Positions 1 to 64,000 of a stretch of 64,000 bases of DNA are shown piece after piece. The notes under the pieces were generated by a model, which worked only from the letters and a program-made list of their open reading frames with translations, ran no database searches and had not been told where the DNA came from. The translations under genes and the position numbers were made by a program. Numbering within the stretch: position 1 is the stretch's first letter; every line of letters starts with the position of its first letter. Origin of the DNA: Oopsacas minuta (Eukaryota > Animalia > Porifera); NCBI GenBank assembly GCA_024704765.1, contig JAKMXF010000266.1, forward strand, positions 372,001-436,000. The letters are read 5' to 3'.

Positions 1-3000
1 CTGATCCTACGCAACAACAATCTCTCAGCTTTGGATGGTGTTGAAACTCTAAGACAGCTCTCTGTATTGGATTTAGGCTATAACTGTTTGGATCTGCATA
101 TGATACTCGATCGTCTCGATGCATTGCATTTCCTGCAGAACTTACAATTAATCGGAAACCCTCTATCGTACCATAAGAGACACAGACAACTGACACTATT
201 TAAATTATCTCATGCAATTGATGTGGAAACATTCATCCTTGATGACGTAACTCTGAGTATTTCTGAGACGAAAGAGTTTCTTAGAAACGTTCAATTGAAT
301 GCTAGCTATCATTCCTCCTTGAGTTCGCCATCACATCTCAATTTCTTCAGCTCCAGTTCAAGTCAATCTCATTCTTCAAGCCGAGGACGTAGAATATCTT
401 CTATTCGTACCATAGAGTTAGATGACACTGACTCACAACGGGGATCTGTGATTGAAGATTTCAGACAAATTGAAATCAGAGATAGATTAACAGCGAAAGG
501 TGTACTTCGTACTCAAATGGGACCTGCATGGTTGTCTTCGCAAGAAGAAAGTCCTCAAAGAATTACAAAGCCAGTGCATCGCTCAAAACACAAGCAAACG
601 CATCATACACTCCCTTCACCAACAAAAGCTATTCTCAATGAAGTCACTACTTCGAGCTCAAAACCAAACTCTCCAATAGTTAAAAGTAAACTAAAGGAAG
701 GGAAGGATAATTCTCTTCCAGAATCTCAACAAAGTTACCAGATAGAAGCATTTGTAGATAATTACTCACCAATGCTAGAATACCCTGACCTAGTTACGAA
801 AGAATGCCAGCGAGAAGATGAAACTTCCGCCAGAACTCCTGTTAATGTCGAGGAAGTATCAATACACAATTCTCCACATCTCATAGACGAAGAACAGTAT
901 CTAGTTTACAGTTATGACACAGACGATGAAGAATCTCAGAGAGAGCCATTTTTCATATCATTATCATGCAACAGACTTTATGAACTTAACTACGAAGGGA
1001 AATCTATTCAAGATTACGATATGAATTGTCTTGAGTCAGCCGTTCAATCTGAGAAGAGACCAAATTCTCCTACACAAAATGAAACTAGACAAATTCTTTC
1101 ATTGAAGTTCAATTATCAGAGGAGAGATATGCGGAAGAGAGAATATATATTCGAGAAAGCTCAGAATTTTGAGCTTCTCATCAAGAAATTACAAGATATC
1201 GCGATAGATAATGCAAAGCTAAATCCATTGAAGAGCACATACGAATGCTTAAAATGCAATTCTGTCTATGAGAAGACACAAATGTTGTATTCCTATCCAA
1301 TTAATGAACATTCAAACGATTCTTCACAATCTGTTATAAACTGCCCCCAATGTGGAAGCCAACAACTCACAGATGATTCTAAACTCTCCGTTAAAGATCG
1401 CGAATTGGTTGATTCAGGAACAGCTTTCGTAAGAAAAATGACCCCAGTTGAGATCCGAACATCATATCTAGACAATAGTATAGCAAGTCCAAAGACAAGC
1501 TTGACTAGCAAAGAACTAAACAGAACGAAGCGCGTAGCTATCAGCAAAAAGGAATCTTCTTACTTTTCTGAGAATAAAGTAACTAAATATCGTAAAAAGA
1601 GCATAGATGAAATTCAAGCTCCAGACGATACATTTGAATCCGATTATGAAATGGTTTTACGAAAGAAAGAATCAGCTATAGATGTCCTCTTGACTGACAA
1701 TCAATCTGTATTAGAAAATGCACATAGAAATTTTGAAGCTGACAAATTAATTGACTTTTCTAATGTGAAGTCAAGTGAGAAAGTAGTAGGTAAGGGAAGC
1801 TTCCGTAGGCGAGATAAGCAACCTTACGTTCAACTCTCTGATAGTATGATTGCTAATGATGCAAGAGGACTTACCAAAACTCACATACATACTGATGACA
1901 CTACATCTAATTTTAGAAAGCCTTTTACGAGGCCAAGAGTAAACACATCTCCTTTAGAAGATCTTCAAGAAAACTCGAGCCAAAGTGACAGTGAGAGAAG
2001 GAATTCAGTTTTATCTCACGGTAGTTTCATTTTTCCATCTCGTACCAGTACGGGACCCGAAGGAATAGGACTGCCTTTCTCTTTCCATGATCCATCACAC
2101 ATACGACATGATTTCAAACTATATATCGAGGTTAAACTGTTTGAAAACCATAGTGAGGAATTTTTCTGTCAAATACGGTGTACTGCTGTACAAACTAGAA
2201 TCAGAGAAGAATTTGAATGTCTCCTAATCATATCAACACAAGCTGCATATATTTGCCAGGTAAAAGGATATGAAGAGCAATCACCCTCTGAATGGCTGTC
2301 AAAACTGGCAAGAATTTCCCTGACTAATCTGTTCTTTATTGATATCGGCCTGCATGCTCAAACTATACAGCTTGAATTTAATCGTGTCAAGAATGGATCT
2401 TTTGTTTTCGTTACTAGAGATACCTTACGAACAAAGATATTTGTAGCATCACTATCTGGATACGTTGCGAAGCTAAAAAATGGTAATCTTCAGAGGGTAG
2501 GAAACGACCTTCAAACAATACCAAACTTTAGAGCTAGTATAATTGGCAATGAATCAGGAATTTTCTCAGAAAAATTCGTTCTCGGACTTCGATTCTACGA
2601 AATTATAAGGTACACATCCGATCTCATTAAGACACACAGATTCAACAAACGAACAGTGCATAACACAATTAATGGAGCAAAATTAGTGGACTTTCTTATT
2701 CAGCGTGGAGAAGTCTCCACAATTGAAGAGGCTTGCATTATTCTACAAATTTACATTGACTGTAAGATACTGAATCCTGTTGAGCTATCCTTTGAGCCTT
2801 TTAACCCTGAAAGAAATGTTTATTATAGATTCTTTATTGACGAGCTAGACCCTCAAAGTAGCAGTATTAATCGTAGTGACATACAAATGTTGAATGAAAT
2901 TGAAGAACTCGAAGTATACTGTTTATTGTATCAATTGGAATACAAGCTATCCAATCCCTTACCCGAAAAGAAAACCATTGGCCTCGCAATCACTGAAGAT

Positions 3001-3336
3001 AATCTATACCTAATCAACCAAAACTTTCAATGGCCACTACCGAGGCTACAACCTCCTCCACAATTAGGTATAAGATGGCGACAATTCGAGTTACAAGATA
3101 AACGGCGATTAACGGATATAGAAAAGATAATTATAAACAGCATTTCACAAAATATCGTAATTGTCTTTTCAACTGAGAGTATTACTGATAGCCCACATTA
3201 TCATGAGTGGAACCTCTGCACTGAATCCAGCCGTATGGCTGAACAGATTGTATCTACCATTAAGACTACATGGGAAAAGCAATACAACATTGAACTTAAT
3301 ATCCTTGTTACTGACAAATTGGATGATAACCTTTAA
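1..3336 (+). CDS. STK11IP: STK11-interacting protein (LIP1)-like, 5' truncated by the window edge; LRRs, C2C2 zinc-ribbon-like motif, PH-like domains and an inserted DEP domain
   Basis: Frame is open from base 1 (LILRNNNLSALDGVETL). LRR end and cap LDLGYNCL...LQLIGNPLSYHKRHR match STK11IP. ECLKC...CPQCGS and the C-terminal FFCQIRC and LAITEDNLYL segments follow the STK11IP layout. No intron is needed within the window. Confidence 0.8.
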   Translation: MILRNNNLSALDGVETLRQLSVLDLGYNCLDLHMILDRLDALHFLQNLQLIGNPLSYHKRHRQLTLFKLSHAIDVETFILDDVTLSISETKEFLRNVQLNASYHSSLSSPSHLNFFSSSSSQSHSSSRGRRISSIRTIELDDTDSQRGSVIEDFRQIEIRDRLTAKGVLRTQMGPAWLSSQEESPQRITKPVHRSKHKQTHHTLPSPTKAILNEVTTSSSKPNSPIVKSKLKEGKDNSLPESQQSYQIEAFVDNYSPMLEYPDLVTKECQREDETSARTPVNVEEVSIHNSPHLIDEEQYLVYSYDTDDEESQREPFFISLSCNRLYELNYEGKSIQDYDMNCLESAVQSEKRPNSPTQNETRQILSLKFNYQRRDMRKREYIFEKAQNFELLIKKLQDIAIDNAKLNPLKSTYECLKCNSVYEKTQMLYSYPINEHSNDSSQSVINCPQCGSQQLTDDSKLSVKDRELVDSGTAFVRKMTPVEIRTSYLDNSIASPKTSLTSKELNRTKRVAISKKESSYFSENKVTKYRKKSIDEIQAPDDTFESDYEMVLRKKESAIDVLLTDNQSVLENAHRNFEADKLIDFSNVKSSEKVVGKGSFRRRDKQPYVQLSDSMIANDARGLTKTHIHTDDTTSNFRKPFTRPRVNTSPLEDLQENSSQSDSERRNSVLSHGSFIFPSRTSTGPEGIGLPFSFHDPSHIRHDFKLYIEVKLFENHSEEFFCQIRCTAVQTRIREEFECLLIISTQAAYICQVKGYEEQSPSEWLSKLARISLTNLFFIDIGLHAQTIQLEFNRVKNGSFVFVTRDTLRTKIFVASLSGYVAKLKNGNLQRVGNDLQTIPNFRASIIGNESGIFSEKFVLGLRFYEIIRYTSDLIKTHRFNKRTVHNTINGAKLVDFLIQRGEVSTIEEACIILQIYIDCKILNPVELSFEPFNPERNVYYRFFIDELDPQSSSINRSDIQMLNEIEELEVYCLLYQLEYKLSNPLPEKKTIGLAITEDNLYLINQNFQWPLPRLQPPPQLGIRWRQFELQDKRRLTDIEKIIINSISQNIVIVFSTESITDSPHYHEWNLCTESSRMAEQIVSTIKTTWEKQYNIELNILVTDKLDDNL

Positions 3337-3896
3337 AATATATTAATATTTATTATTATTAATGCTCTCAAATAGAATTTTTCTAATTTTTGCGAATTAT
3401 TGTATACACTCAATTACTCTGGACAGACTTGTATAAATTCACATATTTTAATTAATAGTTAACTCATTAGACAATTGTTTGAAGAAATCTTTGTTAATTA
3501 ATCAGGTGCTCGAAAATTCATTTCGGATGCCTGTGCCTGTTAAGGAAATTCGAGTAATGTAAAATTCCCATAATAGGGACAATCTTGTCCAGGAATCCAT
3601 ATGTGCTACAGAAATTTACGTCTTACATACTATCTTTCATGCTAATATATATTCTTCACATATGGTTACAATTAACCAATGTGGTAATGCGGATTGTGTA
3701 ATATTACTTATAAGCTGATTCTATAATGTACTTACCTGGGACTTGTAACTTTTCCAGGCTAGACAATGACTAATAATTGCTCAAGATTTGGGTAAAATAT
3801 TCAAATATCTAGAATTTCTGAGTTTCAATGTAATTCTTCTTATACGGATTTCCAATTTCTGAGATATTAAAATATATTATCTATTTCACAATAGTA

Positions 3897-6800
3897 ATGG
3901 CAGATCGCCAGCATCCTTATCGCCGCCGTCGGTTTCAATACACCATTGAGATACTGCATGTTCCAGTACTTTACCCTCTAAGAGACCTCGAATATGATAT
4001 AAAGCAGAAATGGGCTAATTGTATTGAAGGGTGTAGGGTGATAGGAAACGATACAGATATGAGAGGTACTTATATCTTCTACATTAACTTCTCCAGTGAG
4101 TATGAAAATGAAGCTAGAAACTGTGCTGAGTTCTTAAAAAATGAGGGATACCTTACTGATGGTATGTATTTGAGAGAAAAAATTCGTGATATGGAACCCA
4201 ATCCAACAGGGAATGAAAGAGAGAGGAGAAGAGGGATGGGAATGGGGAGAGGAAGGGGAAAAGAACAGCGGACTCGTCGTTATGCAGATAGAAGCTTACC
4301 CGATGAGCCAAACCCAAATCCGATAGGACCAAATTATAACTTAGATAGTGCTCATTTCCCAGACACAGACATAGTACCGAATATTGAAATTCCTAAACCA
4401 GGCTACATCATACACGTTAATAATATCCCATCATTCGTAGATGAATATATTCTTGCAGATATGATACTGGATAACGATAAACGCGTAACTAAATTCAAAT
4501 TACGTGATGACTCTTCTAATGCTTCGTTGAAAGAGGCATTGGTCTACGTAGACAATACAGCGGGGATGATGGACCTGATCTCCAAACTAAACCACGTTAA
4601 GGTGGGAGGCAATACATTAGACGCCAAGGAGAAAAGGAAAAGTATCCCTGAACCTAATACTACTAATCTAACTGATTACATGCATCCTGACTTCAATCAA
4701 AGGCCGCGAGCAGGTCCACAATATCCCAGTTCTCATCCTCAACAGAGAGACAATGTTCAACTTACTGAGTCAGGACCAGAGATGTATACGTAAGTATGAT
4801 ATTCAAAAATCCTTTTCATTTTGAAAGTTCGGAAAGAACAAATGTTATAGTTATGCATTTTATAGGCAGAAGACTGTTGAAATGAGCAATCTCCTATACG
4901 ACTTTGTCAAAAGTAAAATGAAGACTCAAATAAATGGCTTTTGTAGAGACCGTGGAGAAATTCATTATGATAATGGTATTCTCCACCTCAAGAGCTATAA
5001 CAAGACTCAACTAGCCACAATATATACCACATTAACCACTGAGGTATTCATTTATTATTTCAGTTTTTTCTCAATTACGTGATGCTTTCTATAGGTGTGT
5101 GAACGAATACAAACATTGGGCCGTGAAGATTTTGAATTCTTAATTCACAATAAGTTTTCAGGCCAGGGTAATATTGTAGAAGAGAAATGCAACGCATATA
5201 AATCTGTTGGACAATTACAGTACTGTCTGAATTCGGTTGAGTTCAGTCTTCACGTATTTGGAATCACAGATTGTGTAAATGTTGTGCTAGACCAGATTGA
5301 AGAGGCTCTCTATTACCAGTTCTATCTGACTAGGTAACGAAATAATAATTTGAATATGCTATGTGTACATTTTTATTGTCTTCTAAGGATCCACTTGACG
5401 AATTTTCATATGGTTATTCTATAAATATATATTGAACTATGCTGCGTTAAAAAATAATCATTGAAGCCTTGATTTTGTGTATGTTTTACATAAATATGTA
5501 GAAACAGAGATTATGAGTTACTCTTATGTAGCCCAATGGATATCTACATATCTGTGTTTCCTGGAGTTATTCAAGAAATCATTGGTACATCTGGCTATCT
5601 AAAAGACACCAGAATTACTATCAAACATAACGTTGAGTTGCTAGTGTGTAAACGTATTCGTGAAGAGATTAGGAGAGTCCAGAATGCGATTATCTGTGAT
5701 CCTTGTAGGAGTTTTCCTTTTGAAATGATTAAAAGTGGGCTGAAATTTTGTAAGAAAAATAATCTTAGAGTTGCAATCATTTACAAAGATTCCAATGGAA
5801 TGTTGTATAAGAGATACCAACAAGACACTGTGGTAAATTTGTGTGGAAATAAAGCTCAAATCTTAGAAGCGAATCAAGCTTTTTCGGCTCCAATTTCTTG
5901 TAAAATTCCAGCGACGAAAAAAGGTTTGGACGTGATCACACAGAGGTGTTCACGGGGCAGTCCGTCTCTTATAAAGAATCTGGAAAATGAACTCACTGTT
6001 TACATTAAATTGCTCCCAAACTCTGTTGATGTAATAGGATTCATCAAGGAGGATATTGACAGCGCTCATGCCCGTATAATTCAAGCTTTTGAAAATGTGG
6101 AACTGTTCATGTCTCATATCATTGAGAAATATCAGGTCATTGTCTACTATAACCTAAAATACTACTTTATGCTTCATGATGGACCTGTTTTTTGTAGATA
6201 GTTTTCTTGCTTGAAGCAACTTCTTTTGATGTTCAATGGACTATGGATATAATAAGTGAGTTTCAGTTAGACTATGAAGTAGAACTTGTGGCGATGAAGT
6301 ATGACTACAAGGTGAAAGGAAGCCAGAAAGCCCTTCAAAAGATTGAAAATGAGCACATACAGATACGCGCTATCTTCAAAGACATAATTCTACACAAGTG
6401 TACTTCCATTCAATTTGATAAAATATCCAGCAATTTCATTACTACTTTGCTGGAGAATTTCTTTCAATACCAATTTCAAAACGAAAATATGTTTATTTCT
6501 TATAATTGGGAAATTCAACCCAAACCTAATAACCTAGATGTGTATATGGAGATTATTGGTAGAAGTTCTGACGTAAATATATTGTCTTCCAAGATCAAAG
6601 TTTGTTAATTACACTCTTAATAATGTTGGTAATTCTTGTATGTAATATAATTTTCCTTTTCAGAGTATAAAGCCTTCATCAGGGAAATTGAGAGAGAAAT
6701 TCGGACCAAGGGAGTTACAGCAATTGGAAGTACTAGGATCAATCTTTCTTAAGATTACATCGAGTGAATTTGTTTGTTTTAAACCATTTTTGAACCAAAT

Positions 6801-9800
6801 AGAGTATCATTCACTTGGTATTAGTACCAAGAAGCCATGGAATATCTTCGATTCAATAATGTCTGACCAGGAGGTAATACGTACAATGCCAATTTCGCCA
6901 TCAACTTTGTATTTTTTGCGTTCCAAAAAGCTCTTAAAAGAATGTGAAAGTATGTGTCATTGTACGATAGTTGAAGAGCCTAAAGAACGAAGTCCAAATG
7001 ATAGGACTAGAAGACAACAATTCCAAGGCGAGAGGAATAATCTCACAGTGATAGGCAAGCATGCTGATGTTAAAGCGGCCACGGATAAATTGAAGAATTG
7101 GAATGAGAAGTTTATCACCAAATCTGTTTCAAAAAGTATCCGTGTTAAACTGAAATATTTCTTCTCTACGGAGTTGGAAAGTTTTAAGAAAGATATTGAA
7201 AATGACCAGATGATAATTATTGATATTCGTGATGCAAAAAAGAAATTACTAGCCAAGTCTAATGAGAATGAAGATGAAATAGAGTTTTCCATTCGAATAG
7301 AGACATTGGATAAACCCTTATGTGAACAATATACTGATATGGTAGAAGAACAACTTAAATTTGTGAGGTCGGATGAATTTCCTCTGTCAGATCGTCAGTT
7401 AACGTTGTTATTGACTGCTTGTAAAGATCAAGTTATCCCAAAGAATAAACATTTTTATGTGGAAATTGAGCATAAGCAGCGAAGGACAGGATCTGCTAGG
7501 ATAATAGCAATCCAGCATTTTAGAGACGCGCTTACGAAAGGCATTGAAGCAACGTCACCATACATACAGATTCAAGATAAATTGTACTCGCCACCAGTTT
7601 TCCTTCAAGAACTACTCTTCAACTACAGAAAGTACACAGAAGCGATGAATATTAACGCCAATACTTTAGGAGTTGAGTGTTCAAGACCTCAATCTTATAA
7701 GGGCAGGTACAAGCTTTCAGGTAACCCTGAAGCTATACAGAAAATGATATTTAACTTGAAAAACTTTGAGTCTAGTTTTGTTAGCCAATGTGACCAAACT
7801 GAGTTTGAAATCAATCTTCCACTCAAAGAGTTGAAACACGATGCGAGTTTTACAAATCTCGAGCGTGATATGGCGAAGAATTGTAACGTTAAGATATTCA
7901 TGTGTGGAGATCTACCATACGATCTAGAAAGTGAGATAAAATTCGATTTGGATGGAATATCCTCTAACTGGGATACGCCAAGTTCAGCCAATCGGAAGCT
8001 TTGTACTTATTTCTACTCCAATATTACAATTGAAGTGATGAAAGGTGACATAACAACACTTGAGGTATCTTGTATTGTAAATGCAGCTAATGAGAGGTTA
8101 GAACATGATGGTGGCGTTGCAAAGGCCATAAGCAATGCGGGTGGACCAACTATCCAGAAGGGATGTACTAGATATATTCTGGAAAAGGGAAATCTTAGTG
8201 TAGGAGGCGGTGTACTACAAGGACCAGGAAATCTCTTATGTAATAAAGTAATACATATTTCTTCTGCATTATGGGACCCAATGAATCGGCAAAGATGTAT
8301 AAATGATTTGAAAAGTTGCATTGAGACTGTCTTCAAGCTTTGTGAGACCCATAAGCTTCCTTCTATTGCATTTCCTGGTATATCAACTGGAAATTATGGG
8401 TTTCCTGCTGCTGTAAGTACAAAAGCAGTTATACAAGAGTGTAAAGATTATATCGATAATCATACCGAAACTCAAATACAACGGTTGATATTTATAGATA
8501 TAAGTGACAATATTGCTAAGAGTTATAATACAGACTGTCAGCGATTATTCCGTGAAGTTACTACGATTAATCCCTTTGAAGATAAACTAGCTAGTTCCTT
8601 TTACCCGAGGTTTTCTCGTTTAGGCCAAGCAACTCCAACTGATCGAACACTGTCACAAACAGGAAACTCAAATATTAGCTCAGGGAGTAATCAATACGAA
8701 TTTTTTTGGAAAGAAAATGACAATAAATTCTATCTTTACGATTCAAAATATCAGGAAATACTCAATACAGCATACAAATTGAACCCGTTGGGTAATGTGA
8801 CTTTCACAAGAGGAAGCTATAAATACACTGTAGACTTCTCCACCTTACAACAGACGAATCTTTCCACCAATATAAACCGAACCATTCAAATTAAATCAAT
8901 AGTCGACCCAGATAGTACTCCTTTACCTAAACCACCTCCTGCATCAATTCAAAGTGATGAGTCCGAACTACATTGTTATTGGTACTTTTTCAGCGATCTT
9001 AATCAATGGAAATCATATTCCCACGACATAACCAGGAAACTCTCCGATGCTTACTTAAACAACCAGAAGGGGAGTGTTGTAATCTCACAAGGTGCTTCTA
9101 ATTATGAAATAGATTTCACTACCATGACACAGACTAATCAAGAGACCGGCACTGTTCGTAAGATTAAAGTAGATAAGGATAAGCTTGAAACTGCCATGGG
9201 GAAGCTAGCGATTACTTCTGGTGAGAATGTTGTACTATTCGGTATTCGAGAAAATATCGTTTTGGCTAAAAACAAATTGTCTCATTTTATCAGAACTAAA
9301 TCAAAATCAAAACAGCTTGATATCCATGGTATACCTAAGACTGTAATGATTTCCACTATAATTAAACTGAAGCAAGGCTATCCTCATGTCAAAGTCGAGG
9401 TTAAAGATAAAGGAGAAGATTACGTCATTAAGTTAAATGGGTTTGCTGAGCATGTTAACATTGTGGATACCACATTGAGAGATGTGTACATTAAATGTTT
9501 GGAAGATATCACAAGGCAAGATCGTGCTTCTCAAGTTACCATTCCAACACATTGGAAGGCCCATGCACAAAATGAAATGAGCATTATAGTTCCACTAGCT
9601 AACGGTTGTGCTGAATGGATTGAAGTAGCTGCCAAGTTTAATGCAACTTCGAGGTGCATTATTAAAACTATTGACCGTATACAGAATAAGTGGTTATGGA
9701 GGAAATATCAACAAACAAGAGATGGTTTCAAAGCTATTGAACAAAATGAAAACGAATTAACTGTTTTCCATGGCACAAGTGCAACAGATCCCGAATTAAT

Positions 9801-10146
9801 CTATAAAGGCGCTGAAGGTTTTGATTTCAGACATTCTAATATAGGTATGTGGGGTAAAGCGAATTACTTTGCTGTGAATGCCAGTTTTTGTGAATCCTAT
9901 CAATACACTGACCCAACCACGAACTCAAAAATGATATTACAAGTGAAGTTGTTAGCTGGCAATGTAGCACATTTACCATCAAAAAGTTCACTTACGATGC
10001 CACCCCCACTTCCCAACTTTATGAAGCAACAATTTGTTGGTCAGAGATACGATACTGTATCTGGAGATCACACAGCAGGCTCAAAGGTATACATGGTGTA
10101 CACGAATGAGAGGGCCTATCCTGAATATCTCATTACTTACTCTTAG
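3897..10146 (+). CDS. PARP14: PARP14/PARP9-family macro-PARP, about 1942 aa: RRM-like and KH-like N-terminus, one macrodomain, two WWE domains, ART catalytic domain
   Basis: Exons 3897-4789, 4866-5043, 5095-5333, 5502-6135, 6198-6599, 6664-10146. All introns are GT-AG and phase-compatible; total 5829 nt. Macro motifs KGDIT, NAANERLEHDGGVAKAI, AFPGISTGNYGFP. WWE motifs FFWKEND...YTVDFSTLQQTN and WYFFSD...YEIDFTTMTQTN. ART motifs VFHGTS, GKANYFA, AYPEYLITY. The symbol denotes the family, not proven orthology. Confidence 0.85.
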
Positions 10147-10422
10147 AGTGTTTAGATAACATTTGTGAATTGACTAATCTCCATAAATGTCATACTATAG
10201 GTATTCAACTATGAATTTCCAGTGAATTTCGTCAAATGTTCGAAATGTTTTTGTTCACACTTAAGTGTTAGTTTTGGGCCTTTATATATCTACACAACTA
10301 TATTTCTATACTATGTATTTACTTAATTATTAATTCGTGTTTTGTTTATTATTTTAGATACTATAATTCTTAAATTTTATTCCACAATTGTAAATTCCAA
10401 GATTTGTAGATAAAAAGTTAGA

Positions 10423-13400
10423 ATGGCTGGCGGTAGAAGATCTATCCAGAAAGAACTAGCACTTATTAAGAATAGACCTACTGCGATGGAATTAACTGAT
10501 AGCAAAAGTAAATTAGAGGTAGTTACGTCTAAAACTGAAGCAGTCAAAAAGCCTGATGAAGACTCAAGTTCTAGTGAAGACGAATCGAAAAGCAACATGC
10601 AAGAATGTATCAACAAACTTGAAGAGAAGAGTTAGTATCAATTTTATTACCAATAATTAAAGTAATTAGTAAACTTACTTGCTATTCCACCCCTAATAGA
10701 TCAAATGCTAGAAGAAGAATTGACAAGAATTCAAAGACTAACAACAGCGTGAGTTGTAGACATTTATATATCGTAAAATACTTGGCCTATTACACCTTTT
10801 TCCCAACTTCTAATTAAGTTATTGGTATGAAGTATGTTGTTATTGGTAACTAAGGGATCTCTCGAATATTCTTTTGATTAGATTTTACATAGCAATGTTA
10901 TTTGTGTATTCATATATTGTGTTTATTTAATCCTAAAGGTGACTGATCATGATTAGTGTATTATTTAAATAGTTCTAGTAATTCCCATGTCATGGTTACT
11001 AAAATTAGTTACTCAGTAATTATACAATTTCTTCAGATGTGTGGTTTAATTATCAAATCACTGAGATTCTGATTAAAATAATAATGAGAAATTAATGGTT
11101 GCTTTGGCTATTAGTGATACTAATTTCATTATAATGAAGTGATTCTCTACCCTATAGCTTGAATGTAATTGATTTTACTCCGCTTATAACTTAATGAATC
11201 CGAGGTCAGAGCACTTCGTTATATCGAAAGTTTACTGTATTACAAATTTTGCATTAATATTTATTGTTTTAATATATTGACAATTCTATTGCAGGCTACC
11301 CAACTCACTATTGACTGTTATATTTCCAAGCACTCAACATTCCAAGTAAGTTGAAATGCAACTTATTTTTGCAACATTTGTCAATAGCGTATACTTCTAC
11401 TAATACAGTAGACTTCACTTAATGAGTAGAGCCACTGGTTACTCGGGTCACTTGCACTTGGCCAGAATTCCCAGAAACCGAACCATACAATTAGTGTTAA
11501 TTTACTTCGGTTAATCAGGCCAACACCTTTATTCCACTTAATCGGGTCAAAATGGTTTGGTCACGATGTAACCCTATTAATCGGAGTCTATTGTATTTCA
11601 CTAGCTCTTTAAAAGAGGAGCTAAATGCTATTATTCAAGAGTTCTGTAATCGAAAACGTGAAGAGTTAAATTCCAAAGGAGAAACTCAAACATCTACTGA
11701 TCAGGTTAATTAACCATTAGAGATTACACCCAGATTTATTTCTATACAAATGATCTGATCTAGGTTATGAGTTCTGTTGAGTTTAATGACCTGTATTCTA
11801 TGGAGAGATATCCAGACGCTGTCCCAGAGACTGTGCCGACTACCCAGACCAAATTTCCAAAGTAGTTTCTTAAGTTCTATGGAATATTTGTGCTTATTAA
11901 CTGAAAAATATTGTAGGTATTCTCAAGTTTATAACCGAATAGTTGAGCCCAAGAGTAACAAACCGTCTCAAACGAATTCCTATGAAAACCTTGTTAAACC
12001 TCTAATCAAGTAATTTCCTTTGTACTATTATCCCGTCAAATATTTATTCAATCAACTCTGGCATAGATTGGATTCCTTCACTCGACCTACTCGCTCTTGT
12101 TTCAATTGTGGAGGAAACCACACAGTCAGTGATTGTAAAGAGGTATAAACTGCGAGAATCATAAATATGTTAGCTAAATATTTACATGGCAGTTTTTGGT
12201 TAGGTTAAAGACTTTAGAAAGGTCCGAGCTAACAAACAGGAATTTTTCAATTCTCAAGGGTTTGTTAAATTACAAGCATTTATTCGGATGTGTTGCCTTT
12301 TTCAAAAAATCATATTCCCCAATAGTAATAGTGATCTGCAACAAGAAAGTAGAAATCATAACTCCTATGATAGGTCAAGGTAATGTTCTCTTTCACGCAA
12401 TTTAAAAACCAGGAATCCATTCGGGCCATTGAATCGATTTATATGTATGTACTAAGTATACTTTTCTGCATTTTCATGAGGTGAAAATACACCGTATAGA
12501 TGTATAGAGTTATTTCATATATATTTGGATATTTGCCATTTGCTCTTACGTGTACGTAGCTCAGAGAAAAGGTCTTATAATAGACGAAATGAATATCAAC
12601 GCTACCCAACCAGTCCGAATCAGAGAGATAGAGTGCCTTATTATAGAAATAGTTCTGATATCATGAGTCGTGAGGATACTTATTCTAGTTCATATTACTG
12701 TAAGGCAGAAATTGATTTCATGACTTTTATGACTTTTATTAATGGAATTTCTAGCTAGAGAGAATTCTCGCGATAGAGATGGACGTGCTTGTAAGATTGA
12801 AACCATTTCAACTATTAATATTCATGCAATACACGGAAAATCTGTAATTAATTAATAGATATGTATATTTAATAGATTACAATTCGAAGAATCACTCGAG
12901 TTATTATAATGACAACAAGGTAATACATTTGTATATGGTGAATTCCACAGAATTCTGTTACAATTAAAGGCAAATTTCTTAGGACAGTAGAAGTATGTAT
13001 CACGGCAGCAGATCAGACCGTGATGTACACGTTTGTATGTCTTCGGTAATTTTTACTCTATCCCAGCTGGTAACTGTGAATTATTCTGTTTATACCTTAC
13101 AATATTATAGACTCCATCAAAAGGATCACCTAGAGATATACGAATGTTAGATTATCGCGGTAAGGTTGAATATAGCAGCACATACGGTGATATGGAGTTA
13201 TCAGATCAAGAACTAGGTATTTGGTAATACTGTATGACGTCATAATATCAACCCTGTACAGTCAACTCCCGTTGCATATATGGTCCCAACCGTCAAAGTA
13301 ACAGGAATTTTCATTGGTTATATCGAACTCCGCTTATATCTAAGTAATTATTACTGTTTCTGAGCTTAGATATAATGGGAGTTGACTGTGTACTTATTTA

Positions 13401-13909
13401 ATGCTCATATTTTAAATGTATGTTTGGAACATGCAACAACAATTTCGATACTTTTAATGTCTTATTAAATGTCTATAGAGGATGGTGAGATAATCAACTT
13501 ATACTCGAGACAACCGACCCACCCATATCCTCCCCCTGAATATCCACCTTACTACATACCCCCTCCTCTACCCCGATCTGATTCTTATGATACCTCATCT
13601 GTCTACTACTCGTCTCATATCTCCAGAGATTCACGTGATCCACCTCCCCCATCACACGAGTCATATAACACGCACAGTCGCAGTATGCCAGATATCTGTA
13701 CTGGCTCAAAACGTAGATACACACGTAGAAGTCCTGATCTACAGGATAGCAGGGGAACATACAGTGAGTCTAGTGATAGTAGTTCTGTTTTCAAAACCAA
13801 TGAACACAACTTCTCACTTGATTTCCCGCCTGGAATTGTGACACCTGAGAGCATGCGTGCACCAGAGCGGTTCAATAATATCCGTCGAATAATCGACAGA
13901 CATAAATAA
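10423..13909 (+). CDS. ZCCHC8: ZCCHC8-like zinc-knuckle protein (NEXT-complex scaffold family), about 529 aa, 15 exons, no recognisable PSP domain
   Basis: Exons 10423-10630, 10700-10748, 11295-11345, 11605-11704, 11764-11861, 11917-12009, 12067-12142, 12204-12259, 12326-12379, 12560-12699, 12755-12790, 12876-12919, 12983-13030, 13111-13216, 13479-13909; phase-consistent, 1590 nt. The order coiled coil, LLTVIF, VMSSVEFNDLYSMERY...FPKYSQVY, CFNCGGNHTVSDC parallels ZCCHC8 (VVGSVLYF...IPKYHQVF...CFNCG). The 3' low-complexity exons are less certain. Confidence 0.7.
11175..11237. mobile_element. Partial MITE, inverted relative of the 30603 element
   Basis: Reverse complement reads CAGTAAACTTTCGATATAACGAAGTGCTCTGACC...TAAGCGGAGTAAA, matching 30603-30686. 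Confidence 0.5.
11406..11593. mobile_element. pogo/Tigger-like MITE in a ZCCHC8-like intron
   Basis: TA|CAGTAGACTTCACTTAAT ... ATTAATCGGAGTCTATTG|TA: imperfect TIRs with TA flanks. Confidence 0.6.
13259..13388. mobile_element. pogo/Tigger-like MITE in the last ZCCHC8-like intron
   Basis: TA|CAGTCAACTCCC ... GGGAGTTGACTG is a perfect 12-bp TIR. The core GGTTATATCGAACTCCGCTT is shared with 47936-48112. Confidence 0.7.
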
Positions 13910-14145
13910 TTCATCTCCCACTCCTTACATTTAAAATTAATCACAAGGGTTGGGTTATACTTTCTACATATATAATTGCCAAACTAAAGGTAGAAACACA
14001 CAAACAGTCAGTAATTGGAGAGAAAACCTAAGATAACCGCTCTGACGATTATAAATGGTTGATTTTTGTGTTATTGTTTTACCTTATATCATATTTACAA
14101 TTGTTTTCCATTACAAATATTCTTCACATTCTAGCAGCGATTAGA

Positions 14146-17100
14146 ATGACAGATTTTCCTGTTGGGACTTTAGTATGGGTGGAAGTTGGTGAAGGTTATC
14201 TCTTACCTGGCAAAGTTAAGGCTAAAGGAAAAAATAATAACAGCATCATAGAAGCGAATGGGAAGGAACATTGCATTGCATTTGCACAACTATTGCAAGG
14301 TGTCAAAAAGCGCGATGCTATTCCAGAGAAGGGCATGGAAGATATGATAAAGCTTTCTCAATTGCATGAAGGATCAATGCTATATAATTTAAATCTACGC
14401 TACAAACACGATTTAATCTACACCTATACTGGTAGCATCCTTATTGCCATTAATCCTTATCACTTATTTGATATTTATAATGTTGAGACTGCTCGAGCTT
14501 ATGAAGGTCAGTTATTGGGAGCTTTGCCTCCACACATATTCGCTATAGCAAATTCAGCTTACATGCATATGAATGCAAACAGACAGAATCAATGTGTGGT
14601 TGTAAGTGGGGAGAGTGGAGCAGGTAAAACAGAATCTACGAAATTAATTCTACAATATTTAGCTATTATTAATAAATCCACACATAATTTGATCACTGAA
14701 AAGATATTAGAAGCAACCCCAATTCTTGAATCATTTGGAAATGCTAAAACTATTCGGAATGATAATTCGAGTAGATTCGGGAAATACACTGAAGTATTTT
14801 TCGATAAACAAGGATGTATTGAAGGAGCAAAAATTTCTGATTATCTTCTTGAGAAATCTAGAATTGTGTTTCACGCGGATGAAGAGAGAAACTACCATGT
14901 ATTCTATGAAATGATTTCTGGTCTCTCTCAAGAGCATTTAGATAAACTAGGACTTTCGGCTGCGGATAAATATTTTTATTTGAACCAAGGTAGGGGTATA
15001 AGTTTTGAAAGTAAGAATGATAGTCAGGATTTCCAAAGATTAAATGAAGCAATTGATTTCTTAGGGATACAAGACACTGAAAAAGATGGAGTATTCCATC
15101 TGCTAGCTAGCATTTTACATTTAGGCAATGTTTGTTTTCGTGCGAAAAGCAAAGAGGATCAATTTGCTAGTTTCAAAAATACAGAAGCCTTAGATGTTTG
15201 CTGCAATCAGCTGCAAATTACCAAAGAAAGACTTCGGGTTGCGCTTACTCATAAACGCACTGTAACTCGTGGAGAAGAATTCCACACTCCCTTACTAGTA
15301 GAGCAAGCATTAGATGCTAGAGATGCTCTAGCCAAGGCATTATACTCCCATCTATTCAATTGGCTTGTCATGAAGATAAATAGTATTGTGTATGCAAATT
15401 TACCAAAGTATTCAGTTTCTATCGCGGTTCTAGATATATTCGGTTTTGAAATGTTTCAGGTTAACAGTCTCGAACAGTTGTGTATTAATTACGCCAATGA
15501 ACAACTACAATATTATTTCAATGAATACATTTTCCATCTTGAACAACAGGAGTATATGAAAGAGAAAATTGACTGGAAAACAATCGAAGTTCGCGATAAT
15601 CAACCTTGCATAGATCTCATTTCAAAATTTCCAATTGGTTTATTACATATTCTAGATGATGAGAGTCATTTCCCGAAAAGTACCGATGAATCTTTTCTCG
15701 ACAAATGTCACCATGAACACAGTCAAAATCCCAACTACATTCATCCCAAACAAAAAGTGTTAGTTTTCGGTATTCGACACTACGCTGGCAATGTTTGGTA
15801 CAATGTTGAGTATTTTCTGGACAAAAACAGGGATGTTTTCAGGAACGATTTTGTGAACATCCTACAAGATTCAAAATTACAGTTTATATCTACCATCTTC
15901 AACCAAACACTCACAAATCAACCCAACCAAACTCTAGCTGGTACTGCTACAAGAAAACGAATGCCAACAGTAGCTGCTAAATTCACGCAATCTCTCAACT
16001 CACTGATTGATACAATGAAAAAATGCCATCCATTTTTCGTACGCTGCATAAAACCTAATGAGGATAAATCATCATTAAATTTCATTGAGAAATTAGTGTT
16101 AGAGCAATTGAGATACTCAGGTATGCTGGAAACGATAAGAATTCGTAAATCAGGTTACCCTATTCGCTTAGACTTTGATTCATTCCTCTCGCGCTTCCAT
16201 TTCCTAGCAAGAAACAAGGAAAAACTTAGGGAAATGTCGCCGAAAGTAGGCATAAGTCATATCCTCAAATCCGTGAATGCTACTGGATTCCAAATAGGTC
16301 AAAGTAAAGTATTTCTTCGAGAAACAACTGAGTTAATTTTAGAGAAAACTAAATCAATAGAAATACAAGCAAAATGTGTTATTATACAGAAGGTTGTTCG
16401 TGGTTATTTGACTCGTATGGCTTTCATTCGTGTAAAAGCTTCAGTTCGTATTTTACAGTCAGCTGTAAGATGTTTCCTTGAAAGAAGGCGATTTTTGAAA
16501 TTCAGAAAATACGTGATTTATGTTCAGGCGACTATTCGGATGTTACGAGTCCGTAGACGTTATTTCATACTACTTGACGCGAAGAGACGATCTGACAGGG
16601 ATAAAATACAGAAGCAAGCCTTAATTAGAGCTGAGCAAGTTGCACTACAACTCAGCAAAAGACGGATACAACAACAAAAAGATAAACAAATCATCTTACA
16701 ACAACAACACCAAGATGATGCGACACATTTTAAATTTCCGCCTCCACCACCTGCTCTATCTACTGACCTATCTGAATGTGGAATTGATATCAACGCTATG
16801 CTTAGCGCTATCAACAAGGTTTGGACACACCCACATATACAAAAAGATCTTAAACGGATAGAACAGGATCAAGTGAATCAAATTCTGGAAGTGCCCTCAA
16901 ATATTCGAGACCTCCCAAAGGCCATCAACAATTGTCCGTTTTCTAAATACGCGAGAGCTTTTTTCCAAGAAGATAGGGAGTGGGTTATGGTGAAAAACAG
17001 AGTACCTATCTCATTCCTAAAGTTAAGTCCCTCTGTAGATAAAGAAGCTAAAATATTATTCATGTTAGTTCAAGAGTTCTTAACAAACAATTCATTTTCC

Positions 17101-20100
17101 CTTCAGGATGAGATAACTTTTGGAAATTACATCATCCACAAGGCGCTAACATCTCCTCAGTTACAAGAAGAGTTAATTGCTCAGCTCTGTAATCAGACAC
17201 GTTGTAATTACAGTGATGATCAATTGAGTAAGGCTTGGGTATTAATTGCCTTATGCATGTGTTCCTTCCCACTCCCAAAAGAAATTCATCCATTCATGTT
17301 GAACTATGTCTCTCATTACGCTTATGACGGCTATAAAGCATACTGCCAATACAAACTACTACGAACTACTGAATTACAAATTCAACGCTCTTATCCACCA
17401 TGTTTGTTAGAATGGAGATCTGCGAAGGAATTTAATACTATCACACTCAATATTGAATATGCTGATATAATACGTTCTGGGAAATCGAAGCTGATAAGTA
17501 TTGACTCGTGGAGTAAAGGCCAAGAAGTTGGCGCTGCTTTAATACAATCTCGCATATCATCAAAACTAGCCACAACGAAAGGCTGGAGTGTCCAATTACA
17601 AGATGACTTACAGCAAATAGAAATACCAACCTACGCATACATTCTTGATCCAATCTCCCTGATAGAATTACCACCTTACTTTTCAAAACAAAATAATTCA
17701 ACATATCTCTTCTCATGGAAAGGAGTTAAGCCAAGGAATTTCCCATCTAATATTGACGGACAATCTACACCAACTAGGTTACTCCCTGACAGACTATCCA
17801 GTTATTTAGATAATATATTTGATCCAATATTCACTGATCCTGATAACAGAAGTATTAATCAATCTATTTCAAGTGATGACCTTAAACAATTGGCGAATCC
17901 TCTTGTTATAACTGCAGAGTTGGAAGCAAATCTCCCTCCTAAGTCTTCAACACAAATATTCAGATACCCCAAGATAGAGACATCACCAGCAACATACACT
18001 AATCCTGATTGGCATTTTATGTTAAGAAAAGAGTATTTCACTCCTGGAGAAGATATAGAGAATCCAATCATATTAGATTTAGTATTCTTCCAGATTCTCC
18101 AGGATGTATATTCATCATTTTGTCTTAGGATATCACCACAAGAGCGTCAAAACATGTTAGAAATGTTCAGTGAATACAATATTACCTTATTCAATGCAGA
18201 ATGCAGTATAGCAGTTAAGAAATCTATTATTACAGCAGCTCGCTCTTGGCAGTGCTATTTCTCAGCAATTTCTCCAGTCTCTGGTGTAGGCAGTGCTGCT
18301 AGGTTCACTCATATCGGCGTTGGACACGCCAACATTATGATGATAAAGCAGCCAACTGAAGGAGACTATCTACAAGTAATAGACACATACGAGTTCAATA
18401 GCATACACGAGTGCATTAGTCTAAACCCTAAATTAATGAAATTATCTATTGGCAATTCACGTGATCTGGAATTTGTGTCTGAGTATGCGTTGCTGATAGT
18501 TGATCTAATCAGTGATCAGATTTCAATGTTGGAAGATGACTATCGCTTTGTTCTAGCCACAAGAGATTATCTAACTGAAGAGAAGAGCTTGCTTTCATTC
18601 ACGAAAGGTTCCATAATTAAGTTGCTGGCAAGACGTGATTTGGATAAGGGCTGGTTATACGGTGAAACTGCTGGTCAGATGGGGGTGTTCCCTGAGGATC
18701 TCGTCGTCCCTATTCTCGGTGAAGAACCCACGCGAGTTGCTGTAGAACGTGCAGAGTACCAGAACAATAAACGAATGAGTCTCCTCCCTGCTATCAATGA
18801 AGAAGAGGATAGAACCAAATCCGTCATTGATTTAATGCTGAATCAAATGCCTCAAGAAACTGAAAGTATTGAAGGATTGCGTAGACCCCCACTAATTACA
18901 AGACGCTCCTCCAAACTAATGTCACGTAGTGGTAGTATCACATTCAGATGGGCTATGACTGAATTCGCTATTAAACATTTCCGTTTCGGAAAAGAACGAG
19001 TTGATTATGAAAAGAAATTCGCGTCATCTATTCGCATAAAAAAGCTAACAATTACTGGTTCAATTCGAGAGAAGTTTGGTAGTCGTATTAAACCATCAGT
19101 TGACCATTTCAGTATAACGAGATTGTTCACTTACACTAAAACTCCTTTAGAATCAAGTTTACTACGTTTAGATGCGAATGACATTAATATTAACAAACTA
19201 GCGGTCGAAGGCTTCCTCAATATAATGATATTCATGGGAGATTATATGAGTAAAGGGAAAAGAGATTTTGAGATTGTTAATTTCCTCCTGAAAAACGGTT
19301 TGGAGTATGATGAATTGCGTGATGAGATATTTTGTCAGCTCGTTAAACAGACAACCAATAATAGTAGCCATAAATCTGATAGCTGTGGACGAGGTTGGTG
19401 CCTCATGTACATTTGTACTTCATTCTTCCCGTGCTCTACAACACTACAATCTTATCTTTTGCAACATTTCCAAGTACTTTCGGATGATACGCAGAGTATT
19501 TATCATGGAATCGCGACGAATTGTCTCGTTGCAATAAGGAAAGTATGTAGATTTGGTCCAAGACAGAATTTACCAAGTGATAACGAAATTAACGCACTTT
19601 TAGCTAACAAATACTCAAAGCATATTTGCATTCATCTCCCAGGCATTCTTACTAGAGTAGTTAAGATTTACAGTCACACAACAGTACATGATGTTAAACT
19701 GAGCATTTGTGAAGAAATGGATATTGTGAGTCCTAAACTTGTAGAAGAGTTTTTATTATTCATTGATTTTGGAGAAAAAACACAAATTTTGCCGTTAGAA
19801 GCGAATGAGTATATTTTCGATGTAATGAGCATGATTGAAAAAGAGTTTTTAGATTATAAAATATTTTTCAAACGAGCTATTTGGTTCCATCAAATCAAAT
19901 TAAAGAATCCTTTATTAATAGAGATTGCTTACCATCAGGTTCTTAGGAATTATTTGAAAGGTAACATTATTGTTATGGATGAAGAGAGTGACATAATTCC
20001 AACCTTTAGAGATAAAGTATTGTTGTTAGCAGCGCTACAACATAGAGCTCTTGCTAATCCCAAACCTCCAGAACGACAGGAAATGGTGAAAATTATTCCT

Positions 20101-20562
20101 AAGTGTATTTGGCGATCAATGACACCTCATCAATGGATTCTAGCTGTAAATGAAAAATTCCAAGATATTTTCGATTTAACGGACAGTCAAGCTAAATTTG
20201 ATTTTGTATTTCAAGCAGCTAGCCTGCCACACGCCGGCTCAGCTTTCTTCAGAATATTCCATGTATCCGATCGCAGGATTCCTGGAGAATGTATTCTAGC
20301 AATTAATAAATTCGGAGTCCACTTCCTAGACACGACAACACACCGTTCAATATTCTCATACGCACTACAGGATGTAGTATCTACACGGAAAATACGTTCT
20401 CATGATGGTAGACAATTTCTTGACATCAAATTTGGTAATTTGATGGTTCAACGTATTATTCGTTGTGAAACACCACAAAACCATGAAATCGGGCCAATAG
20501 TACGACAGTATGTGAATTTCCATATGGAATTAGCTCTTGTTAATACTACAGACAAAATTTGA
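14146..20562 (+). CDS. MYO15: Unconventional myosin XV (motor, IQ repeats, MyTH4-FERM, SH3, MyTH4-FERM), single coding exon
   Basis: P-loop GESGAGKT, NDNSSRFGK, LDIFGFE, FVRCIKPN, IQxxxRG repeats, two MyTH4 regions, SH3 (KGWLYGETAGQMGVFP), and the class XV-typical DLVFFQILQDVY...RISPQER. First ATG is at 14146; the ORF-track start at 14059 is TTG. Confidence 0.9.
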   Translation: MTDFPVGTLVWVEVGEGYLLPGKVKAKGKNNNSIIEANGKEHCIAFAQLLQGVKKRDAIPEKGMEDMIKLSQLHEGSMLYNLNLRYKHDLIYTYTGSILIAINPYHLFDIYNVETARAYEGQLLGALPPHIFAIANSAYMHMNANRQNQCVVVSGESGAGKTESTKLILQYLAIINKSTHNLITEKILEATPILESFGNAKTIRNDNSSRFGKYTEVFFDKQGCIEGAKISDYLLEKSRIVFHADEERNYHVFYEMISGLSQEHLDKLGLSAADKYFYLNQGRGISFESKNDSQDFQRLNEAIDFLGIQDTEKDGVFHLLASILHLGNVCFRAKSKEDQFASFKNTEALDVCCNQLQITKERLRVALTHKRTVTRGEEFHTPLLVEQALDARDALAKALYSHLFNWLVMKINSIVYANLPKYSVSIAVLDIFGFEMFQVNSLEQLCINYANEQLQYYFNEYIFHLEQQEYMKEKIDWKTIEVRDNQPCIDLISKFPIGLLHILDDESHFPKSTDESFLDKCHHEHSQNPNYIHPKQKVLVFGIRHYAGNVWYNVEYFLDKNRDVFRNDFVNILQDSKLQFISTIFNQTLTNQPNQTLAGTATRKRMPTVAAKFTQSLNSLIDTMKKCHPFFVRCIKPNEDKSSLNFIEKLVLEQLRYSGMLETIRIRKSGYPIRLDFDSFLSRFHFLARNKEKLREMSPKVGISHILKSVNATGFQIGQSKVFLRETTELILEKTKSIEIQAKCVIIQKVVRGYLTRMAFIRVKASVRILQSAVRCFLERRRFLKFRKYVIYVQATIRMLRVRRRYFILLDAKRRSDRDKIQKQALIRAEQVALQLSKRRIQQQKDKQIILQQQHQDDATHFKFPPPPPALSTDLSECGIDINAMLSAINKVWTHPHIQKDLKRIEQDQVNQILEVPSNIRDLPKAINNCPFSKYARAFFQEDREWVMVKNRVPISFLKLSPSVDKEAKILFMLVQEFLTNNSFSLQDEITFGNYIIHKALTSPQLQEELIAQLCNQTRCNYSDDQLSKAWVLIALCMCSFPLPKEIHPFMLNYVSHYAYDGYKAYCQYKLLRTTELQIQRSYPPCLLEWRSAKEFNTITLNIEYADIIRSGKSKLISIDSWSKGQEVGAALIQSRISSKLATTKGWSVQLQDDLQQIEIPTYAYILDPISLIELPPYFSKQNNSTYLFSWKGVKPRNFPSNIDGQSTPTRLLPDRLSSYLDNIFDPIFTDPDNRSINQSISSDDLKQLANPLVITAELEANLPPKSSTQIFRYPKIETSPATYTNPDWHFMLRKEYFTPGEDIENPIILDLVFFQILQDVYSSFCLRISPQERQNMLEMFSEYNITLFNAECSIAVKKSIITAARSWQCYFSAISPVSGVGSAARFTHIGVGHANIMMIKQPTEGDYLQVIDTYEFNSIHECISLNPKLMKLSIGNSRDLEFVSEYALLIVDLISDQISMLEDDYRFVLATRDYLTEEKSLLSFTKGSIIKLLARRDLDKGWLYGETAGQMGVFPEDLVVPILGEEPTRVAVERAEYQNNKRMSLLPAINEEEDRTKSVIDLMLNQMPQETESIEGLRRPPLITRRSSKLMSRSGSITFRWAMTEFAIKHFRFGKERVDYEKKFASSIRIKKLTITGSIREKFGSRIKPSVDHFSITRLFTYTKTPLESSLLRLDANDININKLAVEGFLNIMIFMGDYMSKGKRDFEIVNFLLKNGLEYDELRDEIFCQLVKQTTNNSSHKSDSCGRGWCLMYICTSFFPCSTTLQSYLLQHFQVLSDDTQSIYHGIATNCLVAIRKVCRFGPRQNLPSDNEINALLANKYSKHICIHLPGILTRVVKIYSHTTVHDVKLSICEEMDIVSPKLVEEFLLFIDFGEKTQILPLEANEYIFDVMSMIEKEFLDYKIFFKRAIWFHQIKLKNPLLIEIAYHQVLRNYLKGNIIVMDEESDIIPTFRDKVLLLAALQHRALANPKPPERQEMVKIIPKCIWRSMTPHQWILAVNEKFQDIFDLTDSQAKFDFVFQAASLPHAGSAFFRIFHVSDRRIPGECILAINKFGVHFLDTTTHRSIFSYALQDVVSTRKIRSHDGRQFLDIKFGNLMVQRIIRCETPQNHEIGPIVRQYVNFHMELALVNTTDKI

Positions 20563-20752
20563 CTTTTCTTATTGTTTCAGATTATTTTAGTATATTTTAA
20601 TAATTATGCTTATTGGTTGATAATTTAAATTTGTTAGAATAAAACTCAATTTTCCAGACTGAGATAAAATATGGGACAAGCAGGGATGAGAAACAAGTAA
20701 TGCTTTATAAGACAACGTATACGTATTCCTCTGTATTTTGATTAGCTCTTTA

Positions 20753-22228
20753 ATGGCCAATTCAAAGGAATACTTCAATAAACAACCGACTCAAAGCGGA
20801 ATAAAAGACTTAATTGAAAAGAAACTTATCCAGGTAGATCTGGACGAAATATACACACCACCAGTCGTCAGACCTATCGTATTTACTGAGAATTACGTTT
20901 CTAATAAACCCAAAGAGTTTATGCAACTTGGTAGTATAGTACAATCCAATTTACCAAATGAATTGATTGACCAGTCATCTTTAATTACAAATGAATCATG
21001 GCAAAAAGATAACAAATCATTAGATTTTGAAATGAAGATAAACAAACTAAAGTTAGAAAAGACCAAAAACGTTGAAACGAAAAATGTATTTTTGAATATC
21101 AATGACCCGTGGTGTATGATAGCAGTTGGTATACAAGGTGCAGGGAAATCACATACATTAATGAAATTAGTAGAAAGCTGCAGTATTCAGTTACCTGATA
21201 ATAAACTTCAATTTCCCATGACGTCACTTATTTGCCATTATGATCCTGATCTCAGTAATTATTGCGAAGCTGCAACTTTAGCATTATACCCATCAGCTGA
21301 TGTACACGTAATTGTCCCGCCTGATATGTATAATGAGCGGAAAAAATTTTACTCGTCTCTTCCTATGGTGAAAATACACCCTCTACTTTTTCAGTTTAAA
21401 AAGCTATCTATTGACCATATAAGGAAATTAATGACTGTAGATGCAGGCGAGAATATATTGTATATGCAAATACTGACAAATATACTCCGTAAATATCAGA
21501 AAAATGGGGAAAAATTGACCAGCATTAATCAGCTTTGGTATGAACTCAATGGTAAAAATAGTGTAGATAATCTACAGAAGCAACAACTGGTACCTCTCAA
21601 ACAGAGGATAGCTCTACTCCAGTCTTTTTTAGCTGGAGAGGCAGAAAATAATCCTATACAACTGTCCTCAAAAGCATCTGGGAATTGTATAGAGGATATC
21701 AGCGAATTATTTGAGTTGAAAGGAGCTATCCTTATCTTAGATTTATCCAATCCGCTAATGGATCAGAGTGAAGTATGTAGTGTTTCTAACATATTTGTTG
21801 ATATGTTCGTACATCATAAGGTTGATCATGGTAAACTGCTATGTTTTGATGAAGCACACAAGTTTCTAAGCAAATATAATGAATTAGCAAATACTATCGT
21901 TATTTCTGCTAGAGAATTGAGGCATCATGGACTACGTTTACTTGTTTCAACTCAAAACCCAGACATATTACCTGACGAATTAATAGAACTTTCAAGCCTA
22001 GCTGTTCTCCACCAAATCTTCTCCCCCAGATGGATTAAATTCCTTCAAGCGAGATATCCATTGAGTAATGAAATTGTAAAATCATTGGAGGGATTGTCTG
22101 TCGGACAGGCCATCATATACTCGCCCCGAGCGGCCATAAACTCACCTATTATCGGATCAGAAATTGCACACATTCAAGTATCAGGTCGCCAATATAGCTC
22201 ATCTGGTAGTAAGCTTAATAGTAGCTAA
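20753..22228 (+). CDS. HerA/FtsK/VirB4-superfamily P-loop ATPase of the type seen in fungi, protists and bacteria
   Basis: Walker A GIQGAGKSHT, Walker B LLCFDEAHKF, arginine-finger-like RELRHHG, sensor STQNP, and ILDLSNP. Intronless. Confidence 0.8.
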   Translation: MANSKEYFNKQPTQSGIKDLIEKKLIQVDLDEIYTPPVVRPIVFTENYVSNKPKEFMQLGSIVQSNLPNELIDQSSLITNESWQKDNKSLDFEMKINKLKLEKTKNVETKNVFLNINDPWCMIAVGIQGAGKSHTLMKLVESCSIQLPDNKLQFPMTSLICHYDPDLSNYCEAATLALYPSADVHVIVPPDMYNERKKFYSSLPMVKIHPLLFQFKKLSIDHIRKLMTVDAGENILYMQILTNILRKYQKNGEKLTSINQLWYELNGKNSVDNLQKQQLVPLKQRIALLQSFLAGEAENNPIQLSSKASGNCIEDISELFELKGAILILDLSNPLMDQSEVCSVSNIFVDMFVHHKVDHGKLLCFDEAHKFLSKYNELANTIVISARELRHHGLRLLVSTQNPDILPDELIELSSLAVLHQIFSPRWIKFLQARYPLSNEIVKSLEGLSVGQAIIYSPRAAINSPIIGSEIAHIQVSGRQYSSSGSKLNSS

Positions 22229-22464
22229 TCATTTGGATATTTTTAGACTTTTAATTGCAACTAATTGTTGAATTCTATTATCTTATAGATTTTGTTTACT
22301 TTGTGATTTGTTGTATTTGATTGCCTTATCAAAGCTTAAAACGTATATTCTAATGAATTCTAAATTCAGTAAAATACTCGCATTATCCAACAATCATTTC
22401 CTTAAGCATTTTTAGAATTAACACATTTGAGTGGATTGGATAACAAATTTTGCTTTGTATCAAA

Positions 22465-23097
22465 ATGGAATTGCTTTCATCATTTTTTAAAGAAAGTAAC
22501 CCTAACAAAATGTTTGAAGATTTCATATTTGCTCATACACAGACGACCAAAATGGGTGAAGAAATGATTTCAAAGCTCCGACATCAAGTTTTATTATTTG
22601 AGAAACCTGCATCAGAGAAGGTTAAGAAATGTAAAAAGCCTAAGAACATTGTTGGCCGTCAAAAAATAATGAAAAGTATCGGAGATATTCCGAATGAATC
22701 TATCAAATATTATTTATTTATTCCTATGTATAAGCTATGGCAACAATATGCAGCTGAAGTATTAGGCAAAGTCATTAGCAACCCAACGAAAGGCCAAATA
22801 ATGTCGAACTGCCAAAAACTAGTTAGACTTGACTACCACGGCTGTTTGATAACTGTGCTCGATTCGAAATGCAATTCATACATAGGACACACTGGTATTG
22901 TGATAAAGGAGTCGCAAAATACATTCACTATTGTAACTTTGAAAGATGAACGGAAAACTATCCCCAAACGTAACACTGTATTCGCGTTTAATTATGGAAA
23001 TGTAATGTTCAAATTGTTTGGAAATAATTTCAGAGTACGACCTAGCTTGCGTTGTTCAAAGCGTTTCAAAGATAAACCAACAACAGAATATTTATGA
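22465..23097 (+). CDS. POP4: Ribonuclease P/MRP protein subunit p29 (POP4/Rpp29)
   Basis: DYHGCLITVLDSKCNSYIGHTGIVIKESQNTF...IPKRNTVF...LFGNNFRVRPSLRCSKRFK. Confidence 0.92.
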   Translation: MELLSSFFKESNPNKMFEDFIFAHTQTTKMGEEMISKLRHQVLLFEKPASEKVKKCKKPKNIVGRQKIMKSIGDIPNESIKYYLFIPMYKLWQQYAAEVLGKVISNPTKGQIMSNCQKLVRLDYHGCLITVLDSKCNSYIGHTGIVIKESQNTFTIVTLKDERKTIPKRNTVFAFNYGNVMFKLFGNNFRVRPSLRCSKRFKDKPTTEYL

Positions 23098-23165
23098 ATC
23101 TTATCAAACCTTATATTTTCTAAATAAAATTATGCCTCAAACAATGAGATTTCATTTGTTTCGTA

Positions 23166-23233
23166 GCAGCGATGATGTTGGTGCGATGGGCGGACTGAAT
23201 TACATGTTGTTTCCAGCGCCTCTACTGAGCTGT
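23166..23233 (+). ncRNA. SNORD43: Box C/D snoRNA, SNORD43 (U43)/snR70 homologue; predicted guide for 2'-O-methylation of the C in 18S ACCGCmCCGUCG
   Basis: Terminal stem GCAGC/GCTGT. C box ATGATGT 23172-78, D' CTGA 23195-98, C'-like ATGTTGT 23204-10, D CTGA 23225-28. Guide GCGATGGGCGG (23183-93) pairs over 11 nt (one G-U) with the universal SSU rRNA CCGCCCGUCGC. The +5 rule points to the position known as human Cm1703 / yeast Cm1639. Confidence 0.8.
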
Positions 23234-23509
23234 AAGCATAGCTTACCTACGTGAATGCGTGATACATTTATTACAGGGTATACAATGCGGTAGTAAATAT
23301 GGCTGCTCATATATTATATCAGTTATATATTAAAAATTTGAATGTCAGCATACTAAATTCTCACTATTCAATTGTATGTATATTATTAATTGAGCCTCTA
23401 TAGCCACAATACACCATGCAATGCATTGGATTGTTGTATAAATATAGGTGATTATACAACTTAGTCAATTCTGAATTTCTCTACAGTTATACTACTAGTG
23501 TATTTTATT

Positions 23510-24703
23510 ATGGCAACTAGTCCTGCTACAAGTACACCGGGTTTTTTAACCCCAATAAAATCTAGACTCGCAAATCGACTCTCTGGACATTTTCACAAAA
23601 GGAGTTACAACCAATTTGAAACAAGCGCAAGTGTTGACGAAATCACATCGAATTCATCCAAATCTGACGCGAATCCTGATTTCTTCGGTTTTTCTCCAAC
23701 AGAAATAAAATCATTCTCTCCACCCATTGTTCATAATGATTACCTCTTCACCAAAGACAATTACGTTCTATTCTACGTACAATTTACACGAGTTGAATAC
23801 GGACTATTCAAAGACCTTATTAGCTTAACTACTCCAGTACAAGATATCATTAATCGTTACTCAAATTTTTTCCATGATTCTCCAAAATTGAAACTATTCA
23901 CCGGTCCAAAAGTTGGCGTTTCGCAAAAGGCTAAATTTGGCCGCACACGTTCGTTATCCCTTACCAAAGCTAGCGGTACCTATCATAAGTTAGAACCGAA
24001 TATCAATCTTTTTGAACAAAATATCAATTCAAGTTATTTGTTGATAATAAGCCCACCATCTGATGCTAAGTTCAATAAAGAAATGTTTCAAGCATACCTG
24101 AACTCCAAGACTGAACAAACTCTATTCGTAGAGAGATGGATACCTGCTGTACAAGGGTCTGTACCTCTGAATGAAGATACTGCTTGTGTTGTAGCCGCAT
24201 GTCTATACACACTCAACTCTATACAGAACACTGCTACAAGCTACAACAGTAGTCCGAGAGACTTCATACACAGAGGAGTACCTGTTACTAAGTTAGCAGA
24301 AACTAAGATAGTGAAAACACTCGAAGAGCTCAAACCCGAATCTGTTGAGAATATCATGAAGCTCTGTGCTGAGGCTGTTCTATCCAATTTTCTAAGCGCA
24401 GCCATTATATTAAGTGTCAACACTGGTAGTGGTATTTATAATGAACACAACACGTATTTTGTCCTAAGCTCAGAATCTATTGTATTGGTAAAGAAGAGCG
24501 ATTTATCTCGCATTATATCATGTGTTCAGCTTGTGGATATTAAGAGCTGGAAACACTCTGGCAATACACTTAACATCGAGCATGTGAATCGGCTTGAGCA
24601 AACAACTGTTGTCTCCCATTTAGTTGTTAAGTCTAAAGACGCTGCGTTAATTAGCACTATACTTACCGCAGTGGGACATGCTTTAGCCGCAGAAGAACAT
24701 TAA
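23510..24703 (+). CDS. Stand-alone FERM-domain (talin-head-like) protein
   Basis: Ubiquitin-like segment, then an F2-like helix (TLFVERWIPAVQGSVPLNEDTACVVAACL), then a PH/PTB-like F3 (DIKSWKHSGNTLNIE...KDAALISTIL). Similarity is by eye only. Confidence 0.5.
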   Translation: MATSPATSTPGFLTPIKSRLANRLSGHFHKRSYNQFETSASVDEITSNSSKSDANPDFFGFSPTEIKSFSPPIVHNDYLFTKDNYVLFYVQFTRVEYGLFKDLISLTTPVQDIINRYSNFFHDSPKLKLFTGPKVGVSQKAKFGRTRSLSLTKASGTYHKLEPNINLFEQNINSSYLLIISPPSDAKFNKEMFQAYLNSKTEQTLFVERWIPAVQGSVPLNEDTACVVAACLYTLNSIQNTATSYNSSPRDFIHRGVPVTKLAETKIVKTLEELKPESVENIMKLCAEAVLSNFLSAAIILSVNTGSGIYNEHNTYFVLSSESIVLVKKSDLSRIISCVQLVDIKSWKHSGNTLNIEHVNRLEQTTVVSHLVVKSKDAALISTILTAVGHALAAEEH

Positions 24704-25020
24704 GAAGTATACTTTAACGTAATAACCTTCCCTATAACCAAAGGAAATGAACTTAATTATTTGTGAATTGCTCAGTACTGATTTGTTTATTTAATAATGC
24801 TCTACTATTGAGTATTTTATACAGAAAATATGTAGTTTTAATTCAATTAACAACCAGGATTCTAAATGATCATATTTTAACGGTTAATCGCTTGTTAATC
24901 TATTAGGTATTAATGCAGTGAAATTTAGAAATATTATGTACCCATTGTCCGTAATCAATTAAAATCCCTAATTGTTGTTCTAGCTTAGCAACGTAGCAGC
25001 ACGTTTTGATGGACCACAGT

Positions 25021-25072
25021 CAGGGGCGTAGCAGGGTGGCGCTGTCTCACTTCTAGCCTGGCTACGCCCCTG
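25021..25072. repeat. 52-bp GC-rich inverted-repeat element (probable internally deleted DNA-transposon MITE)
   Basis: CAGGGGCGTAGC (25021-32) and GCTACGCCCCTG (25061-72) are perfect 12-bp inverted arms, extendable to about 16 bp with one indel, in AT-rich surroundings. Confidence 0.65.
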
Positions 25073-25137
25073 ATAACAGATAATGCTAGCCCTTGTCAAG
25101 CATCTCACTATGTTTGATTATAGGCCTAAAGACATTA

Positions 25138-25214
25138 TCTACTATTTATATAATAAAAGCCTCGAAGTTCAGCGAAACTCCGATAAGACGTATCCCTTCG
25201 GGAAACAAAATTAG
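25138..25214 (+). mobile_element. Possible miniature Helitron relic
   Basis: Starts A|TCTACTATTTATATAATAAAAG, has a small GC hairpin TCCC-TTC-GGGA near the 3' end, and ends TTAG|T (canonical end is CTRR). Confidence 0.3.
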
Positions 25215-25390
25215 TACTATACCAGAATCTATCAGAGTGTAGGTCTTATCCAAAGATTGTATTAAAATGAATGGGAAAGAAATTTTTTGGATGAAAGATA
25301 CACTAACTTATTTTGAATATTCACAATTTAGTATTTGATAATCAATTGTCATTTCAATGAATTAGTATTTGGTTTCTGTATTACTTCAAA

Positions 25391-26104
25391 ATGGCACAAT
25401 ATCAAAACTATATGCAAAATCCACAATTTAGACCAGAGGTGCGGAATCCAATTCCAGCCCTAGGCCAGATACGTATTTCTCCTCAACCACAATTTCCACC
25501 TGAATATCCACAATATGCTGAACAATATCAAAATAGAGCTCAGCTAGTCCAACATCAATATCTCCAACATGAAACTCAACATCAAATACCTTCTTATCCT
25601 GGAAGACCTAACTATCCAAGTGGTCAACCCCCACCTGCCGGTTACTCCCAACCCTCACCTATCGGTCTCGACAGGAAATATCAGACTAAAATTAAAGACC
25701 TTGAAAAGGAACTCGAGTATAAAAAAAAGGTAATTCTCAGTTTAGAGAAAGAGAACCGTCTTCTCACAGGTCGTCTTGAAGTTGTTGAAAGTAATCTCGA
25801 GCCACAGTCTAAATGGAACAATACACGTATGCCCGACCTTAATAAAGAGATCGCTGATTTGGATAAAGCAATTCGTTCAGGTCCACAACTCAATACTATA
25901 ATTGATAAAATCAAGAGCATAAAGGAAGTTTTGGATAGCATATTTTCCCCACACGATAGGCTAAGCTCAACTGTCCCTAGTAGATCTAAACAAAATCAAA
26001 TCTACCTCTCACCATTAGGCCAACAAGTCTATTATCAGGACCAAAGACAATCGCCCAATCCAGGGCACCAACCTCAACTTCGTCCAACATATCAACAATA
26101 TTAG
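25391..26104 (+). CDS. Hypothetical Q/P/Y-rich protein with a central coiled coil
   Basis: 237-aa ATG-initiated ORF. Low-complexity termini flank the heptads KYQTKIKDLEKELEYKKKVILSLEKENRLL. Confidence 0.65.
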   Translation: MAQYQNYMQNPQFRPEVRNPIPALGQIRISPQPQFPPEYPQYAEQYQNRAQLVQHQYLQHETQHQIPSYPGRPNYPSGQPPPAGYSQPSPIGLDRKYQTKIKDLEKELEYKKKVILSLEKENRLLTGRLEVVESNLEPQSKWNNTRMPDLNKEIADLDKAIRSGPQLNTIIDKIKSIKEVLDSIFSPHDRLSSTVPSRSKQNQIYLSPLGQQVYYQDQRQSPNPGHQPQLRPTYQQY

Positions 26105-26298
26105 TATATTGCTTTTAGAATCTCGATTTATTTGATTGTTTATTTTCATTTTTCAAACTGTAGTGATATTGAATACCACCATCCAATAGTTTTGTATGTA
26201 TCTAATCGTATGGTATAAATATATGGTATATTTTAATAATAATAAGGGAAATAAGGAAACATCTTTGAGCAATGATATATTTGGGTGTGTATGATTAC

Positions 26299-27117
26299 TT
26301 ATTCTTCTGTTTTTGGGAGGTACTTGTTCATAGGGCCAACTAGCACAATAGTAAGCAACGAACTGTTTATTATGACAAAGATACAGAAAACGTTGCCTAC
26401 AATTCCTTCAGGTGCATAGCTTGTATAATTCTTACCGTAGTTCATCCAATTACTTGAAACACCAGTATTTAAATATTCCGATACGCCAGCGAGAATTGTT
26501 ACCGTTGCAATCCAGATGATGAAAAGACCGAAAAATCTATGCCAGGAAATTAGGAGGTCTTTTATTCTCTGAAGTCCAGTCGGAAACAAATATAATATCC
26601 CCAAAGTAAATTGTAAGTTGATAGCGATTAATGTTAGTAGACCGCACCATGAATGAATGCTCCAAAAATGCGTATGATTTGATGTAAATTTGCTTTGTTC
26701 AATAGCAACCAATGCTATACATATAGACACTTGGGAGATGAGATTAATTGACCAATGTATTATTTTTTGTGGCCATTTTCCGATTGGAAATATCCTATAA
26801 CTCAGTATGGCAAGAGTTGGTAAGACTATGGATCCCAGCGTCATGAATGTAGGATGGAAATTGAATAAGGTCGTCTTAGGGTCCCATGAAAATCCGTTTC
26901 TGAATAGTCCGAACCATGAAAATATTACAACTAGAATTACACCGCATGTAAAACCGAACGTCAACATGGCAGTGAAAATACTGCAATAACAGGAGCACTT
27001 GCATTTAGACTGGGATAATTCTTTTGGTAATACAAGTGGGGATGAAGATAATCGAGTTCCTTCTCCGATCATTTTATAAATTATTTCTGATATCGTGCTA
27101 GAACTGAATGTAAACAT
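26299..27117 (-). CDS. Cytochrome b561 family transmembrane ascorbate-dependent reductase
   Basis: Six hydrophobic segments and four heme His residues in canonical contexts: FNFHP, KIIHW, SIHSW, SWHRF. Confidence 0.92.
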   Translation of the reverse strand: MFTFSSSTISEIIYKMIGEGTRLSSSPLVLPKELSQSKCKCSCYCSIFTAMLTFGFTCGVILVVIFSWFGLFRNGFSWDPKTTLFNFHPTFMTLGSIVLPTLAILSYRIFPIGKWPQKIIHWSINLISQVSICIALVAIEQSKFTSNHTHFWSIHSWCGLLTLIAINLQFTLGILYLFPTGLQRIKDLLISWHRFFGLFIIWIATVTILAGVSEYLNTGVSSNWMNYGKNYTSYAPEGIVGNVFCIFVIINSSLLTIVLVGPMNKYLPKTEE

Positions 27118-27413
27118 TTATATTTGTGTGATATAAATGAATATACCTATTTTGATTTGGAAGCTTTGTATATTTCAGTAGTTGAATTTTCTAATTCAGT
27201 CAAAAATCACGAGACAATTCCTTGCATTTCTACTCAATTTACAATGCAATAAAATCTGTAGAATTTTATAAATTTAATTATATGTATGAAATCGGTTTCA
27301 TGAATGATTGAACCTTTGTCTAATTAGTCCCCAATTATTTGAGTTATGAACCATGGATCAATATCTGATATACTTTCAAGAAATTTCCCCATTTGTTGAG
27401 GAAATAACTATTA

Positions 27414-27562
27414 CGGTAGAACCGCGTTAATACGAACAAATATTTACCAAAATCAGGTCCCTACAATGGTTTTTCATTTGATATTGCACAAATTAATACT
27501 TACTCCGGATAAGAAGTACAAATTTCGAAACTCCGCTCGTGTAAGTATTAACCAGTTCTATT
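27414..27562. mobile_element. Degenerate pogo/Tigger-like MITE in the b561/PRCP divergent spacer
   Basis: Left end TA|CGGTAGAACCGCGTTAATAC; right end GTATTAACCAGTTCTATTA is its imperfect inverse. Confidence 0.45.
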
Positions 27563-27595
27563 ATTATTTGATTAACTCTTTGATGGTTAGTGATT

Positions 27596-29014
27596 ATGTC
27601 ATCTTCCTGTATCATCCTATTCTTCCTTCTGCTAACAATAATTTCAGTTCAAACTGCGATAGTTAAAACACAAGAAAATACTTGGAAAACCAAATATTTC
27701 GAGCAAAGAGTAGATCATAATGACTACAGAGTGAATAGTTTGGGATCTTTTAAGCAACGCTATTTGATAAATGGTAACTCGTATAAAGGCGGAAATTTTC
27801 CAATCTTTTTTTACACCGGAAATGAAGGAGATATAACTCTATTCGCAAAAAACACTGGTTTAATATGGGAATTCGCGGCCCATTTCAATGCACTAATAAT
27901 ATTCGCAGAACATCGTTACTATGGAGAATCACTCCCATTCGGTTCTCATTCATTCGCTAACAACTCAATGCTAGCATTCTTCACTGCAGAGCAAGCTTTA
28001 CAGGATTACGTCACATTAATTGAATACCTTAAAGCGACTGTAGCCAGTACTAATTCCCCTGTAGTTGCATTCGGTGGTTCTTATGGCGGTATGTTGTCTG
28101 CTTGGCTTCGTATGAAGTACCCAGGTACAGTTGTAGGTGCTTATGCCGCATCAGCTCCCATATGGCAGTTCACCAGTTTGACACCTTGTGAGACGTTCAA
28201 TTCTATTGTCACACGAACATATCGTGGGACTAATTCAAACTGTCCATTAAATATTCGAAATTCATGGAAAGCCATAAGAGGAATATTCGAGAGAGGTCAA
28301 CCCGCGAAATTGAAATCCTTATTTCATCTGTGTGACGATATAAAGGACAAAGATGAATTGAATGCGTTAATAGCCGCAATTAATAATGTATGGGTGAGTA
28401 TGGCAATGGCAGACTACCCGTATCCAGCCAATTTCCTAGGAAACCTTCCTGCATGGCCTGTGAACTACACTTGCAATATATTAAGCAAGAGCCCAGCTAA
28501 TGAAGATGCTTTGTTAATGTTAATCTCAGAAGCTGTACAAGTGTTCACTAACTATTCAAAAGATGTAAAATGCTTCAATATAGCGAACGGAGGAGATCCA
28601 CCCGCTCTATCTACAAATGGTTGGGATTATCAATCCTGTACTCAAATGGTAATGCCAATGTGTAGTGATGGTAAAAATGATATGTTTGAAGTACAAAATT
28701 GGGATTTTGACGCTATGACTCAGTATTGTATAAAGGAATTTCGAGCTGTGCCGCGAGAATTTTGGGCTGTCCAGACTTTTGGTGGTAAAGAAGCTGTCGC
28801 GAAAGCTGCAAGTAATATTTATTTTACAAACGGACATCTTGATCCATGGTCTGGTGGCGGTGTTCTAACTCAACTTTCCCCTTCGTTACATGCTTTCGTT
28901 ATCTCTGATGGAGCTCATCATGTAGATCTACGTGCTAGTAATCCTCATGACACTACCGCGATTAAACAAGCTAGAAGTATAGCAAAATCTCTAATCACCA
29001 AATGGGTGAGTTAA
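27596..29014 (+). CDS. PRCP: Lysosomal Pro-X carboxypeptidase (peptidase S28)
   Basis: Signal peptide, YFEQRVDH, FYTGNEGDI, AEHRYYGES, nucleophile GGSYGG, NGHLDPWS, GAHHVDLR. Confidence 0.95.
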   Translation: MSSSCIILFFLLLTIISVQTAIVKTQENTWKTKYFEQRVDHNDYRVNSLGSFKQRYLINGNSYKGGNFPIFFYTGNEGDITLFAKNTGLIWEFAAHFNALIIFAEHRYYGESLPFGSHSFANNSMLAFFTAEQALQDYVTLIEYLKATVASTNSPVVAFGGSYGGMLSAWLRMKYPGTVVGAYAASAPIWQFTSLTPCETFNSIVTRTYRGTNSNCPLNIRNSWKAIRGIFERGQPAKLKSLFHLCDDIKDKDELNALIAAINNVWVSMAMADYPYPANFLGNLPAWPVNYTCNILSKSPANEDALLMLISEAVQVFTNYSKDVKCFNIANGGDPPALSTNGWDYQSCTQMVMPMCSDGKNDMFEVQNWDFDAMTQYCIKEFRAVPREFWAVQTFGGKEAVAKAASNIYFTNGHLDPWSGGGVLTQLSPSLHAFVISDGAHHVDLRASNPHDTTAIKQARSIAKSLITKWVS

Positions 29015-29255
29015 TCTTCTGTGCTTATATTGTAAGAATTTGATTTCTCTTTCTCATTATTGTTATAACTTGTATACTGTGTTTGCATATTATTGTTTGC
29101 TTGGATTAATTTATAGTAGGGGCATGCAGGTTTGCCAGAATGATATCCCGAGGCATGAAATTGGAGGACAACAGGCCACAATCACAATATGGGGAATTTA
29201 GTAAAATTTGGTAACCAACTTTTTGAATTTACAATCTGTTTTTCACAAATTAGAT

Positions 29256-30149
29256 ATGAAGCTAATTGTATATATAGTCTTCTCCTTGCTTCCTATTTGT
29301 GTAGTGTCACTCGAAAATTTGCAATCACAAACGGATTATGGAAATATAAAATTCTACTCTAAACCTGATCCCAATTTTATCTCTGGTGAATTTTCTCCAA
29401 GAAATGAACGATCAATAAGAATAATATTCTCTAGTCTTATTACGGATGAGAAGCAAGAAATAAAACTGACAGATGGAAATAAAAATGTGTTAATACATTA
29501 CATCACTACATCTCAAGGAACTGCTTCCATTCAAATTGGACAGTTGAACTTCATTGGACAAATGTCAGCTGATATTCTACTGCATGATCCAACGAGTGAA
29601 TTCCCAATCAATTCTAATTACCAAACACATCTAGATATATTCAGCACAATTGAAAAGCTGGACAAATCAAATATTACAATCCAACATGCTTTAGAGCTGG
29701 CTATATCTATGCCAGAATACGAATTGGTTGAAGGTTTGAGCAGATCTTTAGCAGAAGTATTAGGTTCTTCAGGTAGAGATCACCCTAGTATAATGGCTGT
29801 ATACTTTGCATCACAAAATCTAATACAATCCAGATCAACAATAATCAGTGATATTAACCGCAGAAATAGAATTCTACCAAGAACAGAGAGAAAATCTCAT
29901 GAATGTAAAATTGAAGGCCAAAATCAAATTCTTTCGGATTTATCAACTTGTACACAAGAACCGGTGGGTGCTATTTGCCATGGCTTATGTGGTCCTGTTG
30001 CTGTCTGCTGGAATTTCGTTTGTGGGGACTGTTGTTACCATCAGGGTTGTGCGGATCATGATACCTGCTGTAGTGTTAAAAGTTACCAAAGTATCCAATG
30101 CTTGTTCCCTCAGGGGTTTACTTGTGAAAAATATACATGTTCGAAATAG
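29256..30149 (+). CDS. Secreted protein with a pro-region and a 14-Cys C-terminal domain containing a C-x2-HD-x-CC motif
   Basis: Signal peptide MKLIVYIVFSLLPICVVS, basic cluster RRNRILPRTERK, then CHGLCGPVAVCWNFVCGDCCYHQGCADHDTCC. Confidence 0.75.
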   Translation: MKLIVYIVFSLLPICVVSLENLQSQTDYGNIKFYSKPDPNFISGEFSPRNERSIRIIFSSLITDEKQEIKLTDGNKNVLIHYITTSQGTASIQIGQLNFIGQMSADILLHDPTSEFPINSNYQTHLDIFSTIEKLDKSNITIQHALELAISMPEYELVEGLSRSLAEVLGSSGRDHPSIMAVYFASQNLIQSRSTIISDINRRNRILPRTERKSHECKIEGQNQILSDLSTCTQEPVGAICHGLCGPVAVCWNFVCGDCCYHQGCADHDTCCSVKSYQSIQCLFPQGFTCEKYTCSK

Positions 30150-30602
30150 TATAACATAGACAGCTGATGTGTATTTGAGATTTTGGATTATTATGTAAAT
30201 TTTTGAGACTTTTTGCTCATTTTTTTATATTTTATACTCTGAACAATTCTTCTCAATAGTGTGTGCTAATGCTCTAACATATCTATGTATATTCATATGC
30301 GCCTGATTACCAATTCGTATCTGAGCTAACTTAGAATTGGGGATATATGATTTGCACGTATATTCATTCTCCGGAGAATAGAAGTTCGATTAAATTGAAT
30401 TTGAAACAGTAGAACATAGAATTCTTATAAATTTGTATATCTTTGGCTGATACAGTTCGAACTGACTATTTGTTGAAACAAAACTATGTCTATTACAATA
30501 TTATAAATAGATGTTAAGGTGAAATTGAGATATTGGGTCGACTGACAACACGTTCATTTGTTCGATTCGTTTGTTTTAAAATTATTTCTAGGTTGAATGA
30601 TA

Positions 30603-30686
30603 CGGTAAGCTCTCGTTATAACGAAGTGCTCTGGACCCCAGTTTCATTTCATTAAAGCGGTATTTTGTTGTAAGCGGAGTAAACTG
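30603..30686. mobile_element. pogo/Tigger-like MITE upstream of LYST
   Basis: TA|CGGTAAGCTCTCGTTATAAC ... GTTGTAAGCGGAGTAAACTG|TA. Confidence 0.55.
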
Positions 30687-30746
30687 TATAATATAATTTC
30701 TACTTAATATTCCAGTTTATGATGTCAACATTAGCAAACATCTCCA

Positions 30747-33700
30747 ATGAGCATATATTACGATTATTCAGATGATGTTTCCCCTGTCCCACTCAATATT
30801 GACTTATCTTACTCCCACACAGATTCATATATAGTAAGTCCTAACCTATTACATACTATCGGAGATCTCGAATGTTCGCATAAAGAACAGAATTCCATAC
30901 AAGACATAGTTTCTGAACAGTTACTTGTTGAGTGGGAATCATACCTCAGAGAGGAATCGGAGAGCTCAAAACTGAATAAACTGAAAAGTTTCTTAGAATG
31001 TTTTCTATCTCTCTATTCTATACAACCAACACAAGCTATTGCATCCTTTCCCGGTGATATATCTTTCGTATGCACACTTCTAGCCAAAGAACTAATCACA
31101 CTCGTCAACCAAATAAAGCTTGACATCTATAAAGAACCAGACTCTCTCACCTCGCATCATATACAACCCAAAAATTGTCTAAGATCTTGTGATAAGCTAG
31201 AATACTTATCAAATGATTTTGGGTATTTACTCCTACACACACTGAACATCCTATGTGGTCAGGTATCACCTGGTCATGTTGAACTACCTCTCAAAATTCT
31301 TCTAATTCTCAAACAGATCATTCCTAATTTGGATCTCTCTAAGCCGCAACGAATTTTGTCCGAAATTGCAGAACAAAATTTCGCTAATGTCAAATTTATA
31401 TCAATTGATGAGTTATCAAATCGGAATATCAAAGTCAGGCAAATTCTATTCGATCCTTTGCAAATCGAGCGAGGTACAAGAGGAGAATATGCGAGTAGCG
31501 ATGTTCTCCTCAGTGAATGGAGTCAATCGAATAAGTACTCAAATAATTTCGAAATATTTAGCGAAAAGATCGATTCTCTGTGTGCAAAAAGTAACATAGA
31601 AATCGTAGTTATACTTTTGTCTTTATTTGAGAATTTAGTTCAGACAGAATCTATAATCGGGAATGCCATTAAAATCCATGTGTGCCTTGTCCATGGTTTA
31701 ATGGATGTACACAAGAAAATTTGTGACCAAGAGATATTCGCCTTTTCTGATACAAAACCAGATGAAGACATTTCTCAATCAGCAGTGAGTTTGAGAATGT
31801 TATTTCTACGCCTTTCGCTAAGAGTATCTTTTAGTGAACTTTTACTTGTATCAAGACACACTCAAGTTCTATTATTTCTCCTGAAAACTGCTCCAACCGC
31901 TACATTCTCATTTCTAAAGAATACATTACAGTTACCAACACATACAAACCATATTGGTTTCAAAACTGTTATTTGTGAGGCATTGAATGGTACGATGCTG
32001 ATTGGTAAAATGATAGTAGCGAGACTTGATTCTTTAGGAGCAAAGCAACGATGTGTTTTGATTGAATTTCTTGAGTTTTTAGGAGAGAATTTATTTTCAA
32101 TTATACCAGAAACAATCAGAAAGATTGATGAGAATTATGAAGAATCTTCCGAACTCGATTCACACAATTCAAATCTTCTGATTGTAACTCTCAAGTCTGC
32201 CAATGCTAGTTTGATAAACTTTTTAGATGAATTGTTCAAGATCAGTTTCGAAGAATTGAAATCCTATGCAAATACATTAGCTTCGAGTTTAATAAATTTG
32301 ATTATTTCCAAAGATGTTGGTATTTGGATAATGTCTCATCTCCTCTTTGCACTTCGAAACTCAAAATCTTCTCCTGAGATTATTCACGCTCTCACCTTCT
32401 CTCCGTTCCTGAATAATATATCAAAATTTCACGATAATCCAGATATTCAATCTCAAATTTTGGATATAATTGAGAATACTCTGATTAGAATGAGCGATCA
32501 TGAGGAAAATTCCTACCATTCGAAGTTCGTAAGAAAAACCATCTCATGGAAATTTCTAGAAATATATCAACTTATGCTATCACCAACAACCCATCTTCGT
32601 TCAGGTCCTGGTAAATTGATTGGAGTACAGGAGAGAAAAGCACTTCTCAATCATTTAGCTCGGCTCCTTCATTTAGGAGGATTCCAATTGCGAAAAACTG
32701 TTGTATTCCAGGTATTATTCCCGCTACTTGTGGCGATAAATAGATACATCACTAACAAACCGGTTAGCAGCCCAGAAGAAATAATTATTATCGAACCCGA
32801 TATTATTAAGGAAGAAGCTGTAAGTTTATTGGAGTTAGTTTCTAGTAGTTTGCAGCTTCTATCAAAAACCTCAAAGCTTAGAGAACATGGAGAGTTTTTC
32901 TTTGAAGATGGTGTAGAAAAGGAATTGTATGAGAATTATCTTGAAATTCTATTCAGTTGGATTGGAAACCAAAACGAGCTCCGTAAGGCTGTCATCAAAA
33001 GTTTGAAATGTGTCTGTATGCGAGAATCAAGGCAATTCTTTACCTGTAAGGTTTCATTTAATAGAACCTCTGAATCAATCATTGTGCCTTCTCATCCGCT
33101 CAATATTGATGATCCATTGGCTAGTCTTAGTAAATCTATGAATTTCGCTGATGACAACGAAGAGATGAGATTTCAAACCATACCATTAAGAAATGGCACT
33201 TTCTTATTTGGCCTAATCCTTGGTCTTTCTACCCTCCCTGATCCAACAAACACTCTTGCATCCTCTGAACTATGGAGTTATGCACACGAGAATTATGAAC
33301 TTAAACTAAATTCCGATACCTCGATCAAGCGCGCTCTCTCTGAATTATATTTATCACCTGATTTTGGAAACATTATCAATAACCTACCTGCTATATTATC
33401 ACGCCTGGAATTACACAGAGATCTCTGGAGAGCCGTAGCAGAAATTCTTAGTCACCAACATCCATCCAGCAGTTTCCTAGCTCAATGGATTATCGGTCAC
33501 AAGCTTGATGATCTGTTCGTTACCTGCGCTCATGGACTAGGTAAGTTTATGAAAAAATTAAACGAATTTCTTAACTATAATATGGACTGTCCTAATGCGC
33601 TCCTCCAAATATCTGCAGTGCTAGTGAGCATGTTCACATATGCTATATCGATCAAAGGATTGTGTTGTGTAGTTTCTTTAAAAACTGATCTTCCTAGATC

Positions 33701-36700
33701 AAAGTCATTACAAGGCTTGAAGAGATTAATTAAATCGCTCAATGGAGATTGTTTGAAGGAGATAGACTTTTACAAATGTCCTAGTGGGAAATATTACGTC
33801 TACACATTGATGTCATTATCAACTTTAACTCTTGTGAATCCTCATCATTTGAAGAAAAATTATCATGGCCATGGTTTCAATGATGTAGACCATTATCCGA
33901 TGAATTCAGACCTCTATTTAGGACGTTTGTTTACTAACAGTATTCGCGATATTTCGCAGAGTCAAACAATAGAGAGTCATGACCAGGGCTATGTTGCTGA
34001 AGTTGAGGATTATTTCTCACCAGATCTTTCATTTTCTGTGAAGAAGAAAACACCACGTATCGTACAGGAAGCTCCAATCATTTATTTTCCAGAGGCAGTA
34101 CGTCAAGTGTTTATACTTTTTGAGATGAGTTTTGCTCCTCATAATTTGACTCACGAATTGTTAAAAGACGCACTCCCCACTTTTGAACTGCTCTTAGAAA
34201 TTCTTAAATCGCCATACAATTTACATATCCTTCATCTCTTGCAAATATTCTCCAAATTGATAAAGATTTGTGGTCATATACTAGTTGATAACAAATCAAT
34301 GGCAGAATCAGAATGTGGTGAAATGATAACAAGAATATTAAAAATCCTCGGGAAATATTCGATTAATCCTCAACAGCTAAAACAACTTCTCCTTCTTTTC
34401 CATAAAGCCAATTATACACACAAAATCGCTGAGATTCTAGCGTACATTTCTGATTTTTCTAAAGATGGATTAGTCCCTCCTTGCTGCTTCATATCATTTC
34501 CACTGACATCATTAAAATTCGATTTCATGTCTAAGGAGCAACATACTACAAAGTTACGATTCTGGGAATTGAAAGGTCACGAGAATTCTCTTATTCCTGA
34601 AGCAATTACCAAAAGTGAACATAAACCACATTACATACGTCTTCCTAAGACTGATTTTACAATGCTAGCTGGAGCTAGCTTCTCAATCTGGATGTCTGTT
34701 TCTCCCGGTCTGCAATCAACTCCTATATTTAGTATAGAAATGACTGATTCGTTCTCTGCTGTTACACATCGACTAGTTATAACAGCTAGCGATCAGTCAA
34801 GATCTATCAAAGTTACACCCATCACTATGAAAACAAAAACTGGACAAGCATTCTCTACAAATTTTGAGTGTGTAGAATTTGAGAATGTTCTCCGTCCTGG
34901 CATGTGGCAGAATTTAGGTGTATCGGTTTGGTATGATAAAGAACACAAAGGTACTCACGGTATTCGTGTATTTCTATTGCTGTATGTTGATGGTTCTAAA
35001 ATAGATGAAGTCAAGGAAATTAAATTCACCGAACCACGTCCAAACCACTGCCTATCCTTATGGCATGTGGTAATAGGTGGAGATGTCCCGGATATTCGAT
35101 TAATTAGCGGTGTAGGATCTACTAACTGGAAATTCTGTAGTTTAGTTGTATATCGAGCAATTTTAGGGTCAAAAGAGATGTATCATATTTACCGTCGCGG
35201 TCCACATGTAGCCAGTCCATATGGTCTGTTTAATGATCAAACAATCAAAAATGGGGAACTACCCGGTTTCTTATTCTCGTACTCCGCTTTTGAACACTGT
35301 ACTCTTCTCTACTCCCGGTCAAAAGGACTGCCTGATGCTATAAACGATGCTGTTGAAATCAAAATGATTGACGACCAAAGCCTGTTGATTCAACCTCAGA
35401 AATTACCACATCTTCCTGATGTATTGCACTGCTGGGGAGGTATTTCTGCTTTATTGTATCTAATAGCTATGCTGGTAAGAGATGGCGACCCTAACAATGA
35501 ATATCCAGTGTATTTAGTATTACAAACGATAAAATCTTGTTGTGAGCTACACCGATTTACAAATGAATCCATGATACAATTAAATGGAATTGTATTGTTG
35601 TCACGTGTTTTTGAAACTTCGAAAGCTCCTATTGGCGAGCAAATACTCGAGCTTTTCCTATCCTGGTGCAAGGATTACAATGGTCGTATTTGCTCCCCTG
35701 AGATATTACAGTATATCTTGTTAAACTGGAGAATTTGGAATCGTTGTCAGCCAGTTTGGAAATGTTTATTGAAGAAATTGAATAATTTTCTTACCGTAGA
35801 TGGAAACATAGAAATTTTCAGGAATACCAAAGCTCTGCATAGGTTGTTATTTAGTTTACAAGAGCGAAGTTTGGATAAATCTTTATCACCACTCTCCCTC
35901 GAGGTTGCTACCCAATATCTGATACTAATTCGTAGTCTAGTTGAGCAACAATTTGACGATAAGAAGACCTTTCAGATCAATTTGCGGCTTATAACAGAGT
36001 TCTTTTTCGTCAGTCAACTTCATCCTGACCCAGTTGAAAAATCTATCCGAGTGACAAGGGTTAACCTCACTGACTTTATGGAATCATCCCGTAATATTAA
36101 CTCTGACATTAGCCCGAGCGGTTTTATCGATATACGTACACCCGAAAACTCTCTTTTCCCAGGCAATCCAATAATTAATAATATCCTTAATTTACCTGAT
36201 ATAGACGATATCGACACAGTACATACTCAAAATCTTCCAGATAGTATGTTCCCTAACCAGCCACAGACACATAATACAGATCTGTATTCATCTTTCACTA
36301 ACTCTGTAAACATTACAATTGAATTGGAAGTCCTTAATCTGATATTTTCGGTTCTTGTCAACACTCCAGATTCGCTTTCTTACGTGTTTTTCGAAGACGA
36401 CACTCCACTCAAGCCTGAAATTCTCCTTCATGACTCTTGTATGTATACAGTTTGTCATCGTACTAAGGTTATAGATACACTTCGTATACTTTATCTTAGA
36501 GTTACAGAAATACATCGCCACCGATTCATGGAAATGCGAGGCTTCCATGTTTTGGGGGTGAAATTGTCCAAGCATTCTGTGTCACGAGATCTTGTTGAGG
36601 CTTGTTTCCGATGGATTAGCCCTGCAATAAAGCTAAATTTGGCTGGAGAACTTGGTTTAACTGATCGTACAATTCCATCTTTCAATCTCCACGCTGCCAT

Positions 36701-39700
36701 CCTTATTTTCTACATCATTGAGCCCTGTGCATTAGCCTGTGTTAAAACTTGCCATCAATCTCTATTGTTGTTGATGAAACTATTCCAAGATATACCGAAT
36801 TTCGCAAACTTATCATACAAAGAGCATTTACTAGAAAACTTCTATATTTTTGCATTTCAGCTCAAAGCAACTAAGAAATTCGATCTGATTGCTGAAGATG
36901 ATAAAGTTCTGTTATTCAAAGATATTAGAACATTCTTCCAGATTATCTGTTTCTACGCAATCATTAGTCCTTCTTTATTCAACATGCTTGAGGACTTTTT
37001 AACATTCTTTCATTCGTATGAGATGAAGTGTATGGGTGATCAAGAGTACCAAATCGGCTTGCAATTCAGTCGTGTGGTTCAGTATCTAGCTCTAAAAGAG
37101 AGTTTTACTATAATTCTTAACATGGACACCTCAAAAATAATTCCTCCTCTATCCATTGGGAAGATTGTAGAGCAGGAAGATTTGTCTAAAAGATTCAAAG
37201 AATTGATTTCTCGTGCGTTAGGCATCGTCCTCTTCACCACTCCAGTCTTCACAGAAGGCAACAGTACTTTCTATGCTCCTACTGTAGGTACAAATTCATA
37301 CCATCTCAATGAACAATCTGAGGAATTTGCTATGTTGGACGCTTCCATTACGATTATAATTTCAGATTTCAATTATACTTCTTCTGATATACAAAATGTT
37401 GATTGGTTATTCTCTTCAATGATACTTTTGAAACTTTCAGAAATTCTACTTTCACTTCGTAGGGAGTTGTATATGAAATACGAATCAGCTAAAAAAAATA
37501 GAAATTTTGTTGACAAACATAACCATCTTTCACAGTTTTTCAAGCTCTTCTCGTTTATGCTGGATACCAAACGGCCAAAAATACTCCGATCTTACACTAT
37601 ATGGTGTATGCTGCATCATAAAACATGTCGTTCTTTAGTAAAGGATATAGCTGGCGATGAAAAGAGCTCAGTTTTTTACGACTGCAAGGATTCACGGGAA
37701 CGCTTCTTAATTCGGTTAGTGTACAAGGCCAGTGAGCTGTTTCATCAATTCAGTCCAGATCCTAGTTTCTTTCCACCTGAAAAATGTCAACCTGTAATCG
37801 ATTTCTTTGATAACATCTTGGAAAGAAAGCAGAAGTCTTATCTTCCTCGTTCTTTTGCGAAATTTGCTGATATTTGGAACGAGAGAACCAAAAGTGAATA
37901 TTCTAAACTTACCGAGGTAAACAATACGTGGAAGAAAGAGGAGAATGAATCACGAACCTACTGGAACCAAGACATGGATAATCACCGTGCAACTGTGATA
38001 GAGGGTTGGCGTAGAGACAAGAAAGCTACACAGGAATCTAAGGAGCAAATAGATGAGATAGCATTAGAATTGCAGGTTAGAATCAAACAATCTGCTCTAC
38101 AAAACCTTAGAGAATGGCATACACATGTACTTGGTTGTTTGCATAGTTGGCGGTTTTTAATACAGAATATGATGCATGACAGGTCACTTTGGTTCGGCGA
38201 TGACAACCGTCATAAAATTTGGGGGCTCGATCCAACTGAAGGTCCGAATCGAATTAGAATGAGATTAATGCAAATGCCCTGTGATATTCAACCTGAATTT
38301 TTTTACGGAAATAAACAATTTTCAACAGATACAAAACATCCAATGATTTATCTATTCCTTGACCTCCCAGAACATTTAAAAGACATCCAATTGAATGAGA
38401 AACCTCCTTATGATGATATAATCTTAGATAAACCTTGCTCTAGCATCAGTCAAGACCACAAGAGAAATGGAACCCTTATTATCACCCTGAAAGAAGTATT
38501 CTTTTTCTCAGACCAACCTCTCAAAGAGATTTCCCATACAAAACTACTGCCTTATGATAGTGAATGCACTGCTGTTTCGTGGAAGATTGCGGATTTAGCT
38601 CATATATACCAGCGGCTTTGTAAGCTAAAAGATATAGCTCTCGAGTTCTGTTTACATAATGGACACACACTATTTCTAGAGTTTGAAGGAAAGAAAGACC
38701 GCGATGACGTATACGATAAAATCCTATACTTACACACTGGGAAATTGAAAAATAACATGAATACAAAGCTAAAGGATCGTGTGGAGGAGTGTATAGCTAA
38801 ATGGCGTCAGGGTGGATCTAACTTCCAACTTATCATGGACTTAAATCAGTTAGCCGGTCGTACTTTCAATGACCTTATGCAGTATCCAGTATTCCCATTC
38901 GTTCTCAACGATTATACAAGTAATGAATTGAATCTTGAAGATTCCAAATCTTTCAGAGATCTTTCTTTACCTTTACCAGCACAATCTGAACAAGGTAGAA
39001 GTAAACTAACTGAGAATTACAATGAAACTGAGCATGAGTTAATGTACACTAGCCTATACTCTAATACACCATCAGTTTTGTATTTCTTAATTCGTATTCC
39101 ACCTTTCACTCAACAGTTTATTGTATTTCAAGGAGGTAAGTTTGATTGTGCTGACCGATCTTTCCATAACATACAGACTATATGGAATCAAAATACTGAG
39201 CCTGGATCGAAAAGTTTCAAAGAATTAATTCCTGAATTTTTCTACTTTCCAGAGATCTTCCTCAATAGGGCCGATTTAAACCTGGGAGTACGTCAATGTA
39301 AGAGCCTTGTAACGGACGTAGAGTTGCCTAGTTGGGCCTCGAATGATCCTAGACTTTTCGTTTTGAAACACAGAGAAGCTCTGGAATCTCCCTTTGTTTC
39401 GAAAAACATTCACAAATGGTTGGACCTTATTTTCGGTTGCAAGCAACGAGACGAAGGTGCAATCAATTCATATAATGTGTTTGATAAACGTTTATATAGT
39501 TTTTCTGATATGCCTGAGTATGATCGATTTGTGCAGTTGAAAATGCTCGAGCACACTGGCCAAGTCCCCAAACAGTTAATGCCTTCTAAACAATTTCCTG
39601 CTAAAGACTATACTCTGACTCGCATGCCTCTTGGCATCCTCCCCGTTGCTATGGTAGGCAGTACATCACGAAAATCTCCAACAACTAGCTTTCTCAATAA

Positions 39701-40688
39701 CATCGCAGACATTGATATAATTCATCTAATTCCATATGACAATGAGTATTTTATTGGCAAAAGCCGTAAGCAGTATCCAGATTTAGAGATCAAAGAATCA
39801 CAATCTCATAAACGCGAAAAGACCATCACACAATTAACTTATTATGAGAATGATTTCGCATTGATAGCAGTGTCGGGTAATAATTGTATATCTTTGAGAA
39901 GCAAGAGGAGCCATGGGGAATTCCAAGGCGTTGTTGCCTTGCTTAGGTGGGACTTTTGGGATGACCATATCGAGTTTCGAGAATTGAAGGAAAAAACGAC
40001 TAGCTCTTGCTATGTGTATGGACATCCACTTGAGAAAATCACTGTTTGTCAGTTCATCGATAGCGAAGTGTTCATTACAGGTAGTTCCATGGGTGTGGTT
40101 ACATATTGGCAGACACAACGGGATCAGAAAGATATCCTTATTACTGCAAAACCATCTTTCTTACATGGACATTCTGAGCCTGTGACTGCACTTGCCGTTT
40201 GCATTCCTTACAGCATAATGGTGTCCGGGTCAGCTGATCGAAGTATAATCGTTTGGGATATAAATAGAATTGCATTTGTGCGAAGTATTTCCACTCCAAA
40301 AGAAGCAGGTGATGTCACGTGCATAGCAATTAGCCATACGTTAGGTGATATATCTGTAGCGTGTGAAAGTGGTGGTGGTGGTAGTACATTGTCTGTATGG
40401 ACGATTAATGGACAGTTTGTTAAGCAGTTGAATGTCAATGTTGGTATCACTTGTATGCAGTATACAGCTGCATTAGAGGGTGTATATGTTAACGTTTTAG
40501 TTACTGGACATCGTGATGGATGGGTTCGGTTTTTGAGTTCTTGGAATCTTACGATTATTCGTGAACTGAATACCTACACCAACAATAATATCACTGCACT
40601 CGCTTTTGGTCCTAGTTATAAAGAGATTGTTGTTGCTTCAGAGAACGGATGTGTTAGCTTATGGAATCTTCAACCTAGATATCATTGA
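30747..40688 (+). CDS. LYST: Lysosomal trafficking regulator (ARM-like region, ConA/LamG-like, PH, BEACH, WD40), single 9.9-kb coding exon
   Basis: WRFLIQNMMHDRSLW...LDPTEGPNRIRMRL is the LYST-type pre-PH motif. BEACH: LNQLAGRTFNDLMQYPVFPFVL, FQGGKFDCADRSF, KELIPEFF, IHKWLDLIFG. C-terminal WD40 repeats (LHGHSEPVTAL). Confidence 0.92.
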   Translation: MSIYYDYSDDVSPVPLNIDLSYSHTDSYIVSPNLLHTIGDLECSHKEQNSIQDIVSEQLLVEWESYLREESESSKLNKLKSFLECFLSLYSIQPTQAIASFPGDISFVCTLLAKELITLVNQIKLDIYKEPDSLTSHHIQPKNCLRSCDKLEYLSNDFGYLLLHTLNILCGQVSPGHVELPLKILLILKQIIPNLDLSKPQRILSEIAEQNFANVKFISIDELSNRNIKVRQILFDPLQIERGTRGEYASSDVLLSEWSQSNKYSNNFEIFSEKIDSLCAKSNIEIVVILLSLFENLVQTESIIGNAIKIHVCLVHGLMDVHKKICDQEIFAFSDTKPDEDISQSAVSLRMLFLRLSLRVSFSELLLVSRHTQVLLFLLKTAPTATFSFLKNTLQLPTHTNHIGFKTVICEALNGTMLIGKMIVARLDSLGAKQRCVLIEFLEFLGENLFSIIPETIRKIDENYEESSELDSHNSNLLIVTLKSANASLINFLDELFKISFEELKSYANTLASSLINLIISKDVGIWIMSHLLFALRNSKSSPEIIHALTFSPFLNNISKFHDNPDIQSQILDIIENTLIRMSDHEENSYHSKFVRKTISWKFLEIYQLMLSPTTHLRSGPGKLIGVQERKALLNHLARLLHLGGFQLRKTVVFQVLFPLLVAINRYITNKPVSSPEEIIIIEPDIIKEEAVSLLELVSSSLQLLSKTSKLREHGEFFFEDGVEKELYENYLEILFSWIGNQNELRKAVIKSLKCVCMRESRQFFTCKVSFNRTSESIIVPSHPLNIDDPLASLSKSMNFADDNEEMRFQTIPLRNGTFLFGLILGLSTLPDPTNTLASSELWSYAHENYELKLNSDTSIKRALSELYLSPDFGNIINNLPAILSRLELHRDLWRAVAEILSHQHPSSSFLAQWIIGHKLDDLFVTCAHGLGKFMKKLNEFLNYNMDCPNALLQISAVLVSMFTYAISIKGLCCVVSLKTDLPRSKSLQGLKRLIKSLNGDCLKEIDFYKCPSGKYYVYTLMSLSTLTLVNPHHLKKNYHGHGFNDVDHYPMNSDLYLGRLFTNSIRDISQSQTIESHDQGYVAEVEDYFSPDLSFSVKKKTPRIVQEAPIIYFPEAVRQVFILFEMSFAPHNLTHELLKDALPTFELLLEILKSPYNLHILHLLQIFSKLIKICGHILVDNKSMAESECGEMITRILKILGKYSINPQQLKQLLLLFHKANYTHKIAEILAYISDFSKDGLVPPCCFISFPLTSLKFDFMSKEQHTTKLRFWELKGHENSLIPEAITKSEHKPHYIRLPKTDFTMLAGASFSIWMSVSPGLQSTPIFSIEMTDSFSAVTHRLVITASDQSRSIKVTPITMKTKTGQAFSTNFECVEFENVLRPGMWQNLGVSVWYDKEHKGTHGIRVFLLLYVDGSKIDEVKEIKFTEPRPNHCLSLWHVVIGGDVPDIRLISGVGSTNWKFCSLVVYRAILGSKEMYHIYRRGPHVASPYGLFNDQTIKNGELPGFLFSYSAFEHCTLLYSRSKGLPDAINDAVEIKMIDDQSLLIQPQKLPHLPDVLHCWGGISALLYLIAMLVRDGDPNNEYPVYLVLQTIKSCCELHRFTNESMIQLNGIVLLSRVFETSKAPIGEQILELFLSWCKDYNGRICSPEILQYILLNWRIWNRCQPVWKCLLKKLNNFLTVDGNIEIFRNTKALHRLLFSLQERSLDKSLSPLSLEVATQYLILIRSLVEQQFDDKKTFQINLRLITEFFFVSQLHPDPVEKSIRVTRVNLTDFMESSRNINSDISPSGFIDIRTPENSLFPGNPIINNILNLPDIDDIDTVHTQNLPDSMFPNQPQTHNTDLYSSFTNSVNITIELEVLNLIFSVLVNTPDSLSYVFFEDDTPLKPEILLHDSCMYTVCHRTKVIDTLRILYLRVTEIHRHRFMEMRGFHVLGVKLSKHSVSRDLVEACFRWISPAIKLNLAGELGLTDRTIPSFNLHAAILIFYIIEPCALACVKTCHQSLLLLMKLFQDIPNFANLSYKEHLLENFYIFAFQLKATKKFDLIAEDDKVLLFKDIRTFFQIICFYAIISPSLFNMLEDFLTFFHSYEMKCMGDQEYQIGLQFSRVVQYLALKESFTIILNMDTSKIIPPLSIGKIVEQEDLSKRFKELISRALGIVLFTTPVFTEGNSTFYAPTVGTNSYHLNEQSEEFAMLDASITIIISDFNYTSSDIQNVDWLFSSMILLKLSEILLSLRRELYMKYESAKKNRNFVDKHNHLSQFFKLFSFMLDTKRPKILRSYTIWCMLHHKTCRSLVKDIAGDEKSSVFYDCKDSRERFLIRLVYKASELFHQFSPDPSFFPPEKCQPVIDFFDNILERKQKSYLPRSFAKFADIWNERTKSEYSKLTEVNNTWKKEENESRTYWNQDMDNHRATVIEGWRRDKKATQESKEQIDEIALELQVRIKQSALQNLREWHTHVLGCLHSWRFLIQNMMHDRSLWFGDDNRHKIWGLDPTEGPNRIRMRLMQMPCDIQPEFFYGNKQFSTDTKHPMIYLFLDLPEHLKDIQLNEKPPYDDIILDKPCSSISQDHKRNGTLIITLKEVFFFSDQPLKEISHTKLLPYDSECTAVSWKIADLAHIYQRLCKLKDIALEFCLHNGHTLFLEFEGKKDRDDVYDKILYLHTGKLKNNMNTKLKDRVEECIAKWRQGGSNFQLIMDLNQLAGRTFNDLMQYPVFPFVLNDYTSNELNLEDSKSFRDLSLPLPAQSEQGRSKLTENYNETEHELMYTSLYSNTPSVLYFLIRIPPFTQQFIVFQGGKFDCADRSFHNIQTIWNQNTEPGSKSFKELIPEFFYFPEIFLNRADLNLGVRQCKSLVTDVELPSWASNDPRLFVLKHREALESPFVSKNIHKWLDLIFGCKQRDEGAINSYNVFDKRLYSFSDMPEYDRFVQLKMLEHTGQVPKQLMPSKQFPAKDYTLTRMPLGILPVAMVGSTSRKSPTTSFLNNIADIDIIHLIPYDNEYFIGKSRKQYPDLEIKESQSHKREKTITQLTYYENDFALIAVSGNNCISLRSKRSHGEFQGVVALLRWDFWDDHIEFRELKEKTTSSCYVYGHPLEKITVCQFIDSEVFITGSSMGVVTYWQTQRDQKDILITAKPSFLHGHSEPVTALAVCIPYSIMVSGSADRSIIVWDINRIAFVRSISTPKEAGDVTCIAISHTLGDISVACESGGGGSTLSVWTINGQFVKQLNVNVGITCMQYTAALEGVYVNVLVTGHRDGWVRFLSSWNLTIIRELNTYTNNNITALAFGPSYKEIVVASENGCVSLWNLQPRYH

Positions 40689-41079
40689 CTTTCTCCAATT
40701 AATCCTCAATAGTTCTACAAATATTGCATGTGTGAATAATCCTTTTTTGTGTGGACTGGGCCAAGATACGGTACGGTTCTGGATGAAGGTGATTACATAT
40801 ACTTATACTGTCTATGGAATAATGTGGTTTGGTATGTTCGGTTCTATGTATCATCTATTTGAGTTCTATTAAACTATTCATGTTTTATTTCAATTTTTGT
40901 GTATATATATTATATAGAAAAATTGTAGTTTGTGGCTATTAAAGTTGGGTTTTAACTTCTCAATAGACGTGAAAATTCGATCATAACTGTGTCTACTGTC
41001 ACTAATTTTATTGAATGTATTCAATGAAGCAAAATGAAATGAGACACTAAAATATGCTTCCATTGAATATTATTATACA

Positions 41080-41163
41080 CAGTGGAACTTCGTTAATACA
41101 AACACCAATGGACTGTTAAAATTTGTTCGCTTTATGCGGAGTTCATATTAACCGGAGTAACTG
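41080..41163. mobile_element. Degenerate pogo/Tigger-like MITE
   Basis: CAGTGGAACTTCGTTAATAC ... ATTAACCGGAGTAACTG. Confidence 0.45.
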
Positions 41164-41804
41164 ATTTGATGTAAATACTTTTCGTCTTTCCGTAAACTCG
41201 TATTAACAAGGTTACATTGTAATTTATCTAATCAAAATTTTGTCAGCCTGTACAGATTATTTTGACTAACAGTCTTTTAATATTTAGAAATTCTCGGTTT
41301 ATTATTATATCATTTTCCCTGCTGCCACAATATACTTGACAGACCATTAATTTATTCATATATTAACACGACCCGAATATTTTCTCGGGAAAATGGTTTA
41401 ATAGGTTATTTTCGATACGCGTCCTCCCAATTTCTAGCGATTCATTTAACTCTCGTTACTATCTTTCACAAAGGTCACCTTCAACTAATCCCTTAATTAG
41501 TTATTTAAATAGATAAATAACTAAGTGATATCTCTCTAATATTCGAATCCATTAAAGTTAACCTTACTACTATTCTCTATACAGGGTCATTTGAACTTTA
41601 ATCCCTTAATATTATTCCAATACTTAAACCCAGGCTATCAGTAATAATATGATATATAGAAATGTGGGCGTAGTTTACAGAATATTGTTATTTATTCAAT
41701 AAGTGTTTTGAATGAGTTTATATCCATCAAGGCATCTAGAATAATTGTATTGCACTGTTTTGTATCTTAAAATTAATTATACAAAGTGTATGATAATTAG
41801 ATTA

Positions 41805-42944
41805 ATGTCGGGGTTTGAATTTAAGCTACACGATGATGAGCCCACCCTCGCCCACACAGGTGCCTTAAAATGTGCTCTCTGCAATAACAATCTTGCTCGA
41901 TATACTTGCCCAAAATGTGGAGTATCTTATTGTGGTATTCAGTGCTACAGGTCGCGAATACACTCAGAATGTAGTGAGAAATTTTATCAACAAAATGTAC
42001 GTGAAGAGATTTCCTCGCGAAAGGTCACACAAGAACAGGAAGAAGCTATATTACAACTCTTAACAAATGAACTATCAGATATTTTTGATGGCGAGGAAAA
42101 TATGGACTTAGAAACTAGACTTGAAGGTTTGGATTTGGATAAAGATACTGAAGAAATATGGTCGAGATTAACTCAAGATGAAAAAGAGGAATTTGATAAA
42201 ACCATGGGTAGATATGTGCCTGGTTACAAGGCATGGTGGAAGGAATTCGATCTTGTGCTAGATGAATCTGTTTCTGACAAACCGTTCCCTAAGCTTTATC
42301 CCCAAATTCCAGGGATAGGTGATATCTTCACAGGGAAACTCAGTGAAACTTTAAAATATGACGTCATTAACGTGCTCTACACTTATGTGTGTATTCATCG
42401 CATGTATAATGGAGAATTCTCTTCAATGCATGAGCATGTAACTGAGGATATTCTTGGAATTTCGTTAGTTTTAAGAGGTGAAGGATCTTTTTCTGGATTA
42501 GCTGAGGCTCTTAATCATCCTGCTATGACATTATTACAAATGAAAGAGTTGGAATGGCCGTACGATTTTGTATTTGGATTTTTTACTGATGTAATTGAGA
42601 TTATCTCACGAAAAAATTTGAAAACTTCTATTTCTTATGTGTTGTATTGTTTATCAGATTTATGGGATGTTTTTGGTAAATCTTTGAAAGTTAGGAAAAA
42701 GTCGGAAAATTTAAAGCAAATGAAAAAGACATTAATTTTGGCTCAAAAGAAATTGTATTTTTATCTTTGTTGGGCCAGAGATCAAGATATTCTGCTTATT
42801 GAACTCTGCGAATTGATTCAGATAGAATTGCAAGCCAAACAGTTAGAATACAAAGCTTTCAATGAGTCGAAACGGAAAATTAAAAGCAAGTTGAACAGAG
42901 ATAAACGGAAAAGCAAACATCAGTTAGTCCAAGAAATAATTTGA
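41805..42944 (+). CDS. ZNHIT2: Zinc finger HIT domain protein 2
   Basis: CALC...YTCPKCGVSYCGIQCYRSRIHSECSEKFY followed by LETRLEGLDLD...IWSRLT...EF. First plausible ATG is 41805. Confidence 0.85.
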   Translation: MSGFEFKLHDDEPTLAHTGALKCALCNNNLARYTCPKCGVSYCGIQCYRSRIHSECSEKFYQQNVREEISSRKVTQEQEEAILQLLTNELSDIFDGEENMDLETRLEGLDLDKDTEEIWSRLTQDEKEEFDKTMGRYVPGYKAWWKEFDLVLDESVSDKPFPKLYPQIPGIGDIFTGKLSETLKYDVINVLYTYVCIHRMYNGEFSSMHEHVTEDILGISLVLRGEGSFSGLAEALNHPAMTLLQMKELEWPYDFVFGFFTDVIEIISRKNLKTSISYVLYCLSDLWDVFGKSLKVRKKSENLKQMKKTLILAQKKLYFYLCWARDQDILLIELCELIQIELQAKQLEYKAFNESKRKIKSKLNRDKRKSKHQLVQEII

Positions 42945-43399
42945 ATGCGCTTTTGTTTAAAAACTGAAATTTTCTATCAAATTGCTGAAGTGTGTAGGGA
43001 AAACCGCGAACAATCGAGGGAATGAGTCGCGAACAACAAAGCAAAATACAAAATATCATCCGCGAATAGTCGAAATCGCCGACGCGCTGCCTGCATTCAT
43101 AAAATATTCAATTATTTATTCTTGTTATATCATAGATTCTATTCGGGAATAGATAATTCAGTGAAATTTGTTCCTGGCTTGAACATTTATGTGACATACG
43201 AATTACTTGTTATCCCTATTACATGTGTAGATTATCTTTTAACTAATTTTATTGTTATTTTCCACAGTTATTTTGCTATAAGTATCACAGCTGTTTAAAT
43301 GTGAATATTTTATGCGAATTTAAGCTATCAAGAACCTTGAAATTCTATTTACTAGTTATAAGTATCATTATATTATGTACTATGATCAGCTTAGCAGAA

Positions 43400-44824
43400 A
43401 TGAGCAAAGAACAAGGCGAAATAATTCACCAAACACTGTTTGCTTGTACTGAGTGTGGAGCTAGGCACAAATTCGTAGATCTTTCACCTGAGGAACAGCT
43501 CTGTAGAGAATGTAGACGTAAATATCCATTGAGGAGTTGTTGTTATTGTCAGATGGAATTCTATTGGATGGGCTCGCTTGAATCGAGTGCTGTATGCAAA
43601 AGATGCAAGCGAGATCACCACGTGCATGGGAAGCCCACTAACTGCAGTTACTGTAGAGTCAAGGCAGCTTTTTCAGGAGGGAAATGCTTCAGGTTAATTT
43701 CAGGCAAGCATTAAGCCGAATCCTTCCAGACTGTTTAATTAATAATACCGAGCGGAAATATTTGCATTAAATTGAGTACAAGTTAAAAGGCCATACATAA
43801 GCCCTTGATGTCTTGATTAATATTTAGCCGAATACTTCCGAAAATGTGTGATTTTATGACGTCGAAAAGGGCTAAAATCTCGGTTTTGGTGCTGGAATTG
43901 GTCAAAACGAAGTGATACAGTTTCTGTGTTCCTTTTCATTATGAACGTAACACTTCAGCATTAATCGGTTAATGCTCTACCAAAATACTAGTTACGTCAC
44001 CTCATGAGTAAAGTCTGTTTAGTGGAATTTAAAATCTCTGTGGATAAACAGTAGTGTAACTCGAAGGCCACATGAAGTACACGAACGTCGCAGGTCGTGT
44101 AGTATATCATTCGGAGCTCTGTTTGGAGCTTCCCTAAAATATATAATTATTTTTATATTCGCTTATCCCATCTTACAGATGCCAATACTTCGAAGCTAAG
44201 TACAGTACTCCTGTCGAGTGTAACATGTGTAAGACAAGATGTGCTTTTATAAAATCTGAAGAATCAAGAAAGAAAGTACAAGGTCAGACTTTATGTTATT
44301 TATGCACGCTAAAATTGAAGAAAACACTCTATCGCAGTAGACAAAAAAGAGATAATGAGAATGGTGTTTCACCTGAGACTCGTGGTAGCAAGAAATGTAA
44401 TGTATCCGATTCGCTAAGTAGCGATATTTTTCAGGATTTGGATATAAAAACCGATGCAAAAGATCCTTCCACACCCGAGGTAGATCAACTCCCCGGTCTG
44501 GGAGATTTACCATCATCCCGTGATCAACAAATGGTTATAGAAACTATTCAATCTGAGAACATGTTCCGAATTGAAGAATTGAAAGATGAAATTGCTGGTT
44601 TGAAACGGCAACTCCATTTAAGAGATCAGGCATTGCATGAAAAAGAGAAAAATATACACAATCTCAAGGCTGAAATTTGGGAACAAGAGAAGGATTTTAA
44701 ACAAAAACTTTCTCATTCCCAATTTACATCAGATGAGAAAATGCTACAATTTCAAGAAACCATTGCAGATCTCAAAAAACAATTGGCTAAAGCCTCAAAA
44801 TCTAGTTTTTCAACGAATAAATAA
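43400..44824 (+). CDS. FAM76: FAM76 family Cys-rich protein with a C-terminal coiled coil, about 312 aa
   Basis: Exons 43400-43692 and 44179-44824 (GT-AG, 939 nt). LFACTEC...CREC...CCYCQMEF...GKPTNCSYC...KCFR|CQYFEAKY...C..CK.RCAF...LCYLCTL. Confidence 0.9.
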
Positions 44825-45370
44825 GTAAACTCCTCAAGTATTTTTGCATTCATATTATTTTCTATGTCTAATTATCTCATTTACAAGATACACAGTTCAG
44901 GAGGTAATCTTATGTACATTATATTCTTGATGATTTTAATGTTTGTATCAATAGCACTTCTTTATTATTGCGAGTTTATTGGTTTACTCACTATTTTTAC
45001 TGTGAAAATATACATTTCAATCAATACACCACAATAGATCTATCGTTCAGTCTGTTTCTACATATTTTAACAAATTCAATTTTTCTTAAAATGATTGACT
45101 TATGGATTATTTATTAATTCGAGCGGGATTAGAAAAGTGTTCAGATAATTTTAGCAATAATGTGCATACTTACTTAATTAATTCCATTAGTGGAACAGTT
45201 ACCTAATAATTAGTAGTAAACTTGCATATTTCTGGATAAACTGATACAGTTAGCTAATTTGGTAATTTTATTAGGATCAGGGCTAACACACAAATATCTT
45301 CTTTAATATAAGATACAGCTTGACAAATATTGTTCGCTTTGTATGCATAAACAATAAACAAACAAACAAA

Positions 45371-47110
45371 TTATCCTTCGAAAACACTATAATTTTCTCC
45401 TTCTATTTTAATGTTCACTGGTCGCGTTCGATGATCAAACAATAACTTTTTTGGGATCAGCCATATTGAATTTATTTTCCTTAAAATAAAAGAATTTTTC
45501 ACACTTCCTAATTTGGTTGAAACTTGAAAATAATACTTAACATTTCCCAAAACCTTGAGTAACATATCTAATTTTATTCCCCTGAGGAATATTATCATTG
45601 CAAACTGCATCACTCCGAAACTCCCTATCATATGTCGTTCCATTGTCTGCAAACACTGTGCACGTTCTATCTTGTTATTAAGTCGGTACATAGCTCCGTT
45701 ATAAGGCGCGAACATTGCCACGTACCATTCTCTCAAACTAGAATTCCATAATTCCCAATAGTTAGGATATGTACCTGTTATCTCTGCCATATCATCTAAG
45801 TACGAGTATCCCTCTACCACTGACTGTTTTCTATCCTCATCTGTCTGAACGAATTCTATGTACTTTATCTTTTCAAATTCAATCTCTTCTTTTAACTCGA
45901 CCACACTTCCTAATGTAATTTTCCCAGCCAGAACCATGCTTACGAATCTTGACTGCATTTCAGCTAATTGTGAAATCGAACCAACCACCGGACGAATGTA
46001 CCCTATGAAAGATAGAGTAGATTCTTCAGGATGTATACAATGTTTGTACATGTCCCTTATAGTTTTAAATCTGTATTCATCCGGTAGAAATGGCAACCTA
46101 ACTTTATAGCCCGTGCAGTTTATTACTAGGTCTGCTTCACATGATGTATCATCTGAGAAATATAGAGTTTTCCCTCTACATCCTATCACAGCTTTCTTAG
46201 GCACAACTTGTTCGTAATCGATTAAATCAAGTACATGTCCGTTCTTATTAATCGCAGAATGCATGAAATCGAATTCATTTCGGAATTCCTTCATTCCATG
46301 GCCTTGGTAAGCAAGCAGTGATCCATTCGTCACCCAATTACACACCCAAGATAGACCTGGCTTTCCTTTGTAAAAAGGCGCGAAAATATTCATAGCTCGA
46401 GAAGACGCTTTATCCAACACCTGAGGGTGTCTATGTGGTAAAATCCTAACGAATTTTCTGAAGAAATGCTGTCCTCTTGAAACAGCCCAGAAAAGTTGTT
46501 TTACCTTTGAATACCATTCGCCTATAATATCAGCTGCAGTCTCTCCACCGCCGATTATTACAATTGTTTTATCTCTGAATTCTTCTTCAAACTTCTTTAA
46601 TTCTCCTCCGTGTATAATCTTTCCTGTATGCCCTTTTAAGACTTTATCCTCGATTTCTCTATTAAGCTCCCCAATCACTCCACTACACACACTGACGTTG
46701 AGAGCCTTGTATACAGCATTATCTGTTGAGATTTCCCATTTCCCCTCGTATTTCTCCATCTTCTCGACATTACTATTAAACACAATTCGTTCCCACAGTT
46801 TGAAATGTGTAGCATACATTCTAAGGTAGTGCACTACAGCTGTGTGATGAGGAAAATTACCCATTTCTTGAGGCATTGGAAAATCCGACATTTCAGTAAG
46901 GGAAGGACTAGAAGTTGTGCATGTTGACTCCTGAACCGTGACGATATTTGGATCAGAGGTGAAATTCCATACGCCACCTATGTTGCTACGTTTCTCTAAC
47001 ACTATAGGATCTAATCCTTGTTCGAGGGCGTACTTACACATAAGCAGGCCAGACCATCCACCCCCTACAATCAATACGTCATATACTTTATTGTAATCCA
47101 GTGACGGCAT
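45371..47110 (-). CDS. Flavin-containing monooxygenase (class B), intronless
   Basis: FAD motif VLIVGGGWSG, GGVW, NADPH motif IIGGGETAAD, degenerate FMO fingerprint HTGKIIHGGEL, NCTGY, FIGYIRPVVGSI, hydrophobic C-terminal segment. Confidence 0.88.
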   Translation of the reverse strand: MPSLDYNKVYDVLIVGGGWSGLLMCKYALEQGLDPIVLEKRSNIGGVWNFTSDPNIVTVQESTCTTSSPSLTEMSDFPMPQEMGNFPHHTAVVHYLRMYATHFKLWERIVFNSNVEKMEKYEGKWEISTDNAVYKALNVSVCSGVIGELNREIEDKVLKGHTGKIIHGGELKKFEEEFRDKTIVIIGGGETAADIIGEWYSKVKQLFWAVSRGQHFFRKFVRILPHRHPQVLDKASSRAMNIFAPFYKGKPGLSWVCNWVTNGSLLAYQGHGMKEFRNEFDFMHSAINKNGHVLDLIDYEQVVPKKAVIGCRGKTLYFSDDTSCEADLVINCTGYKVRLPFLPDEYRFKTIRDMYKHCIHPEESTLSFIGYIRPVVGSISQLAEMQSRFVSMVLAGKITLGSVVELKEEIEFEKIKYIEFVQTDEDRKQSVVEGYSYLDDMAEITGTYPNYWELWNSSLREWYVAMFAPYNGAMYRLNNKIERAQCLQTMERHMIGSFGVMQFAMIIFLRGIKLDMLLKVLGNVKYYFQVSTKLGSVKNSFILRKINSIWLIPKKLLFDHRTRPVNIKIEGENYSVFEG

Positions 47111-47935
47111 GCTTTTAGCTGCAATATTATTTTATTTAAGGTCAATTACTTGGAAGCGAGTATTTATGTAGCAGAATCATGTTCCTATTTCTGATTCATT
47201 AATTCACAGATATCAAATCACTCTTGTATTGATTATGATTGAACTGTAATTTTGTTCTTCATTTTCGTGTGTGTTTTTTCAAGGATTTTGAGCAATTCAG
47301 CCTCTAGTTAAAGCATACATCATTTCTCTTACACAATATAATAATTTAATTGAGAAATTAATTAATGAAATGCCTAACAATCTTCAAAGGACATTAATTA
47401 TTAACTATTAATAAATCTGGTATCATATTCCTTCACTGCACATGATAATTTGATAATTCCTTGCCTGGTTATATCACTATCTACATAGTATGTGTATTTT
47501 AGTGTTGATCAATGACGGTAAAGAGGTGAGGTATAAATACCACCTGCCTGATTTAATTGTAACCTAAGTAGGTAGGTATCACTGAGCTATTTGGATCATA
47601 TTTTATAGGTGAGTTTATTGCAATTATCAAATGTAAATTTCTGTGTAGATAGTTTGAGCTAGGGTTAGACAGTATTCCCTATCCCTACCTCTTTTCCCAT
47701 TTATGTGTTAGGAATGTTTCTGAAGATTTTATTGATAAGAATTCTTGTTACTTTATGCAAAACACTGCTTGGGATGTATACAATGATAAAATATGTCAGT
47801 GGTCGATAGTTTAGTGTTTAGTTTATTCGGTTTGTACAATGATTAATAAAGTGTTGCAAAACGATTTTACTCCTCTTCTACACATATAAAGCTGGGTTAG
47901 AGGTAATTACAACATGAATGTATGTACTTTACTTA

Positions 47936-48112
47936 CAGCCTACTCCCGGTATATCGAAATATGCGTACCCACTTATATCAAAGTCTGAAATTCTACAAAT
48001 ATGGCCCCAAACCGTTAAGTAACTTACACTTTATCGGTTATATCGAACTCCGCTTTTATCAAAGTAATAGTAGTAGCAGCTGATAGAGCTTCGATATCAA
48101 AGGAGTTGACTG
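47936..48112. mobile_element. pogo/Tigger-like MITE
   Basis: TA|CAGCCTACTCCCGGTATATCGAA ... TTCGATATCAAAGGAGTTGACTG|TA. Internal similarity to 13259-13388. Confidence 0.7.
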
Positions 48113-51100
48113 TATTTCTTTTAGAAGCGAGTCTTTGTGCAATTTTTGAAAATAATGATGTTTTGTGAGAATTCGTAACTACCCACTTGACTAGATTGAA
48201 TTATAACATTCAATAGTTTGCAGTCACGATAGTTTAAGCTTGACTCGATGAAATCTTAAAATCATGTTTAAGTAGGTGCTACGTATTTAATCATGACATC
48301 CTTATGAATAGCTCCACACAGCTTGTGATAAACCATAAGACACATTTATTCAAATATACTCAATGCCACATACTTGTACTATTTGCTGTAATAAGCCATA
48401 ATACGCTGGTGATCCTAGGAAACCTGACTCAACTGAGGGTGAATAAATGGTTTTGAATTTATTGTTTGAAATAACTACTCGCACATTTTTTCTATTGTCT
48501 CGGTTATAGAAAGTATTCAAATCTAATTATTGTTGCATATATTTCAGTGAAATTTGGCTGGTCAGTGTTCTTAACGGTTTTAATAGTACAAGTATGGTTA
48601 GCTGTAACATAATGCACTAGGTATTTGTGTGCTGTTAATCAATGCAACTCTCTCGTTTGAATTTGCACTTAGAATTCTCACATCTAGTTTGTCAAAGTAT
48701 TTTCTTTGGTTACTCGGCGACTCAAAAATGTCGACAGATATGACAGTCAGGTTAGGGGCGCTTTTTGTCCGCAACGGGATTAGTCTTGTCGATAAATACA
48801 TAGTATGGAGACATCTTAAACCAACTGAATTTAATACGAATGAACTTTGGAAGTTCATACTAAACGACCAGTAGATATATTTTTCGTAGACAAAGTTATT
48901 TTTAACCTTCGTTTCTGAACTTTTGCTCATACAGTTATTTTAGAAGTAGGAAAAATCTATGAATAATACATTTAGATTGATACGCATCATAATTACACAG
49001 TTTTGATTTGTGGTTGAATTTCCTGTATTCATTTTAATAGCTACTTAATAACCGAACCTATGTTGTAATTTGTATAATTGTTCGTGTTTCATTGTATTAG
49101 TACAGTATACAGTCATTGTCGCTAATTATAAACCTAACTGCACTTATTAAATAACGAGCTGTTTTACACATTACACAGACTACTTTCTAATTCTTAATTG
49201 ATCTCAAGTCGTAACTTTATTTGTGCTACCAAAAGTGGAAGTATAATCCGCACCAATTTGTTAATTCTTGAAATATTTCTACGCGATAAATATCGAACTA
49301 TATACGACCTGGAAATAATTATAATTTCACTTTCGAAATATATATATCAGCTGAAAATTATTTATTCCTGTAAAATGTACCTCTGAAGGAGAAATTTGTG
49401 GTATCTTAACCATGGAATGAATTTCTAACTTACCAGATCAATTAGAGCTTATATGTTGTATTCACATACGAAAATACACTCACTTCATTCGTGGAATTAG
49501 CACAGCATTCTCACATAGAAAGTACTTACAAGCGAATTCCATTTAATTATCCTTAACTAAGAATAATGCAGCGTTAGCAATTTGCATTGAATTGTTATTA
49601 ATTATTCGATAGTTAAAATTTATTAATTATCACTTTGCGTTTACAAGTGAGAAACCTTTATTCATTTATTCTATTAATGAGATTTTATATTTGCATTAAT
49701 TTTACAATGTATTTTGTATGTATAGAATTATAATTGATATTTTAAATACATATATAACCGAGATTATTCCTACTACCTAGGAACAGGTTGACGAACCAAA
49801 CCCCAAGGGTGCCTCCCCGTCGCTTCATATTTTCTATTTAGGTCTGGAGTATGCTGCGATGCCGCAATGGCTCTGGTGCCGAGTGGTGTGCGAAAATTCT
49901 CACCTTACCCTCCGGCCCTGCTTCCCTTCGACTTTCAGCAACCAACACAGAAGATGACTTGCAATGTAAAATATTCGTAGCGGGGGTGAAGCATTTTGTA
50001 ATGAGTAATAATTAATTTTGAATATCATAGTACGCTCATATAATACCTTTGCAATTATCCCTTTCATCACACATTACTTCATTATTTTGTTATTTGGAAA
50101 TGTTGTATTCATGAATTATCTAGATTGTGTGTAATTCTTTTCGTAGAACATTTGTACGTACTTGTAAATGAATCCTTGTTGGTTTGTAAGGTACTTTAGG
50201 GTGTTGTTACTTAGTATAACAGATTTGATCTGGTATGCATTAGAATCACTATCTCAGCTTTATACGTGCTAAGAACTTTTAGATTAGTTGACTTCTAAAT
50301 GCGACATATTATGGTGAGTATGTCTTCTCTTATCGTTCTTAATCTCCAATCTTCTGTTGAACTAAGTAAATGGATCGCTTTTAGCTGAAACAGTGATAAT
50401 CAATGCTTTGTGAATTTTTCAGCATTTGCTTGATATGTTAATCAATTCTAGGGGTGCTTAGACATGATATTCGTCATAATGGTCGTGAAATCTCCACCCC
50501 ATTATGTTAGTTAGTAGATTACAGGGTAGGAGTAGGTTGTGCATAGCTCCACCTCATGTTGCCCTATCTTACATTCAGTTATCCCTCCAAACTATTCGCA
50601 TCTTTATTCGTTCTTGTAAGTTGTCAATAGAAATTTCTCGTTTCAACTGGCCTAATCGCCTCCCTATATGCCCCTGTTTATGTGATTCGAGATTGTCATT
50701 TTTCAACAGATCTTCTCTGTACTAAAGTGATTCCTCTTGTATACCAAACAGCTGAAACATTAGTCACTATTCGCCATTTGCAAATATCTCACAGGAATTC
50801 CAACTACTTTGCACTTCTGTAGAAAGTTTTATCCTACATGATCTTTATTATTACGATAGCTCTGTAGTCAGTTTCTTGCTTAATTTCTCTTTAACTATTT
50901 GTGACAGACTCAACTATTGATATATTGTTTGAAGTTCGCACATTATCATCACTCCATGACTAGATTGCTGTTGCGACACATAGGCCTATTCAAATGGCTT
51001 TTAAGTTTAGTCTTAATACTTTCTTCTTTTTACCTTCTTGAAGTATCAGACATAATAATTAGTATGATATTATTCTGTAAGTGACGCGGCAAATAGCACC

Positions 51101-51153
51101 ATGTTATACACTACAGTGTACTATGCTAGCACTTGTTTTGCACTCTGCTGTAG

Positions 51154-51161
51154 TATATAAA
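51154..51161 (+). promoter_or_regulatory. Candidate TATA box of the T-box gene
   Basis: TATATAAA lies upstream of a candidate non-coding exon ending at donor AAAG|GTAAAA (51280/81). The matching acceptor CTTAACAG (51391) is 8 nt before the ATG. Confidence 0.5.
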
Positions 51162-51399
51162 GCACGTTGGGTGAAAAGATCATTTGTTGTGAGAAAACCT
51201 CAAGTTATACAACTTTCTATTATACATACATCTTTAGTGGCTTTCTTCTGACATTTTAATACATTCTAATCTCAGCAAAGGTAAAACATCTGTGAAATTT
51301 GAAAAATTTTTCCCATAATATTTCCCTTCGAGAAGATTAATAATATATTGTATTTTACTAATATTTACGGATTGTTTTCTAATCTTAACAGGAATCAAT

Positions 51400-53477
51400 A
51401 TGTCCGAGAGTCACGGATCAGTTTCACAGGATTATCAAAGCGATACCTCTACAAGTGAGAACAACCCTCACTTCTCATTTGAACAGAGTCCAACTCTACT
51501 CTCTCCATCTTCTCTGTTTGGAGTACAGAAAAATACAAATACTGAGAATAGTATAAAACAAACATCACGTATGAATATTGTAGAGCTGCAATATAAAGGC
51601 GATACTGATCATGTTAAGCAGGAAATTGTGATGGAAGATTCATCTGTATTTCTGGCCTGTGAGGACAAACCTTGCATTCTAGGGGTGGATCATGGAAATG
51701 AATTAGATTCAAGTGATTCAGGTAAATTGGTCTTAAGTTTTAATGAAATTCACTATGGAATATTTATAAATATTTTTTATCTATATTATTGTTATTTCTG
51801 TTATAAATGCAATGTACACAGCTTATTTAGGGTTCTAGGTCAATGTCTACTACCTATTTCGAATCGCTCAACATTTGTGCTGAGTATATTTGCTTTCAAT
51901 GGATAATTTTATTCTCGATAAACTGTTGGTTAAAATTCCGATTACTTTGTAATCTATCGTTGGATTGGATAAATAGATTTACCGCTAAAAAATACAAATT
52001 TTAATGTAAATATACTAGAAAATCCTTTTGAAATTGGGTGCGTATACTTGAGAAATGAACTGTCATTATTTTGAAATTGTAAATCGTAATTCCTCCAACA
52101 ATACTTCTAAAGCAAATTCTTCTTCTTAACAATTTTCTAGAGATATTCATTTCATATTTGGAATAATTGCTTAAGTGCAAGATTGTGAATAGCGAAGGAA
52201 TTCGTGCGGATACGAAGTGCTAAAACGGCTATATCAAGAGTGATATTATCAAAATTATGAAAAGGGGCAATCATGGATTAAGATCTTCCCTTTTGAATAT
52301 TATAGCGTATATCACAATCCGCTTATCTCGAAGTCAAAATTAGATCCCTTAGCTTCATTTAATGAGATTTATCCCGTGAATTATTATCCCAACATTTTAA
52401 GTATTTAATTTTCATTCGCTATTAAAACTCCATATGTAAATATCGAAGTGATTCAATTAATTATATTAAAGGGGTGGAGGAGTGGACAATTTTGACCTTT
52501 GGATATATTCAAAATGTGTTTAACTCCCTCTATATTAATTCAATTAACGTTACTTCAATAATAAAATAGATTGTTTGAATACATAACGTGTATGCAACAG
52601 CGTAATTAATTGCTACAAATATTTCAAAATAGAATTTTTAGGTGATCATAGCGAGAGCGAAAAGGTAACACCAATTACATCTACTGGGAACAAACTCCAG
52701 GTAGTGGAGTGTCCACAATTTATACATCGCAACAACGGTGTTTTAGATATCAACAACATTACACAATCAGTTTCAGTTGACAGACCCTGTCAAGGACAAC
52801 TGACAGCATCTGACGGGGATATTACGGTTGTCTTAGCGAATTCAGATATGTGGAGTCAGTTTGATGCATATGGCACAGAAATGGTGTTAACCAAAAGAGG
52901 AAGGTTAGATTCGTTTTACTATTATTTCTAATTCATTTAGTATTAATTAAACCTATTATAACTGAAAATGGACAATTTTTTCTTAGAATCGTTTGTTATT
53001 GCGTACATGCTGGGATTTGCTAGCACTTGATCCCATAGTGAAACGAAATATATAGTTAATCTGCTCTGCTAGACTCGATAATATATAGATTTCCAGCAAT
53101 ATTGCTCATTTCCATAGATACACGTGTATTGCCACTGATTCTGTAGAAGATTCAGTTGCTCGGAGCGTGATTTTAACTGTGAATTTGTCTATAGGATGTT
53201 TTAATGCATTTCACAATGTAATATGCATGTGAGATACTTTACACCTATTCTCAAAAGCTGATGAAGGACATGAAGTAGACCTACTTATTTGGTCATGAAT
53301 TTCGAGTATGGAATAGTGATATAGTGACGCGAAAAATGTTTATTCGAGTACATAATATCTGAAATATTATTTTGGGAGTGTTTATATGTGTTCTAGTTTG
53401 AACTAAAATGCAAAGATTTGAGGATGAAAATTTTTATTTAACATTGAATAATTTTTCAAATATCTTAACAGTGCTTT

Positions 53478-53511
<34 letters not shown>

Positions 53512-56500
53512 CCGTACGTAATAATGATATATACAAATTTCCGTTAGGTGTTTAATTATAATTTTTGCAAATAATCAAAGTTCTATTTAGATAGCGAAGT
53601 GTTTTATAGCAACACATTTTGAATTATAATCATTCAATTTCCATTAAAATATGACTATAATTGGACCCTATTATCATGGTTTATCCAGTTGTGATATCCG
53701 TTCATCTGTATCTTGACCAAGCTATTAACCTCGTATATAGCACTTTGAATTTTTCAGAAATTATACCTTTAATTTATATAATTCACAGAGTTTCAATTTA
53801 TAATATTTTATTTTAACCTTTTTAGCTTATCTCTTGTTATTAATCAATTGTATCGATACATTACACATCTTGAATCAAATTTCATCGATTTGACATCACT
53901 ATCGAGAACTGTTGTCAAAACATTAATTTTTCTCACATTTTCCCCATTAATAAGTTTTTTATCACCAAAATATGCCAGAATTGTCTCCAAGATATAATTA
54001 AGTATAAATGGTAGGTAATTATGTTGTGTAGCACAAAGCTAATTTTTGGTTTGGGGAAATATTTTATTGACTTATTTCTTGGGCAATTTATATAATTGAA
54101 AATATTTGGCTTTGAATTAGAAGCTCGTTAACGTCATATCGCCTATTTTGTAAAGTTATTAATTTTAACACTATAGCTATTAGCGTAAACTTACTATAGC
54201 AAATATTCTCATAGTATATGATGTTATGTGGGAGTATAATTTCTTCGAATATTTTTCTCTTAATTATTCCACATTTGGCTACACTATTGAGTCGTAGATT
54301 TCTGCGAAATTCATCTTAATATATTTATTCTATTTCTTACGTTAGTTCCTAAACCTATCCTTTATATCCACAAATGGAATTATAATTTATTCACGCTCTC
54401 CCAGTTATCACAGGCGTTTCCGGGACCTAAAATATTCCATATTTGTTATATGCTTTAGTTGAATGGTAATTTATCTGTGGTTAATCAGCCTTTATTGTTT
54501 TACTTACCAATACAGTATGTAAACTTTCTGATAGTATGAATTGTGTCTAAAGAAAAATGGATTTGACCACATACATTTGAATACGAATATCCATAATTAA
54601 TTCTTCATTTGTAGGAGAATGTTCCCGTACATTGAAGTGAATATTCGATCAGGACTCGACTTAGATAAAGACTATATCCTTCTAATGGATATGAATCCTT
54701 ACGATGATCACCGATACAAATTCCACGACGGTAATTGGATCCCGAGTATGAAAGCAGATCCTCCTCCAGTCAGTATGATGTATATACACTCTGATAGTCC
54801 GCAGAAGGGATCATTCTGGTTGAGTCATACTATCTCATTTAGAAAACTTAAATTAACCAATTGTGATTCAAGAAAGGGACATGTAAGTATAGAAATTTAG
54901 TACCATTATTAGAAAATCTCCGGCGTACAATCAGCACATCCCGATTATGCGGAGTTGACTATACGTATATGCAAAAATCACTTTATTAGACAACTACGTA
55001 ATTCGTATATTAGCAAACTTTACATACCGAAAGATATCAAACAAATCTTTACTCTCAAGCAGTATTTCTTATGATTTAAACAATAATACGGATAAAACTT
55101 CAAAGACGATAGTTTGTAGTTTGTAAACAGATCATTTGTTTGAACTTAATTAATTTTTTATTGCCTAATACAACATATATGTGAAATCAGCTCACCATTA
55201 CTTCTATAAATATTATGTAACAACACCAACACACATGTAAACACACTCAAAATTATATTAAGGTATTTACTCAGCTGTCTACATATCTACATTGTGAATA
55301 TAGCAGTTCTGAGGTGACCCTTGACCTGCTAACATAGTATAAATACTGATATGTTAATTAACAGTGTAGGTGCATATCTTTGGGGAATAATCTAATCGCG
55401 GTTGTATTCTGATAAGATCGGATATAATCAGCTTTCAACACACAAAGCTATCTATTGAGCTAATTAATTAATATTTGTGGTTGTAGTGAAAGTGATAGTT
55501 CTATACATGTAATATATTTTAATTATTTCCTTCAAGATTCGAGATTTAGAAATAATATCTCGTGATTGTTATTTGGTGAAATTCGTAGTATGAATTCTAG
55601 AAGGAACTATGACAACTACAACACGTTTGAACTATACGTGGTTGTACACTCTAATTAGTTCACTTAAATCGGCCGAACTAAAAAAGCACCAACGCTCCTC
55701 AATGGGCGAATATCATTGTAGTTCATATCTTGCACTTAAAACCTCAATTTCTGAAACTAACAATAATTGTTGTTGCTCTTTAATTGGTGCTTAATCATAG
55801 AATGATATTAATGTTATTTACTTAGATTCTACTGAACACACAACATAAATACACACCCAGACTACACATAGTACAGGGGAGTGACACTAATAATATCACA
55901 GGTCCTTCACTCCGGACATTTTCCTTCTCACACACTTCATTTGTTACAGTCAGTACTTACAAGAATTTTCAGGTGAGAAGAAAGGTTGTTTGTTTGTATT
56001 TTAGAACATAAGTTATGTCATGATAGATGGAGTGTTAAAATCTGATAATGTTTCAGCGAAACTGACATGCCAATTCGTAAGCCAACATGTATGTGGCTAT
56101 TCGTGACTCCAATTGCAACACTTTAATTCAATATTTATTCTGTAAATGGTTTTGTCTTATTGGTAATTACTGATAGCAACAATTAGAATAAATGAATGAC
56201 TTTTGTGGTTATGTAAATTTCTTTGTTTGCATTTATTATTTTGATTCCTGTATATTCCCATTGGGTAAATATTAATGAATACTTTATTTTCATTTTATTT
56301 TAGATTACTCAATTGAAGGTAGATAACAATCCTTTTGCGAAACATTTCCGAAACAGCTATCACACTACTAAAAGGTATATAACTATACAATGTAACCTCC
56401 ACAAACGGAGTGACAGGTGTTAGGTACCAGGTACGCCGAAAAATGCTACCCTGTTTGTGTAGGTTCTTTTTTATGGGCCTAGGAATTCGCAGTCTTTTTT

Positions 56501-59500
56501 TCACTCTGTTTCCAGAAGTTCCCGTTTATCGCGGTTATACTGTATTAACTAAGGCGTCACTTGAAATATCATAATTAAATTTCTAGTTAATGAAGCTATC
56601 ACACTCTTTTTAACAAAAGTGCAATAGATATCAATTAACTTGGGCGATTCATAACTTAGAGTGGAATGAAATTCAAATAATTATAGATTAGTTTAACAGA
56701 CCTTACAGTCTAGTATCAAACTTTACATCCAGTATCACACCGACTAATGTAATAATAACTTGCTTACTATTTATCTATTAACACACAAGTACAAATTCTA
56801 TATTGCAACTAGTTACTAAAATAATCATCTGTTAAAAGTATTTACCACATGCGTGTATGTGAGTATTTTCCAAGAAATTCGAGGAAATACATGACTAAAA
56901 TTGTGGATATGTTACTGGATTAATGTGTTCATTTTTGCACTTTTTCAACATACGAATATACTGTAAATATGCTCCATTGTACGTTAGCTAAGTGTTTGGC
57001 ATCAGTATTCTGCCCATTTGTAGATATCGTTTTATCTATGATAGAAGAGGCATTAAATGTTCCATTAACATAACACCTTGCTATATAGAGTGATTCTTAT
57101 CTATTCAGTGCCTAAGTTTGTTAATAGATTGAAAAGTTGTGCATTTGAATCTTATCGTGTTTTGTTGTAGAGTGATGAAAATAGCAGAAATTGAAGGTTT
57201 TGCCAATGCTTCTTCCAACCAGTATACTCCTCAGACGAATATAGGTAAGAATAAGTGTAATGCTAATCTATTTCTTTTCACGTCAAAGGGTGAATCCTTT
57301 CATTAATAAGTGATATCTTTCAAAGAAAAGTTGTAACTCATTTGTCTGAATATTTTAGCATATTCTTAACCTTTTGGGAAGTTGTAAATCAACTGTTGTT
57401 CTGTTAATCATTAATCAGCTGGGTTCCATATTTCTAGTCATTTCTTGAATTAATTTACACCTATTAAAAGGCTAATAAACTTGAAACTCTTATATCATCT
57501 GTGTTGACACATAGAAATTCCAACAAGTTATAGTGATTTGGAAATTTGATTATTGGATATTTCTATTTTTGGGTAATATAGAATTGATAACAAGCCTTTA
57601 ATGCTTTTACCATTTTAAAACTGTTTACATAATTAAAATATTTTACATTTAATAGTTTAAATATTATATTTTAAAAATTTTATCAAAGTCAATTATATTT
57701 TGAATTATACCTTGTAAGTCATAACAATTACAATGTAAAATTTATTTTCACGAATCATGACTTTATACTATCTGCATTAAATTGTCTACAGTCAACTATC
57801 GAAGCTCAAGGGGCAGCGATAATTACTTCAATATAACCCGATGGAATTTATGTTACTTTAACTTGGTTTGGGACCATGTGCATATTTCAATATATCCGTG
57901 TTCGATATAACGGGAGTTTACTGTATCTCATCTCTAATATAAAAATAATAATTATTAATATTATAATTTTCAACAGAATCAATGCAAAAACACATACAGT
58001 TTATCAAACAAGCAGCTCCAACTACAAATAACCCAATCTCCATTGAGAATACCGCTACTACTAAAACACACACACTTCTCCACGTCGATCCAACACACAC
58101 ATTCTCATACACAACCAGCAGTTCTCCTGAAGCACAAATAATAAACACAAACACACATTTTGTACATGATCAGTCTCCAATAGTAACAATGATACCCAAC
58201 GGTACTGGCTATGCAATTAATGCATTGCCTTCCAAACAAGGAAGTATATTCTTTCAAGGTAAGTGATGCATAATGGGGTCGACTGAGATAAATGAGAGGC
58301 GAACAACCCATTAGCTAGTTTGGTAATATACATGTTAAGTAATCTCTGTCTGTCGATAATAATCTCAGTAGCATTTCTCGAATTTTATTCAAAGAATTAT
58401 CTATCTAGAAATAAGGAATTGATCACTTCGAATACCTCCATAATTACTCGTTGAGTTGGTGCTAGGGCACTGATGGTATTTTGTGATGAACTTTCTATCA
58501 CACTATCTATTCATTGCCTAAAATTGTTGTTCCCAAAACATAACTTAATATTGACTAGCATTTGACCTTACTTAATTCACATTGATTAGAAATGATACAC
58601 TAATGATATAATAGAAACAGAATTGTGGTTATATTTTCGCCTTGAATTAATTTACACATGTTTTACATATGCGGTTTTATGTCACATGTCTAGACATTGG
58701 TTGAAAGATATTATCTATTCTATGAATTCGTGTTTGCACTAAATCTAATTAAAAATTATGTGTTTAATATTACTTTACTTATAGGTTCGCATCAAACACG
58801 GAAATCTCCTACACAGGAAGGTATTGAGACGAAAAAGCTTAGACTTGACAATTCTCCAGTTCAAATACATCCGCCGAGTTCTTTTATTAGTATTGCACAA
58901 CCAACGCAATTGCCTGTCCAGCTACCTCAAACTTTAGGTATTAAATATCACTTTATACTACATTACCTGAATTACTAGCCTGAAGTTTTTTCAAAAATTA
59001 CGTGACTAGCTTGATCATCGTAATGAGTGCTATTTTCTAATTATATGTTAAAATTATCCTAAACTGTGGCATCGTGCACACTGCATAAAGGGCAGAAATT
59101 GGTGCCGAGGGTATATTCTGGGCAAATTCTAAAATCATCTGCCACTTCCAAGGACTTCACCTCTGAAATCAAGACCTACGTTACATGTCCTCTGTTTATA
59201 TGAACTTTCCGCAAGGTTTTGTGATACCGTGCATTTATACGTTACAACTAATTCGAGTGAAAAAACTATGAATATATCAGAATGTGTATTATTGTCCAAG
59301 TCTAATACAGTTTTAGTGAATATTATACATGTGAAAATGTACAACTATTTTATTTGTGCTCATTAACTAGTTCATACAATATATTAGGCATCCAGAATTC
59401 AACAGGAAGTATCCAGATAATCGCGAATAGAAACACTTCATCAACTCAACAAATATCAGACTTACAGCCTATCTTCACTACAGCTCCACAACCTCCTGAC

Positions 59501-59911
59501 TGTATTGTCACTCATGATAATATTACTCGTAACAACACGAAAACACTTTCTGGCGTACAAATAATACAAAACAGACCACAAGGTCCAATTTTATCCTCCA
59601 ACCCCCATTTCACTACAAATCAACTTCAAACGACACAAATAATACAAAACAATGGTCATTTTTCTCCTACACAAATTCCTGATACAGCTAAATCTTCACA
59701 ATCAGATCTATCCAGTTGTCAGACAACATACTCACTCCCTAACGGAACTGGTTCATATGTGATGGCATATTTACCAATACTATTGCCTTGTAATAAAGAA
59801 GCCAACGGTACATCAAATGAATGTGCACCCAATAACATTCCAATCTTAGCTTCCCTACCAACGGGGGTTAACTTCCAAGCCTCTAGTATACCATCAGTTA
59901 TTCCCTCTTGA
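51400..59911 (+). CDS. Divergent T-box transcription factor (closest by eye to Tbx2/3/4/5-type or a lineage-specific class), about 700 aa
   Basis: Exons 51400-51721, 52642-52903, 54615-54882, 55826-55972, 56304-56374, 57171-57244, 57977-58258, 58785-58937, 59388-59911; GT-AG, in phase, 2103 nt. T-domain: WSQF...GTEMVLTKRGRRMFP...YILLMD...DDHRYKF...HSDSP...SFRKLKLTN...GHILLNTQHKYTPR...ITQLKVDNNPFAKHFR. S/T/Q/P-rich tail with KKLRL. Confidence 0.9.
53481..53507. repeat. (TTA)9 microsatellite in a T-box intron
   Basis: Nine perfect TTA units. Confidence 0.9.
56388..56542. mobile_element. pogo/Tigger-like MITE in a T-box intron
   Basis: TA|CAATGTAACCTCCACAAACGG ... CCGTTTATCGCGGTTATACTG|TA. Confidence 0.55.
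57789..57923. mobile_element. pogo/Tigger-like MITE in a T-box intron
   Basis: TA|CAGTCAACT ... TTCGATATAACGGGAGTTTACTG|TA. Confidence 0.6.
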
Positions 59912-60373
59912 AATCAACCGTCTCAGATTCCTTGATCACTCCTATATTAAACACCCCTCTTAATCCCATTATGTCTGTATACTAATTCTCATTTTCAACA
60001 TAGTCCTTTCTAAACAGAAGGGCGAGCTCTTATTTCTTTTCAGAGAAATACAGCTTATCGACAGAGAAAATTTCCATTTTCGCCTAGATTCAAGTTTTGA
60101 ATTCTACACGTAGCGATTTGTACTCACACTCACACACCTGTTGCATGCCCCCAGAGTTGCTTTAAATTTGTTTGCTTTGTTATTTCAAAGTTTAATGAAA
60201 TATGTAATATTATTCAATGCTTTTTAGTTAGCAACGATTACGCTTAATGGTATGTACCTTGATTGGTCCACTTCTAGTATTTCTCAGTACTATGGATTAT
60301 AGTGAGACATCGGAAAGTTTGAGTTTCTCTGCTATATATGCACAATATGGAGTTTTTGTAATATGTACATATA

Positions 60374-60490
60374 CAGTGAAACCTCTAATCAGGGAACAAT
60401 TCGGAGACTACTGAAAAGTGCTCCTATGAAGGTGTCCCTTGATATGCGGTGTTCCTTAATCAGAGGAGTTCCATAATGGAAGTTTAGTGG
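60374..60490. mobile_element. pogo/Tigger-like MITE
   Basis: TA|CAGTGAAACCTCTAATCAGGGAAC with internal inverted copy GTTCCTTAATCAGAGG and a degenerate end GGAAGTTTAGTG. Confidence 0.5.
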
Positions 60491-60830
60491 ACTTAAGTTT
60501 TTCTATATTCGCCCAATTAATTAAATTTCTCGCATCAAGGCAACGTACAAATTATACAAATTTGCATGATCTTATTAGTGTATGACAAACTCAAGATATC
60601 ATTTTATAGCAGGCATAGAAAATAGAAGGGTACCAAGTATGAAATAAACTAAAGAGTACAATTATTGGAAGTAAAAGGTGCATACAAGGTCAAGGGCAAG
60701 ATTGGAATAGCTACATTGTATGCTCGAGGTTCCGAGAAGCAAATATAATCCTTCCTTCATAATCTACTGATATTCCACTTGGTTTTATTAACTTTTTGCC
60801 GAGTCCACTCTCTGTCACGAGGAAACACAA

Positions 60831-61029
60831 ACGAGTGTGAAGTCACCAGTGGAATAGGAGCACAACTTAACACTTAGTAATTGTGCCAATTCTCAATCAT
60901 TGTTAGCTACAGTGTTTGTTTAGATGATGATTCGGCTGATTTTGTCTTCTTTGAGAATTGACACAATTTCTTAGTCTTAAGTTGTGCTCATATTTCAGTA
61001 CTGGAATTCGCTGCTGACTTCACACTCGT
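60831..61029. mobile_element. 199-bp Mutator-like non-autonomous element with long TIRs, 9-bp TSD and a captured internal fragment (Pack-MULE-like)
   Basis: Perfect 15-bp ends ACGAGTGTGAAGTCA / TGACTTCACACTCGT; arms 60831-60896 and 60951-61029. Exact direct repeat GAAACACAA at 60822-30 and 61030-38. The spacer 60899-60951 resembles 61419-61470. Confidence 0.75.
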
Positions 61030-61426
61030 GAAACACAACTGCAATTGTCATTATGGTCAGAAATATGAATATTACCAGCTCCATCAATGATGATACAGAA
61101 GGGTCTTATTCGATTGGTTACCCCAAGAATAATATTTCTTTCAAATGATTCATATACTTACTACAGAATATCAGATATGGGTATACCAATGCACGAAATG
61201 AAGGAATGGAATGAAAGGTCTAAGTTCAAACACTGAATTCTCAAAAGATTACTATCAATTTAAGGTATTTTGAAACAACAGCTGCTATATTGTGTCACAT
61301 ACACTTTATCCAGTTTTATACAAATACTAACTGGCCATCTTTTGATCGAATAAGAAAACGATATCAAAAGGACTGTTAAACACCTGAACTCAACTCCTTC
61401 CTAGATCAACAACGTGTTATTGTTAG

Positions 61427-61960
61427 CTACAGAGTTTGTTTAGAGGAAATTCGGCTGATTTTGTCTTCTTCAAACTGTGTTGTGAAATCATCTTGTTGTT
61501 TGGTACCTTCTTTTTGTTGAACATCATTTGTACTTTTCCAGTTTCTCCAAGTCTCTTCTTGAGCAGACTCGATAGGAGTATATCTTTTAATGATTTTTGA
61601 ATTGATATTTTCCAATACAATTTTCTGGCAAGATATGTGACACTCCTCTCGGGTATTTGCTAGAGAAAACGCTTGGAAAACTGGAAAAGTACCAATTTCT
61701 CCAACAATTAATCCCATTCCAATACTACATTCTTGTATGTAGTGCTAACAGTTTCGAATTTGCTTACCAATTCTCATATTGTCCATAAGAAGAACACTCT
61801 TATCCAGAACATCTTTGCCCTTATTCCCTTTCATTGTAGATAGCATTCTTCAGTTTCTCTGCCTTGCAAAACTTGTGTTTCAGGTATATTTCTTGCATTC
61901 TTACTTTCCATGCGTGATCAGGAGGTTCTCTGTGCAAATGTGATGGTCTTAGGGAGAGTG
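61427..61960 (-). pseudogene. Decayed coding-like segment with stops and frame shifts, origin unknown (possible transposon relic)
   Basis: Overlapping short minus-strand ORFs (61423-61620, 61427-61717) and protein-like upstream fragments (e.g. REPPDHAWKVRMQEIYLKHKFC). No family recognised. Confidence 0.3.
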
Positions 61961-62575
61961 TGAATAAGATTGTGTATCTGCGTTTTTAATATTGCAGGAA
62001 AGAGATTACAAGAAGTGCTAATTTACGAACTTTCGACTATTTATAGTCTTCTCAGCTTGAGTATTTACTATTTAGTATGATTCCTTCCAAGGATGGGTCA
62101 TATGCTGTGAATTTTTTATTGAAGAATATTGATATGGGTCCCCAGGTTACCAAAAAGCAGGACAACTATGCTTTGACTCATGACACTAAAAATTCCGAAA
62201 AATCGGAATAGCTGATAAATACCGGAATTCCCAATAAAGTGCCGGTTTTTGCACTAAAAAGTGAAAAATATGCATGAATACGACATGACATGTATTTGTA
62301 GAAAATATACAAATATACTTAGTGTTCCAGAAATTATTGTCACAGAACTTTGTTTTATTATATGAAACAACAAAATTATGAATGAATTCAGTAAATTGAT
62401 TATGGAAGCTGTATTCGAACATTTTCATAATCAATAATAAATGAATTAATTCATAATTTTATTTTTACATCAAAACAAAGTTATTGACAATAATTTCCGG
62501 ATGCGTTATATTTCTACGTACAAACATGCGTACATTTATTGTAAATTCATATTTCCTAGTTCCTACTAGCTTATA

Positions 62576-63763
62576 ATGAAATTCCTTGTTATTCTAACGA
62601 CTCTCTTCTCTCTTATACAATTACATTCTACTGAGATCCCTCTAACAACTGCTAACTCATCTAGCACAAGATTCCTTACATATATGGTGAATCCTCCAGA
62701 AGGATTCAATCTCCGTAGAGATGTGTATGTACGTATTTCTACGTTGATACACAGACTGATAGAGAACGGGCAGAATTGGGTGCTTGTGTTACCCCCATGG
62801 CCTCACCTCTATCACTGGAAATCAGGTCGCCAAAATGGTCTCTCATGGTTACAGTTTTTTGACATTCAAAGTATGTCCAAATTCATTCCAGTTATCGACT
62901 GGATTGAATATCAGAAAATGAATGGGCCTGCCAAAATAGATAGAGTTTGGAAACTAGAAACCCCTGACTTCACAGTAGAAGGATATAAATTCGAGACTGA
63001 GTTCACTCCAATGTCTTGTGAAAACGAAAACACAGATTATACGTTATTCGGTTCATATCATGATCCTATAGCAGAGCTAGGTGTTTACACAATAGAATGC
63101 TATAAGGTTATGGGAAGTACTGATGTATTAGAAACACCATTATCATTAATACCAGAGGGAGAGTTTCTATTGATAGAACATTTTGAGATGATTATGCACT
63201 ATCAGTTTGCTGGAAAGTTATACTGGGCTGCTAGAGCATCCATGGTGTATGCTGAACATTTACGTAGTATTGGTGACGAGTTCATGCTAGAACAGTTTGA
63301 TTTTTCATCAGAGAATAGTTTAACAGGTGACTACCTATCAGTTCATTTACGTAGAGGTGATTATGTGTATGCTAGGCCAGATGAAATACCATCATTAGAT
63401 GGAGCTATACAACAGATAGAGGATAAGTTGAATAGTTTGAATTTGTCAAAAGTATTTCTTGCTTCAGACAGTTCACAGAAAGAATATGATTATATACAAT
63501 CTAAACTAGGTAGTCGTGTAGTGAGATATACACCAAAACGTGACGTCATATCAGTTTTAGGTGATGGTGGTATATCTATCATAGATCAATGGATAGCATT
63601 ACATGCAATGTATTTCATAGGAACTGCTGAATCTACTTTTACGTTTCGTATTTGTGAAGAGAGACAGTTGAAAGGAATTCCTGTAGATTCGACTTATAAC
63701 TGTTTATGTCCTGATACTAAACCAGATTGTATACAATTAATAAAATGGAATGTTGTTACTTAG
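62576..63763 (+). CDS. POFUT2: GDP-fucose protein O-fucosyltransferase 2 (GT68), intronless
   Basis: Signal/anchor, VNPPEGFNLRRDVYVR, LVLPPWPHLYHW, VHLRRGDY, IIDQWI...FIGTAESTFTFRICEER. Confidence 0.95.
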   Translation: MKFLVILTTLFSLIQLHSTEIPLTTANSSSTRFLTYMVNPPEGFNLRRDVYVRISTLIHRLIENGQNWVLVLPPWPHLYHWKSGRQNGLSWLQFFDIQSMSKFIPVIDWIEYQKMNGPAKIDRVWKLETPDFTVEGYKFETEFTPMSCENENTDYTLFGSYHDPIAELGVYTIECYKVMGSTDVLETPLSLIPEGEFLLIEHFEMIMHYQFAGKLYWAARASMVYAEHLRSIGDEFMLEQFDFSSENSLTGDYLSVHLRRGDYVYARPDEIPSLDGAIQQIEDKLNSLNLSKVFLASDSSQKEYDYIQSKLGSRVVRYTPKRDVISVLGDGGISIIDQWIALHAMYFIGTAESTFTFRICEERQLKGIPVDSTYNCLCPDTKPDCIQLIKWNVVT

Positions 63764-64000
63764 TATTATTAAATGATGTATTTATTTTACTGATGAAACA
63801 GAGGATGAGATTGTTTAGCACCATATATGGTAGATAATTATGCTAGTATAGATTCCAAATCCTTACAATCAATCTACGACACAAATACTTATATTTTAGA
63901 AGGATTTTTATTATTTTAATTCATACTGATTAGAACATAGAAAACAGAGAATACATGTAATTATGGATTGATGGGTTTGTATAAGATAGGCTGTGCAGGT

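Follow-up and report, generated by a model that had tools for sequence, protein, structure and literature searches.

The 491-aa ATPase encoded in the window, the 64,000-nt stretch of Oopsacas minuta DNA analysed here (contig JAKMXF010000266.1, positions 372,001 to 436,000 of the forward strand), is probably a resident gene of glass sponges: an ancestral, constrained and accessory member of a eukaryotic HerA-like ATPase family, which originated within that family and has been lost at least twice in related sponges. HerA/FtsK-type pumping ATPases are commonly seen as prokaryotic and viral, and among the family members for which names were obtained, a minority, this is the first from an animal. 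The family itself, termed clade 6, has been known since 2024; the pseudogene and the remnant-free losses in related sponges are new here.

The ATPase locus in glass sponges

The gene lies in a single open frame at 20738-22228 on the forward strand, and taking its first ATG as the start gives 491 codons plus the stop (Table 1). The initial annotation had described an intact, intronless frame carrying GIQGAGKS, FDEAH, RELRHHG and STQNP, 190 bp past MYO15 and 236 bp ahead of POP4. All four motifs were located in the frame, and both distances were confirmed from the ORF ends and the Pfam assignments of the neighbours. The upstream myosin contains Myosin_head, two MyTH4, SH3 and FERM domains (Pfam), and its best named matches are MYO15 proteins of sponge and other animals, in line with a quick tree. 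The wider neighbourhood comprises an unassigned 397-aa gene, a cytochrome b561, an S28 peptidase and a BEACH gene. As the annotation had also noted for nucleases, no nuclease or effector partner (NurA, Sir2 or DUF4297) was found among the neighbouring genes, and no terminal repeats or duplications flanking the ATPase gene were found.

Table 1. Features of the ATPase locus, with positions numbered from the first letter of the window
Feature	Position	Protein position	Strand	Evidence or remark
Upstream neighbour, myosin-XV (MYO15), single exon, 2138 aa	14146..20562		+	Pfam, best named matches, tree
Spacer between MYO15 and ATPase, 190 bp	20563..20752		.	Short dispersed repeat at ~20666-20699
HerA/FtsK-superfamily P-loop ATPase gene (predicted), single exon, 491 aa	20753..22228 incl. 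stop		+	Intact ORF, model, orthologues
N-terminal extension, seen in sponge orthologues only; stands where HerA proper has the HAS barrel	20753..21067	aa 1-105	+	
Walker A / P-loop GIQGAGKS	21128..21151	aa 126-133	+	K132 and S133 family-invariant
Helical insert in P-loop domain	21410..21676	aa ~220-308	+	AF2 secondary structure
Walker B FDEAH	21845..21859	aa 365-369	+	D366, E367 and H369 invariant
RELRHHG...STQNP block, candidate arginine/sensor residues past the Walker B strand	21911..21961		+	Alignments
RELRHHG	21911-21931	aa 387-393	+	Located by script
STQNP	21947-21961	aa 399-403	+	Located by script
C-terminal extension, altered hxhxxRxRhsxDsGx[ST] motif	22163..22225		+	Four-orthologue alignment, family conservation
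Downstream neighbour, POP4 / RNase P-MRP subunit p29, 210 aa	22465..23097		+	RNase_P-MRP_p29, Pfam 1.6e-27

The ATPase locus is genuine host chromosomal DNA and not an assembly artefact. A single 12.5-kb contig from run X3 matches positions 19800-23400 with zero differences, a 3.2-kb contig from run X2 crosses both ATPase junctions, and the slot recurs in three other assemblies, which rules out a chimera and upholds the earlier view that the gene is embedded in animal DNA. The dispersed repeat at 20666-20699 shows surplus depth and contig breaks in runs X1-X3, and in run X5 the sole length change seen within the ATPase frame is an in-frame 9-nt deletion. The runs containing the stretch resemble DNA libraries, since their loose ends bear the Nextera adaptor and none is recorded as RNA. 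The composition of the gene is host-like, with a GC content of 0.354, a GC3 of 0.307 (neighbours, 0.309-0.331) and ordinary codon usage. Counts of the TGACGTCA palindrome were also made, on stretches too short for them to be informative.

The order MYO15 - ATPase - POP4 is kept in three related assemblies (L001, L002 and L003), which encode intact orthologues with 60-68% amino acid identity and share the S28 peptidase among their neighbours, as well as BEACH where the locus extends far enough. The position of POP4 as neighbour is kept in all related assemblies. The related assemblies include ERZ25766962, ERZ25072740, ERZ20067936, ERZ25072730, ERZ25071281, ERZ23487945 and ERZ25069837. Each of the four orthologues forms one ATG-started open frame, so the gene requires no intron. 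The upstream spacers give no meaningful alignment among the four orthologues, and amino acid identities of the ATPase and of its neighbours yield one and the same species order. In the assembly L014 the slot holds an ATPase pseudogene with frameshifts, stops and an internal deletion of about 420 nt that takes out the Walker B region, and in L011, L012 and L013 MYO15 is followed by POP4, with no ATPase remnant found between them. The pseudogene and the clean absences therefore mark the ATPase as ancestral to these sponges but dispensable: it already occupied the slot between MYO15 and POP4 in the ancestor shared by the eight related assemblies that were examined, and at least two losses occurred among them.

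Where retained, the ATPase is under purifying selection. Between L001 and L003 its dN/dS is 0.09 (NG86) or 0.12 (YN00), compared with 0.07 for MYO15, 0.10 for POP4 and 0.13 for the S28 peptidase, and dS among the orthologues is saturated. These values bear on the idea that the gene is a decaying or functionless relic whose frame is still open by chance, an idea that draws on the pseudogene in L014 and the missing gene in L011-L013. We consider it improbable: in four lineages separated by saturated synonymous divergence every copy is full-length with every catalytic residue, dN/dS is as low as that of POP4, and the one length change that run X5 shows in the frame preserves the reading frame.

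Fold, motifs and family membership

By its sequence, the protein is assigned to the HerA/FtsK superfamily of P-loop proteins with catalytic motifs intact, an assignment proposed in the initial annotation and backed by NCBIfam, Foldseek, VIA-align and the alignment with Sulfolobus HerA (4d2i). Among NCBIfam models it matches CedD (5.7e-12) and also those of HerA, the latter at 17-25 bits against cut-offs of 800-970, and PADLOC returns mad8 (1e-13, over the entire core) as well as HerA. Pfam at E 0.01 assigns no family, the DUF87/HerA models (PF01935) remaining unmatched. The single-chain AF2 model has a pLDDT of 88 and a pTM of 0.87, and its best 50 Foldseek matches are all HerA or the HerA-like TdpA (4d2i, E 3.6e-14). 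VIA-align Z scores are highest for HerA chains (27.6 and 27.4), followed by VirB4 (26.0), the C-domain of DndH (7es4, 24.7), TrwB (20.7) and FtsK (17.9). The HerA chains match the model from about residue 45 onwards, the aligned part being Sulfolobus HerA 111-474, past the HAS barrel; the modelled N-terminus consists only of two short helices and a hairpin, and in both the model and the structural alignment the HAS beta-barrel is absent. The protein is thus not HerA proper, as it lacks this barrel, does not reach the curated models and has no partner gene.

Across 120 relatives, no variation is seen in Walker A and Walker B, which sit on a RecA-like core, or in the Arg/Gln block; in the family alignment R387, R390, H391, R395, S399, Q401 and P403 are invariant or nearly so, and 4d2i has aligned counterparts of both Walker B and the Arg block after it. 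Individual residues of the block are candidates for an arginine finger or sensor. In matches from beyond the sponge cluster, the part aligned best begins mostly at about aa 100-110 and never before aa 60. The region upstream, aa 1-105, has no family match in Pfam, and it contains conserved blocks in the alignment of the four sponge orthologues.

The eukaryotic 'clade-6' HerA/FtsK-like family has been described in the DndH section of PMC10853773 (NAR 2024). According to that section, it occurs in fungi, stramenopiles, haptophytes, metamonads, some plants and Capsaspora, with no animal named, and is characterized by a '4-helical insert' in the P-loop domain, the C-terminal motif hxhxxRxRhsxDsGx[ST] and an extension of winged-helix origin at the N-terminus. 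In the sponge model, strands 206-210 and 325-330 enclose helices at 220-226, 236-250, 258-266, 276-290 and 297-308 (pLDDT above 83), in agreement with the '4-helical insert'. The C-terminal motif retains R479 and G485 and ends in Lys; the canonical R477 is replaced by Ser in the window copy and by Leu in P0004, all four orthologues having one or the other, and D483 is replaced by Ser in all four. By its sequence, its position in the rooted tree and the helical insert, the sponge ATPase is placed in clade 6.

A search of 1.8 billion representatives returned 1536 cluster representatives at E<=1e-3, of which 256 reached E<=1e-30. The sponge ATPase matches the eukaryotic family at E of about 1e-60, with 33-42% identity over aa 105-485, and the scores fall from 608 bits for its own cluster to 232 bits for the next. 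Named members include diatoms, Dictyocha, Geranomyces, Amoeboradix, Thalassiosira, a Tara metatranscript and many Dikarya. None of the named matches is an animal, names having been obtained for a minority of the family, and no sequence from Capsaspora, a close relative of animals, occurs among the best 120 matches. The earlier expectation of kin in fungi and protists is borne out, in agreement with the DndH section of PMC10853773. Among the matches listed, the sponge ATPase is present in single copy per genome. Among 73 non-Dikarya members, fusions to OST-HTH/LOTUS (7/73), zf-met (10/73) and the dsRNA-binding JAZ finger (4/73) were detected, along with one or two each to LYAR and SAP; the sponge ATPase carries none of these RNA- or DNA-binding modules of its relatives.

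Many databases label fungal members of the family as Zot (PF05707). The sponge ATPase does not match the Zot model, and its relatives do so weakly, in 10 of the 73, with 4e-4 as the best value. Kinship with the Zot toxin was accordingly rejected, the name being an annotation habit.

Origin of the sponge ATPase

The closest bacterial sequences, detected by tblastn against plasmids (E down to 7e-31), share 23-28% identity with the ATPase over aa 105-464. They are the tails of proteins of 1728-1858 aa, in which the ATPase forms the last ~450 aa, and they too bear the C-terminal R-x-R...G-G motif. Of the five plasmid loci, two have the ATPase in an operon with a large protein kinase; a PP2C phosphatase is present in two and a helicase in one. 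DndH-like defence proteins contain the bacterial counterparts of clade 6 as their C-terminal motor domains. In trees rooted on five bacterial DndH-like tails, the eukaryotic family forms one clade with support of 100/100, and the sponge sequences fall within it as a clade of their own on a long, deep branch (stem of about 2 changes per site), inside no sampled donor group. The family tree is not congruent with the species tree, as ochrophytes and zoosporic fungi group together, apart from Dikarya. AU tests rejected the grouping of sponges with all fungi (p 2e-5) and disfavoured that of sponges with zoosporic fungi (p 0.0125), the latter group having been named after the tree had been seen.

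The initial annotation had proposed a transferred or patchily retained gene. Direct bacterial acquisition is not supported, because the rooted trees nest the sponge clade within the eukaryotic family; the host-like composition contradicts it as well. Recent acquisition from a bacterium or an archaeal symbiont, or a microbial contaminant joined to sponge DNA by the assembler, might be considered, as HerA-type ATPases are mainly prokaryotic and glass sponges host dense archaeal and bacterial symbionts (PMC10280926). It is nevertheless highly improbable: the bacterial matches are distant domains of giant proteins, single-run contigs cross the junctions, the slot is occupied in other assemblies and GC3 equals that of the neighbours. 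A scan of 185,579 prokaryotic genomes confirmed no relative, although it used only the pattern QG[AS]GKSHT[LVS] and has little bearing on distant kin, and no relatives of the ATPase were found in phage records. The ATPase would thus have come from inside the eukaryotic family, not straight from bacteria.

How it reached glass sponges can be explained in two ways. One is that the gene passed long ago, possibly by way of a virus or mobile element, from another eukaryote such as a protist or zoosporic fungus to the stem of these glass sponges and was fixed there as a host gene; we give this about an even chance. It would account for the missing animals, both among the named relatives and in the DndH section of PMC10853773, and for the gap from 608 to 232 bits, the incongruent family tree and the rejection of sponges plus all fungi. 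In the same source, the eukaryotic members are taken to belong to 'genomic elements', and one eukaryote-type member was found on an IMG/VR contig, adjoining a Pox_A22/Ydc2-type resolvase. In addition, a single gain is more parsimonious than at least six losses across animals. On the other hand, the sponge branch sits in no sampled donor group, composition is wholly host-like, no element structure was found and losses are demonstrably frequent.

The other is vertical inheritance that goes back to an early opisthokont or a still older eukaryote, with the ATPase retained in glass sponges and lost in other animal lineages, which is a serious possibility at somewhat less than even chance. The presence of the family in fungi and, according to the DndH section of PMC10853773, in Capsaspora favours descent and speaks against transfer. 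The deep position of the sponge clade without donor nesting, the repeated recent losses within glass sponges and an old, stable slot with saturated dS likewise agree with descent. However, descent needs separate losses in demosponges, calcareous and homoscleromorph sponges, ctenophores, placozoans, cnidarians and bilaterians, probably also in choanoflagellates, and both AU results as well as the lack of Capsaspora among the best 120 matches tell against it. Overall, we lean slightly towards an old eukaryotic transfer.

Putative function and comparison with known systems

By analogy with HerA-type ATPases, the sponge protein would form a ring and spend ATP on moving along or remodelling nucleic acid, and its conserved C-terminal tail probably docks a partner protein. 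Its role would be accessory and not housekeeping. Judging from context, it may most likely act in conflict with viruses or mobile elements, and relatives that are fused to LOTUS/OST-HTH or to dsRNA-binding zinc fingers offer a lead to a possible RNA or RNP substrate. A bolder proposal, which we hold only tentatively and regard as unlikely, is that glass sponges long ago received the ATPase of a eukaryotic conflict or mobile-element system by transfer from a protist or fungus-like donor and domesticated it, and that it now serves them as a stand-alone ring motor against viruses or transposons; if true, the DndH/HerA 'clade-6' motor would have its first animal representative. The species with the pseudogene or the clean deletion are natural knock-outs for functional comparison. 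Collectively, the results extend the eukaryotic branch, clade 6, to an animal lineage, an incremental step that introduces no new kind of system. In this lineage a clade-6 gene behaves as an ordinary chromosomal gene: its slot is fixed, it is under purifying selection and its composition is host-like.

Among known systems, the VirB4 / TrwB / FtsK branch gives comparable structural Z scores; unlike these proteins, the sponge ATPase has no membrane or secretion-system context, and its profile matches favour HerA, CedD and mad8 models. With HerA proper, including archaeal HerA-NurA and the bacterial anti-phage systems HerA-Sir2 and HerA-DUF4297, it shares the ATPase fold and helical bundle, whereas identity is 13-19% and both the HAS barrel and a NurA, Sir2 or nuclease partner are lacking. 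The DndH-like giant proteins of bacterial defence islands (DndFGH-type, and mad8 of MADS) are its nearest prokaryotic sequence kin; in them the ATPase ends a giant protein, whereas the 491-aa sponge protein is free-standing and its gene has unrelated host genes as neighbours. From the other members of clade 6 it differs in its animal host, in being a single-copy gene whose syntenic slot is stable and shows no trace of a mobile 'genomic element', in its clade-specific N-terminal 105 aa without OST-HTH or zinc fingers, and in the changes at R477 (Ser or Leu) and D483 (Ser) of the C-terminal motif. It resembles them in having no fused or adjacent nuclease, and shares with them its sequence family, its position in the tree, the helical insert and a C-terminal extension with the R...G core of the motif.

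Genomic setting and chromosomal residence

The ORF listing and a scripted motif search recovered the intact ORF and the four ATPase motifs described in the initial annotation, and the spacers separating it from MYO15 and POP4 had the claimed lengths.

Features of the ATPase gene and its immediate neighbours in the window
Feature	Position	Strand	Remarks
MYO15 (upstream myosin ORF)	14146-20562	+	myosin head, two MyTH4, SH3, FERM (Pfam)
MYO15-ATPase spacer			190 bp
ATPase ORF	20753-22228	+	first ATG to stop; 491 aa + stop; frame open from 20738
Walker A GIQGAGKS	aa 126-133	+	located by script in ATPase
FDEAH motif	aa 365-369	+	located by script in ATPase
RELRHHG motif	aa 387-393	+	located by script in ATPase
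STQNP motif	aa 399-403	+	located by script in ATPase
ATPase-POP4 spacer			236 bp
POP4 (downstream ORF)	22465-23097	+	RNase P/MRP p29 domain (Pfam)

The G+C of the window (30-39%) and its long single-ORF genes, which form the majority and include a 2138-aa myosin and a 3313-aa BEACH protein, match published descriptions of glass-sponge genomes. The Oopsacas minuta genome (61 Mb, 365 scaffolds, N50 0.67 Mb, 36% G+C) contains 1.59 introns per gene (PMC10280926), and that of Aphrocallistes vastus is gene-dense with many single-exon genes, with extensive microsynteny among glass sponges (PMC10282587). The host is therefore in all likelihood a glass sponge. The MYO15 motor shares 52-57% identity with animal myosin-XV, the best named match being the sponge Oscarella pearsei, with Sycon and a choanoflagellate at 54%. 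In a quick choanoflagellate-rooted tree, the MYO15 of the window and its relatives forms a long branch outside Bilateria, with its order relative to other sponges not resolved. Further upstream, a single-exon gene (6688-10146) encodes a 1152-aa protein with a PARP14-like make-up (Macro, two WWE and a PARP catalytic domain). Downstream, the S28 serine carboxypeptidase ORF (27590-29014) was compared from the GTG start of the ORF listing; the true start is probably an ATG further in, since its orthologues start at ATG.

Among sequencing runs X1-X3, which may be the window's own source, a 12.5-kb contig from X3 alone spans 19800-23400 with zero differences, one X2 contig bridges both ATPase junctions, and X1 contigs are interrupted only at a short repeat in the MYO15-ATPase spacer (~20666-20699). 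This ~33-nt element, present in one copy within the window, is covered at 2-5x the depth of its surroundings in three runs. Contigs of single runs end at it, and copies bearing 3-5 mismatches occur in several other contigs, a pattern suggestive of a short repeat that is dispersed. Intact orthologues of 502-507 aa lie between MYO15 and POP4 in the related sponge assemblies L001, L002 and L003 (contigs of 0.65-1.5 Mb), all of which share cytochrome b561 and S28 peptidase genes after POP4, followed by BEACH where the locus reaches (L001, L003). This synteny, proposed earlier as a check, is stronger and independent evidence against a chimera than the single-run contigs. The GC content (0.354), GC3 (0.307) and codon usage of the ATPase gene are the same as those of neighbouring genes, and a search for flanking terminal repeats or target duplications found none. 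Contamination or assembly chimerism is therefore contradicted by the single-run contigs, the synteny and the neighbour-like composition, and the gene is embedded in animal DNA, as originally claimed. Run X5, from another study and organism, contains gene pieces 87-97% identical to the ATPase, in which the sole length change seen inside the frame is an in-frame 9-nt deletion.

Constraint and loss among related sponges

For L001-L003, the one pair with unsaturated synonymous sites, ATPase dN/dS is 0.09 (NG86) or 0.12 (YN00), compared with 0.07 for MYO15, 0.10 for POP4, 0.13 for the S28 peptidase and 0.21 for an unassigned gene, which indicates that the ATPase gene is under constraint. The amino acid identities of the ATPase (window versus L001 68%, L003 66% and L002 60%; L001 versus L003 85%) rank in the same order as those of neighbouring genes, and vertical inheritance within these sponges is therefore concluded. 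Taken together, these results show a genuine gene that resides in the host genome and is under constraint.

Losses were surveyed in the loci of MYO15's closest relatives. In MYO15, a clade of three assemblies is the sister of the window (80% nucleotide identity); in these, the MYO15 to POP4 distances are 562 bp (L011, 12397-12958), 536 bp (L012, 12424-12959) and 2313 bp (L013, 10439-12751), and neither protein nor DNA comparison detected an ATPase remnant in these spacers. All three also carry the PARP14-like gene of the window upstream of MYO15. The 2.3-kb L013 spacer contains short ORFs on both strands with repeated 'WTIREP'-type peptides, perhaps representing a small inserted repeat element. 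In L014 (ERZ25072730, ctg83183_317x_l), related to L001 and L003 (MYO15 nucleotide identity 88.5% and 85.5%), the 1.5-kb spacer in the same slot (10436-11938) is an ATPase pseudogene, whose pieces match aa 27-96, 61-248 and 384-503 in differing frames with stop codons, and a ~420-nt internal deletion has removed the Walker B region. Since L002, the most distant assembly, retains an intact gene in the MYO15-POP4 slot, the ATPase was present in the common ancestor and has been lost at least twice. These losses inside the sponge group are a new observation and show the gene to be dispensable; an accessory role fits better than a core role. The conserved ATPase-POP4 adjacency has no functional weight, because synteny extends over the entire block and POP4 stays where the ATPase is lost.

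The eukaryotic family, its bacterial kin and the origin of the sponge gene

A word-based search returned 232 relatives, and among the best 120 of these, identity falls to 33-37% after the three orthologues. HMMER against 1.84 billion representatives gave 1536 matches at E<=1e-3, 910 at E<=1e-10 and 256 at E<=1e-30, with scores dropping from 608 bits (own cluster) to 232 bits; the best matched stretch starts at ~query residue 100-110 in most matches and never before residue 60. The ESM Atlas result agrees with this family membership. Named members of the family lie in fungi and protists, as originally claimed, and include diatoms (Thalassiosira, Skeletonema, Cyclotella, Leptocylindrus), Dictyocha, the chytrid Geranomyces, the sanchytrid Amoeboradix and many Ascomycota and Basidiomycota, frequently labelled 'Zona occludens toxin N-terminal domain-containing' in databases. 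These belong to the 'clade-6' HerA/FtsK domains reported in 'novel genomic elements' in a 2024 paper on Dnd systems, where the taxa given include no animal and the same version is described as captured by the giant bacterial defence protein DndH (PMC10853773). Judged by the named relatives, a minority of the family, and by the taxa of that paper, the sponge ATPase is the first animal member recognised in this previously published eukaryotic HerA-like family.

A tblastn search against plasmids gave six matches covering the ATPase core (23-28% identity, E down to 7e-31). In five plasmid loci, the matched stretch forms the C-terminal end of a 1728-1858-aa protein, and a ~520-aa protein is encoded just before it; this recurrent module is accompanied by a large protein kinase in two of the five loci, a PP2C phosphatase in two and a helicase in one. 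The plasmids belong to Hymenobacter, Piscinibacter, Bacteroides finegoldii, Chondrinema and Bacillus thuringiensis, and the module genes, all annotated 'hypothetical', adjoin Fic, HipA or Tn7-like genes in an arrangement resembling that of a defence island. Among PADLOC models, the sponge ATPase scores best with mad8 from the MADS system, which matches the entire core at 1e-13.

In a family tree rooted with the five plasmid DndH-like tails, the eukaryotic family forms one fully supported clade with the sponge clade inside it, a topology that gives no support to a direct transfer from bacteria. The sponge stem is long (~2 changes per site) and has no resolved position in a 75-row tree, while a careful tree of named sequences places the sponges as sister to zoosporic fungi plus ochrophytes (98/95), with Dikarya apart. 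AU tests rejected a grouping of sponges with all fungi (p 2e-5) and disfavoured one with zoosporic fungi (p 0.0125), the latter grouping having been picked with the tree already in view. Overall, the family tree does not follow species relationships, which may reflect movement between eukaryotes or old paralogy, and it names no donor for the sponges. With regard to the initial proposal of horizontal acquisition or patchy retention, the gene may stem either from an old eukaryote-to-sponge transfer or from retention with many losses. A eukaryote-type member (34% identity, cut by the contig end) also occurs at 45-938 of a 47.7-kb IMG/VR contig filed as viral (IMGVR_UViG_3300035703_002455), beside a Ydc2/Pox_A22-type resolvase, a Clp protease, a BspA-type LRR protein and a CRAL-TRIO protein. 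This contig comes either from a giant virus or from a protist, in which case it was filed wrongly; a viral origin would make it a possible vehicle for the ATPase between eukaryotes.

Fold, predicted function and comparison with known ATPases

At E 0.01, no Pfam family was found in the ATPase, and NCBIfam gave partial matches to CedD (5.7e-12) and HerA models, all far under family cut-offs. A PDB sequence search retrieved HerA 4d2i (2e-4), whose alignment pairs Walker B and the Arg block after it with those of the sponge protein. The AlphaFold2 model, built with 120 relatives as input (pLDDT 88, pTM 0.87), has HerA or HerA-like TdpA as all of its best 50 Foldseek matches in the PDB (top E 3.6e-14), and VIA-align Z scores decrease from HerA chains (27.6 and 27.4) through VirB4 (26.0) and the DndH C-terminal domain (24.7) to TrwB (~20) and FtsK (~18). 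Sequence and structure thus uphold the HerA/FtsK-type assignment.

The protein combines a HerA-like core retaining every catalytic residue with a helical insert, a conserved tail and no fused effector. The fold of the family suggests a ring ATPase that would translocate or remodel a polymer. Among 73 non-Dikarya members, fused domains include OST-HTH/LOTUS (7), zf-met (10), dsRNA-binding JAZ finger (4), LYAR (1) and SAP (1-2); these domains of relatives point to nucleic acid, RNA in particular, as the putative substrate of the eukaryotic family. In protist members the OST-HTH/LOTUS or zf-met/JAZ zinc-finger domains are N-terminal; the published N-terminal extension is given only as winged-helix-derived (PMC10853773). 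The sponge protein is predicted with good confidence to be an active NTPase and is slightly favoured as a nucleic-acid motor; that it defends against viruses or mobile elements is a tentative suggestion.

Compared with HerA proper, the sponge ATPase lacks the N-terminal HAS barrel, since the VIA-align alignments begin at ~model residue 45 against Sulfolobus HerA residue 111. The reported hallmarks of 'clade-6' are a 4-helical insert, a C-terminal extension with hxhxxRxRhsxDsGx[ST], a winged-helix-derived N-terminal extension and no nuclease linkage, and the tail is proposed to dock a cellular partner (PMC10853773). Like these proteins, the sponge ATPase has, in its model, a block of helices (aa 220-308) inserted into the P-loop domain as well as a short extension at the C-terminus, and it keeps all positions near- or fully invariant in the family (Walker A, Walker B, R387/R390/H391, R395 and S399-Q401-P403). 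R479 and G485 of the C-terminal motif are retained, whereas the four sponge orthologues differ from the published motif in having Ser (Leu in one) for the first Arg and Ser for Asp.
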